A stretch of DNA of 54,459 bases, taken from NCBI GenBank assembly GCA_002373325.1, contig DFKI01000160.1, positions 35,525 to 89,983 on the forward strand, written 5' to 3'. Made by a program: the position numbers and the translations under genes. Positions 1-54,459 of this stretch are shown one piece after another. Under the pieces are notes generated by a model. That model was given only the letters and a program-made list of their open reading frames with translations, did no database searches and was not told the origin of the DNA. Numbering within the stretch: position 1 is the stretch's first letter; each line of letters starts with the position of its first letter. Origin of the DNA: Treponema sp. UBA3649 (GTDB taxonomy: Bacteria; Spirochaetota; Spirochaetia; Treponematales; Treponemataceae).

Positions 1-240
1 CATGCCGTTGTTCATCATCTGGCCGTTCATCGGATTTTGCATCATGCCGCCATTCATCATCTGGCCGTTCATCGGATTTTGCATCATGCCGTTGTTCATC
101 ATCTGACCGCCCATTTGATTTTGCATCATGCCGCCATTCATCATCTGGCCGTTCATCGGATTTTGCATCATCATGCCACCATTCATCATCTGACCGCCCA
201 TTGGGTTTTGCATCATCATGCCGTTGTTCATCATCTGTCC
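1..240. repeat. Coding tandem repeat, 42-45 bp unit, about 5.5 copies visible
   Basis: Unit encodes GQMMN(N/G)GMM(M)QNPM(N/G) on the minus strand. Confidence 0.9.
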
Positions 241-285
241 ATCCATGGCCTGTCCGCTCATGTTCGGGTCGTTGGGATTAATCAT
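1..285 (-). CDS. 5' part of a gene running off the window, with a Met/Gln/Asn/Gly-rich repeat N-terminus; probably the YceH/TelA-like partner of yceG
   Basis: Not in the ORF track. GGAGG precedes ATG at 285 (in-frame alternative ATG at 297). Frame is open to base 1: MINPNDPNMSGQAMDGQMMNNGMMMQNPMGGQMMNGG... Lies directly after the yceG stop. Identity comes from gene context only. Confidence 0.75.
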   Translation of the reverse strand, partial: MINPNDPNMSGQAMDGQMMNNGMMMQNPMGGQMMNGGMMMQNPMNGQMMNGGMMQNQMGGQMMNNGMMQNPMNGQMMNGGMMQNPMNGQMMNNGM

Positions 286-298
286 TTCGCCCTCCATT

Positions 299-2578
299 TT
301 ACTTACCTCTTCCAAATAGTTTTTTTAGCAACTTACTTGCCTTATTAATAGGGGGAGTCGTCAGGTCCGGAATTGATAAATCATACTGATATTCACCAAT
401 CTGATGCTCTTCCACTAATTTCGTCGTGAAATATTTTTCAACACATTGATATCCTGTCGGAACAAAAAACAGAATATCAAAACCGATTAAGTTCAGGAAT
501 GTCGTTATAATTGTGTCTTCAAGCGAAAGTATTTTATCCGTCGTATTGACAAAAATAAGCTTCGGATTCTTTTTTGTAAAATCAAAGCTCTGAATCAGGC
601 GTACAATTTCTTTTGGCAGATTTAAGCACCAACCGATAATCGTATATTCCGTTCCATTTTCACCAATCCCTTTTATGAGCTTGCTGTTTATAAGCAGTTC
701 AATTTTATCAATAATATGATTCTGCATCTCTTCTCTTAAGATTGCATAAGGAAAATCAGGGTGATTCTTTATTTTATCCTTCAGTAATTTTCCGTTCTTA
801 TAAAATCCGGCGGCCAATCCCTTGAATTTGTTTGCGGCTCCAGATTCAATATAAGGAATTTTCGTAATCAGCATACTGTTGTCTGTTTTTAATTCCCTGA
901 TATAATCCCAATAAGCATCCAGATTTCCATCTTTTACGCCTGAAATCTTTGCAAAAATCACGGGAATGTCCACAAGATTATTTTCAACCCTAAAAAACTG
1001 CCTGAAGTTTACGGTGACATCCCACATGTCATGAATCTCTTCATATCGTGTTTGCAATTTTATTGAATTGGCTTTTGAAAACTGCTGGTTCCGATAAAAA
1101 CTGTTGGAATCATTGCACATCAGATCGGTAAATTCCCGCTCGGCATGAGACGCAACTGTTCCCATACGCACCATGGCTGAGTCCTCGGGGTATTTCTCCA
1201 GATTCAGGGATTCCGTATTGTTTTCCTCGTACAAGAGCTCATCGGAAAGACAGCATTTGGAATTCAAGTTCGGGCACAAAATCAGAACATCCACGGGGAT
1301 TCTTGCAAGCATCCGCAAAAAGTTCGACTCATTTTCGTTTTTGCATCCGCCCAAATAAATGAACACGCCCACTTCCGGAATCTTCCAGTTCGAGAAAAGC
1401 TCCCTGGCATATCGCCTTAACCAGCACAAGAGATAGACCGCCTTGCTTGAGAGCCTGTTGACGTTCGCATTCTCTTTCTGCGACTCCTCCAGCATGATGT
1501 CCACGAAGGCTTTCCTCATCAGTTTCTGGAGCTCGACGTTGCTTCCGTAACTTATGTTCTGCGTGATGTTAAGGATGAGCTGCTCGGTGGACGCATAATT
1601 GCCGCGACGTATCTCTCCTATCTCTTCCGGGGTCGGATTCGGAATCCTGCCGTTCACAATGACCAGATGACGCTTGGAGTTTTTCAAATCCTGCTGCATC
1701 CTGTAGAGTTGGTCGGAATAAATGTATTTGTCCTCCGCCCCGTTTATCCGCATAAAGGCATTGTAGACAAATTTCTCTTCCTTTCCTCGCATCAAAGTCG
1801 GTTCTTTTATAATCTCAAGGCCCCTCTGTCTTTCAATCCATGCGTTAGTACAAAGCGTCAGATTCGGCAACGCACCATAAAGACGTGTGCTGACCATTTC
1901 CTTTTTCGCATTTTCCCTGAGCTTTCCAAGATTAAAATCAGCGGGGAAGGGCTGGCCTCCGGAAATCAGCAAAGGAGTGGACATCTCGGATTTGGGATCA
2001 AGCTTCAAATATGCAGCGTCTCCCTTGTACTGGAGAAGGAGAATGTCGCACCCAGATTTGGAAAGGACAGAAAGAAGGAGCAGCTCATGGTTTGAGATGT
2101 TTCCCTCGTAGATGATTTTCGGAACGTCGTTGTTTCCAAGATTGATCAGCACCCTCTCAAACTTGTAATAGAGCCAGCAGAGAAATTTGACGTAAGTATT
2201 TTTTATGATGGTCTCATTTTTTCCTGCCTTAAGCATATTCTGAAAAACCGCAAGAAGAGCCATCGCCATGTCATGCCGCTGAACGTCATTCATTCTCGGA
2301 AGCCACTTTTTCAATCCTGTCTCCATAAAAGCGATTGAGGGCTTGAACTCATCCCCCATCATTTCCTTGTAGTAGGAAAGATTCTTTTGGTCTGGAGCAG
2401 GGATTCCACCTTCAATGACGACGCCGTTCTGTTTGGCCAGCTCATAGAATTTCGTGATCAGATTTTCTACGGTCCCGGCATAGTCGTTCACACGGTAAAA
2501 ATATACGTTCTTGCCGTTCCTTTTTGACAGGTCAGAGAAAAAATCATCAAAGCTGTTTGCAATTACGTGAGTAAACAT
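299..2578 (-). CDS. YceG family protein (ter-associated stress cluster)
   Basis: 759 aa with twice-occurring YceG-type motifs (CWLYY/CWLRRY, GCDILLL, IGFDILFFVPTGY); HpcH-like gene nearby. Confidence 0.8.
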   Translation of the reverse strand: MFTHVIANSFDDFFSDLSKRNGKNVYFYRVNDYAGTVENLITKFYELAKQNGVVIEGGIPAPDQKNLSYYKEMMGDEFKPSIAFMETGLKKWLPRMNDVQRHDMAMALLAVFQNMLKAGKNETIIKNTYVKFLCWLYYKFERVLINLGNNDVPKIIYEGNISNHELLLLSVLSKSGCDILLLQYKGDAAYLKLDPKSEMSTPLLISGGQPFPADFNLGKLRENAKKEMVSTRLYGALPNLTLCTNAWIERQRGLEIIKEPTLMRGKEEKFVYNAFMRINGAEDKYIYSDQLYRMQQDLKNSKRHLVIVNGRIPNPTPEEIGEIRRGNYASTEQLILNITQNISYGSNVELQKLMRKAFVDIMLEESQKENANVNRLSSKAVYLLCWLRRYARELFSNWKIPEVGVFIYLGGCKNENESNFLRMLARIPVDVLILCPNLNSKCCLSDELLYEENNTESLNLEKYPEDSAMVRMGTVASHAEREFTDLMCNDSNSFYRNQQFSKANSIKLQTRYEEIHDMWDVTVNFRQFFRVENNLVDIPVIFAKISGVKDGNLDAYWDYIRELKTDNSMLITKIPYIESGAANKFKGLAAGFYKNGKLLKDKIKNHPDFPYAILREEMQNHIIDKIELLINSKLIKGIGENGTEYTIIGWCLNLPKEIVRLIQSFDFTKKNPKLIFVNTTDKILSLEDTIITTFLNLIGFDILFFVPTGYQCVEKYFTTKLVEEHQIGEYQYDLSIPDLTTPPINKASKLLKKLFGRGK

Positions 2579-2593
2579 TTATTTCCCTTGCCG

Positions 2594-3190
2594 CTAGCGA
2601 GATGTATTATACATTTTGTTTTTATTCATGACATAACCCAAAACAGACCCCACGGCTCCCCCCAACAAATGCGCCAAATTAGAAACATTGTCGTTTACGA
2701 AAATGGCTGAATAAATCTGCTGTCCTATATAAATCAAGGCAACGAGAATGAAAGTTATCGGTATTTTTCTTTCCTTCGTGCATGTGAAGGATGAAAGAAG
2801 TATGCAGGCAAAAACCACCCCGCTCGCACCAAGCAATCTTACGCCGGGGAAAAAAAAGAAATTCACAAGTCCTGTCACGAGAGCGGTCGCCAATATGACG
2901 AAGAGCATGTTCCATGAGCCGTACTTTTCCTCAAGGAGCGGTCCCACGACAAGAAGCATTGTGATGTTGCCGAACAGATGATTCCAATCCGCGTGTCCGA
3001 GCACATGAGTGAACATACGCAGATAGGTAAGGGGACTTGCTAAGGATGAGCGGTAGACGCTGAAAAAGGAGACCGTAGTTCTGCCCGCCGTAATAAAATC
3101 AAGGACAAGGACAATGAAACAGAGAATCGTGAATGTAAGAATTACCGGCGAATTAAATGACAGGCTTACTTTTTTTTCACTATTCATCAA
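2594..3190 (-). CDS. Rhomboid family intramembrane serine protease
   Basis: HLFGN, GASG catalytic Ser, AHLLGG catalytic His, multiple TM segments, AGGAGG RBS. Confidence 0.92.
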   Translation of the reverse strand: MMNSEKKVSLSFNSPVILTFTILCFIVLVLDFITAGRTTVSFFSVYRSSLASPLTYLRMFTHVLGHADWNHLFGNITMLLVVGPLLEEKYGSWNMLFVILATALVTGLVNFFFFPGVRLLGASGVVFACILLSSFTCTKERKIPITFILVALIYIGQQIYSAIFVNDNVSNLAHLLGGAVGSVLGYVMNKNKMYNTSR

Positions 3191-3339
3191 ATCTCCTCCT
3201 ATTTTATTATACTATTTTCATTATACCATATTCTAGCACAGTTTTGCAATAAAGCAAGTTTTATTCAAGAATTTCCCGGCTATATTTTGAAAAAACACAG
3301 TAGATTTGCACTTGCCTTCTACAGTTCTCATGCCGACGG

Positions 3340-3367
3340 TTGAAAAATTAATTTTTTTTGCTATAAT
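3340..3367 (+). promoter_or_regulatory. Sigma70-like promoter, probably giving a leaderless mRNA
   Basis: TTGAAA-N16-TATAAT with extended TG; ATG at 3375 is 7 nt downstream with no SD. Confidence 0.55.
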
Positions 3368-3374
3368 GGGAAAC

Positions 3375-4343
3375 ATGAAAAATGAGAGTATTTATTACAG
3401 TGTAGGAGCTCTCCTCTATTGTCCTGCAAATAAACAGAGCTTGTCAGATTCAATCATAAATGAAAAATTCGGAAAAAAATATTCCCTTGCCATTTGCCTC
3501 GAAGACTCCATAAACGACAATTTTGTTGAGGAAGCCGAAAAGCAGCTTGTCGATACGCTCAGGAAAATACATGAGTCGCGAGAAGAGAGACAGTTTTATG
3601 TTCCCAAAATTTTTATCCGCGTAAGAAACCCGGAGCAAATCACCGGCCTCTATTCCAGATTCGGAGACGAGAAGGAAATGCTCACAGGATTCATTGTCCC
3701 GAAATTCTCTCTGGACAACTCGGAGGATTACATAAGCTCCATGGCAGAAATAAACGAAGCGAGCCACAGAAAAATCTTTTTAATGCCCATATACGAAAGC
3801 TCGTCCATCATTGACCTGCGCACCAGATTCGGAACCCTTTACACATTGAAGGAAAGACTTTCACAGATTGAAGAGCTCGTCCTGAACATACGCGTAGGAG
3901 GAAACGACCTGTGCCACAATTTCGGTTTCAGGCGGCACTCGGATGAGTCCATACACAGAATCAAGCCCGTCTCGGACATTTTTTCCGACATCGTAACCGT
4001 ATATGGAACGGATTATATTGTCTCTGGTCCCGTCTGGGAGTATTATTCCGGCGAAAATTGGAAGGAGGGTCTGATTCAGGAGATAAAGGACGACCAGCTC
4101 TGCGGCTTCACTGGAAAAACCGTCATACATCCGAATCAGATTTCCGTCGTCAACGAGGCGTACAAAGTCTGCAAGACGGATTACGAGGATGCAAAATCCA
4201 TCCTGAGCTGGAACTGCAAGACCGATGATTACGTGCTCAGCTCACACACAAAGGAAAGGATGAACGAATACAAGACCCACACCAACTGGGCACGGAAAAC
4301 TCTGTTTCTTGCGGAGGAATTCGGCATAAAAGGCTGCGACTGA
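3375..4343 (+). CDS. HpcH/HpaI aldolase/citrate lyase family protein (ter-associated type)
   Basis: GALLYCPA, ICLEDSI, NIRVGGNDL, GKTVIHPNQ motifs; start moved from track 3306 to ATG 3375. Confidence 0.85.
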   Translation: MKNESIYYSVGALLYCPANKQSLSDSIINEKFGKKYSLAICLEDSINDNFVEEAEKQLVDTLRKIHESREERQFYVPKIFIRVRNPEQITGLYSRFGDEKEMLTGFIVPKFSLDNSEDYISSMAEINEASHRKIFLMPIYESSSIIDLRTRFGTLYTLKERLSQIEELVLNIRVGGNDLCHNFGFRRHSDESIHRIKPVSDIFSDIVTVYGTDYIVSGPVWEYYSGENWKEGLIQEIKDDQLCGFTGKTVIHPNQISVVNEAYKVCKTDYEDAKSILSWNCKTDDYVLSSHTKERMNEYKTHTNWARKTLFLAEEFGIKGCD

Positions 4344-4474
4344 CTGCTGATTTATCCCCTTTTACTCTGTCACCCTCAATCTGTACCCACGGAAAAGAAA
4401 AAATTCCCTAAAATTCGGCATTTTTCTCTAAACAAAATAAAAAATCTGTGATACAATGAGGGCAAGGTGCAAAA

Positions 4475-5272
4475 ATGAAATCGATCGCGAACTATCACAC
4501 ACACACGGAACTCTGCAAACACGCCAAAGGAAAGCCTCTTGATTATGTGAATCAGGCGGTGAAGGAAGGATGTCTTGAGCTTGGATTCTCTGACCATTGC
4601 CCCTACCCGGATTCGTTCAACGACGTTTGGCCGGGCATAAGGATGAGCGAAAATCAGATACCGACCTACAAAGAATGGGTACAGATTGCAAAAGATTCGG
4701 CTCCCTTTCCGGTTTACTGCGGCTTTGAATGTGAGTGGGACAGGGATTTTGAAAGCTGGTACCGGGACGGACTTCTTGGAAAATATGGGGCGGACTATCT
4801 CATTTTGGGCTCGCATTGGTGCACAATTGGAAGCAGCCACGTTTATTGCCCCGAGATGGATTTCAAGGATTTGAACAGATACATCGACCAGACCATAGAC
4901 GGAATGAGGAGCGGACTCTTTTCATTTCTTGCCCACCCGGATTTGTTCATGAAGGGCTACAAGGAGTGGGACGAGCAGTCAAAGGCATGTCTCAAGGCGA
5001 TTTTGGACGCTGCCGTGGATTTGAACATGCCCCTTGAAATCAACGGACTTGGAGCAAGCAGGACACCGAATGAAACTTCACGCGGAATGCGGTATCAGTA
5101 CCCCTATGTGGAGTTCTGGGAGATGGTGGCGGAGACAAAGGTTCCCGTAATCTGCTCTTCCGACGCGCACGATCCGCTTGATGTGATTATGAACGCATGG
5201 AAGTCCCGGGATTTTGCATCGCGATTCGGAATTCAGGTTCTGGAGCGCATAAATGTTCCCGGCAAGCATTGA
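4475..5272 (+). CDS. PHP family phosphatase (HisJ/histidinol-phosphatase-like)
   Basis: YHTHT, FSDH, AHPD, SDAH metal-binding motifs. Confidence 0.88.
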   Translation: MKSIANYHTHTELCKHAKGKPLDYVNQAVKEGCLELGFSDHCPYPDSFNDVWPGIRMSENQIPTYKEWVQIAKDSAPFPVYCGFECEWDRDFESWYRDGLLGKYGADYLILGSHWCTIGSSHVYCPEMDFKDLNRYIDQTIDGMRSGLFSFLAHPDLFMKGYKEWDEQSKACLKAILDAAVDLNMPLEINGLGASRTPNETSRGMRYQYPYVEFWEMVAETKVPVICSSDAHDPLDVIMNAWKSRDFASRFGIQVLERINVPGKH

Positions 5273-5295
5273 TTGAAAATCAGAGTGGAGGAAAA

Positions 5296-6720
5296 ATGAG
5301 CGTTATCAGTTTTACAAAGGACACGAGCAGTAAAATCAAACTCTACTATCAGCTCTACGAAAGATTTACTGAAGAAATCAAAAGTGGAGCGTTAAAACCG
5401 AAGACAAAGCTCCCCTCCATCAGACAGACCGCCGAGGATTTTTCCCTAAGCAAAAACACGGTGACAAAAGCATATTCCATGCTTGAAAAAAACGGCTTCA
5501 TTTATTCCGAGGAAAAACGCGGATATTTTGTGAACAAAATCTCTGACATGAGCATGGAACAGGACAGTGAAGTTCAGAGCAAGGAGACAAAAGAAGAAAA
5601 TGAGGACAGCTCCATTCCGACCGTCGAATCAATCCTAAAGCAACGGGGCTCATCAATCCTGCAGGATGAAATTTCTTCCGAGGCATCCGAACTTTCCTCA
5701 GTGATTGCAGAGTCCATTTCCGCCGTCCGAAAACTGAACATACCGACTGTGGACAAAATCGTCGCACAAGAAACAGAATCTGTACCCCAAAAAGAGACGC
5801 AGCCGGAAGAAACTGTACCCCAAAAAGAAGATGTGGTCATCAAAGAGCCGGAACCTGAAAATGAAGACGGCATAAAGTCCAAAATCGCTAAAATCTGTAC
5901 CCATGTTTTGTGCGGAGATCCAGAGGACACAGACAAGGCATCTGACCCCTTCGGAGAAAAGAGTTTTAGGGCAGCCATAGCAAGTTTCCTGAAATCAAAC
6001 CTGAACATCCACACAGTTCCCGAACAGATTGTAGTCTCATCCGACGCAAGCCACTTGTTGAGGTCAATTCTTTCGCTTCAGACAATCCGGGAGCCATTTG
6101 AAAAATCCAACGGCATGGGACTTTTAAAACTTGCCGACAAACTGTCATCCGGATCTGCCACCCCCATCAAAGCGATGACAGGACTTGCAAAGGGTACAGA
6201 TGAAAAGACCAAGCGGATTTTTTCCAAATCAAAGCTGCCCTACCGTGAGATTCCATCCGACGAGCTTGGACTGAATCCACAGAATCCGGAAAACGCTGAC
6301 TCCACATCCATTTTTATAGTACCGGGAGATTTGAAGCCGCTTACGACAGGTGACAGCAACGAGCGCATCTGGACGATTTTGGACTGGGCATATCAGGTTT
6401 CATACCGGCACATCATCGAGTACGACACTCTTCCGCTCTTTAAGGAAAAATCATCGGGGGACACGGAATACTTACGCATAAAAAGCTCGGACTTACGAAA
6501 CAAAGTCATCTATATAAATTCTTTCGAAAATCTACTCTGGAGCGGATTCAAGGCGGCATTTGCGGTTCTTCCCTCGGCGGTCTGTGCGGATTACCATCAG
6601 TTTTACGACTACCTCCCTTGTCCCCTGTCCCTTTTGGAGCAGCAGATTTTAACCGAATTTATAAATGGCGGAAATTTAGAGCAAATATCGAGAGGCTTAT
6701 ATGGCAAAGAAAAAGACTGA
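5296..6720 (+). CDS. GntR/MocR-like regulator with long acidic linker and degenerate aminotransferase domain
   Basis: N-terminal wHTH (KLPSIRQTA...SKNTVTKAY...EEKRGYFV); C-terminal MocR-like remnants (DPFGEKSFR, IIEYD, VIYINSF); GGAGG before ATG 5296. Confidence 0.8.
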   Translation: MSVISFTKDTSSKIKLYYQLYERFTEEIKSGALKPKTKLPSIRQTAEDFSLSKNTVTKAYSMLEKNGFIYSEEKRGYFVNKISDMSMEQDSEVQSKETKEENEDSSIPTVESILKQRGSSILQDEISSEASELSSVIAESISAVRKLNIPTVDKIVAQETESVPQKETQPEETVPQKEDVVIKEPEPENEDGIKSKIAKICTHVLCGDPEDTDKASDPFGEKSFRAAIASFLKSNLNIHTVPEQIVVSSDASHLLRSILSLQTIREPFEKSNGMGLLKLADKLSSGSATPIKAMTGLAKGTDEKTKRIFSKSKLPYREIPSDELGLNPQNPENADSTSIFIVPGDLKPLTTGDSNERIWTILDWAYQVSYRHIIEYDTLPLFKEKSSGDTEYLRIKSSDLRNKVIYINSFENLLWSGFKAAFAVLPSAVCADYHQFYDYLPCPLSLLEQQILTEFINGGNLEQISRGLYGKEKD

Positions 6721-8134
6721 AACGGAATCTGTTCGTCAGGACGATGTTATGCCGGAGCAGGAAAAAAATCGCATTCACACTTTGGTCGAAAATCAGAGGA
6801 AATATTTCAGAAGCGGAGAGACTAAAAGCATAAAGCACCGAAAGCGCGCGTTGAAATCACTTTATTCCGTAATCAAACACCATGAGAGCGAAATCTTTGA
6901 GGCACTCAGGACGGATTTGGGAAAGCCTGATTTTGAATCCTTTACGACGGAGCTCGGACTTGTACTCCATGAAATCAGTGTCCAGAGAAAAAATCTGAAA
7001 AAATGGTCCAAGCCGAAAAAAGCAAAAACCACATTTCTCTCCTATCCGGCAAAGGCAAAAATCTTTCCAGAGCCATTCGGAACCACACTGATTATGTCTC
7101 CCTGGAACTACCCCGTGCTTCTTTCCCTCCAACCTTTGGTGACAGCCATTGCAGCGGGAAACACGGCCATTGTAAAAACATCCGAGTACAGTCCGGCCAC
7201 AAGCGAAATTCTTGAGACAATCATTCAGGAAAGTTTTGACCCAAGTTTTGTCGCACTGGTCAAAGGCGGATTTTTGGCAAACCAGCTTCTCCTGAACGAA
7301 ACTTTTGATTTTATCTTTTTTACCGGAAGTCCTTCGGTCGGAAAAGTGGTCATGGAAAACGCTGCGAAAAATCTTACGCCGGTGTGTCTGGAACTTGGAG
7401 GAAAAAGTCCCTGCATCGTGGATGAAAGCGCAAATCTTCCCATCGCTGCAAGAAGAATTGTCTGGGGTAAACTTTTGAACGCCGGTCAAACATGCGTGGC
7501 CCCGGATTATATTTTGGTGCACGAGTCCCAGAAAAAAGATTTGCTCACTCAGATATCGGATGAAATCGCATTGCAATACGGAGACAATCCCATTGAAAAT
7601 CCTGAGTATCCGAAAATCATCAACACGAAACATTTTTGCAGGCTCTATTCCCTTGCCCCGTCAGCCCAGGTGGACACAGCATCCAACAAGATTGCGCCGA
7701 CCGTTTTGGATTTAGGAGACATCCACAGTGAGCAGGCCCTGACCCATCCGTGTATGCGCGAAGAGATTTTCGGTCCCATTTTCCCCATAATCACCTACAC
7801 AGATTTGGAAGACGTGATTGATTTTATCTACACGAGGCCGTCCCCGCTTGCACTCTATCTTTTCAGCCAGGACAAGGCGGTACAGAAAAAGATTCTTTCA
7901 ACGCTTCGGTTCGGAGGAGGCTGCTTGAACGACGTGATTTTACATCTCACGCCCACGGAACTTCCTTTTGGCGGCATAGGACAAAGCGGCATGGGACAGT
8001 ACCACGGCAAATACGGATTCGACACATTCACCCATCTGAAAAGCGTCCTGATTCAATCCCCAAAAACTGACATGAAATACAGATACGCACCGCATAAAAA
8101 TCACTTGAAGCTGGTCAGAAAAATTTTGAAGTAA
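6701..8134 (+). CDS. Aldehyde dehydrogenase (family 3-like)
   Basis: PWNYP, FTGS, LELGGKSP, GQTCVAPD, EEIFGP. Confidence 0.95.
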   Translation: MAKKKTETESVRQDDVMPEQEKNRIHTLVENQRKYFRSGETKSIKHRKRALKSLYSVIKHHESEIFEALRTDLGKPDFESFTTELGLVLHEISVQRKNLKKWSKPKKAKTTFLSYPAKAKIFPEPFGTTLIMSPWNYPVLLSLQPLVTAIAAGNTAIVKTSEYSPATSEILETIIQESFDPSFVALVKGGFLANQLLLNETFDFIFFTGSPSVGKVVMENAAKNLTPVCLELGGKSPCIVDESANLPIAARRIVWGKLLNAGQTCVAPDYILVHESQKKDLLTQISDEIALQYGDNPIENPEYPKIINTKHFCRLYSLAPSAQVDTASNKIAPTVLDLGDIHSEQALTHPCMREEIFGPIFPIITYTDLEDVIDFIYTRPSPLALYLFSQDKAVQKKILSTLRFGGGCLNDVILHLTPTELPFGGIGQSGMGQYHGKYGFDTFTHLKSVLIQSPKTDMKYRYAPHKNHLKLVRKILK

Positions 8135-8149
8135 TTTGGGTGAGTTGAT

Positions 8150-9844
8150 ATGAAAACATATTACGAGATTCTTTTTGCACTTTCTGTAACGTTGTCCGGA
8201 ACATACGCCCTTATCTGGAGAAAGAGATTCAGCGTCTATTTTACGCTGCTTTTTATTCTCATCCCCTTCACCATCCGTGGCTATATCCTTCAGACAAGCG
8301 CGGAGTCTCTTGGACAGGCGATCAGCGGAATAAAACTCGCGTACCAGGGAGCGACATTCCTGCTCTTTTTTATGATGCTTGCAATCTGCGACCTGTGCAA
8401 CATGAATCTCTCGAAACCCGTAAAGGTAATTCTCTTTATTGTCTCCTGGCTAGTCTATCTTCCGGTTCTCTCGGTGGGCTCGGCACCTCTTTTCTACAAG
8501 AACGTGAGGCTTGATTTTGTAAACGGGGAGCCTCTGATAGTCAGGGAATACGGGCCCTTCCACACGGTCTTTTATGTTTTTCTCGCAACCTATCTCGGAA
8601 TCTCAATCACCACGATTATTTACAGCCTGATTAAGAAAAAATCCGTCTCCCAAAAGAACCTCCTGATTCTCTTGTTCTGCGAGTGCTCCGCCATCGTCCT
8701 TTACATGAGCCAGCACATTTTCCACACAAGGATGGATTTTTCTCCGCTCTCGTACATAATCAGCGAATTGATTATGCTCATCATCATAAGGCGCGTCTCG
8801 CTCTACGACATAACCGAAAGCGCGATTGACACAATCTCCATGAACGGGGGAACCGGCTTCATTTCCTTCGACAATAATTTTTCCTACATAGCGTCGAACA
8901 AACTCGCAAAAAAAGTTTTTCCTTCCTTAAATGAACTTTGGATAGATTCGAAGGCCACAAAAAATGAGAGCCTGAATTCCGAGCTCATCTCAAAAATCCG
9001 CGAATTCAAAAAGGACAACACCAAGTCCCATTTTCTGAAAGAGTGCGGGGACAAAATCTACAAGATAAGCATGGATTTTCTTTATGCCGGAAAACGCAAG
9101 CAGGGCTATCTGATAAACATCGAGGACGACACGCAGAACCAAAAATACATTTTGTTCCTCAACAAATTCAATGACCGACTCAAGGACGAGGTGGCCAGAA
9201 AAACAGAGAACATCGAAAGGATGCACGACAATCTGATTCTGGGCATGGCAACCATGGTGGAAAGCCGCGACAACTCGACCGGGGGACACATCAAGAGAAC
9301 GAGCTACGTGGTCAAGCTTCTTGTTGACGAGATTATGAAAGACAAAAGCGAGGGAGCCCTGAAACTTTCAAAAAAATTCTGCCACAATCTCATAAAGGCA
9401 GCCCCAATGCACGACCTTGGAAAGATTGCCGTAGACGATGCTATCCTGAGAAAGCCCGGAAGATTTACGCCGGAGGAATTCGACGCGATGAAAACTCACA
9501 CGAGCGAGGGAGCGCGCATTGTCCACGAGATTCTTGAGGGAACCGATGACGGAGATTTCCGGATCCTTGCAGAAAACGTGGCCCACTATCACCATGAGAG
9601 GTGGGACGGCTCGGGCTATCCCAAGGGACTTAAAGGCGGGGAGATTCCTCTTGAGGCTCGTATTATGACGGTGGCAGATGTGTACGACGCGCTTGTGAGC
9701 AAGAGGGTCTACAAAGAAAGCATGAGTTTTGAGGATGCAGATAAAATCATCATGGAAGGGATGGGAAAGCATTTTGACAAGCAGCTTGAAAAATACTATG
9801 TGGCAGCCCGTCCGAAACTTGAGGCATATTATGCAAATCTCTAG
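8150..9844 (+). CDS. Membrane-bound HD-GYP phosphodiesterase with N-terminal multi-TM sensor
   Basis: About 7 hydrophobic helices followed by MHDLGK and HHERWDGSGYP. Confidence 0.9.
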   Translation: MKTYYEILFALSVTLSGTYALIWRKRFSVYFTLLFILIPFTIRGYILQTSAESLGQAISGIKLAYQGATFLLFFMMLAICDLCNMNLSKPVKVILFIVSWLVYLPVLSVGSAPLFYKNVRLDFVNGEPLIVREYGPFHTVFYVFLATYLGISITTIIYSLIKKKSVSQKNLLILLFCECSAIVLYMSQHIFHTRMDFSPLSYIISELIMLIIIRRVSLYDITESAIDTISMNGGTGFISFDNNFSYIASNKLAKKVFPSLNELWIDSKATKNESLNSELISKIREFKKDNTKSHFLKECGDKIYKISMDFLYAGKRKQGYLINIEDDTQNQKYILFLNKFNDRLKDEVARKTENIERMHDNLILGMATMVESRDNSTGGHIKRTSYVVKLLVDEIMKDKSEGALKLSKKFCHNLIKAAPMHDLGKIAVDDAILRKPGRFTPEEFDAMKTHTSEGARIVHEILEGTDDGDFRILAENVAHYHHERWDGSGYPKGLKGGEIPLEARIMTVADVYDALVSKRVYKESMSFEDADKIIMEGMGKHFDKQLEKYYVAARPKLEAYYANL

Positions 9845-9870
9845 CGAAAGTCTTAGTCAGGAGGATTTAT

Positions 9871-11757
9871 ATGAAAGTGATTGGGAAAAGGCGTTTTATT
9901 CTTTTGTTTGCGCTCCTGTTTCTTTTCGGATGCAGGGATAAGGAAAAAGTTACGGACACAAAAACTTACGCAAAGGAATCTGTGGAAAAAGTTGGGAAGG
10001 AAATCACATACAACAAAATACCTGACAATTTTCCGTCCGACTGGCAAAGCGACGACAAAATGATTGGGTTTTACATTGGTTCCAAAGACAAAAGCGGTAT
10101 GACTGCCAACTACCAGCTTTTTTGCGGAAACGGAAGAGCTTTTGCAAGCGGACTTTTAAGACATTCTTACGGAGGAATAGATGAAGATGGAAATGTCCGC
10201 CATCAGTTCATCCTGCTTGAATCCCCTGATGAAGACAAAATTGATTTTCCTGCATCCGACGGTCCTGATGAAAAAAAGCAGGCCATACTGGATTATCTCT
10301 TCCCCGACGGAAAGGACTGCGTGATTGAATACATGCCTGACTATATGAACCTGGGCAAAAAGGGTGCCTTTGTCTACAAGGACTCTGCCTTTTACTTCAG
10401 AGCGTACACACAGGACCTTGCTGAATTTTCAGACACCATCATTGAGGGACTTCCCGCAACCTACCTTGGAAGAAAATCGTACACGCCCAAGGACAGGACT
10501 TGCGTTTATTCCAGGCCGGATGTGACGAGCGAAAAAATCCCGGTACAAAACCTAAGCTGGCAGGCTTACTCCAAAGACAAAAAAGTCAGGCGGCTTTATG
10601 ATAGTGGAACCCAACTTTTTGACTGGTACAGAGGAATTGAAATCACGGTGCTGGGAAGAACCAAGGATTTCTATAAGGTAAACGGAAAGGAAAACAACTG
10701 GTATTATGTTGAAAAATATTCAAATCACGGCTGGGTTTTCGGAGGCGACATAGAGCCTTGGGATGCTTCACTGACGGATGAATACAAAAAGTCTGTCATT
10801 GAAAATGGAGTCAAGGACGGACTGATTGAGCTTAGCGACGTTGACTACTCATCCATCCCCGACGACCTAGCTGAAATCACTTTGGGTGAGGACGACGGCT
10901 CTGCAATCTACTACAACGACGATGTTATTTATCTTGCCTATCCCTACTACTGCAATGCCTTTGCAAAATATGACAGGAGCAGAATGGCCTACGACAAAGA
11001 CGGATTTATGAAATTCAAGTACGGTCCCGGCGAAAATGACAGCTATCTTTTTATCATGGGAGGCCAGATAAACCAGCGTTTTACTAACTTTAAGAATGAC
11101 GGTGCCTTAAGCTACAGGGATGAAGAGGACGATGACCTTATGAGGTACCACAGCTATTACTTCAAGTCCATTTCAGCAAGCTCATCCTATTCTGAAACCC
11201 TGGGAGGAAGAAAAGTCGTCTATGAGCCGGAGAACCTTGAGAAGTGCTTTGAGATAGGCTGCAAGTGCCATCCCTACTGGTGGAACTACTCGCACATTCC
11301 CTGGGTTGAGGGCGCGGAAGGAAACGGAATAGGAGAGTCTGTCACAGTTGAGTTTACTGAGGATATGGCGGGCATGTCTGTCTTAAACGGATATACCGAC
11401 ATCAACAAGCTAAAGCTCTACAAGGAAAATTCCAGGCTCAAGGAAGTGCAGGTGGACGACCTTGTGAACGGAGATTCCTGGACGGTTAGTTTTGACGACA
11501 AGGTTTACTTCAACTACATAGCCTTCCCCAAAAAGACGAGCAAAATCAAGATGACCATAAAGAGCGTCTATGATGGAACCAAGTATTCCGACACCTGTGT
11601 CTCCGCAATCATCCCGAGCAAGACCAATCCTGTTGCCGCGGATTCTGATGAAGGCAAGAGATATTTGGAGCAGGTCCATGAGGATTTCAAGGATGTAATG
11701 AGGGACTGCGATTTAGTTACGGCAGAGGAGCTGGTGAAAAAACTTAGGGAGAGTTGA
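9871..11757 (+). CDS. Lipoprotein with SH3-like domain and C-terminal discoidin-like (NADase-type glycan-binding) domain
   Basis: Lipobox LFLFGC; NWYYV...GWVFGG SH3 pattern; SASSSY...PWVEG...GIGESV...NGY...SVYDGTKYSDTCVS. Confidence 0.75.
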   Translation: MKVIGKRRFILLFALLFLFGCRDKEKVTDTKTYAKESVEKVGKEITYNKIPDNFPSDWQSDDKMIGFYIGSKDKSGMTANYQLFCGNGRAFASGLLRHSYGGIDEDGNVRHQFILLESPDEDKIDFPASDGPDEKKQAILDYLFPDGKDCVIEYMPDYMNLGKKGAFVYKDSAFYFRAYTQDLAEFSDTIIEGLPATYLGRKSYTPKDRTCVYSRPDVTSEKIPVQNLSWQAYSKDKKVRRLYDSGTQLFDWYRGIEITVLGRTKDFYKVNGKENNWYYVEKYSNHGWVFGGDIEPWDASLTDEYKKSVIENGVKDGLIELSDVDYSSIPDDLAEITLGEDDGSAIYYNDDVIYLAYPYYCNAFAKYDRSRMAYDKDGFMKFKYGPGENDSYLFIMGGQINQRFTNFKNDGALSYRDEEDDDLMRYHSYYFKSISASSSYSETLGGRKVVYEPENLEKCFEIGCKCHPYWWNYSHIPWVEGAEGNGIGESVTVEFTEDMAGMSVLNGYTDINKLKLYKENSRLKEVQVDDLVNGDSWTVSFDDKVYFNYIAFPKKTSKIKMTIKSVYDGTKYSDTCVSAIIPSKTNPVAADSDEGKRYLEQVHEDFKDVMRDCDLVTAEELVKKLRES

Positions 11758-11770
11758 GGATTGGAATGCA

Positions 11771-12176
11771 CTCCGACGCGGGAATCTCTATTTTAAAGAG
11801 ATTGCCGTGTCAAGCACGGCAATGACAGAAAAAAAAGTGTGACAATGACAGAAAACAAAGCACGGCAATGACATGGAATCAGGTACGATACTAATTTGAA
11901 CACTCTTCCATGCCAGGTTTCTCCAGCCATCTTGACGAACAAGCCTTATTCCCTTAAACTTAATAGAGTGAACTTCACTAGAGTGGAATCTAGTAGAGTT
12001 GACTCTAGTGATTTTGTTTTCTCATTTTACGAAATGAAGTCATTCCCGCTCACTGACACTTGTCATTCCAGTGTCACAACATTTGTCATTCCCACGTCAC
12101 GACATTTGTCATTCCCGCGCTCCGACGCGGGAATCTCTATTTTAAAGAGATTCCCGTGTCAAGCACGACAATGACA
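11771..12176. repeat. Composite REP/BIME-like element
   Basis: 57-bp direct repeat at 11771-11827 and 12120-12176 (2 mismatches). CAATGACA units at 11820/11843/11866. Inverted GTCATTCC units at about 12039/12062/12085/12108. All at 23-bp spacing. Confidence 0.8.
11975..12022 (+). terminator. Putative intrinsic terminator
   Basis: TCACTAGAGT-N17-ACTCTAGTGA followed by TTTTGTTTTCT, between convergent genes. Confidence 0.5.
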
Positions 12177-12183
12177 CAACGGA

Positions 12184-12987
12184 TCAGAGCATCACGAGAA
12201 CTTTATCCGGGCAGGCTCCCACGCAGGTTCCGCATTTTGTGCATTTTGTGTAGTCCACCACCGGGATTCCAGAGCTCAGGTCTATGCACAGTTCGGGACA
12301 CTTTTTGGCGCAGAGTCCGCACTTGAAGCAGCCTCGGGAACAGTCCTTCCTGATTTGCGGTTTGTTGTCGCTTTTGTTGGAGCAGACGGCGATGGGTCCC
12401 TTCAAATCCGCGTCAATCAGGCGGAAAAGATGCTTCGGACAGGCTGCCACACATTTTCCGCAGGCGACGCACTTTGATTTGTTCACCTTGGGAAGTCCGT
12501 CGTCTCCCATGTAAAGGGCACCGAACGGACACGCCTCAACGCAATCTCCCAAACCGATGCAGCCGAAAGTACACTTGTTTATGCCGTTCATCGTGAGCTG
12601 GGCGGCCTTGCAGGTTTTTACCCCGATATACTCAGCCTTGGGAGCAGTGCAATCACTTGAACCCGCACATGCAAGAAAAGCGACCTTGGGCTTTACCTCA
12701 ACTCCCACGCTTCCAAGAATCTTCGCAATCTTTTCGGCACAGGAAGCTCCTCCCGCGACACATCCGTTTGTTGGAGCCTCTCCCTTGACCACGGCGCCTG
12801 CAAAAGCATCGCATCCGGCAAGACCGCATCCACCGCAGTTCGCACCGCTCAGGGCATCACGCACGAGCTGGACTTTTGGATCCGTGTCCACGTGGAAAAT
12901 CTTCTTGAAAAGTCCAAGGAGCACGCCGAGCAAAAATGCGATTATAATGGCAACGACTATCGTATATATAATGATTTGCATACCCAC
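12184..12987 (-). CDS. rnfB: Rnf complex subunit B
   Basis: N-terminal TM, GANCGGCG, several CxxCxxCxxxCP ferredoxin motifs, operon order. Confidence 0.93.
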   Translation of the reverse strand: MGMQIIIYTIVVAIIIAFLLGVLLGLFKKIFHVDTDPKVQLVRDALSGANCGGCGLAGCDAFAGAVVKGEAPTNGCVAGGASCAEKIAKILGSVGVEVKPKVAFLACAGSSDCTAPKAEYIGVKTCKAAQLTMNGINKCTFGCIGLGDCVEACPFGALYMGDDGLPKVNKSKCVACGKCVAACPKHLFRLIDADLKGPIAVCSNKSDNKPQIRKDCSRGCFKCGLCAKKCPELCIDLSSGIPVVDYTKCTKCGTCVGACPDKVLVML

Positions 12988-12992
12988 TCCCC

Positions 12993-13571
12993 CTATTTAA
13001 TCAGTCCCTTGAATCCAAGGAAGGCAAGGCTCAGAAGACTCGCGCAGACATAAAGAATCGGTGTGCCCTGAAATGCCTTTGGAACATTCGCGGACTTAAG
13101 ACGGCTTCTCACACCGCTCATAATCACCATGGAAATGAGGAATCCCATTGCGGAACCGAAAGCGTAGACCAGACTCTGCACATAGTTGTAGTTTTTGGAA
13201 ATGCAGTTGATTGTGATTCCAAGCACGGCGCAGTTTGTCGTAATCAGGGCAAGGTAAACACCCATCGCGTTGTAAAGTCCGGGAGACATTTTTTTAAGGA
13301 AGAATTCCACGAGCTGAACAAGGGACGCAATCACGAGGATGAAAAAGAGTGTCTGCAAAAACTCAAGTCCGAGCGGAACCATCACGAGCTTGTAAAGAGG
13401 CCATGTAACGGCTGTGGCAAGCATGATTACGAAAGACGTGGCAAGTCCCATGCCGGTAGCCTTTTCGGTGTCGCCCGTCATTCCGATGAAGGGACAGATT
13501 GCGAGATACTGTATGAAAACCACATTATCAATCAGCGCGGATTTTATGAAAAGTGAAATTGAATCAAGCAT
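12993..13571 (-). CDS. rnfA: Rnf complex subunit A
   Basis: LAICPF, ALITTNCAVLG. Confidence 0.93.
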   Translation of the reverse strand: MLDSISLFIKSALIDNVVFIQYLAICPFIGMTGDTEKATGMGLATSFVIMLATAVTWPLYKLVMVPLGLEFLQTLFFILVIASLVQLVEFFLKKMSPGLYNAMGVYLALITTNCAVLGITINCISKNYNYVQSLVYAFGSAMGFLISMVIMSGVRSRLKSANVPKAFQGTPILYVCASLLSLAFLGFKGLIK

Positions 13572-14247
13572 TTGGAGCCTCCTTAGTTTCAGAAAGTTCA
13601 GCCTTCTTCAAAGCCGCGATTTCAGCCGCATCAGCCTTGTTTTTCTGGGACTGTTTCCACGCCTGCACCAGAGCCGCAAGAACGCCGAAGACTAAAAATC
13701 CACCGGGAGCACTGTTGAAGATTCCGATTCTGTAAGCCTCGGGAATCACCTCAATCTTCAGGGAAGTACCTGCGAAAAGAGTTCCACCGCCCAAGAGCTC
13801 GCGGATCAGGGAGATGAGGACAAGCACGATTGTGTAGCCGATTCCCATTCCAAGCGCGTCAAGGATTGAGTCCCCGATTTTATTTTTTGAAGCGAAGGCC
13901 TCCACACGTCCCATGATGATGCAGTTCACGACAATCAGAGGAATGAAAACACCGAGCGCGTTATAGAGATTTTCCACATAGGCGTTCAGCACCATCTGAA
14001 CAATGGTCGTAAAAGCCGCGATGACCGTAATGAAAACCGGCAGGCGGATTGCAGATGGAATCAATTTCCTGAAAAGACTGATTACAATCTCGCTCATCAC
14101 AAGAACGAAAGTCATTCCGGCTCCCATGCCGAGTCCGTTAAAAATGCTCGTCGTCACTCCAAGAGAAGAGCACAATCCGATGTTCAGAACAAGAAGAGGA
14201 TTTTCGCGCAGGAAACCGTTTACAAAGTTTTTTAGTTTAGTATTCAT
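13564..14247 (-). CDS. rnfE: Rnf complex subunit E
   Basis: ENP, GLCSSLGVT, IPLIVVNC, GRVEAFASK. Confidence 0.93.
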   Translation of the reverse strand: MNTKLKNFVNGFLRENPLLVLNIGLCSSLGVTTSIFNGLGMGAGMTFVLVMSEIVISLFRKLIPSAIRLPVFITVIAAFTTIVQMVLNAYVENLYNALGVFIPLIVVNCIIMGRVEAFASKNKIGDSILDALGMGIGYTIVLVLISLIRELLGGGTLFAGTSLKIEVIPEAYRIGIFNSAPGGFLVFGVLAALVQAWKQSQKNKADAAEIAALKKAELSETKEAPNA

Positions 14248-14263
14248 AATAATTTAAGTAGTG

Positions 14264-14329
14264 TGTCATTGTCGGACTTGATCCGACAATCTGTTTTTAT
14301 AGATTCCAGGGTCAAGCCCGGGAATGACA
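14264..14329. repeat. REP-like inverted doublet inside the rnf operon
   Basis: TGTCATTGTCGGACTTGATCCGACAATCT...AGATTCCAGGGTCAAGCCCGGGAATGACA. Confidence 0.8.
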
Positions 14330-14331
14330 AA

Positions 14332-14967
14332 CTATTTCTCTACCCCCTTCAAATCAAAATATGCGAAAAGATTTTTTGTTCCCTCGTTGATTAAAGAGGA
14401 AACCGCCACGCTCGTAATTGTGGCCCCGGAAATCGCGTCGAAATTTTTTCCCGCCTCAAAAGATTTCCTTGCATTTTTTCCCTCGAACTGACCGTAGAAA
14501 GTTTTTCCGCTGGGAAGTTTGAAAGTCGCGTCGTTCGCCTTGAGTCCAAATCCGGGTGAGTCCGTGAGCTTAAGGAATTTAAGTCCGGCCACAGTTCCGT
14601 CGGTTTTCATTCCGATGAGGATTGAGCCCTGGTCATAAGTCGGTCCCGTAACCTGAGCAGCACCGCCCACAATCTTTCCGTCTTTTTTCGCGACGTAGAT
14701 TTCATCAACAGTAATCGCACCCACGACAGGAGCCTTGTAATCATCCACGGTTTCGAAAGTCAAACCTGAGTCGGGGAAAAATTCCCTCATCGCCTCGCTC
14801 ACTTTTCGCTCCTGATTCTGCCTAATCCTCGGGGCGGTAAAAACATTCACAAGCGCAAGGACCGTGCAGCAGACCAGAGCATAGACCGCAAGCACAAGGC
14901 CAAGAACAATCATGCTTCCCACGCCCTCTTTTTTGGGAGCAGATTTTACAGACACATCACCCATCAC
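14332..14967 (-). CDS. rnfG: Rnf complex subunit G
   Basis: Single TM, DSPGFG, FMN attachment motif DAISGATITS. Confidence 0.92.
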   Translation of the reverse strand: MMGDVSVKSAPKKEGVGSMIVLGLVLAVYALVCCTVLALVNVFTAPRIRQNQERKVSEAMREFFPDSGLTFETVDDYKAPVVGAITVDEIYVAKKDGKIVGGAAQVTGPTYDQGSILIGMKTDGTVAGLKFLKLTDSPGFGLKANDATFKLPSGKTFYGQFEGKNARKSFEAGKNFDAISGATITSVAVSSLINEGTKNLFAYFDLKGVEK

Positions 14968-15938
14968 TTTACCTCCCTTGAAGAATCCAAAGGTCGTCCG
15001 GCCTTTTTACCGTAGCCGTATTTTCTCGCCGTAAGATTGTTCAGGAACGGAGCCACGCTGTTCATAATCAAAATGGAGAACATCACGCCCTCAGGGTAGC
15101 CGCCGAATTTTCTAATCAGGAAAGTGATTAGTCCGCATCCGAATCCGAAAATCAGCCTGCCTTTTTTTGTAAGGGGAGCCGTGGCATAATCCGTTACCAT
15201 GAAAGTCGCACCGAAAAGAAGTCCTCCGGTCATCAGCATGAGGGGAACGTTCTCTCCGGAAATCAATGAGCAGATTGCTACGGTTCCGACCATTGCCAAA
15301 GGAGCGCGCCAGTCGATTATGTGTGCGAGCGCAAGAAACGCGAAGGAAATCAAAATCAAGAGAGCCGATGTCTCACCGATGCATCCAGCGCGGTTTCCGA
15401 TGAAATACTGCCAGAGAGTATTGTCTTCCATTATAAAGGTCCCGGATTTGATTGCGGAAAGAGTCGTCGCGGAAGAGATTGCGTCCACGGCGGAAACTGT
15501 CCTCGGATTAAGCCAGCTTGCACCCATCGCTGCAGGAAAACTCAGGAACATGAACGCACGCCCCGTAAGAGCCGGATTAAAAACATTGGAGCCGATTCCA
15601 CCGAAGAGTCCCTTTGCCACAATCATCGCGACGGCGGCACCGATTACGAACATCCAGATTGGGACTGTGGGGGAAGAGACCAAGGCGAGCATCATGCCGC
15701 TGACACAAGCCGAAAGATTTGAGACCGCGACTTTCTGCCTGGTGATTTTTTGGAAGATGAACTCAAAGAAAACGCAGGACGCGACCGACACAAGAATCCT
15801 TATCAAAGCGCCCCATCCGAAAAGCACGATTCCCATAATCGCTTCGGGAAGCATCGCGACAATCACGGTTCCCATAATCATCCGGGGACTGCACTTCAAA
15901 TTGAAATGGGGGCTTGACGAAACATGTATGCGACTCAT
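14964..15938 (-). CDS. rnfD: Rnf complex subunit D
   Basis: SSSPH, FNPALTGRAF, DAISSATT, GCIGETS. Confidence 0.93.
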   Translation of the reverse strand: MSRIHVSSSPHFNLKCSPRMIMGTVIVAMLPEAIMGIVLFGWGALIRILVSVASCVFFEFIFQKITRQKVAVSNLSACVSGMMLALVSSPTVPIWMFVIGAAVAMIVAKGLFGGIGSNVFNPALTGRAFMFLSFPAAMGASWLNPRTVSAVDAISSATTLSAIKSGTFIMEDNTLWQYFIGNRAGCIGETSALLILISFAFLALAHIIDWRAPLAMVGTVAICSLISGENVPLMLMTGGLLFGATFMVTDYATAPLTKKGRLIFGFGCGLITFLIRKFGGYPEGVMFSILIMNSVAPFLNNLTARKYGYGKKAGRPLDSSREVK

Positions 15939-17344
15939 TTTGCACCTCCCTTTGCATCAGATTTTGCCGCGGCCTTGGCTTTTTCCTCAGCCATCTTTTG
16001 ACGCACGAGTCCTTTTCCGAGCCTGATTCTCTGGATGAGATTTACTTTGGCAGGACACACGAAGGCACAGCATCCGCACTCAATGCAATCCATGAGGCCG
16101 AGCTTTTTCGCTTTTTCAAGATTGTCCGCCTTTAGCTCACGAACAATCAGGGCAGGGGAAAGACGCATGGCACATTTTGCGACGCAGGATCCGCAGGAAA
16201 TGCACTGGGACTCCTCGTCAAGGAAAGTCTCTTTTTCGGTAAGGAAAGTCACGCCGCTAGTTCCCTTTGCGACAGGAAAATCTGCGGAGACCATAGCGAA
16301 TCCCATCATGGGACCGCCTGAGATTATCTTCACTGCCTCATCCGCGCTTCCCTCCGCCTTAAGGGAGAAAACATCCGGCATGAGGTCACTTACGACAGTT
16401 CCCACGGGCACACGCACGTTCACGGGCTTTTCAACCGCACCGCCGGAAATTGTAAGCGAGCGGTCAATCAGAGGAAGACCCTTTCTGAAAGCGTCACTGA
16501 TTGCACAGGCGGTTCCCACGTTTGAAATGACGCATCCGGCATCGGCTGGAAGTTTCGCGCTCGGAATCTCTCGTCCTGTAGCTGCGGAGACTATGAACTT
16601 TTCCGCACCCTGGGGATATTTTGTCTTTACCAGACAGACGGACATCGCTTTTTCAAATCCACCCTGAGTGATTGCCTTTTCCAAATCCGGAAGAAGATAT
16701 GCCTTGTTGTCCTCAAGGACGATGATTCCAGTTGCCTTGCCGGAGCCGCCTTTTCCACCGTTGATTATATGAAGGATAACCGCAAGACCGTCAATCAGCT
16801 TCTCGGGAGTCTCAAGCATGGTCCTCTCGTCGCAAGTCAGGTAGGGCTCGCACTCAGCCGCATTTATAAGCACGTAGTCGATGATTTTATCCGCCGGGGG
16901 ATTGAGCTTCACGTGGGAAGGGAAAGACGCTCCTCCCATACCGACGATTCCGGCTTCCTTTATGCGTTTCAGAGCCTCGTCTTTTGTGCACGCGAAGGGA
17001 TCAAGGACAGGAAGCAAGGTCTCACGTCCCGCATCATCAGCCTCAATAATGATACACGGAGCCATTCCATTTGCCGTCACAAGGCAGGACTGAATCTTCT
17101 TTACCTTGCCGGAAACCGATGAGTGGACCGGGCAGTTCATAAATCCCTCGCCGGAAGCTATAAGCTGTCCTCTTGCAACCTCATCACCCACTTTTACGAG
17201 CGGCTGATTGGGAGCACCACCCATCGTCACAGGAATTGTCACGGTCTTTGATTTTGGAAATGCCGGAGTAATGGGACACTGATTGCTCAGCTCCTTGAAC
17301 TCCTTGGGATGGATTCCACCCCTGAATGTTTTTATTTTAGCCAT
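15935..17344 (-). CDS. rnfC: Rnf complex subunit C
   Basis: GGIHP, GIVGMGGASFP, NAAECEPYLTCD, GGPMMG, two 4Fe-4S motifs. Confidence 0.95.
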   Translation of the reverse strand: MAKIKTFRGGIHPKEFKELSNQCPITPAFPKSKTVTIPVTMGGAPNQPLVKVGDEVARGQLIASGEGFMNCPVHSSVSGKVKKIQSCLVTANGMAPCIIIEADDAGRETLLPVLDPFACTKDEALKRIKEAGIVGMGGASFPSHVKLNPPADKIIDYVLINAAECEPYLTCDERTMLETPEKLIDGLAVILHIINGGKGGSGKATGIIVLEDNKAYLLPDLEKAITQGGFEKAMSVCLVKTKYPQGAEKFIVSAATGREIPSAKLPADAGCVISNVGTACAISDAFRKGLPLIDRSLTISGGAVEKPVNVRVPVGTVVSDLMPDVFSLKAEGSADEAVKIISGGPMMGFAMVSADFPVAKGTSGVTFLTEKETFLDEESQCISCGSCVAKCAMRLSPALIVRELKADNLEKAKKLGLMDCIECGCCAFVCPAKVNLIQRIRLGKGLVRQKMAEEKAKAAAKSDAKGGAK

Positions 17345-17350
17345 GCATCC

Positions 17351-17379
17351 ATTTTACACCACAAGCCGGATTTCCTCAA
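17351..17379 (-). promoter_or_regulatory. rnf operon promoter, probably leaderless
   Basis: TTGAGG-N17-TAAAAT, then 6 nt to the rnfC ATG, no SD. Confidence 0.55.
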
Positions 17380-17449
17380 TAAACAAAGCGTGGCATGGAA
17401 AAAAGATTAGCATAAGCTAACTAATCCCGTTGCCTGATGACAAAAGAAG

Positions 17450-20400
17450 CTACATCCCCTGCATGGTGTAAGTCTTGGAGATTGCCATATTTCCGTCCGC
17501 GAAGTGCACCACCGCCACATAGTAGAGGAAGCCCTTTTCGTTGGAGTTGAACATGTCATCTGCCGCAACTGTTTCATTGAACTGCGTGTAATGCTCCGTG
17601 TCAAACGGGTTGTAATAATGTGTCATAATCAGCTTGCCGCGTCTTTCCCATTCGTCGGGATCCCTTCCCAAATCACGGTTTGCCGAAATTATGTTCACGA
17701 GGAAAGGCTTGTTGGAGCGTGGAGTTGCGGTGGACTCAAAGAAGGCGGATTTTATCTCATTCTCGTAATACCCTGGATCGTCCTCCTGTGTCGGGGGAAT
17801 AAAGACATAGACCGTGTTCGAGACGGTTTCCTCCGTGCAGACATCATACTCGGACTCGTTGTTAATCCAAGCACTCCAGTTAACTCTGCTGTCATAATCC
17901 ATATCATAATGATAGGGACGACCATACTTCCAGTTTACTCCTGACGTACCGTCATAAAGATTTTCGTTGAAGCCCTGCACGGTAAGCCGGTACCAGCACC
18001 AGTCCCTGAATTTCATGTCATTCGCATCAAGGTCAACGAGACCGCCAGCATCGTTCTTCTTTTTGAATTCATTGATTCCACCCGGGGCATCTGGGGTCTC
18101 ATAGCGAAGGACTCTCTTGGCTCCCTCAATCACCTCGCAGTTCTGCAACTGGTTAAAAAAGCCGTACTTGCCGTTCACATCCCATTTTCCCTTATTTGTA
18201 TCCAAGCCCAAAATGCTTATCATGTTCCGCCCGAAGATTTCCCCGGCCTCAGTTGTAAGGGTTGCGACAAGGTGATTGTTGTCAGGGTTGTGCTCAACTT
18301 TGAGCTTGTTCTTGAAGGTTCCCACATCAGCCTTGCCCAATGTCACGTAATTGAAGTTTCCGTAAGTGTCGCTGACCTTTGCGAAAAGCATGTACCTTCC
18401 GTCCGGGATGCCGTTAAGGGGAATGCTCATGTCAAGCCAGTAATCCGCTTTGTCCGAGTACCCGTCGTAATAGCAGTTCGATGTGTAGCCGGAGAATCCG
18501 CCCGGAGACTTCTCTATCTCCTCAGGGGTCGCCACGGAGAGATTGTCTCCCCAGACGCTGTTGTAGGGCATATAATAGTATTGGAAACTGGGTGAAAGAT
18601 GACCCTCGTCTTCCATGACAAGATTTCTGAAGTTGAACGAGTGTCCGTCAAAGGAAAGCTTTGAGTCATGACGGTACACGTCTTTACTGACTGTCGGCGG
18701 GATGTTGTCGTCGTCGCTTTCTGAAAAATAGATGGGTTCTTCATCGGATTCAGCAGAAGAGTTTCCCTTTATGGCAAGAATTTTTATCTTCGCCTCGACA
18801 TCAGGATAGCCGTATGCATCGCTTGCCCTTTTCACGCTCACAAAATATGCTTCCTCCTCATGATAGTTTGTCCAACCGTAATCTTCCGGTTCATTCGGCT
18901 TTCTCCACTCTGTTTCAAACGGAGCCCTTAGACGGTTCTCCACCTGGAAAGTAAACTTCGAGGCCGACTCCGAACTTGAGATGTTGCAGACACTCCAGCC
19001 GCTCCATTTCCAGATATGATCTTGGTTTGTTGTCTGGTGATTATACGAGTCCTCCCTGTAATAATAATTGTAGCAGGGAATGTAAGTTACGCCAGCCTCA
19101 GGATTTGTTACGGTGACAGTCACGTTCACCATGGAGCTGTTCACACCTGCGGATTCTTTTACGACGGAAAAATCCGGCTTTGTGACGCTGCCTGACACGG
19201 CTTCGGATGTATCGACCGCAATCCGGTAAAGGGGACCGAACACCTGGCCTGTCCACGCGTCGTTCACATCAGCATGCATGTTGTAATTCGGCTGTATATA
19301 AAAAACATATTTGGAGCCGGAATCAACCTCAAGGATATTGTTATCGCTTATGTCGGAGCTCCTGTCGTCCTTGAAAGGCTTTACGGTGTTCCGTCTTAGC
19401 TCCATTTCACGCTCGTTCACTCCGTCCTCAAGTCTTCCATAGAAAATCCTGTACAGGACATAAGCGTTTGTGCCCGGAAAAACTGCAAGCTGCTGGGATG
19501 CGGCTCTTCCCATGTTGGAAAGATCAAGATAGTTGAGCTTGATTTTCTTTTTTCCGTCTGTGTCGCCCGGCAAAACCTCATAATTGTAGAAATCAATCTG
19601 CTTTGGAACCAGTGTGTTTATGGTGTTGTAGTTTCCGACGGAATCGTACATAAAGACGCGGAGATAGATGTCCTTCTGAAGGTTTGCGTCCCGGAAGGTT
19701 TTGTAGGAATCCGGGAGATAGAAATTTTTTCCTTCGAAGCCAAGGACATTAGTGTAGTCGGTTTCGTCGTCATACCCGATGATTTGAACAGGCTCGCTCA
19801 TGCAGTTCTCAGAGGTTCCCCATGAGACGAAATAGGAAAGGTCCCCGGATTTTTGTTTAAAACGGTTTGTGGCGTTGAAATTCGAGATGTAGTACACGTC
19901 ATCCACCATGTAGAGCATTTTAAATCTCTGCATGTAGCGTTCAATGGAGGAAACTGTCGGTATCTGAGAGTCAAAGTCCGTGATGGACACTGGAACCTGC
20001 TCTCCGTCTTGCCAATACCAGTCCCCCGGCTCCAAGTCGTTTCTGAACTGCGGAGTCTCGAACCAAATCATGCCGCTCGTACTGTTGGCCAAAGTGGTGT
20101 CCCGGAGCAGGTAGTAGACCTTGGAGTCCTCGCTGTCAATGTTGGAAGCGTCGGAAACTGTCACGGTCACTTTGTAGAGTCCGTCCTTTGCCGTGCTTTC
20201 CGAAATGTCAAGGCACACAGTGTCGTAGGAAATTCCGTTCTCCTTGATGAAGGTGAGTTTTTCACGCTTGTCGGTCGCTGCCTCGCTCACGGCTTCCCCT
20301 GAAACGTCAAACACGCGGGAATACTTGAAATGGGCATAGACATCACCGCCATTGTCGTTTCCTTCTATATAAAAGTCCGCCTTTGACCGGATGTGGTTCG

Positions 20401-21033
20401 TCTGGATGATTGAGACCTCGGTTTCCGCCGTAAAATCCTCGTCCGAAAGAAGAATTGTCTCGGATGAAGCCTCCCGCCCGATGTACGAAGGTGGAAGCTC
20501 ACCCCTTGCCGCAACGAGAAGAGGTGCCGTGTTGTCCACATTGTCGCTGATTCTGTAATTGTGCCGCACCTCGTCCTTTATGGGAAGCCTGTCCCTTGTC
20601 CTGCAGGATTTTGAGAGGGTAACGTAGATGTCCATGGCCTTTTTTCCCTGCAAGTCAATCAGGTTCTTTTCGTTCGCCGGGATTGTCACGAGCTTGTCGT
20701 CATTGGACCAGACTGGGGTCGTGAAGTTTGGAAGAAGGTCCTTTCCCTGTGCGTCGGTAATCGAAAGAGCCTCGCTAAGTGTCTCAGGATTCATGGGTTG
20801 CGTGAAGCTGATTACGATTGCACGGTTTTTTGCAACTCCCTGGCCGGAAAAAACAGGTTCCTCAATCTTTGCGACGGGGCTTTCGTGGTTCGCGATGTAA
20901 ATCTGCTCCTCAATCTCCCGCTTGATTCCAGCTCCGTTTAAGAAATTTTCGCAGGCACTAAACAGGGGGGGGGGGCTATACATAATAATAGTATTCCGGC
21001 AGTATTCAGTTGATTAAAAGGACTTCTTCGCAT
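17450..21033 (-). CDS. Large Ig-like-domain surface lipoprotein, frameshifted in its signal peptide at a C11 tract (putative phase-OFF state)
   Basis: AGGAGG precedes ATG 21033 giving MRRSPFNQLNTAGILLLCIAPPP; one extra C joins this to LFSAC and the 1177-aa ORF; Ig-like NRAIVISFTQPMNPETL segment. Confidence 0.75.
20965..20975. repeat. G11/C11 homopolymer in signal-peptide coding sequence
   Basis: aacaGGGGGGGGGGGctata. Confidence 0.9.
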
Positions 21034-21140
21034 AGATTGCCTCCTGTAGTTAAACAATGGGAAAAGCAGGGTGCAAAACAAGAATTTATCAATATTATAA
21101 TCCAGAATCCGCCACTTATCAACTAAATTATTTTTTTTCC

Positions 21141-21347
21141 CTAATCTTCATCCCAGGAGTCGTTTTCGCACTGCCATTTATTTCTGCCCCGGAAAGCATC
21201 TTTACTTGTCCACCCGGCTGATTTTTCCTGCAGCATCTCCGCATCCTCCCGTCCCTGAAAAGTGCGCCATGTGTCGTATCGTGAATCAGGGATATTTTCC
21301 CCGCGTTCTTTGTTTTTTTCGTTCAAATCTTCAATTCCGTTCGCCAT
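21141..21347 (-). CDS. Small hypothetical protein
   Basis: 68-aa charged ORF with a weak AAGGG RBS; no recognisable motif. Confidence 0.5.
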   Translation of the reverse strand: MANGIEDLNEKNKERGENIPDSRYDTWRTFQGREDAEMLQEKSAGWTSKDAFRGRNKWQCENDSWDED

Positions 21348-21396
21348 GATTGTGCCCTTGTATTTTTACGACTTGATCATAATCAAAAAAAATCAC
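21331..21396 (-). pseudogene. Truncated Doc/Fic-like toxin N-terminus
   Basis: GTG overlaps the upstream TGA (GTGA); MIFFDYDQVVKIQ resembles Doc N-termini; stop after 21 aa. Confidence 0.55.
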
Positions 21397-21518
21397 TTTG
21401 CAAGTTCCTTGTACGCTTCAATATTTTGCTTAATTAAAGAGTCTGAAACAGAAAAAAGCTTTTCATCAGAAATCGTAGAAAATTGTTTTTCTTGAATTAT
21501 TCCAGTGGTTGCGTACAT
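21393..21518 (-). CDS. Small antitoxin-like protein (type found upstream of doc)
   Basis: Not in the ORF track; AGGAGG RBS; 41 aa ending SDSLIKQNIEAYKELAK. Confidence 0.6.
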   Translation of the reverse strand: MYATTGIIQEKQFSTISDEKLFSVSDSLIKQNIEAYKELAK

Positions 21519-21573
21519 TTTCCTTACCTCCTGAAAAAAGCATAACTCAAAACAGCAAATTTGTCACTACGCT

Positions 21574-22032
21574 TTACAAAAAGGCCGTAACCTTATCCAG
21601 AATCAATTCATCTGCAGGTAACCATTTTACGGAATGCAAGTTTTCTCTTGTAAGCCAGACCGCGTTTTCATGCTCAAGCAGCTCCAGTCTTCCGCTAACC
21701 ACTTGGCATGCAAAGCACTTCATTGAAAGATGAAATGTCGGATAATCGTATTCAATCGTGCCAATGCAGTCCCCCACTTTAATTTGTGTGGCAAGCTCCT
21801 CTCGGATTTCACGCTCAAGGGCAGCTTCTGGGCTTTCGCCAGCTTCGATTTTTCCTCCAGGGAATTCCCACCAGCCCTTCCAGTCTCCGTAACCCCGCTG
21901 GGTGGCGAAGACTTGGTTTACATATTCTGAATCAAGTTCAGAATGGCAGCTGTCAGTTTGTCCGTCATGCTGAACTTGATTCAGCATCTTTCGTCTGGTG
22001 ATTATGGAGGCTACGACGTTTATGGTTTTCAT
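21574..22032 (-). CDS. MutT-like Nudix hydrolase with in-frame REP insertion
   Basis: Nudix box GGKIEAGESPEAALEREIREEL; about 19 aa longer in its N-terminal loop than the paralogue at 40483. Confidence 0.9.
   Translation of the reverse strand: MKTINVVASIITRRKMLNQVQHDGQTDSCHSELDSEYVNQVFATQRGYGDWKGWWEFPGGKIEAGESPEAALEREIREELATQIKVGDCIGTIEYDYPTFHLSMKCFACQVVSGRLELLEHENAVWLTRENLHSVKWLPADELILDKVTAFL
21922..21989. repeat. REP-like inverted doublet inside the mutT CDS
   Basis: ATATTCTGAATCAAGTTCAGAATGGC ... GTCATGCTGAACTTGATTCAGCATCT; each is palindromic and they are inverted relative to each other. Confidence 0.85.
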
Positions 22033-22055
22033 GTTAGAATCCTCGGGATAATTCC

Positions 22056-24086
22056 CTATACATCAATAACTTTGGGAGAAGTTCTAAACAACACTTCATT
22101 CAAACCGCTTTCCTTTATTTTTAAATTAAGCTCAGAATAATTTGAAATAGAATCATACGGCTTGTCTGAAATCTCGGCATTTTCCACAGTTACTTTGTAA
22201 TATGTCTTTGCATTTGATGCTTGCTTTTCAAACTTCACAGGGAGATTTTTCAATTCGTTTTCCAAAGTCGTTGCCGCAACCTCATCAATCTTGCATCTTC
22301 CGCTTTGTGTAAGTGAAAGTTTTCCGCGTATAAAATTGTCTCTTCCTTCCGTAAACAAGATGATTTCCGTGCATGAATCAATATAAGGATGCATTGGATA
22401 ACGAGTAAACTGCTGGCTCTCTTTTTCTATTCCTGTTGCATAAAAATAAAAAATGAACCTGTTCCCCAAGGCTTTCAAGTTTTCGTGCACATGGTCAAAA
22501 TAATCCTTCCGCATAAATCCAACGAGGATGTGTTTCTTGCCGTCATTAATTTGAATTATAGAATTGTCATTCTCATTATGATACAGATAGTTTTTTGTCG
22601 GAGATTTTTGAATCAGATTAAAAATCGGCGTATTTTCAGTTTGCGTTCCAAGATAAAAATCCCATACTTTCTGAGCCTGCAATTTTATTACCTGAACAGA
22701 CGGCAGTTCATTAAAAGGAGAATGTTGGGCTGTCCAGTACGGAACCTCGCCATAATTCTGATTTTCTGCGTTTTCACTTTCTAAAGCAGGAATCAAAAAA
22801 GCGTTTGCAAGTTCTCCAATTTGGAATGAGTCAATAAAAGATTTTAACGCGGCATTATATACATACTGCTTTACAACATCTTGGATTCCGGGATTTCCAG
22901 AAAGTTCTCCATTTGTAACTGATAGCAGATAATACTTTCCGTCAAGAATATACATGGCCGTATTGCCGGAATTTTCTTTTCGTAAAGTAACAACATCAGG
23001 AATCAAGTCACCTTTATATGAAACTGGCTGGCCGTTAATAATCCATTCAGGGATTTCTATGTAATCAGAAATATAGCTTTTGCCATCTGAATGCTCATTC
23101 AATGAAATCAGTTTGCGTTCTGCAAGGTTTTTCAATGGCTCTGATTTCATGTTCTCAAACATCTCTCCGCAGGCAGTTTCCCACACAAGATTAAAGACAT
23201 TCGTTCCATAGAGACTGAAAGAAGCATCACTTTGATTAGAAGACTGTTCCGAAACATAAGTATAAAGCGTTTTTAAAAGATTCTGCTTTCGAGTTACAAA
23301 CTGATTTTTAATCTCCTTTTCAAGTCGATACCTTATGTAATCAACATCGCCAAAATCTTCTACAGTCTCGTCCGTCAACTCTGCTTCTGACAAACCGAAC
23401 AGATCCAAAATCTTGTCGTGATTCAAATCCCTGGAACATTGTGAAATTATTGCAGCATGAAGACGGCGGATAAAGTCAAAATCATTTTGCGTGTTGTCAT
23501 GGGTGTAAACATCAAGATAATAAGGCGTATTGTTTTTTATGAAAGCAAAAGTTTCATTGATTGTCTTATCCCAAAGGATTTCCCCTTCTCCGTTAAGTTC
23601 GACAACCTCTTCCTGATTTGAATACAGTCCGTTTTCAAAATAGTCATGCAAAATATGAAGAGAAATGGCAAGGCGGTTGAACTGCTTGCTTTCATCTTCT
23701 CCATTATAAAGATGAACCAACTGCTCTTTCTGATTATATTTTTCAATTACCTTGATTACAGTCTTTAGCTTTTCAAAAGGTTTTTCGTCATTGTCGATAT
23801 ATTTTGGATAGCAGAATAAAACCAAGTCATCCAAAAGAATGACGCCGACAAAAGAAAAAATATAGGAAAATTCTGACGAATCATCAGGAGCTTCGCCAAT
23901 AACAATATCCTGGTCAGAAAGGTCTGAATACTCAGGCTTGTCGTTACGGACTGTTTTGAGAAGATTGTATTTTTTAAGAGTGCCGATATTTTTCCTGGTC
24001 TTTTCCTTGTCACAAGAAAAGGCTTTATCCAGTTGAGCAAAAGAATAATGACGGCCTTCACGAAAATAAACGGATTTCAAATACAA
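22056..24086 (-). CDS. LlaJI-family restriction endonuclease subunit (McrC-like) with C-terminal extension
   Basis: FVGV...CYPKY, GEILWDKTI, FNLVWE, LIPDVV...ILDGKYY...PGIQDVVKQYVY. Confidence 0.85.
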   Translation of the reverse strand: MYLKSVYFREGRHYSFAQLDKAFSCDKEKTRKNIGTLKKYNLLKTVRNDKPEYSDLSDQDIVIGEAPDDSSEFSYIFSFVGVILLDDLVLFCYPKYIDNDEKPFEKLKTVIKVIEKYNQKEQLVHLYNGEDESKQFNRLAISLHILHDYFENGLYSNQEEVVELNGEGEILWDKTINETFAFIKNNTPYYLDVYTHDNTQNDFDFIRRLHAAIISQCSRDLNHDKILDLFGLSEAELTDETVEDFGDVDYIRYRLEKEIKNQFVTRKQNLLKTLYTYVSEQSSNQSDASFSLYGTNVFNLVWETACGEMFENMKSEPLKNLAERKLISLNEHSDGKSYISDYIEIPEWIINGQPVSYKGDLIPDVVTLRKENSGNTAMYILDGKYYLLSVTNGELSGNPGIQDVVKQYVYNAALKSFIDSFQIGELANAFLIPALESENAENQNYGEVPYWTAQHSPFNELPSVQVIKLQAQKVWDFYLGTQTENTPIFNLIQKSPTKNYLYHNENDNSIIQINDGKKHILVGFMRKDYFDHVHENLKALGNRFIFYFYATGIEKESQQFTRYPMHPYIDSCTEIILFTEGRDNFIRGKLSLTQSGRCKIDEVAATTLENELKNLPVKFEKQASNAKTYYKVTVENAEISDKPYDSISNYSELNLKIKESGLNEVLFRTSPKVIDV

Positions 24087-24131
24087 CTCTCCATACCGTA
24101 AAATAGAATTGTCGTATCAGTGATGCGACAA

Positions 24132-26399
24132 TTAGAATAACTTCCCATCAGTTGGAGCAGCATCTTCTTTGATTGAAATATCATGCTCTTCAACAACATC
24201 TTCGGCGTTGAATTTAAAAACTTTCACTCCTGTTTCCTCAAATTTTTTACAGACTTCGGAATAAATGAATTTCTTCTCATCAACATTAAAAAGTTGCTTT
24301 GCTTTCATTTTTGCTGCATCTTCAAAGAGATACATAAGCACTTTACTTTCAAACAACTTTACAAAATCCATTCCTTTATCTAGGGCAGAATCCAAAACTG
24401 TTTTAGAAAGGAAGAAAGGACCAAGAAGTTTATCTTCATTAATTCCAAGCGTAATCAACTTGTTGTTTATAGCCTTTCGAAGGTCATTCCAATTAACTTT
24501 CTTTGTTGCACTGATTGGGATTTCATAGCCTTTTACTTTATCTTCATTTTCATCAATTCCGATATATTCAAACTCCCATCTGCGTTTGAACGCCGTATCC
24601 ATTGGGAAAACACCCTGGTCTGCGCTGTTCATTGTTGCCCAGATGTACATGTTGGAAGGGATTTTCAGCTCATCTTCATGGATGCCATTTTTAGCAAGAT
24701 ATTTCTTTATATCTTCACTTGCAGCAATCGGATATTCAGAATTGCCATTCTCATCACGGTCAAGAAGCTGGAACACATCACCGAATACTGCTGCCACATT
24801 TGCACGGTTGATTTCTTCGATGAGGAGAAGATATTTTTGGGGAGTTATATTTTTTTCCTTTGCTCTTTTTATTTCTTTAATCGCATTAATATATATACGC
24901 ATAAAAGGTCCAGGAACATATTCATAGCGAATATTTTCTTCGTTATTTAAATCTTGCACAGGTTTATAGGTACCAACAAATTGTGCATAACTATAATTTG
25001 GATGAAATGTAACTCGTTCTATTGTTTGTTCTTCATAATTTTTTATAGCTTTATTTTTTAATCTTTTTATAAACTTTAATGTCTGACTTCCTGTATTGAT
25101 GTAATATCCATTAATATCTTCTGGATTCAATTCTAGGATTGCATTGATTTGATTTTTAGGACTGTTATTTTCAAATTCAGAAATTATATAATCTGAAAAT
25201 TTCAAACCAATTGCATACATCTGCGGTACTTTATTTTTTGTTGTAATGATATCATTATAGGCTTGTTTTATTAACTCTGGGCATTTTTCGGGTATTAACT
25301 CATTTTTTTCTTCATAATCATTAAAGAATTCTGATACTTGAGCTCCTGTCTTAATATAATACCCAACATTTTGTGGTGGAGTGAAATCTTGTAGTAACTT
25401 ATTTATTTCATCATTCTTCATGCTTAATATCTGTTTTGCATAAACAAATCCAATAGCTGCACATTGTGGAACAAAATTTTCATCAGATTTTAATTTGGAG
25501 AATTCCATTTTTATTTTTTCAAGATCAGTTTTTGGTTGTATTGAATTCTTGAATATTTGACTCTCATCAGCTAGTCGTTTACTCTTTCCTGTGCCCGGTG
25601 CTCCGAAAACTATCCTATTAAGAGAATCTTTATTATAAGTTTTGTCTTCTGACATATCATCCTCCGCAATTTCAATTTCATCCATGTATTCTTGATAATC
25701 TATTAAATCTTTTCCCTTCCAATATGAATTACAATTTATAATTTCAAATAAATCAGCTTCATTATCTATATTAATTCCTTTAGTTTTTAATCTGATTTCA
25801 TTTTCATATTCTTCAAAGCAACCGGTATAATTGAGCGTTTTTATCATTTCTCTAATTTGTCTATCAGGTTGATTCCAAATATGATTTTTCTCATCTAAAT
25901 CGATGTTCGAAGGCAAGTTAGCATCTTTACGATATCGTATAATCTGATTTGCGGTATTTAATAAATTATAATTTTTACGTTTAGCTAATTCATCATTATA
26001 GAAAATGAACCTCTTTATTTCATCTTTTGTTAAATATGCACTCTCTTTATCTATTAATGAAAAAATATGCAATAGCTTTACAATATCCCGCATTGGTGCA
26101 AGAAGAATTTTATCAGAAACGGCGTTTTCATAATCTGAAGAAGTTCTTGGATTTGGAAACTGAAATTTCTTAATGAAATTCAGTACAACTTTTTTTGTAT
26201 TTCCCCGTGAAGCAAGTTTTGCACAGTTTCCCTTTGCTTTAAGATTAAAATAAAAACCAACAGTCATGAAATTGTTATTTTTACTTTTGTCTTCTGAAGC
26301 AGAAGGAACTGTATCGGTTAAAAATGCATTAGAAGCTTCTTTCAGGATTTCGTCCAAAGAAGTAATACGTAAATCATTTGTAAAATTATAATGATACAT
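24132..26399 (-). CDS. McrB-like AAA+ GTPase subunit of the LlaJI-like system
   Basis: GAPGTGKS, RVTFHPNYSY, IEEINRAN, ATMNSADQ, DTAFKRRW. Confidence 0.9.
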   Translation of the reverse strand: MYHYNFTNDLRITSLDEILKEASNAFLTDTVPSASEDKSKNNNFMTVGFYFNLKAKGNCAKLASRGNTKKVVLNFIKKFQFPNPRTSSDYENAVSDKILLAPMRDIVKLLHIFSLIDKESAYLTKDEIKRFIFYNDELAKRKNYNLLNTANQIIRYRKDANLPSNIDLDEKNHIWNQPDRQIREMIKTLNYTGCFEEYENEIRLKTKGINIDNEADLFEIINCNSYWKGKDLIDYQEYMDEIEIAEDDMSEDKTYNKDSLNRIVFGAPGTGKSKRLADESQIFKNSIQPKTDLEKIKMEFSKLKSDENFVPQCAAIGFVYAKQILSMKNDEINKLLQDFTPPQNVGYYIKTGAQVSEFFNDYEEKNELIPEKCPELIKQAYNDIITTKNKVPQMYAIGLKFSDYIISEFENNSPKNQINAILELNPEDINGYYINTGSQTLKFIKRLKNKAIKNYEEQTIERVTFHPNYSYAQFVGTYKPVQDLNNEENIRYEYVPGPFMRIYINAIKEIKRAKEKNITPQKYLLLIEEINRANVAAVFGDVFQLLDRDENGNSEYPIAASEDIKKYLAKNGIHEDELKIPSNMYIWATMNSADQGVFPMDTAFKRRWEFEYIGIDENEDKVKGYEIPISATKKVNWNDLRKAINNKLITLGINEDKLLGPFFLSKTVLDSALDKGMDFVKLFESKVLMYLFEDAAKMKAKQLFNVDEKKFIYSEVCKKFEETGVKVFKFNAEDVVEEHDISIKEDAAPTDGKLF

Positions 26400-27615
26400 G
26401 GATTTCTCCTAATTGCTTGTATAAATCGTTTATTGCTTTTGCTATATTTTTTGCAAGTTGAGGCGGAACTGCGTTTCCAATCATTTGATAAGCATTTCCT
26501 CTGCTTCCTATAAAATCAAAGTCATCATCAAATGATTGAAGACGTGCAGCTTCCCGGACAGTAATACTTCTTGCCTGTTTTGAGTCATAATGAATAAATC
26601 TGTTTCCATCTTTATAAAGATGTGCAATTATCGTTGTACTTGGTTTGTCTGCTTCAAGGACATGATAGCGATGTATCGGAGATTTTGATCCAACTTTCTC
26701 CGCATATAGCTCCGTTATCTTTTTTGAATCATACTCGAAACGTCCTGTCTCAATGTCTTCTGCCAGAGTTCTGAATGTTTCCATGTCGCGAACATTCTGA
26801 TAGCGAGGTTCATGCCATGAAATATTTGATTTTGGAACTTTGTACGCCTCATGTTTTGAATGATGTTCTTCATCAAAATAAGGCGTAATTTTCGGCAAAT
26901 CCCCAATGGCTTGCTTTACTGTGAGGTGATTGTTTGATTTGTATTTTGGTAGTATTGAAATATAGAAATCTTCGAGAATTTTCTGACAGTCTCTATTTTT
27001 CTTCTGCTTGATACCAACTATTACAATTCTTTCGCGGTTTTGAGGAACATTGTAATCATTTGCATTCACCTTGGCTTTCCTTAAATCATCTATGATTTCG
27101 TATCCAATAGATTTGAATGAGGATTGTATAAGTGCTGAAATTTTCACACCATTGGGGGTCGCCGACAAGATTCCCGGAACATTTTCAAAAATGAAAAGTT
27201 TCGGTTGGTATCTTTTTACGACGGAAAGATAATGCTCAAAAAGAAAGTTCCTATAATCATCATTCATTCCGTTTTCATCACGGACACGTCCCGCAACAGA
27301 ATATGCCTGACAGGGTGGTCCACCAATGATAATGTCTATTCCATTTTCTGCATTAACAAAATAATCCAGTCCTTTGCTTTCTCCGAATTCTTCATCGTTC
27401 CATCCATTAAATAACTCATCTTCACGCTGGATATCAAAATTCATAACACGTTCATCTGCATCTGTTTCGCCATATTTTGCCTTGAGACGATTACGCATTG
27501 TATTGACTTGTGGCTTCAACCATTCAACAGAGGCAATTTCTTTGTATAGACCTGTCTGCAAAAATCCGTCCGTTAGTCCACCGCACCCGGCAAAAAGATC
27601 AATCATTTTAATCAT
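26386..27615 (-). CDS. DNA (cytosine-5)-methyltransferase
   Basis: DLFAGCGG, GGPPCQ, ENVPG, QNRER, GNAVPP. Confidence 0.95.
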   Translation of the reverse strand: MIKMIDLFAGCGGLTDGFLQTGLYKEIASVEWLKPQVNTMRNRLKAKYGETDADERVMNFDIQREDELFNGWNDEEFGESKGLDYFVNAENGIDIIIGGPPCQAYSVAGRVRDENGMNDDYRNFLFEHYLSVVKRYQPKLFIFENVPGILSATPNGVKISALIQSSFKSIGYEIIDDLRKAKVNANDYNVPQNRERIVIVGIKQKKNRDCQKILEDFYISILPKYKSNNHLTVKQAIGDLPKITPYFDEEHHSKHEAYKVPKSNISWHEPRYQNVRDMETFRTLAEDIETGRFEYDSKKITELYAEKVGSKSPIHRYHVLEADKPSTTIIAHLYKDGNRFIHYDSKQARSITVREAARLQSFDDDFDFIGSRGNAYQMIGNAVPPQLAKNIAKAINDLYKQLGEIHVSL

Positions 27616-28690
27616 TGTCTTTTAGCTCCAGATATTTTTTAAGTTGTTCTGCTATTACTTTTCCCAGTAAAGGAGGAACTGCATTTCCAACCTGCCTATA
27701 CTGCTGAGCTTTAGTTCCATAGAAGATAAAATCATCAGGAAAACTTTGAAGCCGTGCACTTTCACGAACTGTTGGTATTCTGTTGTACTTGTAGTGAAAA
27801 TGAGACCTGTGGCAAGTGTTTATAGTTAAAGAAGGCTTTTTGCTGTGATAGCGGGTAAGGGCTTCATGGTACTTATAAATTCCTTCATATTCTTTTGGTA
27901 AAGCTTTGTAATTTTTACCTTCCGGAATCATTGCGAGAAATTTCAAAGTTTTTTCATCATGGAGCGTTCCAATGTGGTTATGAATTTCATTGGAATTCGC
28001 ACGCATTAAGCGTTGATATTCTGATTTTGGCTGACAAGGATAGTTTTGAACCTCATCACCATAAATACCTTCTAATGCAGGCAGATCATTTATTGCCTGT
28101 TCACAAGTTATGTAATGGTCTTTGTCTAAAACTGGAGCTGGAAATTCAAATACTTTCGTGTTGTCATGAAGACCTACAAAGAAAACTCTTTTGCGAATTT
28201 GGGGAATTCCAAAATCCGGTGCATACAGTAATTTTGGAATCATCGTATAACCGATTTTTTTAAAATCAGCCACGATTCTTTTTGCTCCAATGCCACCATT
28301 TGTCTGGAGCATTCCGGGAACATTTTCTAAGAGAATGGCTTTCGGCTTTGTACGGTCAGCAAGCTTGACCATTGCCGAATAAAGACGATTTCTTTTATCA
28401 TCCTTATTTCGAGGTCCTGCTATAGAAAAGCCCTGGCAAGGCGGTCCACCTATAAGGACATCTAGAGAGAGATTATTTTGTTTGAGATAATCTGTTATGA
28501 CTGAAATATTTTCATGGTTAAAAAGGTCAAGTTTTAATGCTTTTGCTGAACCATGGTTCTTTTGAAATGTTTCGAGAGCTGCATCGTCAAAATCGATACC
28601 GAGTAAAACATTGTACCCAGCATCCAGGAATCCCTTTGAGAGTCCTCCACATCCGCAGAATAAATCTATACAATTTAGCTTTTTGGGCAT
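27608..28690 (-). CDS. DNA (cytosine-5)-methyltransferase
   Basis: DLFCGCGG, GGPPCQGFS, ENVPG, QIRKR, GNAVPP. Confidence 0.95.
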   Translation of the reverse strand: MPKKLNCIDLFCGCGGLSKGFLDAGYNVLLGIDFDDAALETFQKNHGSAKALKLDLFNHENISVITDYLKQNNLSLDVLIGGPPCQGFSIAGPRNKDDKRNRLYSAMVKLADRTKPKAILLENVPGMLQTNGGIGAKRIVADFKKIGYTMIPKLLYAPDFGIPQIRKRVFFVGLHDNTKVFEFPAPVLDKDHYITCEQAINDLPALEGIYGDEVQNYPCQPKSEYQRLMRANSNEIHNHIGTLHDEKTLKFLAMIPEGKNYKALPKEYEGIYKYHEALTRYHSKKPSLTINTCHRSHFHYKYNRIPTVRESARLQSFPDDFIFYGTKAQQYRQVGNAVPPLLGKVIAEQLKKYLELKDND

Positions 28691-28728
28691 TTTATTTTAC
28701 CAACCTAGTCATAATTTCAATTTTTCCG

Positions 28729-28944
28729 TTAACACGCTTCCAACATTTTTGAAGCAATCATTTTTTGATACTTATTTATCTTTGCGCAATCATCAAACAA
28801 CTTTTGAATTGCGCTTCTGTTGTTAGGAATATCTTCAAAATATGTTTTAAGAATCTGCTTTACATCGCTTCCATCCGTTTCTGACCAATCTACTGTATAA
28901 AAATCCTCCAACGCTCTTTCAAATGAGTCCTGAAAGTTATTCAT
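28729..28944 (-). CDS. Small hypothetical protein (71 aa)
   Basis: AGGAGG before ATG 28944; the track start at 29004 is less likely. Confidence 0.65.
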   Translation of the reverse strand: MNNFQDSFERALEDFYTVDWSETDGSDVKQILKTYFEDIPNNRSAIQKLFDDCAKINKYQKMIASKMLEAC

Positions 28945-29013
28945 GGTTAAATTCCTCCTATAGTTAGGTTTATTATAAATGTCCAGAGTGTCAATGAATG
29001 ACACTTACAAAAT

Positions 29014-29214
29014 TTATCTTTTCCCTGTATTAAATAATATATTCATCTGCTCCACAAACGCCTGTGCCCCTCCTGCACGAACCATAGGCTCGATGTATTG
29101 AAGAAACTTCCGTTTGTTATTTTCGGATAGTTTATCATATTTTTTGCGAAGTTCCATTGCCTTTATGGAGGCTTCGGTCATAAAGTCAGCGAATTCTTGT
29201 TCTTCTGTGGTCAT
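29014..29214 (-). CDS. Small hypothetical protein (66 aa)
   Basis: GAGGAG just after the upstream stop codon, ATG at 29214. Confidence 0.65.
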   Translation of the reverse strand: MTTEEQEFADFMTEASIKAMELRKKYDKLSENNKRKFLQYIEPMVRAGGAQAFVEQMNILFNTGKR

Positions 29215-29231
29215 TATTCTATATTCTCCTC

Positions 29232-30020
29232 TCAAAATGGAATTTCTTCAGGAAAGTTATCATCGCTATTCATTTGCATATCTTTGGTTTCATCATTTGC
29301 AATTGTTAAATTGAATCGACTTTTATTATTCCTCATCCACGAAAAACCTTTTGTTGTTATCATACATTCGGGACAATTATAAGCATCAAATGATTGCTCT
29401 AAAAAATTTACTTCACATAATTCTTCTAATGCGAAATTAAATGCTAAGCGGTTATAACCAAATCCTTCAAACTTTTCAGCACATAAAGACAGTGAAATTG
29501 AATCCTTTTGCCCAAAAACATTTTCCCCTATAGTTCCTAATAACAACAAAGCTTCATCTGAAATAATACATTCTGATAAAATTTGTCCTGCATTTTCATT
29601 TCCAATAGCAGTTCTTTTTTGTTCAGAAAAATATTTCATCTTAGTCGTTATTTGCGATTTCAATTTTTCAAAATCACTAAGTGAGCCAGTTTTGTAAGAT
29701 ATTATTGAACGTTGTTGAATATCGAACGGATATTTATCTTTTCTTTCATCAGAACAAATCAGTATTGTTCGTTTTTTATATGCGATTGCTAAACCGACTT
29801 CAAACCAAACATTAGGATTGTCTATCGTTATATCTGCAAGAACGGCAGAGGAGGTTCGAATATTATTATCTATGCTATCTATTGGAATTTCTGCAGATAA
29901 GTCTTTGTCTACGCGATATGGGTCATATCCTGCATCAATAATAGCAGGAGAATAAACATCTTTAAAACGTTTATCAAATTTATCATTATCAAAAGGCTGT
30001 ATTACGAAACATCTTTCCAT
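29232..30020 (-). CDS. Nucleoside 2-deoxyribosyltransferase-like (TIR-like fold) domain, putative winged helix, SSB-like acidic tail
   Basis: CFVIQPF, RVD, LADIT..NPNVWFEVGLA, PFDI motifs; ends DDNFPEEIPF. Confidence 0.8.
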   Translation of the reverse strand: MERCFVIQPFDNDKFDKRFKDVYSPAIIDAGYDPYRVDKDLSAEIPIDSIDNNIRTSSAVLADITIDNPNVWFEVGLAIAYKKRTILICSDERKDKYPFDIQQRSIISYKTGSLSDFEKLKSQITTKMKYFSEQKRTAIGNENAGQILSECIISDEALLLLGTIGENVFGQKDSISLSLCAEKFEGFGYNRLAFNFALEELCEVNFLEQSFDAYNCPECMITTKGFSWMRNNKSRFNLTIANDETKDMQMNSDDNFPEEIPF

Positions 30021-30025
30021 AATTC

Positions 30026-32248
30026 CTACTCCTCAAAATCAATCTCAACGTCAGCTTTGTTGTAAATATCAATCTGATTTTCAATGTCAATCTTATTTAC
30101 AATCATACCACGTAGTTGACACAACTGTATGAATTCCTGAATTCTATTTTTCCCATATAATTCTTTTAATGTAAGAACTATACCAAACTTCAAATCTTTT
30201 CCGTATTTTTCAGAAAGCCGCTCTGTAGTTTTTAGGCTTATGCCCCAAGATTTTGTTTTATAGGCTTTTTTAGGACGATGTTTAGTTTCTTCAAATTCTC
30301 CTATATGCTTAACATTATCCCATTTCCTGAACAAATCTCTTGCATTGCTCTCTTTTGTAAAAACGTTGTCAGTTTCATTCTGAAGATTTTCATTTATTGA
30401 TGCTATAGAACCATCATCTTTTATTCTTCCAAAATGCAGATCAAGCTCCGTTGTCGTATAATCTACACCTTGATTCCTAAAACATTTAGGAAAATAGCAT
30501 AAAGTTGCTTTTGCTATGAACGGATGATTGTCATTAATAGCAGGAACAGGAATATTATACAGATATGTGTCCCACTTTTCAGATGTACCACTCAGGAAAA
30601 ATCGAATTTCATCATCTTTAGACTGTAAAATATCAGTAATCTTTACAGGAACAATACCAAATCCAATTTCATAATTAGATGAATTCTGTTTGTTCCAACC
30701 AGCAGCACAATCAATAAGCAATGCCTTTGCGACTTCCCTACTTAATCCTATAACTTGCATCATATAAGCCATTTTTCTTGCAATCCAAGGAGCTGCAAAC
30801 GAAGTTCCAGTTCTGACTACTTTTCCATTTGAAAAATAGACATTCATTTCTTTTGAATCATCTCCACCATAATAACTCACATCTGGTTTTGTAAAGAAAG
30901 ACAGAACTGGGCCTTTTCTTGTATATGAGGCTGGCAGATTATCGAATGACACTGAATTAACGACAATAGAATTGATTGAATCCGCAGGAGAGCCGATTTT
31001 AACCTGATTTTTTGAAGTCTTGTTTGTACCTGCAACAATAAAAATTATATCTGGATAATCATATTGCAGATTATCCAACAAAGCTGCCACAGGCGAAATA
31101 AAATTATCTTCGATTTCAGACTCAGCTCCCAAGCTAAGATTCCATACATGAATGTCTCTATTTGTCTGGACTATATCTCGGATTTGCCGAAGCAAAGTAA
31201 ACACACTGTATTTTTTTCCAGCTGCAACGCCAAAGTGCCTTACGCGAAAACGACCACAGCCATCGTCAATATCTTTGTTTAGCGTTGGCCCATCAACAAT
31301 AATTGAATCCACCATAGTACCATGGTGCTCATCTTCCCAGGTTGTTGTAATATTCGGGTCAACAAGTTTTACATAATCAACCCATTTTGAAAAATAGACA
31401 CTCTTATCAAAAAGTGTGTCTATTACGCCAATAACAGGTTCATTTGTCGGCTCTGGAATAGGAATGTCTTTGTCAATTTCATCGTCTGAAATATCAGCAA
31501 ATACATATTTTGAAAAATCTGGCGTTGCCATTGCAATTAGATATGGCGCACTATTTTTTAAAATAGAATACTGTGTTGGATTTAACAAAAAAGTATTGTC
31601 ATCAAATTTGTTTATATTCAGATAATCCAAATCTATTTTTCTAAAGATTTCTCTATACGGAATTCCAATATCGTACAAAGTTATAACTTGGCTTTCTGTT
31701 AATTCAGGTCTGTCTTTATCAACATCAAGCTTTTCCAGATATACAGAATCTGCAACAATATTGATAAAACAGTTCTTCGACATTACATCCGATTTAAATG
31801 GAATTTCATTGTGCATTATTGCAGAGATTTGCTCATTTGTAAGTTTTCCATCAAAATCATCAATCAAAATACTTATCGCCTCATCAATCATTTTTAATGA
31901 CTCAATGAGAGATTTGTTTTCCATACAATAGGTAATGATATGTTTTGGATCTTTATCTTTGCTGAATTTTGCACCTACGATCAAATCGTTTGTCTTCTTT
32001 CCTTTTTCACTTAAGAGAGATTGAATTCTATTACTTTTTGCTATTACATCTATATAGTAGGCTGTAACCAAGACTTTGTTTATGATTGTGTTTTCTTGCC
32101 AATATTGAACAATAGAATTCAATTCATTTCGCAAGGTTTGTAAATGTGAGGCTTCGACAATTTTGTTTGCAGGAATATGACGTGCAGAAAAGCCACCGGT
32201 ATTTGACTTTTGTTCAAACTCAGCTTTTATTTGAAGGATACTATTCAT
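30026..32248 (-). CDS. S8 subtilisin-like protease, IetS-like
   Basis: Catalytic triad GVIDT / HGTMV / GTSFAAP, NLSLG; no signal peptide; overlaps the ATPase gene. Confidence 0.9.
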   Translation of the reverse strand: MNSILQIKAEFEQKSNTGGFSARHIPANKIVEASHLQTLRNELNSIVQYWQENTIINKVLVTAYYIDVIAKSNRIQSLLSEKGKKTNDLIVGAKFSKDKDPKHIITYCMENKSLIESLKMIDEAISILIDDFDGKLTNEQISAIMHNEIPFKSDVMSKNCFINIVADSVYLEKLDVDKDRPELTESQVITLYDIGIPYREIFRKIDLDYLNINKFDDNTFLLNPTQYSILKNSAPYLIAMATPDFSKYVFADISDDEIDKDIPIPEPTNEPVIGVIDTLFDKSVYFSKWVDYVKLVDPNITTTWEDEHHGTMVDSIIVDGPTLNKDIDDGCGRFRVRHFGVAAGKKYSVFTLLRQIRDIVQTNRDIHVWNLSLGAESEIEDNFISPVAALLDNLQYDYPDIIFIVAGTNKTSKNQVKIGSPADSINSIVVNSVSFDNLPASYTRKGPVLSFFTKPDVSYYGGDDSKEMNVYFSNGKVVRTGTSFAAPWIARKMAYMMQVIGLSREVAKALLIDCAAGWNKQNSSNYEIGFGIVPVKITDILQSKDDEIRFFLSGTSEKWDTYLYNIPVPAINDNHPFIAKATLCYFPKCFRNQGVDYTTTELDLHFGRIKDDGSIASINENLQNETDNVFTKESNARDLFRKWDNVKHIGEFEETKHRPKKAYKTKSWGISLKTTERLSEKYGKDLKFGIVLTLKELYGKNRIQEFIQLCQLRGMIVNKIDIENQIDIYNKADVEIDFEE

Positions 32249-33290
32249 TCTCTGCTACCGCCTGCAACTCTCTAGAAACTTGGCTTTTTGAAATACCCGA
32301 CAATATTTCGATTTCCCTAACAGTGAAGCCTTGTTCTCTCAATTTTACAATATCAATTTCTTTTTCGTGCAACAAATCCTTATAGATTCTTCGCAGGTAA
32401 TCAAATTCGTCGCCAACTTTACTAAATGCAATAGAAGTTTTTATTATGTTTTTCAAATCTCCTGGATAGGGCAGTTCAACTGCTAATTGCATGATTTTCT
32501 TAAAAATTCTTATGTTCTTTCCTGCAAATTTAAATTTATTCAGATAAAAATCTAGTATGACTTCCGATATTTCAATTAAATCTTCTTTTGTATAACGGTT
32601 AAAATCAATAACCTTGTCAAATCTTCTAATCAAAGCCTTATCAAACGAGTCGTATAAATTTGTAGTTGCAATCAAAACAATTTTTTCATTTAAATTATCA
32701 AACCCCTTCAATATGGCCGAAGTTGCTCTGCCCATTTCCCTCAAATCATTGGAATTCGTTCTGTCCATTGCAATTGAATCAATTTCATCAAATAAGATTA
32801 TAATTTTATTCGGCTGCGGAAGTTCATTCATTTGCTTGAACATTTCTGCAATATTCTTTGCAGTTTGTCCAAGTTTACTGTCTATTATTGATTCAAAATC
32901 AACAAAAAATAATTCTCTGTCAAGGATTCTTGCCATTTGCTTTGCAGATTCCGTTTTTCCAGTACCAGGTGCACCATAAAATAAATATTTATTTATTCCG
33001 ACATTGTGAGCTATTGCATTTGCAATACCTACCAAATCGTCTTTTATAGACTCAGGAAGAGGAAGCGGTTCCTGATTTATTGGCATTTTTCTAAAGAAGG
33101 AATTATCTGTTTCCGTCATTTGTGGCATAAAAGTATTGGTACTTGAAAGTTGAGCCATTATATACTCTGCTAATTGAAAATCTCCGGCAGCATCGAAATC
33201 TCTGGCAATCTCATAAGCCTCATTTCTAAAGGCACTGTCATTTTTTTCAGAGTAATATTTTATTAAGTTAAGGATATTCTTTTTCTTCAT
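32241..33290 (-). CDS. AAA+ ATPase, IetA-like, with C-terminal HTH
   Basis: GAPGTGKT, LFDEID, ATTNL..DKALIRRFD; C-terminal GFTVREIEILSGISKSQVSREL. Confidence 0.9.
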   Translation of the reverse strand: MKKKNILNLIKYYSEKNDSAFRNEAYEIARDFDAAGDFQLAEYIMAQLSSTNTFMPQMTETDNSFFRKMPINQEPLPLPESIKDDLVGIANAIAHNVGINKYLFYGAPGTGKTESAKQMARILDRELFFVDFESIIDSKLGQTAKNIAEMFKQMNELPQPNKIIILFDEIDSIAMDRTNSNDLREMGRATSAILKGFDNLNEKIVLIATTNLYDSFDKALIRRFDKVIDFNRYTKEDLIEISEVILDFYLNKFKFAGKNIRIFKKIMQLAVELPYPGDLKNIIKTSIAFSKVGDEFDYLRRIYKDLLHEKEIDIVKLREQGFTVREIEILSGISKSQVSRELQAVAENE

Positions 33291-33307
33291 ACTTCGTACC
33301 CAAGTTT

Positions 33308-33347
33308 ATAATAATCCCAAAGGGACAAATTGTCAACAATAGGGACA
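33308..33347 (-). promoter_or_regulatory. ietA promoter with repeated operator-like motifs
   Basis: TTGACA-N17-TATTAT; AGGGACA at 33321 and 33341; TCCCAAAGGGA palindrome in the spacer. Confidence 0.6.
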
Positions 33348-33622
33348 GTCAAAAATAAATATTTTGTTTTTTGGTACAAATTTACATTGACAAAACAAAG
33401 CATATAAGATGTCTTTGTATCGTTTTAATTGTGTCATAAAATTTTTTTCATCCGTATATCCTTATCTACTCATCAAGATAACCTAACCCCATCCATCAAG
33501 GCACCCCATCCCATTCATCTTGACAATCGTACCTGATTCATCAAGATGAAATCTCTCAAATCCCCCGATAAATCCGCATAAAACGCCGCAAATTCGGGAT
33601 AAAATTGCAACAAAAGCCGGAT

Positions 33623-33664
33623 AAAAAAAAGGAGGCCGGCACGCCAAAAAAAGCACCGGTCTCC
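33623..33664 (-). terminator. Intrinsic terminator downstream of the HU-like gene
   Basis: GGAGACCGG...CCGGCCTCC stem followed by a T8 run on the minus strand. Confidence 0.65.
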
Positions 33665-33762
33665 CAAATATTGTTTTTCATAACGGAATGTCCTTTCCGG
33701 TCTTTGCCGGATTTTTTTACATAAACCCTTCCGCCGTTATCCGGTCGGGCTTACCAATTCAT

Positions 33763-34203
33763 TCAGTCGCCCGTGCCTGTCGGATTTGCTTCATCGCTTA
33801 TGTACTTGGCATCAAGCTTTACGTACTCGGGCTTAGCAAGTTTTGCGCTCAGCATTGAGTCCGGGGTATACATAACCTTTACTCCGGCAATGTCGTTAGC
33901 CGTAACGCTTCCCGCTTTTTCGTGCCCCTTGCAGGTCTCTGCGGTTTTTAGCCCCAGCTTGAAGATTCCAAAGCTGTCGAGCCTTACCTTGTAGCCGAGC
34001 AGCATGTACTTGGGTACGGTAAGAAGCAGGCTTCGGATTACTCCGATTACCTCTGTCGGCGTGAGCGTCGTGCTTGAAGAGATTTCCTCCGCAAGCTGAT
34101 TCACGCCAATCTCTGCAATATAAGCAGGGGCAGGATAAAACTTGCCTTCTGCTTCCAAATCACGCGGATTCAACCGCTTTCTACTGACAAATGGAACAGC
34201 CAT
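33763..34203 (-). CDS. HU-related histone-like DNA-binding protein (Bacteroidetes-type long form)
   Basis: LAEEISSSTTLTPTEV...GYKVRLDSFGIFK pattern; AGGAGG before ATG 34203, so the track start at 34398 is too long. Confidence 0.8.
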   Translation of the reverse strand: MAVPFVSRKRLNPRDLEAEGKFYPAPAYIAEIGVNQLAEEISSSTTLTPTEVIGVIRSLLLTVPKYMLLGYKVRLDSFGIFKLGLKTAETCKGHEKAGSVTANDIAGVKVMYTPDSMLSAKLAKPEYVKLDAKYISDEANPTGTGD

Positions 34204-34437
34204 AACTGTACCTCCTGTAAATAACTCAAACTGTTTTGCATTCCCATAGAAGGCAGTACAATCTAGTTCGACGAACATTCGACTTGTACCGTTTTTGGCT
34301 GCAAAATCCAGTTCTAATAGGACAAAACTAGGCAAAACATTCGACTTTTTCACCCGCTCTGACATCTTCACTATATCACAGAAAAGATTTAAAGTCAAAT
34401 TTTATTCGATTTTTTCACCTATTTTCACAAGTTTTTA

Positions 34438-34466
34438 TTGAACTCTACCGAAAATAGTTATATAAT
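34438..34466 (+). promoter_or_regulatory. Sigma70-like promoter
   Basis: TTGAAC-N17-TATAAT upstream of ATG 34508. Confidence 0.55.
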
Positions 34467-34507
34467 TTCGCTATAAACGAGAGATTCTTAATCAATCAGG
34501 AATAACA

Positions 34508-35905
34508 ATGTTAGTAAATTTCAGCGTCACCAATTTTTTGTCCTTTAACCAGAGGACCACCTTCAAGATGGAAATCGGGCGCGTCACAAAAAAACTTGAA
34601 CACATACTTGAAGACAGAGACACAGGAAAAAGCCTTTTGAAGTTTTCCGCCATGTTCGGAAAAAATGGAGCGGGAAAGACAAACTTTGTCAGGGCCATGG
34701 CAATCTTGAGGAACTTCGTGCTTGCAGGAAGACTACCCCAAAGGGCACCAGATCTTTGGTGCAAAATCGATGACGAAAACAAAGGCAGACCTACGGATTT
34801 TGAAATCACATTTATCGCAGACAAAAATCTTTACGAATACAGAATCTCCCTTGTGCTTGCGACAGGAATCATAACGAAAGAAGAATTGGTTCATGTTGTG
34901 GGAAACCGGCATACAAAACTCTTCTATAAAGAAAGCTCCGAAAGCCCTTACGTTTTTCACCATTCAATAAAAGGACAAAACAAGGACATTGAGGTTTTGA
35001 GCCGCACTTTTGCTCTTAGCGGAAGTCCTTTTTTGTTCAGCAGCAACCACAACACCGACGGATTTTTTGCCACGAACCCTCAGGCAATTCCCCTTCAAAA
35101 GGCGTTTCTCTGGTTCAAGGACACACTCGAAGTGATTTTCCCCGACCAGCCCTTGCAGGAAACTTCTTTGCTCCGGTATGAAATCTGCAAGGATGAGTTC
35201 GCCCAGCTGCTGAAAGATTTTGACACGGGAATAGAAAAAATAAATCTTGATCCCGTAAGCAAGGAAAAGGTCTTTGAGAATTTGGATTTACGCACCCAGC
35301 AGAAGCTGAACCTTGAGATGGCTTTGGTTAGTCCGCTTGTAAAGTTTTCCAGTCTTCAGGAGAAATTGGGAATGCCCCAGAAACAGGGATTGCAAAATGC
35401 CGGATTCTATTCAAGTGTAATCCGCAGCCGGAGGAACATTTTTATCATCACACTAGAAAAAGACGGTGATTTTCATTTTTATGCGGTAAAATTCGTACAC
35501 AATCTTGGCGGAAAGGAAATCGAGTTCAGCATGGAAAGCGAGAGCGACGGAACACATAGACTCTTCCAGCTTTTGGAAATCCTCATCTGCAAAAAGGAAA
35601 AGGTATACATCATGGACGAAATCAACCGAAGCCTGCATCCGAAGCTGACCGTACAGTTTGTAAAGAAATATTTTTCAAATGCGAAAGACAGGAGAATCCA
35701 GCTTGTAACAACAACCCACGAAAGCCGTATCATGAGCCACGACCTCGTGAGACGGGACGAAATCTGGATTGCGGACAAAAACGAAGACGACAGCACGAAG
35801 CTTTTCAGCCTTGAGGACGAGCAGGTCCGCATAGACAAGGTGCTTGACCAGAACTACATGGACAACGTATGGGGCGGAGTACCGGTTTTTAAGGATGAAG
35901 AATAG
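34508..35905 (+). CDS. RloA/AbiLi-like ABC-type (AAA_21) ATPase
   Basis: NFLSF, GKNGAGKTN, ESDGT, MDEINRSLHP, TTHE, RRDEIW. Confidence 0.85.
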   Translation: MLVNFSVTNFLSFNQRTTFKMEIGRVTKKLEHILEDRDTGKSLLKFSAMFGKNGAGKTNFVRAMAILRNFVLAGRLPQRAPDLWCKIDDENKGRPTDFEITFIADKNLYEYRISLVLATGIITKEELVHVVGNRHTKLFYKESSESPYVFHHSIKGQNKDIEVLSRTFALSGSPFLFSSNHNTDGFFATNPQAIPLQKAFLWFKDTLEVIFPDQPLQETSLLRYEICKDEFAQLLKDFDTGIEKINLDPVSKEKVFENLDLRTQQKLNLEMALVSPLVKFSSLQEKLGMPQKQGLQNAGFYSSVIRSRRNIFIITLEKDGDFHFYAVKFVHNLGGKEIEFSMESESDGTHRLFQLLEILICKKEKVYIMDEINRSLHPKLTVQFVKKYFSNAKDRRIQLVTTTHESRIMSHDLVRRDEIWIADKNEDDSTKLFSLEDEQVRIDKVLDQNYMDNVWGGVPVFKDEE

Positions 35906-35936
35906 ACAGAGCCAAAAGTTTTGCATTATCTACGCA
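35478..35936 (+). repeat. Direct repeat copy 1 (459 bp)
   Basis: Matches 38563-39021 with about 19 substitutions by manual count. Confidence 0.95.
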
Positions 35937-36003
35937 GAAATATCAAGTGAATCCGTGTGACACAGGGTCGCATTATCCGCCCCTACAATCCCTAGCACAG
36001 TGT

Positions 36004-37176
36004 TTAATTCTCAATTTCTTTTACATAATCAATGAATTTCTTCAAAGACCAAATTTCACCTTGGTATTGTTGTGGGTATTTCTCAATGTAATCAGTTGGC
36101 ACAACAAGAACAACATTTTCCGATTTCATTTCTTTCAATTGCGAACTTGAGATACCTTGTTGCATGGTGCAAAGAAATTTCTGTCTGGATCTTAATCTAT
36201 CAGCTTCATTTAGTACTTGTCGCCAACGATCTTTGCAAGTTGTTTTTGCGGCAAGAGAAATCAACTTTTCTGTAGAAAATGACATATCGTGATATGCTTT
36301 TTCTGACGGAAAAATGAAGTCAGGTCTCTTATTTCCTTCTGTTACTGCTTGAGCCGTAAATGAAAGGTTATTACCATTGAAAAGAGTACTAAGATGATGT
36401 TCAAGACTTTTTCCTGCTCGGCTTTTTCTACGATTTAAAACTTGATTAGCCATCTCGATAAAGGCATCTACATCCTTAAATCCTTTTGTAATCGTTTCGC
36501 CATATCGAGCATGTTCGACTGCACGAAAAAGATTATATTCAACTGCCGTCCAATCAAGCAATTTTTTATCTGGATTAGTTTGAATATACTCTTTGTGATT
36601 ATAAACTTTATTCTGAATTGATTGAGCTGTAAGCGACATTTCTTCTGAACTTGGAAAATCGACTTTTAAATTTCTTATGAACTCAGCGATTGCAATAGTT
36701 TCTTTTTCTTCCAACGGAATAGTTTTTTGCTCCACAAGCCGATTTGTTTCAGCAGGGCTTAACCCAAAGTAATCAAGAAATCCGTTTATATCATCTTCCA
36801 AATTGAGAACATACGCTTTATATGATGTATCTTTCAATTTTAGAATAACAAGCAAAGCCCCTGTATATTCAGGTTGCAAAAAAGGAAATCCCCGGCCAAA
36901 TCTTGTAATGCGATATTCGTTTCTTGTTCCTTGGCCATAATATTTAAAACATGCAGATGTTTTAAAATCATTCTGCCATATAATTTCGTTAAAAACTTCT
37001 TTATTTTGCCCTTTTACACCTGTCGCGTCAAAAATAAGTGATACAGAGTTTTTTGGAATATAAATACCGTCTTGATGAGCACCAGTTTCACCAGTATCAT
37101 TTGCAGACAAGAATTTACAGAAAATTCTTTCGCTGTTAATTGCGTCTGTTATTGCAAGTGATGATAAATTTTCCAT
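36004..37176 (-). CDS. EcoRII-like type IIE restriction endonuclease
   Basis: KFLSANDTGETGAHQ N-domain; NRRKSRAGKSLEHH, RPDFIFP, KTTCKDRWRQVLNEA. Confidence 0.92.
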   Translation of the reverse strand: MENLSSLAITDAINSERIFCKFLSANDTGETGAHQDGIYIPKNSVSLIFDATGVKGQNKEVFNEIIWQNDFKTSACFKYYGQGTRNEYRITRFGRGFPFLQPEYTGALLVILKLKDTSYKAYVLNLEDDINGFLDYFGLSPAETNRLVEQKTIPLEEKETIAIAEFIRNLKVDFPSSEEMSLTAQSIQNKVYNHKEYIQTNPDKKLLDWTAVEYNLFRAVEHARYGETITKGFKDVDAFIEMANQVLNRRKSRAGKSLEHHLSTLFNGNNLSFTAQAVTEGNKRPDFIFPSEKAYHDMSFSTEKLISLAAKTTCKDRWRQVLNEADRLRSRQKFLCTMQQGISSSQLKEMKSENVVLVVPTDYIEKYPQQYQGEIWSLKKFIDYVKEIEN

Positions 37177-37185
37177 AAATTACTC

Positions 37186-38466
37186 CTATGCAGATTGTTT
37201 ACGTGTTTTTGTAATTCGTTTCACATCTTTTTCATCAACAATATACGGTTTTATGAATTCTGCAACCGCATGAAAAAGCGGAACAACAACAGAATTCCCA
37301 AACTGCTTGTATGCTCTTGTATCCGATACAGGGATAATATAATCATCTGGATAGCCCATTAATCTTGCACATTCCCTTGGTGTCAATCTGCGAGGATTTT
37401 TACCATCCCCTTGCCATACCAAAATTTCTGAGCCATCCTTGTAATACCTTGCCGACAAAGTTCTTGCAATGTCATCAGGCCTTACCAAACCATAACCAAA
37501 TCCGTTTCCCATTGAGCGATGCTTCTGTGCATAAGCTTGTAAATATGCCCAAAGATTATCTGTCAATGTGTATTTATCAAGCACTTTGTTGTTCTCAAAA
37601 TCAAAATACTTGTCACCATCTTGTATCAACTTGGGCTCCGTACCGTCTGTCTTATGCAAAATGCTTGCAAGCTTTATTTCTCCCTTTGGCGGAATAATCA
37701 TGTTTTCTAATGAAAAATCTATTTTTTTCTTAAATCCAACAATTACAATTCTTTCTCTATGCTGAGGAACCCAACTCTGTCCGTCAATAATTCTGTAATC
37801 ACAAGTATAGCCCAAATCTTTCGTAAGTGTTTCCCAAATAACTTCAAAAGTATGACCTTTATCGTGGGATTTTAAGTTCTTAACATTTTCAAGAACAAAT
37901 GCCTTCGGTTGTTTTTCCTTTATTATCCTTGCGACATCAAAGAAAAGAGTTCCTTGAGTTTTATCTTCAAAACCTGTTGGTCTGCCAAGAGATTTTTTCT
38001 TTGACACTCCTGCAATAGAAAACGGCTGACAAGGGAAACCTGCAAGAAGAACATCGTGGTCAGGAATATCCGCTGCATTCACTTTTGTTATGTCACCATT
38101 AATCTGATGTTTCGAAGGATAGTTGTTGCTGTAAGTTTTTTGTGCATACTCGTCCCATTCTGAGGTAAAAAGGCATTTTCCGCCAGCTTGCTCAAAGCCC
38201 TTTCTGATTCCACCAATTCCTGCAAATAAGTCAATAAATGTAAAATCACCTTGCCTATCATCATTTTCTTGTGCTGAAATTTTTCTGGCGAGCATATTTA
38301 CAAGTCTATCAGCTATAAAACTTTTTGGCTCAACGCTACCGTTCATCCAGCGATGAATAGTGCTTTGATTTACTTGGAATTCAGTTGCCATATCTGCGAT
38401 AGAATAATATTGTGCAGATTGCTCAAGGAGTTCTTTTACCGAACCTTGTATATATGTTTTTTCCAT
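37186..38466 (-). CDS. Dcm/EcoRII-like m5C methyltransferase with N-terminal HTH
   Basis: IADMATEFQVNQSTIHRW HTH; DLFAGIGG, GFPCQPFS, ENVKNL, RTLSARYYKDGSEIL; GAGG before ATG 38466. Confidence 0.92.
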   Translation of the reverse strand: MEKTYIQGSVKELLEQSAQYYSIADMATEFQVNQSTIHRWMNGSVEPKSFIADRLVNMLARKISAQENDDRQGDFTFIDLFAGIGGIRKGFEQAGGKCLFTSEWDEYAQKTYSNNYPSKHQINGDITKVNAADIPDHDVLLAGFPCQPFSIAGVSKKKSLGRPTGFEDKTQGTLFFDVARIIKEKQPKAFVLENVKNLKSHDKGHTFEVIWETLTKDLGYTCDYRIIDGQSWVPQHRERIVIVGFKKKIDFSLENMIIPPKGEIKLASILHKTDGTEPKLIQDGDKYFDFENNKVLDKYTLTDNLWAYLQAYAQKHRSMGNGFGYGLVRPDDIARTLSARYYKDGSEILVWQGDGKNPRRLTPRECARLMGYPDDYIIPVSDTRAYKQFGNSVVVPLFHAVAEFIKPYIVDEKDVKRITKTRKQSA

Positions 38467-38492
38467 GATTACCTCAAAAAGGGATATACTAA

Positions 38493-38525
38493 TTGCATTA
38501 TGCAAAATTTATTCCCCATTGTCAA
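38493..38525 (-). promoter_or_regulatory. MTase promoter with palindromic operator
   Basis: TTGACA-N17-CATAAT; TTGCAT-N-ATGCAA at 38493-38505 covers the -10. Confidence 0.6.
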
Positions 38526-38562
38526 TAACCTACAGTTTTATCACCCGACGAAATGTATCTTG

Positions 38563-39021
38563 TTTATGCGGTAAAATTCGTACACAATCTTGGCGGAAAG
38601 GAAATCGAGTTCAGTATGGAAAGCGAGAGTGATGGAACACATAGACTCTTCCAGCTTTTGGAGATACTCATCTGCAAAAAGGAAAAGGTATACATCATGG
38701 ACGAAATCAACCGAAGCCTGCACCCAAAGCTGACCGTACAGTTTGTAAAGAAATATTTTTCAAATGCGAAAGACAGGAGAATCCAGCTTGTGACCACCAC
38801 CCACGAGAGCCGTATCATGAGCCACGACCTCGTGCGACGGGACGAAATCTGGATTGCGGACAAAAACGAAGACGACAGCACGAAGCTTTTCAGCCTTGAG
38901 GACGAGCAGGTCCGCATAGACAAGGTGCTTGACCAGAACTACATGGACAACGTGTGGGGCGGAGTACCGGTGTTTAAGGATGGGGAATAGACAGAGCCGA
39001 AAGTTTTGCGTTATTTACGCA
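38563..39021 (+). pseudogene. Direct repeat copy 2: 3' fragment of the RloA-like ATPase gene
   Basis: Lacks Walker A; nearly identical to 35478-35936. Confidence 0.9.
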
Positions 39022-39116
39022 AAATCGACAAAACCAGTAGTAAAATATTGCAAAAACCTATGCTTATTTTCTACCATTCTCTTTGTTAAAAATATGCCAA
39101 AGTCTGTATCGGATAT

Positions 39117-39145
39117 TTGACAAAATCTGTATTCCCCGGTATAAT
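39117..39145 (+). promoter_or_regulatory. Consensus sigma70 promoter, leaderless
   Basis: TTGACA-N17-TATAAT, then 6 nt to ATG 39152. Confidence 0.7.
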
Positions 39146-39151
39146 GAAATA

Positions 39152-40423
39152 ATGGAGTATAGCAAAAGACTCGCAGATTCAATTCTCAAGGAAATGCTCG
39201 AAGCAAAGGGGGCTGTGCTGGTGGAAGGCGCAAAGTGGTGTGGAAAAACGACCACCGCAGAGCAGATTTCAAACAGCCGTCTTTATATGCAAGATCCGGC
39301 AAAAAAAGAGCAGAACCTGCAGCTGGCAAATTTGAATCCGTCACTTCTGCTTGAAGGAAAAACTCCCCGCCTTATTGATGAGTGGCAGCTTGCGCCCAAG
39401 CTTTGGGATGCCGTCCGTTTTGAAGTTGACAGACGCAATGAATTCAATCAGTTTATATTGACGGGCTCCGCAGTCCCTGCATCTACTGACGAAATCTCAC
39501 ATTCTGGAACAGGAAGAATAAGCAGATTATTGATGCGGACAATGACTCTTCTGGAAACAGGAGATTCAACAGGAAAAGTTTCACTAAAAAAACTGTTTCA
39601 AAACGAAACGGACATAGCCGCAAGCAACGAAACGGATCTTAGGAAAATTGCCTATCTTATATGCCGCGGAGGTTGGCCAAAAGTTCTTGGTACTTCAGAA
39701 AAAATCGCATTAAGGCAATCAATAGACTATTATGACGCTGTAGTTAATTCTGACATTTCCCGGGTTGATGGCAAAACACGGAATCCAGAAAGGGCCAGAC
39801 TCCTGATGCGCTCGTATTCACGGAATATCGGCACCCAAATAAAATATGAAGACTTGCGCAAGGACATTCTGGGAAACGACATCGAAAGTTTCAGCATAGA
39901 AACGCTTTATGATTACGTTGATGCCTTAAAGAAAATTTTTGTTATCGAAGACTCGCCTGCATGGAATCCAAATCTTCGCTCAAACACCGCCATCCGAACA
40001 ACGGACACAAGATATTTTGTTGATCCGTCCATAGCCACCGCATGTCTTGGTATTGGACCTGAAGATTTGATAAATGATTTGAAGACAATGGGCTTTCTTT
40101 TTGAAAATCTATGCGTCAGAGATTTAAAAGTCTATGCGCAGACACTGGACGGATTGGTTTATCACTATCGAGACAGAAACAATCTTGAATGTGATGCCGT
40201 TGTCCATTTGCGTAATGGCTCTTATGGACTGATAGAAGTAAAACTCGGAGGCGACAAACTTATAGCGGAAGGCGCAAAAACCTTGAATACCCTTGAGAGA
40301 AATATCGACACGTCCAAGATGAAACTGCCGAGCTTTAAAATGATTCTTACCGCAGTTGGCGATTATGCATATAAAAGGGAAGACGGAATACTTATAGTTC
40401 CGATTACCTGCCTTGGAAATTAA
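39152..40423 (+). CDS. AAA_14 ATPase with DUF4143 domain
   Basis: GAKWCGKTT, LIDEWQ, ILTGS, GFLFEN, ECDAVV...IEVK. Confidence 0.88.
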   Translation: MEYSKRLADSILKEMLEAKGAVLVEGAKWCGKTTTAEQISNSRLYMQDPAKKEQNLQLANLNPSLLLEGKTPRLIDEWQLAPKLWDAVRFEVDRRNEFNQFILTGSAVPASTDEISHSGTGRISRLLMRTMTLLETGDSTGKVSLKKLFQNETDIAASNETDLRKIAYLICRGGWPKVLGTSEKIALRQSIDYYDAVVNSDISRVDGKTRNPERARLLMRSYSRNIGTQIKYEDLRKDILGNDIESFSIETLYDYVDALKKIFVIEDSPAWNPNLRSNTAIRTTDTRYFVDPSIATACLGIGPEDLINDLKTMGFLFENLCVRDLKVYAQTLDGLVYHYRDRNNLECDAVVHLRNGSYGLIEVKLGGDKLIAEGAKTLNTLERNIDTSKMKLPSFKMILTAVGDYAYKREDGILIVPITCLGN

Positions 40424-40482
40424 GGATTTAAAATGAAGGAAGATATTGATATTCCTGGAAAAGACACATTGGAAGACATAAA

Positions 40483-40887
40483 ATGAAAACCATAAACGTA
40501 GTAGCAGCAATAATAATCCGCGCAACGGAGGACGGAACAAAACAAGTCTTCGCAACCCAACGCGGCTATGGTGACTGGAAGGGCTGGTGGGAATTTCCCG
40601 GCGGAAAAATCGAAGAAGGTGAAAGTGCGGAGGACGCGCTCAAACGCGAAATAAAAGAAGAGCTTGCAACAGAAATAAGCGTGGGCGATTACGTTGACAC
40701 CATCGAATACGACTACCCTGCCTTTCATCTTTCCATGAGATGCTATGAGTGCTCCGTCATAAGCGGAAAGCTGGAGCTGTTGGAGCACGAAAACGCAAGC
40801 TGGCTCACGAAAGAAAACCTCCGCTCCGTGCAATGGCTCCCGGCAGACATTACGATTTTGGACAAGGTGGAAAAAAACCTCCTCTAA
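40483..40887 (+). CDS. MutT-like Nudix hydrolase
   Basis: GGKIEEGESAEDALKREIKEEL. Confidence 0.92.
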   Translation: MKTINVVAAIIIRATEDGTKQVFATQRGYGDWKGWWEFPGGKIEEGESAEDALKREIKEELATEISVGDYVDTIEYDYPAFHLSMRCYECSVISGKLELLEHENASWLTKENLRSVQWLPADITILDKVEKNLL

Positions 40888-40905
40888 TCAACGAACCCCT
40901 GTCGG

Positions 40906-41703
40906 TCAAAAAGTAGCCTCAACCATCTCCCGCATCCTTCTTGCATTCTTTGCCCCGCTGCCCTTGGGATGATTGTTGAAGTACATCTGAACTTTCTTTC
41001 CCTCGCCGTTTGCCTGCCTTACGATTGGGACAAAACTTGAAAGCTCGTCGTCGGAGTATTCGTAGCAGTAGCGTGAGCTTCCGTTTTGACCTTCGGCATC
41101 ATACCAGGCATTTTCATTTCGTCCGTGCATTCGGATGTATGCGCTGCTTCCGACAAACGGAGTCTTTGTCAAAGTTCCGTCGGGAAGATTTTTCAGCTGA
41201 GGCATGTCACAAAACACGATTGACGCATTCCGTTTCTCAAGCCCCTCAAAAACCGACTCTCGTATCCATTCCCTGTGGCGAAACTCAATCACCGCAGGAA
41301 ATCCGTCAAACTCGGAGATAAGTTTTGCAAGGTAGATTCTGTTTTCCTTTGTGTAATGAAAGCTCTGGGGAAACTGAAAGAGAAGAGCCGAAAGCCTGTC
41401 CTTTTCGTAAAGTGGATTCAGTGCCGATTTCAAATCCTCCGCCGCCGTCTGCCAATTTGAGTCAATCTCATGGGTAAGGAGCCTGATTGCCTTTATGCTG
41501 AAATTCAATCTTCCCTCGGACCGCTCGTAAAAAGAAATCAGCCTCTCCGCCGTGGGCATGTCGTAAAACGTGCTGTTCACTTCAAGCGCGTTAAAAACGG
41601 TGGAATAATATGGAAGAAAATCTTTTCGCTTTAAGTCCTCGGGATAAAAAACACCCTTCCACTCCGGGTAGTCGTAGCCGCTTGTGCCGATGAGATTTGT
41701 CAT
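40906..41703 (-). CDS. DUF72 (YecE-like) protein
   Basis: IGTSGYDY..W..FYP, EVNSTFY, LFQFPQSF, EFRH, YIRMHGRN, YFNNH. Confidence 0.9.
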   Translation of the reverse strand: MTNLIGTSGYDYPEWKGVFYPEDLKRKDFLPYYSTVFNALEVNSTFYDMPTAERLISFYERSEGRLNFSIKAIRLLTHEIDSNWQTAAEDLKSALNPLYEKDRLSALLFQFPQSFHYTKENRIYLAKLISEFDGFPAVIEFRHREWIRESVFEGLEKRNASIVFCDMPQLKNLPDGTLTKTPFVGSSAYIRMHGRNENAWYDAEGQNGSSRYCYEYSDDELSSFVPIVRQANGEGKKVQMYFNNHPKGSGAKNARRMREMVEATF

Positions 41704-42932
41704 AAAGATTCCTTCCAGCTGACAGTTTCCTGCTCAAGCTTGCAGTTATTTTTTAGCATGTAATTCATAATATCAGAATACTTGTTTTTCGAAATGAGAG
41801 TCTCAGCCTTTTTTATATCATTTGCCTCAAGCTGTTTTGTAAAAACAGAATATTTTTCAAGTTCAGGGATTCCCATTTTATATGATTTGAAATCTATCTG
41901 CGTTTTTGAGCGAAGATTTTCCAAAATAAAAAATCCGTCCGGGTCAATGTCGCCAAAATGAAAGTATTCTTTACTTTGGTTTTGCAAATGGATTTTCTTC
42001 AAAAAATTTTGCTTTGCGCTGTTGTGGTAGCCCGACAAAAAAATCAGAAACGTATCTGGATTTTTCATTCTGTTGAAAGAAGTAAGGTTTTCAACCGTCA
42101 TGATTTTTGAATCTTCTATTTCAAAAGACTTTATCAGATTTATGGAAGAAGATGAAAGCGCAAGGGGAATGTCTGAAGAAAGATTAAGAATGTTCCCATT
42201 TTCAAAAATAATATTTCCCTTTCCCTTAAAATACACATAGGTCGGATTCGCAAAAATATTACATTCTTCAAGAATAACTTTGCCTGCCTCTTTTTCATCG
42301 GCACAGTTTTCTATTGAAGAATCAAAACGTCCGCTTCTCCGCAAGATTTTTAAGACCTTGCTTTTGTATTTTGTCTCCCATGTTTTTGAATTTGCCAAAA
42401 CTGATATGGAAAGTTCCCGCTCAAGGATCTCGCTTTTGTTCTGCAATATGAATATCAAAAGAGAAATGATATTCTTAGCTTCTTCCTGAATGAATTCTGC
42501 TTTCTTTCCAGACCCAAGGCGTTCTACCTGTTGTTTGCAAAAGTCTTTTACAATCTGAGGCAAACTTGAATCATCACAATATTCGGAATAAAAAGAGATT
42601 TCCTCCCCTACCCTTGTGTTCTTATCTTTTACGCCAAGAACCGTCCGGATTGCATTCCAGTTTTCTTCGTTTGCTACGGCAGTTATTTTTGCGATTCTTT
42701 CGTATTTCCAATCAACTTGAACAAAATTCTCTGACTCAAGCAGGCGGCATTGTTTTTCAAAATCTTCAATTTCATTTATATCGGCAGAATCCTTTTCATA
42801 AGACTTGAACACATCAGACGGCTTTATGGAAAAGCTCTGCGTAACGGCATTTTCACCTTTGTAGGTTTTGCTTGATTCGTATTTGGTGAGTAGCTTTTGT
42901 AATATTTGTTTTTGAACGTTTGAATAAATCAT
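41700..42932 (-). CDS. jetD: Wadjet nuclease JetD (Toprim)
   Basis: TVENLTSF, GYHNS, HFGDIDPDGF, KLEQE; follows the SMC-like gene. Confidence 0.88.
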   Translation of the reverse strand: MIYSNVQKQILQKLLTKYESSKTYKGENAVTQSFSIKPSDVFKSYEKDSADINEIEDFEKQCRLLESENFVQVDWKYERIAKITAVANEENWNAIRTVLGVKDKNTRVGEEISFYSEYCDDSSLPQIVKDFCKQQVERLGSGKKAEFIQEEAKNIISLLIFILQNKSEILERELSISVLANSKTWETKYKSKVLKILRRSGRFDSSIENCADEKEAGKVILEECNIFANPTYVYFKGKGNIIFENGNILNLSSDIPLALSSSSINLIKSFEIEDSKIMTVENLTSFNRMKNPDTFLIFLSGYHNSAKQNFLKKIHLQNQSKEYFHFGDIDPDGFFILENLRSKTQIDFKSYKMGIPELEKYSVFTKQLEANDIKKAETLISKNKYSDIMNYMLKNNCKLEQETVSWKESL

Positions 42933-45900
42933 CGTGAATGCCAGCTTCCTTCCACAGGCTTTGTGTATTTCCCCTGAGTGTAAAGAGAAACCGTATTGTC
43001 AATGTGTTGGCCTATGCTGTTGATTTTTTCGGGTGGTGCCGCATAGAAAACCTGGAAGTTGTTGTCCTCTAAAAATTTTACCATCTGTTCGATTCGCTCT
43101 TTTGACAATGCGGAAAAAGCTTCGTCAATAAACGCAATGCGTGCGCAACACACGTCTTTTGGATAAAACTGCATCAGGCTTGCCGCAAGCACGATAAAGT
43201 ATGGAGTCTGTTTTTCACCGCCAGAAGCAGAGCCTTGCTTTTTGGACAAATCCATTTCAGATTCCTCATCGCCAATGTGACTTCTGATTGTCATGTCGTA
43301 AGTAAAATAGTTACGGTAATCCGAATAATCTTCTTCCTGCTCCGTATCAAGGATTTTGTTCAGGAAGGACTGAACGTCATCTGCAAGCTTTTCATCAGAC
43401 ACTGTGCGAACTGTAAATAAATCCGGACTTTCCGAATACAACTCAAGATTCTTACAAATTGTAAAGAAAACCTGTCTGTCAGATTTTTCTTCCATCTTGA
43501 ACTGATAAATATCCCTACCAAATGGAATACGTTTTAGTTCTGAATTGATTGCGGCAATTTCTTCTTTTGCGGAAATTATTTTTTCGTTAAGTTCTGCAAC
43601 AAAATCATGCAGGAAAACGTCCCTAAGTTTTTCCGACTGTTTTTCGACCTTATTTTTTGCCTCGTCAATTTTAACATTTGCCACATCACGGTAACGGTCG
43701 CGGTAAAACGAAATAAACTCTACGCCATAATTTGAAGAATCAATTTCAGAAAGAAGATTGTAGTCACGCTGCCTGTCTTCCATTTTTCTTTTTGCGTCAT
43801 CAACAGCAGTTTTCAACTCATTCAGACGTTTTTCGCCAATAATTATAAACGTATTCCTCTGTTTGCTTGCCCGCTCATATTCATCTTTCATTTCATCAAC
43901 TAATTCCGGATGTTGTCCTGAGATTTCTTTATATTCATCTTCATACTTTTTTGATTCTTTAATTTTCTCAGATATCTCTTTCTCCTTATTTTGGATTGCA
44001 GTCCTTACCGAAGCTCGTTTATCTGCAACATCTATATCAGATTCATATGCCTGATCATAATTTGATTTTGCAATTTCATATTCTTTTGCCGCAGCCAGCA
44101 TCTCGGGACTGTTTTTTAATTCATCAATCTGGGCAGAAAGTTTCCCGAAGTTTTTATTCTCTTCCAAAAGTTCTTTAGCGCAATCAAAATTGTAACGCTC
44201 AACCTTCCATTCAACATTGTCGATTAGCTTTACAAACTGATTTCGGTTTTGCAGTTCCTTTTCATATCCTGACTTTTCAAGATTCAATTCTTCCTCTTCC
44301 TTTCGGGCCTGCTCCAGCTGAATCTTTACCACATTGTTACCCAAGCACAGTGATGTCTTTTGAATCTGCATTTTGCTTGCCGCATAACTTTTGCAAAGCA
44401 TGCCGTCTTTTGTAATTCCACCCTTGGAATATTTATGAAGCTCATCAAGATTCTGGCAGAGATGAATTCCATTTAAAAGATAATTTGCGTAATGTCGGGC
44501 ACCTTTGTTTGTGATATTCAAAACAGAAGCGGCAGAGTTTTCTTCAATTTCCGTCTCTGGGATTTTATCTGTCAGGACAACGCTTGTCTTATAAATATTT
44601 TTTTCATTCAGAGTTTTTAACGCCTCATGGCAATAGTGGTCGTCCACAATGATGTTAAATCGCTTGTTCCATAAAAATGTTTCTATCGCTTTACGCCAAC
44701 TCTCATCGCTCAACGATTCCACAAGCTCAGCAAAAAAACGGACAGGTGATTTTATTCCACGCTTGTCAAACTCATTTTGAATAATCCGTTTAGCCTCTTC
44801 CGCCTCCTGAGGGAACTGCACAATGTTCGATTCCAGATTCTTAATCCGTTTTTGAACTTCTGTTATTTTGCCCGCCACGTCATAAAGCTTATCTTTTATG
44901 CGGCCATTTTCTTCTACGAACAGATCACGCTGATTTTTTATCTTGTTTGAAAAATCAATGAATGTTGAAATCTTTTTATCGGACTCAAAATCACTTTCAC
45001 TCAGATTTAAGAGAATCGTTTTGCTGGCATCAGGAATCGCAAAATATTCGTCAATCTGAGGAAGAATCACTTTGAGCGAAATCTGGAGATTCTTTAGCTG
45101 AACCAGCTCCTTTTCCAAGCCGTCAATTTTTTCCTTGATTTCATCCCGGTCCCTTTCCATTTTTTCAAGGCTTTCTGCAATTGAATGGTTTTTGTTTTCC
45201 ACATCAGAAAGGCGTTTCCTCATTTCTGAGAGGTTTGCCTCGCTTTCTTTTTTCTTTTTCTCCAAATCTTTCAGCTGAATTTGATTGTTCTGAAGATCTA
45301 TTTCCAGCTTTGAAATTTCATCTTTGTATTGATTTATATACTGGTAGCGGAACATCAGCTCGCGGATATTATAATTGCGAAGAACTTTTTCGTAGTCACG
45401 TGTCTTTTCTTCAATCTCCTCAAGAAGTTTTTTTCGTTCCTGAATCTGCTCGAACATCTCCTTTGCCTGATCGTAAAGCTTACGCTGCTCTCGAAGCCGG
45501 TCAAGGGATTTTACTTCTGCCTCTGCAAAAACCGAAGTCTGCAAGAATTTATCCACATTGCGCTCTGGGTCAAAGGCCATCATTTTAAGGAGCTTTTCCT
45601 TATACTTCCTGTAATCCGTTGTCCTAATTCCAAGTTGGCGGGTCAACTGGGGAATTGCTTTTTCACGACCAAGGAAGTCTGCTCCTTTTAGTGGAATGTT
45701 TTTGAATGTCAGGTTATTTTTTGCAGTTACGATCAGCTTTCCCTTTTCTACCGAACTAAAATTGAAATCCTCAAGGCGGCATTTTTCGCGGATAATCCAC
45801 TGGCTGATTGCCCTATCACTTTCCGAGCGGGATTCAATGCAAACTGCAATCACATGGTAATCAGAAATAAGCGGGTCAAAAAATTCCATTGCGATGTAAG

Positions 45901-46174
45901 AAGTAACGCTTCCCGGACGAAGATATCTGTCAGAGCCGTTTGTCTTTCTGTCTCCGTGGATATATGCTGTAACGTTTCTTCCATTGTCGTCAGCCGCTTT
46001 GTTAAACTGTGTGTTGGCCGTAATCAGATAGCTCATCGCATCAAGAATCGTAGTCTTTCCAGTACCGTTTACTCCAGTAAAAAGTGTGGAACTTCCCAAA
46101 GAGATTTTTTCATTTTGAAAGCATGACCAGTTTACAAGAAGCAGCCGTTTGGCGGTTTTGCGGTTATCTTTCAT
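42929..46174 (-). CDS. jetC: Wadjet SMC-like ATPase JetC
   Basis: LVNW, GVNGTGKTT, long coiled coils with hinge, DYRNYF, SGGEKQ, FIDEAF. Confidence 0.9.
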   Translation of the reverse strand: MKDNRKTAKRLLLVNWSCFQNEKISLGSSTLFTGVNGTGKTTILDAMSYLITANTQFNKAADDNGRNVTAYIHGDRKTNGSDRYLRPGSVTSYIAMEFFDPLISDYHVIAVCIESRSESDRAISQWIIREKCRLEDFNFSSVEKGKLIVTAKNNLTFKNIPLKGADFLGREKAIPQLTRQLGIRTTDYRKYKEKLLKMMAFDPERNVDKFLQTSVFAEAEVKSLDRLREQRKLYDQAKEMFEQIQERKKLLEEIEEKTRDYEKVLRNYNIRELMFRYQYINQYKDEISKLEIDLQNNQIQLKDLEKKKKESEANLSEMRKRLSDVENKNHSIAESLEKMERDRDEIKEKIDGLEKELVQLKNLQISLKVILPQIDEYFAIPDASKTILLNLSESDFESDKKISTFIDFSNKIKNQRDLFVEENGRIKDKLYDVAGKITEVQKRIKNLESNIVQFPQEAEEAKRIIQNEFDKRGIKSPVRFFAELVESLSDESWRKAIETFLWNKRFNIIVDDHYCHEALKTLNEKNIYKTSVVLTDKIPETEIEENSAASVLNITNKGARHYANYLLNGIHLCQNLDELHKYSKGGITKDGMLCKSYAASKMQIQKTSLCLGNNVVKIQLEQARKEEEELNLEKSGYEKELQNRNQFVKLIDNVEWKVERYNFDCAKELLEENKNFGKLSAQIDELKNSPEMLAAAKEYEIAKSNYDQAYESDIDVADKRASVRTAIQNKEKEISEKIKESKKYEDEYKEISGQHPELVDEMKDEYERASKQRNTFIIIGEKRLNELKTAVDDAKRKMEDRQRDYNLLSEIDSSNYGVEFISFYRDRYRDVANVKIDEAKNKVEKQSEKLRDVFLHDFVAELNEKIISAKEEIAAINSELKRIPFGRDIYQFKMEEKSDRQVFFTICKNLELYSESPDLFTVRTVSDEKLADDVQSFLNKILDTEQEEDYSDYRNYFTYDMTIRSHIGDEESEMDLSKKQGSASGGEKQTPYFIVLAASLMQFYPKDVCCARIAFIDEAFSALSKERIEQMVKFLEDNNFQVFYAAPPEKINSIGQHIDNTVSLYTQGKYTKPVEGSWHSR

Positions 46175-46902
46175 CAGTCTTCATCTCCTCTTTCAATCTC
46201 AATATCAATGGGATCACTCTCTACCTCGACAGACTCGCTATCCCCCAAGCCGTCAAGTTCATCAGGCTCCTGCTCATCATCGATTCCCTTCATCTTCTTT
46301 TCCGCGTCTTTTACAAAGGAAACAAATTCACTTTCGTTAAGGGCAAACTGTAGCGACGGATAAAGTATGATCGTAAAATCTTCTTCCCCTATTTCGCCGC
46401 TGGTCCCAATCAAGTTGAACTTGCAGAAGAGCTTTAGGATGTCACCAAGAGGTCCTTTGTCAAAATTTTTCTTGTAGTCATATTTTTCAAGCTCCATATT
46501 CAAATCTGACAAAGTAATTTTGATAACTTTATCCAAAGAACCGCGATGCAGCCTGTCTGAAAGTAAAGTCCACAAACAGCACAAAACAATGCTTTCAATT
46601 TTTCTAAAGCGAAAACGGTTTACGGCTACTGTTGCGGAAATGTTTTCATTCACCAAATTTGAAAGCATGATTACGCCGGAATCTTTTTGAACAAGGACTT
46701 CAAATCCCATAAAAGAAAAGTAGTGGGAAAAGAAATCTGAGTTTTTTGAAACAAAATAAAACATCTTTCGGTTCTCTTCGTCTTTATCACGGACAATGAA
46801 AGTTTTTTTTAGAAGATTGCGGGCACATTTCTGAAAAGTTTGTTTTTCGCCGGATGTAAATTCAGTATTCCAGTATTCGTCAACAGATTCATTATTTGTC
46901 AT
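46174..46902 (-). CDS. jetB: Wadjet JetB (DUF4194-like)
   Basis: Size, position between jetA and jetC, ESIVLCCL and ILYPSL motifs, acidic tail. Confidence 0.8.
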   Translation of the reverse strand: MTNNESVDEYWNTEFTSGEKQTFQKCARNLLKKTFIVRDKDEENRKMFYFVSKNSDFFSHYFSFMGFEVLVQKDSGVIMLSNLVNENISATVAVNRFRFRKIESIVLCCLWTLLSDRLHRGSLDKVIKITLSDLNMELEKYDYKKNFDKGPLGDILKLFCKFNLIGTSGEIGEEDFTIILYPSLQFALNESEFVSFVKDAEKKMKGIDDEQEPDELDGLGDSESVEVESDPIDIEIERGDED

Positions 46903-48283
46903 TCTTTTTTGCCCTCCAGTGCTTTGTCACAAAGTTTTCGCTTTCAATATATGTTTCATCGCTTTCTATGGAGTAGCCGTTTTCTTTTGCATAACTAACT
47001 GCAGCGAGAGATTTTAAAATATCGTCCTTGCTTGAATAATCAAAAGTACTGTTATCGATTATTTCGTTCTGGGCGAACAAGTCATCCATATATTTTTTCA
47101 TTTCGTCTTTTGAATATGGATTGTGGGATTCCTGCTCAAGAATGTATTTTTGTTTTTCAAGTTCTTCCTTTGTCAACTCAAAATAATCGGACTCCGTATT
47201 GTGCAAAACCTGCTGGCTTTTGTGGGGATACATAAGGGAAGATTGGTCAATATATTCATATTTCTGGATATTAAACAAAGCTCCGGCCTCATCCTTTTCT
47301 GCAATATTTTCTGAAGAAATCAAAATCCGAAGCGTCTGCTCAACCACACCACGGATATCAAGTCCCTTGTTTCTAAGCATTCTCTCCCTAGCTATGGCAA
47401 TATGGATGTAGGTGTTAATCTTTTGCTTTATGTCATCCATGATTTTGTTGTAGTCATCGTGAAGAAATTTTTTTGTGGAATCAATCATCTCATAGATTCG
47501 TTCCTGAGCTTCCATTTTTGAAATCAGATTTTTATGAGCCTTTTCCTCCGCTTGCAATTCATCGCAAAGCAACAAGAACAAATCAGGTGATTTGAGTTCT
47601 TCAAGTTTTCTGGTGATAAAGTTTCTGTAAATATGAATGTTCTGCTGATGAACAAGTCTGGAATACTCCTTTATAAAATCGCCGTCACAGTAAGAAATGA
47701 TATTCTCCGTAAGGCTTTCAAGGCTTCCCTCGTGATTCATCTTTTCGATAATCCTTTTGATTGAAGTGGACAGTTTTTTCAGTGACGAAGAGAGAGACTT
47801 TGCGTCTGAAAAAGTTGGTTTTAGAATAAAGTTATATAGTTCCTGTTTGTTTTCGTATTCTTTTGAATTAAAACGGTTATAAATGTTGAGAATGTAATTT
47901 GAAAATTCTGGAGTAGTAGGATTCTTTAATTTTTGTAAAAACTCTGCCAATGCAATTCCATTGTCAGTCATTATAATATATTTTTCAAAAGTGGAATCAT
48001 CCTGATATTCTTCAAGCCAGCCAACAGAAATAAACTTCCGCAAAACAAAATTAGCTTCATCATTTCCCGCATTCGCCGTGTTTTCTTCATCTGACAAATC
48101 AAGATGGTTTTCCAATAAAAAAGCTGCCAGCACATCCCGCAGATAAGAACGTTCAAGTCGTCCGGAAATTTCTTTGTCATTTTGATTATGTATTAATTCC
48201 AGGCAGTCCGCATAGATACGGCTGTTGCTTATTCCTGAGAGGCAGTTAAAAAAATCGGATGGAATTATGTCAAAGACATTCAT
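46892..48283 (-). CDS. jetA: Wadjet JetA (DUF5716-like)
   Basis: FDIIPSDFFNCLS..N..IYADCL, GWL motif; first gene of an overlapping operon. Confidence 0.8.
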   Translation of the reverse strand: MNVFDIIPSDFFNCLSGISNSRIYADCLELIHNQNDKEISGRLERSYLRDVLAAFLLENHLDLSDEENTANAGNDEANFVLRKFISVGWLEEYQDDSTFEKYIIMTDNGIALAEFLQKLKNPTTPEFSNYILNIYNRFNSKEYENKQELYNFILKPTFSDAKSLSSSLKKLSTSIKRIIEKMNHEGSLESLTENIISYCDGDFIKEYSRLVHQQNIHIYRNFITRKLEELKSPDLFLLLCDELQAEEKAHKNLISKMEAQERIYEMIDSTKKFLHDDYNKIMDDIKQKINTYIHIAIARERMLRNKGLDIRGVVEQTLRILISSENIAEKDEAGALFNIQKYEYIDQSSLMYPHKSQQVLHNTESDYFELTKEELEKQKYILEQESHNPYSKDEMKKYMDDLFAQNEIIDNSTFDYSSKDDILKSLAAVSYAKENGYSIESDETYIESENFVTKHWRAKKNDK

Positions 48284-48293
48284 GCTAAATCAA

Positions 48294-48329
48294 AGTCTAA
48301 CATATTTCAGATAACATGTAAATTACATG
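48294..48329 (-). promoter_or_regulatory. jet operon promoter with palindrome
   Basis: TTTACA-N17-TAGACT; perfect CATGTAA-N-TTACATG at 48315-48329 over the -35. Confidence 0.5.
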
Positions 48330-48338
48330 AGCTTCGTT

Positions 48339-49508
48339 TTAAACTTCTCCGCACAGATTCCCGCAGTTCTTGTAATTCATGTATTTCACTCCGTCAGATT
48401 CAAGCTCCAAATCTCCGCTGTACACAACTGTTGGGGAAAATGCGTTTGGGGCAAAGGCGCATATCTTTTTCAGATTTTTAGCGAACTCTTTGTTGTATGT
48501 TGAGGCTGACTTTATTTCCACAGGAATGATTTTTCTTCCGTCCGCAATTATCAAATCAATTTCAAAGCCCTTGCTGTCTCTAAAATAATACAGGCTTTTT
48601 TCCATTCCCTTGTTGAACTGACTTTTTAAAACTTCAAGTATGACCATATTCTCAAATAGATTCCCTACAAGCGGGTCGCGGGAAACCTGGTCAGGATTTT
48701 TTATTCCCAAAAGATATGAAGCAAGTCCCGGCTCATAAAAATAAATCTTGGGCGACTTAATAAGCCTCTTCGTATAGTTTTCAAAATAAGGTTCAAGTTT
48801 GAAAATAATAAAGGAAGATTCCAGAACCGAAATCCATTGCTCAACCGTTGTCCTTGAAACTCCGGCATCATTGGAAAGGGATTCATAATTGACAACCTGC
48901 CCAATACGCCCTGCAAGAAGATGAAGGAACTTTTCAAACAGAGCCTTGTTCTTTACATTTAAAAGCGTCTGCACATCACGCTCAACATAGGTTTGAAAAT
49001 ATGAGCGGTAGAGCAAATCCGCGGGCTGACCTTCTGCATAAAGACGGGGCATAAATCCCTGATACAAAAAATCGTCTTTTGAAAAATCCATGTTTGCGGA
49101 ATTCAACTCCTGAATGGAAAACGGAAGAAGATTGATGACGGCAGTTCTTCCTGCAAGAGATTGGGAAATTGCGGATTTTAATCCCTGCTGAAAACTTCCT
49201 GTCAGAATAAACTGGGCAGTTGCTTTTTTTTCATCAACGATTACCTGGATTTTATTTAAAAGCTCCGGGATGCGTTGAACTTCATCCAAAATCACAGGCC
49301 CTTTTATCATGCCGAAAAATGCATTCACGTCATTCTTTGCAAGATTGTAAAACTCAGGGTCCTCAAGATTTATATATGAATAGTCCTTGAAAAATGACTT
49401 TACAAGCGTCGTCTTCCCAGACTGGCGAGGTCCCAAAATTGTGACGACCGGAAAATAATCCGCGCATCGCTTTAATTCCGTTTCAGCAAGTCGTTTTATC
49501 TCAATCAT
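48339..49508 (-). CDS. AAA_14 ATPase with DUF4143 domain
   Basis: GPRQSGKTT, LDEVQR, SQSLAGR, GNLFEN, EIDL...VEIK; TTGCAT-N17-TATAAT-N6-ATG at 49508. Confidence 0.88.
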   Translation of the reverse strand: MIEIKRLAETELKRCADYFPVVTILGPRQSGKTTLVKSFFKDYSYINLEDPEFYNLAKNDVNAFFGMIKGPVILDEVQRIPELLNKIQVIVDEKKATAQFILTGSFQQGLKSAISQSLAGRTAVINLLPFSIQELNSANMDFSKDDFLYQGFMPRLYAEGQPADLLYRSYFQTYVERDVQTLLNVKNKALFEKFLHLLAGRIGQVVNYESLSNDAGVSRTTVEQWISVLESSFIIFKLEPYFENYTKRLIKSPKIYFYEPGLASYLLGIKNPDQVSRDPLVGNLFENMVILEVLKSQFNKGMEKSLYYFRDSKGFEIDLIIADGRKIIPVEIKSASTYNKEFAKNLKKICAFAPNAFSPTVVYSGDLELESDGVKYMNYKNCGNLCGEV

Positions 49509-49588
49509 ACTTGAATTATAGAGCAAAACGGAACAAAATGCAAGTTGAAGTTGCGATTTGTACCAAAAATCTAAATCATATCACTTCC

Positions 49589-49945
49589 TTACACCTTCAG
49601 AACCTCTTTCCATTCCGCTTCTTTAAATCCCGTGCAGACCGCATCATCGGTTACAAGCAGGGGTCTTTTTACCAGCATGCCATCACTTGCCAAAAGCTTA
49701 AACTGCTCGTCCTCGCTCATGTTCGGGAGTTTTGCAGAAAGCTCCATCTCTCGGTAAAGGATTCCGCTGGTGTTAAAAAACTTTTTGAGCGGTAGCCCGG
49801 ATTTCTTGTATAATGCACGCAAGGTCTTTTCGTCCGGATGCTCGCCCTTAATGTCGATTTTCTGATACTCCACACCCTTTGCCTCAAGCCAGGCAAGAGC
49901 CTTTTTGCATGTGGAACAGCGGTCGTAACAGTAGACTTTGATCAT
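49589..49945 (-). CDS. ArsC/Spx/YffB family protein
   Basis: CSTCKKA, FNTSG, GMLVKRP; AGGAG before ATG 49945. Confidence 0.9.
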   Translation of the reverse strand: MIKVYCYDRCSTCKKALAWLEAKGVEYQKIDIKGEHPDEKTLRALYKKSGLPLKKFFNTSGILYREMELSAKLPNMSEDEQFKLLASDGMLVKRPLLVTDDAVCTGFKEAEWKEVLKV

Positions 49946-50011
49946 GGAAGACTCCTTTTTATTCACTTAAGATGAACCCAGTATATCACGGAAAAAAATA
50001 TTTCTCAATTT

Positions 50012-50452
50012 TTATTTCTGCACCATCTTAACCGTTTGCTCATCCATCTCGCCGCCAAAATATTTATCCAGCACAGCCTTGAACACCCGAGCTTCCTTTT
50101 CGTATTTTGAATCATGTCCAGAAGCAAGCAAAAAGAGCGTCATGGAAGATTTTAGCTTCAAGTCATCGGGATAACCCATCACCTGAGTTGCGTTGTTTGA
50201 CTCAAGGGCAAGGAGGCTTTCAGAAATTTCCACCAGATGCGAGCGAAGCAGATCGTCCGCAAGATATTCCCGCGCTTCTTCAATTCCTTTGATTCCATAG
50301 TACTGTGAAATCTCACTGAATCCAAGGCCCTCCAGCTGGGGGAATATGTACCACATCCAGTGGCTTTGTTTTTGTCCGCTGCGGATTTCGGCAAGGGCAG
50401 TTTCGTAGTCGAGTTCCTGTTTTTTTTTGAATCGGGTTAGGTCGTGGGGCAT
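50012..50452 (-). CDS. DUF1810 family protein
   Basis: ALAEIRSGQKQSHWMWYIFPQ, PDDLKLKSSMTLF. Confidence 0.9.
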   Translation of the reverse strand: MPHDLTRFKKKQELDYETALAEIRSGQKQSHWMWYIFPQLEGLGFSEISQYYGIKGIEEAREYLADDLLRSHLVEISESLLALESNNATQVMGYPDDLKLKSSMTLFLLASGHDSKYEKEARVFKAVLDKYFGGEMDEQTVKMVQK

Positions 50453-51837
50453 AGGGGTCTCCTTAGCTTGCTCTCAATTAATCTCATGTGCTCTATAAAA
50501 TCGGAATAATTCTCTTTAGTGGGAATGGGAATTCCGTAAGTTGCAATTTGTCCGCCATAGCCATAAAGATTTTTGGGCTTACTGATTATGATTTCTGGAT
50601 TATTTCTTTTATCAGCTTTGTCGTAGGGATAAATAAGCCCTCCCTGCTTAGCCGGCAAAATGTACATGTATGTGATTAGCTGATGCAAATCATCTCTTGA
50701 AAAACATCCGCTAATTTCGTCACTGTCCGGCCTATGATTATCAAGATGTTTATATTTTGCATCAAGCACAAAATTTGATTCTGACGTTTGCAATCTTTCC
50801 ATCTGCTTTCCCTTGTAAAAATCTGGATAGCGGGGATTTCCATCATAAACTTTTATTGCTCCATCGGCAGCTTTGTTTCTCGGATGCTTGAATCCCGCCG
50901 GAACTAGAATCGTCGCCAAATATTCTTCCCAAAGCCATGCGCCGTCAAAGAGAATTCCGTATGCTTTGTTTTTTGAATTCCCATAGCCGATTTTCTTGTG
51001 GCGCAAAATTGAAAGGCAGAGATTTTGGAGCGGCTTATAGGCTGTGTAATAGGGATGGGTTATGGGCTTAAGATTTTGTGCAATCACTTTTTCGCGATTG
51101 TGGATGTCATAGCTTTGCGTTGCCTCTATGATTTCCTGCACACAGATTTTTGTCTCAGGGTCATTGGCTAGAATATCTTTTGCGAACGTCTTTGTCCTAA
51201 TATATTCGATTGTGTGGCGGATAAGTTCTGTTACAGGATTGTCAAAACTACACTCCCGGCTCTTATATGCAATTTTTCCGCCAAAGGGAATGTTCTGTCT
51301 GATGTGACGGCTAACATCAATTGCACCCTTCACATTTGCGTCGTTTCGGTTAAAGGTCTGATACTGCCTAAAGATTCCCTGGGCAAGTGCCTTTTTCAAA
51401 AGCAGGGGAAAGGCGAACATTAATAAGTCAAGCTGGCCGTCATTTGAGGTTGAATGTTCCCAGTCAAATAGATTTATGGAAAAAACTTTTTGCAGCATGT
51501 AATGAAGAAAATAATCGCTCTTGTCGTCAGAAGAAAAACGCGATGTGATTTTTAGCTGTGTTCCTCCGATTCCAATAAAGCCCATTAGGTTGCCGGTCTT
51601 AAGCAGAACATTTTCCAGCTTTTCAGAATCCCCATGCAGATTGAAAATTTCCTGCTCCTCGATGCCGTCGTCATGCGCGCCCAACACTTGCGGAAAAATC
51701 AAAAGGGCCGGATTAATTTTTGCAAGCTCTGCAATCGGTGTGTTGGCAATTTTTGACAGGTTCTGATAGTCGCGGTCAGTTCCGCCCAAAGATGTAAAAC
51801 TCGCTCCACAGTTATTGTCGGTTGTATTAAGATTCAT
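50437..51837 (-). CDS. mcrC: McrC-like restriction nuclease subunit
   Basis: TGNLMGFIG, DNPVTELIRH, LFDGAWLWEEY, YPDFY, LDAKYK, DLHQLITYM. Confidence 0.88.
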   Translation of the reverse strand: MNLNTTDNNCGASFTSLGGTDRDYQNLSKIANTPIAELAKINPALLIFPQVLGAHDDGIEEQEIFNLHGDSEKLENVLLKTGNLMGFIGIGGTQLKITSRFSSDDKSDYFLHYMLQKVFSINLFDWEHSTSNDGQLDLLMFAFPLLLKKALAQGIFRQYQTFNRNDANVKGAIDVSRHIRQNIPFGGKIAYKSRECSFDNPVTELIRHTIEYIRTKTFAKDILANDPETKICVQEIIEATQSYDIHNREKVIAQNLKPITHPYYTAYKPLQNLCLSILRHKKIGYGNSKNKAYGILFDGAWLWEEYLATILVPAGFKHPRNKAADGAIKVYDGNPRYPDFYKGKQMERLQTSESNFVLDAKYKHLDNHRPDSDEISGCFSRDDLHQLITYMYILPAKQGGLIYPYDKADKRNNPEIIISKPKNLYGYGGQIATYGIPIPTKENYSDFIEHMRLIESKLRRPLCPTT

Positions 51838-51870
51838 AAGTGCTATATTGACAATAAATCTGAAAGTGCG

Positions 51871-51927
51871 CTAGAAATTTCCATAGGCCAAACCAAAATC
51901 AACCCACCAAATCTCACCACGTGTCAT
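51871..51927 (-). pseudogene. Truncated PemK/MazF toxin N-terminus
   Basis: MTRGEIWWVDFGLAYGNF then stop; start overlaps the end of the upstream gene. Confidence 0.75.
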
Positions 51928-52168
51928 CTTTTAATGCCTCCCACATTGTACGCATGGACGAATGTGCAATAGCGAGTTGTTCCTCGGCAGGAATCTTGTC
52001 ATATACAGCATTTATACGCTCAACCTCGGCCATATCAACTTCGGAATCATTTTGAGAAGTTTTCTTTTTTGCCAGTAAAGCCTTTACCTTTTCAAAAATA
52101 CCTTCCAATGCAGGAACATCAAGTTTATCAAGTTCGGAATTAAAATATGCATAAGCAAAATCTGACAT
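51914..52168 (-). CDS. Putative antitoxin of the lost PemK/MazF toxin
   Basis: 84 aa, own TGnTATAAT and GGAGG; acidic end MWEALKDDTW overlaps the toxin start. Confidence 0.7.
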   Translation of the reverse strand: MSDFAYAYFNSELDKLDVPALEGIFEKVKALLAKKKTSQNDSEVDMAEVERINAVYDKIPAEEQLAIAHSSMRTMWEALKDDTW

Positions 52169-52228
52169 AATTTACCTCCGTGTCCATTATAGCACTATAT
52201 TTGTTTTTTTGCTTTATTTTATTTACTT

Positions 52229-53863
52229 TTACTCATTTAAATTTTGTTTTTCCTCCGTTAAATTGTCGTTTTTATAAGCCTTTTTCAAATCTTCAAGTTT
52301 TGATTCCGCATTTTCCATTCCGCGGAGATATTCACGAAGCAGTCCTTCAAGATGATATTCCCAAAGTTTGCCAAAGTCATTATCCAAATCTTTAAGTTTC
52401 AAAAAATATGCGCCGCCGATATGATAAGCAGAGGATAGACCTTCGATTTTAGAAATCGCATCATTAAGAGAATTCATGCGCTTGGTTGCCTCTTCTCTGA
52501 TTGAATAATCAAGCCCTGAAAGAATCTGCTCCTGCGTGTCTTTTGCCGTGATTTCCTTAAAAGTGAAGCGTCTGCGGAAAGCAAAATCCATGCTCTCAAC
52601 GTTGCGGTCAATGTCGTTCATCGTACCGATTATGTAGACGTTTTCGGGAACATAGAATCCATCGTAAAATACATTACTTTCGTTTACAAGGTTTTGATAC
52701 TGTGTTTTAATCAAGCCAGCTTTTCCACGATATCCAGGATCAATAGAAAAGAACAACTCCCCGAAAATCTTGCTCATTTCTCCACGGTTGATTTCATCAA
52801 TGATGAAAACGAATGAGGTGTTGTTATCCGCTAAAACTTGAACTTCTACTACTTCACAATCATTTTGTTTTTCACTTTCGAATTTTTTTGCCCTATCTAA
52901 TAAAACTTGTAAAGTCCAACCATATTCAGGATAATCGATTGTTTTTGTACGTCCATTTGTTAATTCAGAAATCAAACTCCAATATTTATCTCTATCATAA
53001 TTTGACAAATCGTAAATACGTTTATTCAGAAAATAATCATACATCAATTTCATATTTTCTTCTGACTCTGTGCGAGGAGAATTTTCCCTATAAAGCAACC
53101 GACCATCTTCTTTTAATCTCAATGGATAAGATCCTCGTGCCGTTTTATAAGATGTTATTTTTCCAGATTTTACATCATCGAGCAAACTTTTATATACAAT
53201 ATCAAATGAAGAATCTTTTACTTTTGTTACAGGAAGAGACTTCCTCAAATCTTGGAATATAGCTTTTTTGCAAAATTCCTTGAACACACCGTCCTTGCGC
53301 TCAAAAACAATCTGCCCACTGCCACCGTCGTTTACAGGCCGCAAGCCCTCAACAAAATCCGTGTAGTCGTAGCTTGGGTGAAACTGCACAAAGCCAATCT
53401 CGTTATCAGAGCATCCCATTGCCTCTGCAATATCTCGGGCAAGGTGCGTCTTTCCTGTTCCTGGTGCTCCGTGGAGGATTAGGTTGTGGGTGTTCAGCAG
53501 TAGATTTTTGTATTGTTCAATTTGTTCTTTCATAGTAACCTTCTGAAAAGTTTTTTGCTCGAATTTCTTTCCATTGTTTTTCTGCAATAAAAATTCTTTG
53601 TATTTGTTTAATGCAGCTTTTGTCCGTCCATTTTGATCGCTTTTATTCACTATATCAAAATCTGGCAACTGTTTTATCCTTTCCAATTCTTTGGAATACG
53701 AATTATAATCAGTATAACGAAATAAATTTCCAATATTCTTGTCCGGGAGTTTTTCATCCAACCAAGAATCCAAAACTTGTACTGCATGATTAATATAACC
53801 TGGGCTATCTGAAGTTGTACCTCCATTATACAACCAATTCTCAAAATCTGTTTTTTGATTCAT
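52229..53863 (-). CDS. mcrB: McrB-like GTPase
   Basis: GAPGTGKT, FVQFHPSYDYTDFVEG, IIDEINRG, TMNDIDR, DFAFRRRF. Confidence 0.92.
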   Translation of the reverse strand: MNQKTDFENWLYNGGTTSDSPGYINHAVQVLDSWLDEKLPDKNIGNLFRYTDYNSYSKELERIKQLPDFDIVNKSDQNGRTKAALNKYKEFLLQKNNGKKFEQKTFQKVTMKEQIEQYKNLLLNTHNLILHGAPGTGKTHLARDIAEAMGCSDNEIGFVQFHPSYDYTDFVEGLRPVNDGGSGQIVFERKDGVFKEFCKKAIFQDLRKSLPVTKVKDSSFDIVYKSLLDDVKSGKITSYKTARGSYPLRLKEDGRLLYRENSPRTESEENMKLMYDYFLNKRIYDLSNYDRDKYWSLISELTNGRTKTIDYPEYGWTLQVLLDRAKKFESEKQNDCEVVEVQVLADNNTSFVFIIDEINRGEMSKIFGELFFSIDPGYRGKAGLIKTQYQNLVNESNVFYDGFYVPENVYIIGTMNDIDRNVESMDFAFRRRFTFKEITAKDTQEQILSGLDYSIREEATKRMNSLNDAISKIEGLSSAYHIGGAYFLKLKDLDNDFGKLWEYHLEGLLREYLRGMENAESKLEDLKKAYKNDNLTEEKQNLNE

Positions 53864-53933
53864 AGCTTTATCTCCTCCTCCCGCTATACCGCACTTTCAT
53901 ACCCATATCACTATCCATCAGTCAGGCCATTGT

Positions 53934-54459
53934 TTATTTTCCGTGGCAGTGCTTGTATTTCTTTCCGCTGCCGCATGGACAGGGTTCATTTCTGCCGACT
54001 TTGGGGAAAGTAACTATGTCAGGCAAACTTTGATTTTGCCCAAAGGACGCTTGCGGGGAAAAATAGCGCAAGTCAGGAGCCTTTTGATCGAACAAGTCAT
54101 TTGGAGTTGAGCCGTAATTTACCCACAAATGCGTTGAATTATTGAGTTCCTGATAGATTTTGAAGAACTCCTGAGCCTCCCTTGTTGAAAGTTCCTCCGT
54201 AAGTTCATAATCTTCATTCAATATGTTAACCACCTGAGTCATCATAAATCCGTCTTTGATGTAAAACATAATGTCTGTAAGAATATCCTCTGAATCTTCG
54301 TATTCTTTTCTTGTCTTTTCTAGAAAGTTTTTCATCCTGATAAAATAAGGATTTTTATACTCGGACTCAAACTTGCCGTGAGAATCAAATGCATCCGTGG
54401 TGTCGGGATTTCTGGAATCTTCAAACCAGTCCAACAGATTTTCCCGTGAAGGAACAAAG
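53934..54459 (-). CDS. 3' part of a SEC-C motif protein (start lies outside the window)
   Basis: [21 protein letters not shown]; frame open to the window edge. Confidence 0.85.

Follow-up and report, generated by a model that had tools for sequence, protein, structure and literature searches.

The gene and its surroundings

The window, by which we mean the whole stretch of 54,459 nucleotides analysed, carries a gene for a protein (P0001) that combines a predicted N-glycosidase-fold enzyme domain, a winged helix and a C-terminal peptide resembling the tip of SSB, the host protein that binds single-stranded DNA (Table 1). Its translation starts with MERCFVIQ, contains NPNVWFEVG and ends in DDNFPEEIPF directly before the stop codon. 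The initial annotation had described an N-terminal NDT/TIR-like domain with a conserved Glu, a probable winged helix, a linker and the DDNFPEEIPF end, and all of these elements were confirmed, with the gene lying on the minus strand. A contig from another study's DNA run (X4) spans positions 29155-29604 with 0 differences, confirming the tail and the stop codon, and the junction between the gene and ietS was bridged by another independent DNA contig. Among the contig pieces listed from RNA runs none lay over the gene, which carries no weight either way. A promoter scan was overall at chance level (19 vs 22.6). Within the 90% cluster of P0001, FPEEIPF was kept in 12 other full-length members, while one ended in FPEEISF. 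In that variant, P0395, the penultimate Pro is replaced by Ser, the same change as in E. coli ssb-113, which weakens partner binding; it may be an assembly error.

Table 1. Features of the P0001 locus and of a related gene in another genome
Feature	Position	Strand	Basis or remark
Gene for 262-aa NDT/DRHyd - winged helix - SSB-tail protein (P0001)	29232..30020	minus	One 262-codon ORF and independent DNA contigs
NDT/DRHyd N-glycosidase-fold domain, residues 1-136	29613..30020	minus	Conservation, AlphaFold model, fold matches
Glu74, predicted catalytic nucleophile	29799..29801	minus	Aligns with Glu of Rcl/DNPH1 GYELG motif; 87/87 members
MarR/PadR-type winged helix, residues 148-237	29310..29579	minus	Profile match E 8e-5, fold match Z 11.5
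Variable linker, predicted disordered, residues 238-255	29256..29309	minus	Model and alignment
C-terminal heptapeptide FPEEIPF, copy of host SSB tip	29235..29255	minus	Host FSEDIPF; genus FPEDIPF
GAGGAG ribosome-binding site	30029..30034	minus	Sequence; within last codons of upstream ietS
ietA-ietS pair directly upstream, context only	30026..33290	minus	Probably co-transcribed with P0001 gene here
Second NDT/DRHyd family gene	L204:1489-2334	plus	Same-genus genome G229, inside type I restriction locus

The gene follows ietS at a distance of 5 nt and is part of a low-GC island. ietAS-like DNA was found without this gene in two other genomes (G079 and G129), and none of 120 neighbours of 61 homologue loci gave an Iet match. 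P0001 was rejected as a component of ietAS because its linkage to ietA and ietS was not kept at these loci. Downstream of the gene, also on the minus strand, lie two small ORFs without annotation (29014-29235 and 28729-29004). They were rejected as partners since the 91-residue downstream ORF was found, at 94% identity, in genome G128 without the P0001 gene.

The low-GC defence island (window positions 22056-54459) includes an LlaJI-type R-M system with two cytosine methylases, ietAS, an AbiLi-like ATPase, an EcoRII-type R-M system, Wadjet jetABCD (41700-48283), two PDC-S01-type ATPases and, by inspection, an McrBC-like pair at 50437-53863. Beyond the EcoRII-type R-M pair there is a near-exact repeat of the 3' end of the AbiLi-like ATPase gene (34508-35905 and 38553-38990), as if a direct repeat flanked this cassette. 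Two related MutT/Nudix genes (21574-22032 and 40483-40887) flank the left part of the island.

The GC content of the gene is 0.31, compared with 0.47 for the genome, and at 64 of 68 loci the homologue had a lower GC content than the flanking DNA. Searches of 201 genus and 401 phylum genomes each gave 2 with a full-length copy, this genome being one of the two. In a GTDB search 578 of 600 candidate stretches were confirmed and the best 80, from many phyla, were kept as loci. A plasmid search at 1e-20 gave no match to the gene, GenBank phages gave one partial match, and IMG/VR yielded seven full-length loci, six of them with a PF end.

Neighbouring genes were scanned at 61 of the 80 loci (120 of 282 candidates, mostly the nearest on each side) and compared, at a PADLOC threshold of 1e-20, with 119 control genes taken from 20 regions chosen arbitrarily in the same genomes. 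Defence genes were more frequent among the neighbours (22/120) than among the controls (7/119; Fisher p=0.005), the counts being 20 and 3 after housekeeping matches were removed by eye, and a defence neighbour was found in only 17 of 61 loci once two housekeeping matches were dropped. No recurring partner gene or regulator was seen among the loci examined, and many copies lie alone between housekeeping genes, for example aspS-apt, uvrB, parC and nrdJ, indicating that the gene behaves as a single mobile gene. In three Methylophilaceae (L031, L047 and L065) aspS and apt flank a solitary homologue, which suggests a stable insertion site; the tails of the three range from an exact host copy to degenerate.

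Enzyme domain and winged helix

The Pfam NDT profile PF05014 matched P0001 alone weakly (E 0.0012, 19.4 bits, under the curated cut-off of 28.8), and all 87 aligned members matched it weakly at E<=0.05, with a best E of 1e-6. Across these 87 members the invariant residues of domain 1 were F5, Q8, F10, D11, R36, D38, P69, N70, W72, E74, G76, R93, P98, F99 and D100. The predicted role of Glu74 as the catalytic nucleophile is taken from NDT/DNPH1 chemistry. The AlphaFold model of P0001 (87 sequences) had a pLDDT of 87, with a flavodoxin-like five-stranded alpha/beta domain 1 whose closest fold was DNPH1 (Z 15.1, rmsd 2.2, 124 aligned). Further matches were NDT 7o62 (Z 13.7), MilB (Z 13.4-13.6) and TIR domains (up to Z 13.2-13.4). 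In this model the fold of domain 1 leans to NDT/DNPH1 rather than TIR, TIR folds scoring about 1-2 Z below DNPH1. Hydroxymethyl nucleotides are substrates of DNPH1 and MilB and are used by some phages. P0001 has the same fold as NDT, DNPH1 (Rcl) and MilB (Z 13-15) and the Glu of their xxxVx[YF]ELG motif, but it is only 9-17% identical to them, carries an extra winged helix and tail, and has NPNVWFE and PFDIQH motifs of its own.

A phmmer search with P0001 alone against PDB gave no match, NCBIfam contained no family naming it, and the atlas entry of one homologue consisted of unnamed clusters only. No defence family in PADLOC or NCBIfam spanned the whole protein; PADLOC gave only a partial match to a CBASS TIR effector, PDLC00733, which weakly matched the enzyme domain (E 4e-8) in 87/87 members, and the CAP12 TIR profile was matched by 8 of the 87. 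Although the fold is related to that of CBASS/Pycsar TIR effectors, neither a sensor domain for cyclic nucleotides nor a neighbouring cyclase was seen at P0001 or the homologue loci, and membership of CBASS was rejected for this reason.

The winged helix was net acidic in 87/87 members (mean -5.4). Ordinary DNA binding is therefore improbable and, judged from its sequence, the domain is probably not a DNA binder. Residues ~241-262 formed a low-confidence coil in the AlphaFold model (pLDDT 56-65), and the linker after the domain had a median of 23 residues among homologues.

The succession of an NDT-like domain and a winged helix, with one catalytic Glu, is shared with the effector of retron Ec86 (Eco1), which was described as NDT + wHTH with catalytic E106 (bioRxiv 2023.08.16.553469, in part) and as acting in defence through NAD+ depletion (review PMC13276650, in part). 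P0001 differs in having no reverse transcriptase (RT) or ncRNA partner, in its acidic domains and in the SSB tip at its end. No RT motif was found in the window, and RT genes near 4 of the 80 homologue loci (one being L062) were of different kinds. No retron-effector profile of NCBIfam or PADLOC matched at E<=0.01, and Ec86-type effectors were not listed in the fold searches. Retron membership was rejected because no retron RT is adjacent.

These results also bear on the improbable case that P0001 is not anti-phage at all, being instead an accessory enzyme that acts in nucleotide sanitation or DNA damage, or else a selfish addiction gene, with a tail that joins the repair network. DNPH1 is a sanitising enzyme, and both the many homologues between housekeeping genes and the lack of a PADLOC or NCBIfam defence family covering the whole protein would suit such a role. 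However, DRHyd domains are described as immune effectors acting as NADases or on nucleotides (PMC9503650, in part). The CBASS effector profile match in all 87 members likewise argues for defence, as does the very patchy, low-GC distribution, with no fixed partner or regulator and with enrichment beside defence genes.

The C-terminal tail and the host SSB

A simple script called 2,272 complete ORFs in this genome; only 6 of them end in PF, and an acidic xxIPF end was present in only two, the P0001 gene and ssb, so that the tail is not a chance feature. Bacterial SSBs recruit partner proteins via an acidic tail ending in IPF (DDDIPF in E. coli), and this tip is an essential docking hub of bacterial genome maintenance. 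The likeness to an SSB tail put forward in the initial annotation held for the genome's own protein: the main SSB ends in GFSEDIPF, with which FPEEIPF of P0001 is identical at 5 of 7 positions, and 23 of 30 genus SSBs end in FPEDIPF. A second SSB of this genome (G000:C24:2458-2859) has a divergent tip, GEEMVF, and is similar in kind to the second SSB of G001 (SEPVF). The P0001 tail resembles the SSB C-terminus in its acidic residues, the [ILV]-Pro-Phe-COOH end, the disordered linker and host specificity over ~7 residues. Unlike SSB, P0001 has no OB fold in its model, and its tail is carried by a predicted toxic enzyme; PF00436 found only two loci in the genome, neither of them P0001.

A homologue search with the protein, tail included, found 1,161 sequences, of which the best 120 were listed, and a profile search at E<=1e-30 gave 550 clusters (50% identity), of which the best 150 were listed. 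A PF end was present in 100/119 of the best-listed homologues, 120/150 of the best-listed profile clusters and 67/80 of the best GTDB loci, the last including three broken or cut genes; because the search queries contained the tail, the ranking may slightly favour tailed members. The expectation that the tail would be conserved while the linker varies was borne out, since the top-residue fraction was 0.63 in the last seven columns compared with 0.25 in the linker, and the tail was kept among homologues at ~35-45% overall identity while the adjoining linker was unconserved. From these alignments the tail is a real, strongly selected feature of an unnamed family.

Roughly a sixth of the homologues have no PF end but retain the NDT site, and no such tail was found on eight more distant NDT-domain proteins. 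Natural tail-less controls are provided by full-length members whose sequence ends directly behind the winged helix or without PF, namely L219 (= P0017, Leptospira biflexa), L008, L070 and L079; L070 has no PF end although its host SSB ends in DDDIPF. Tail-less members show that some lineages can do without the tail.

The search for host SSBs covered 78 of the 80 host genomes and, together with the window's own, gave 79 rows. Twelve of these were left out, 11 for want of a complete SSB with a PF end and one because of a broken gene, so that 67 pairs remained. For hosts with several PF-ending SSBs the best match was taken, in real and shuffled data alike. Identity between tail and SSB at positions -3 to -10 was 3.25 compared with 2.13 after shuffling (p=1e-4, 67 pairs), and same-position identity within taxon groups was 3.28 compared with 2.96 (n=54, p=0.002). 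The match persisted without the unpublished genome G031. Identity over the last seven residues was at least 6 in 23 of 67 pairs (4.4 expected) and complete in 7 of 67 (0.6 expected), although some pairs may be wrong because many hosts are metagenome bins. Identical ends of protein and host SSB include FDDMDDDIPF, FDDFEDDIPF and SDLDDEIPF; in Bacteroidota 8 of 9 members end in LPF, as do their hosts. Many tails match their host only in the generic acidic-IPF/LPF/VPF part. Of the 10 closest homologues 8 carry the end F[PS]x[DE]xPF; it recurs in 1 of the following 109, a fragment whose end is that of P0011, and in none of 148 others.

In a tree built without the tails the phyla were mixed (29 changes, against a minimum of 13 and 39.9 in shuffled data). 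Among 29 disjoint sister pairs drawn from 59 PF-ending rows of this tree, 18 had tails that fitted their own host better, 5 went the other way and 6 were tied (one-sided p=0.005), a count that also uses unsupported branches. A stricter treekit test restricted to starred branches had three independent pairs and was not significant.

Synonymous codons at matching residues were identical in 161 of 362 cases, compared with 152 expected. This agreement at chance level indicates that the match is kept by selection on the peptide and not by recent copying, and recent DNA capture from the host ssb was rejected overall, since codon identity with it was not above chance and the 3' flanks showed none. 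In the seven longest matches identical codons were mildly in excess (38/63 vs 28.6), as could result from shared codon bias. It is also very improbable that a single ancient capture of the 3' end of an ssb gene left the tail behind as a neutral relic: the absence of tails in about a sixth of members would fit a relic, but its persistence at an overall identity where the adjoining linker has diverged, its change with the host and the missing codon or flank identity with host ssb all speak against it.

The same kind of tail is found in a second NDT family, which shares the enzyme domain (HH probability 99%) but has an all-beta middle domain, 115 of 120 homologues ending in xPF. That both families have this end despite their different middle domains would be expected if the tail were a self-ligand, its terminal Phe and carboxylate completing or plugging the NDT site of the neighbouring subunit until SSB tails exposed in phage replication displace them; the NDT of Lactobacillus does have a catalytic residue, the C-terminal Tyr157, that comes from the adjacent subunit (PMC9570332, in part). 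Yet a ligand of the enzyme's own site need not follow the host SSB over seven residues, the tail is unstructured in the monomer model, and neither the eight distant NDT-domain proteins nor the tail-less members possess such an end. We regard the self-ligand as quite unlikely.

A proposed decoy for phage proteins or a possible link to host partners

As the tail is host-matched over ~7 residues on a mobile, predicted toxic enzyme, it most likely binds proteins that are tuned to the host SSB tip. Recognition of SSB by its partners involves burial of the terminal Phe and binding of both the carboxylate and the acidic residues (PMC10164576, in part), and Redbeta binds SSB-C7, the last seven residues of the host SSB (PMC13490951, in part). 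Our preferred reading, to which we give slightly less than an even chance, is that P0001 is an anti-phage trap encoded by a single gene, its enzyme being switched on when phage binders of SSB tails grab the tail copy. The tail would dock in the same pockets as the SSB C-terminus, and oligomeric phage annealing proteins of the Redbeta/RecT type, or other SSB-tail binders abundant in infection, would cluster P0001. Clustering might then license the NDT active site for hydrolysis of NAD+ or (deoxy)nucleotides, leading to cell arrest as for the Ec86 effector. P0001 would thus be an abortive-infection effector built like that of Ec86, with an SSB-tail decoy in place of msDNA. A phage could presumably not evade the bait without losing SSB binding, and the bait would have to be re-tuned after each transfer because the phage binders would be tuned to the host SSB tip.

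A constitutive copy of the SSB tail would, however, meet host SSB partners as well, and a decoy must ignore them. Host matching of the tails is predicted equally if P0001 is an anti-phage effector whose tail docks on the host SSB partners (RecG, PriA, RecQ, RecO, RarA, exonucleases), which we consider unlikely but the strongest competitor of the decoy. As a tether, the tail would hold the enzyme at replication or repair sites, where it would cut nucleotides made during infection, and DNPH1 and MilB as best fold matches agree with this docking. As a guard, a host partner would hold the enzyme off and release it when phage SSBs with tails of their own compete; phage SSB-like proteins with DDIPF tips are reported to trigger DRT4/DRT10 (bioRxiv 2026.10.27.754916 and 2026.04.29.721553, both in part). 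The host genome encodes PriA, RecO, RecQ, RarA and RecG, the recognition features cited above are those that partners read, and the median linker length resembles the minimum of 11-20 residues given for the SSB linker (PMC10164576, in part). On the other side, a free tail would compete with abundant tetrameric SSB and localise poorly, tail-less members survive, and in the second NDT family the tip follows directly on a beta-strand with only ~4 free residues. We favour the decoy for phage binders over the host tether or guard, then the non-defence role, then the self-ligand.

Baits that mimic the normal ligand of a phage protein and so trip an effector are described for Hailong and for the DRT9 cDNA decoy (PMC13276650, in part); those are DNA, whereas the bait proposed for P0001 is a seven-residue peptide fused to the effector. 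Phage and prophage SSB-like proteins with DDIPF tips (Bas 0087, DUF669) resemble P0001 in that the host's SSB tip is copied onto a foreign protein, but they are viral ssDNA-binding proteins, while P0001 is a host-side enzyme without an ssDNA-binding fold. In the literature searched, SSB-tip copies were described only on such proteins (PMC13687109, bioRxiv 2026.10.27.754916 and bioRxiv 2026.04.29.721553, in part), and PMC8744291 and bioRxiv 2026.10.19.760177 (in part) contributed nothing further. No defence effector with an SSB-tip copy was found in this literature, which included few subscription papers.

It is somewhat more doubtful, though still plausible, that the SSB tip serves in general as a portable integrated decoy, a seven-residue peptide that is re-tuned for each host on toxic enzymes (here two NDT families) so that any phage recombinase or replication protein grabbing SSB tails trips the alarm. 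If the decoy holds, P0001 would be a variant of the NDT-type effector that senses phages by a new principle: its peptide would serve as bait, imitating a hub of protein interactions which phages cannot help binding. The widespread unnamed family, with its 550 clusters and host-matched tip, offers a precise and cheap test of the coupling between effector and hub, for which Redbeta-type annealing proteins are the named candidate trigger. Host-matched tails may also explain host limits on recombineering, and a non-SSB protein ending in its own host's SSB heptapeptide would be a simple rule for finding new defence genes. Within the second NDT family, the treponeme-type end F[PS]x[DE]xPF was present in 7 of 120 homologues, some of them ending in FPEDIPF.
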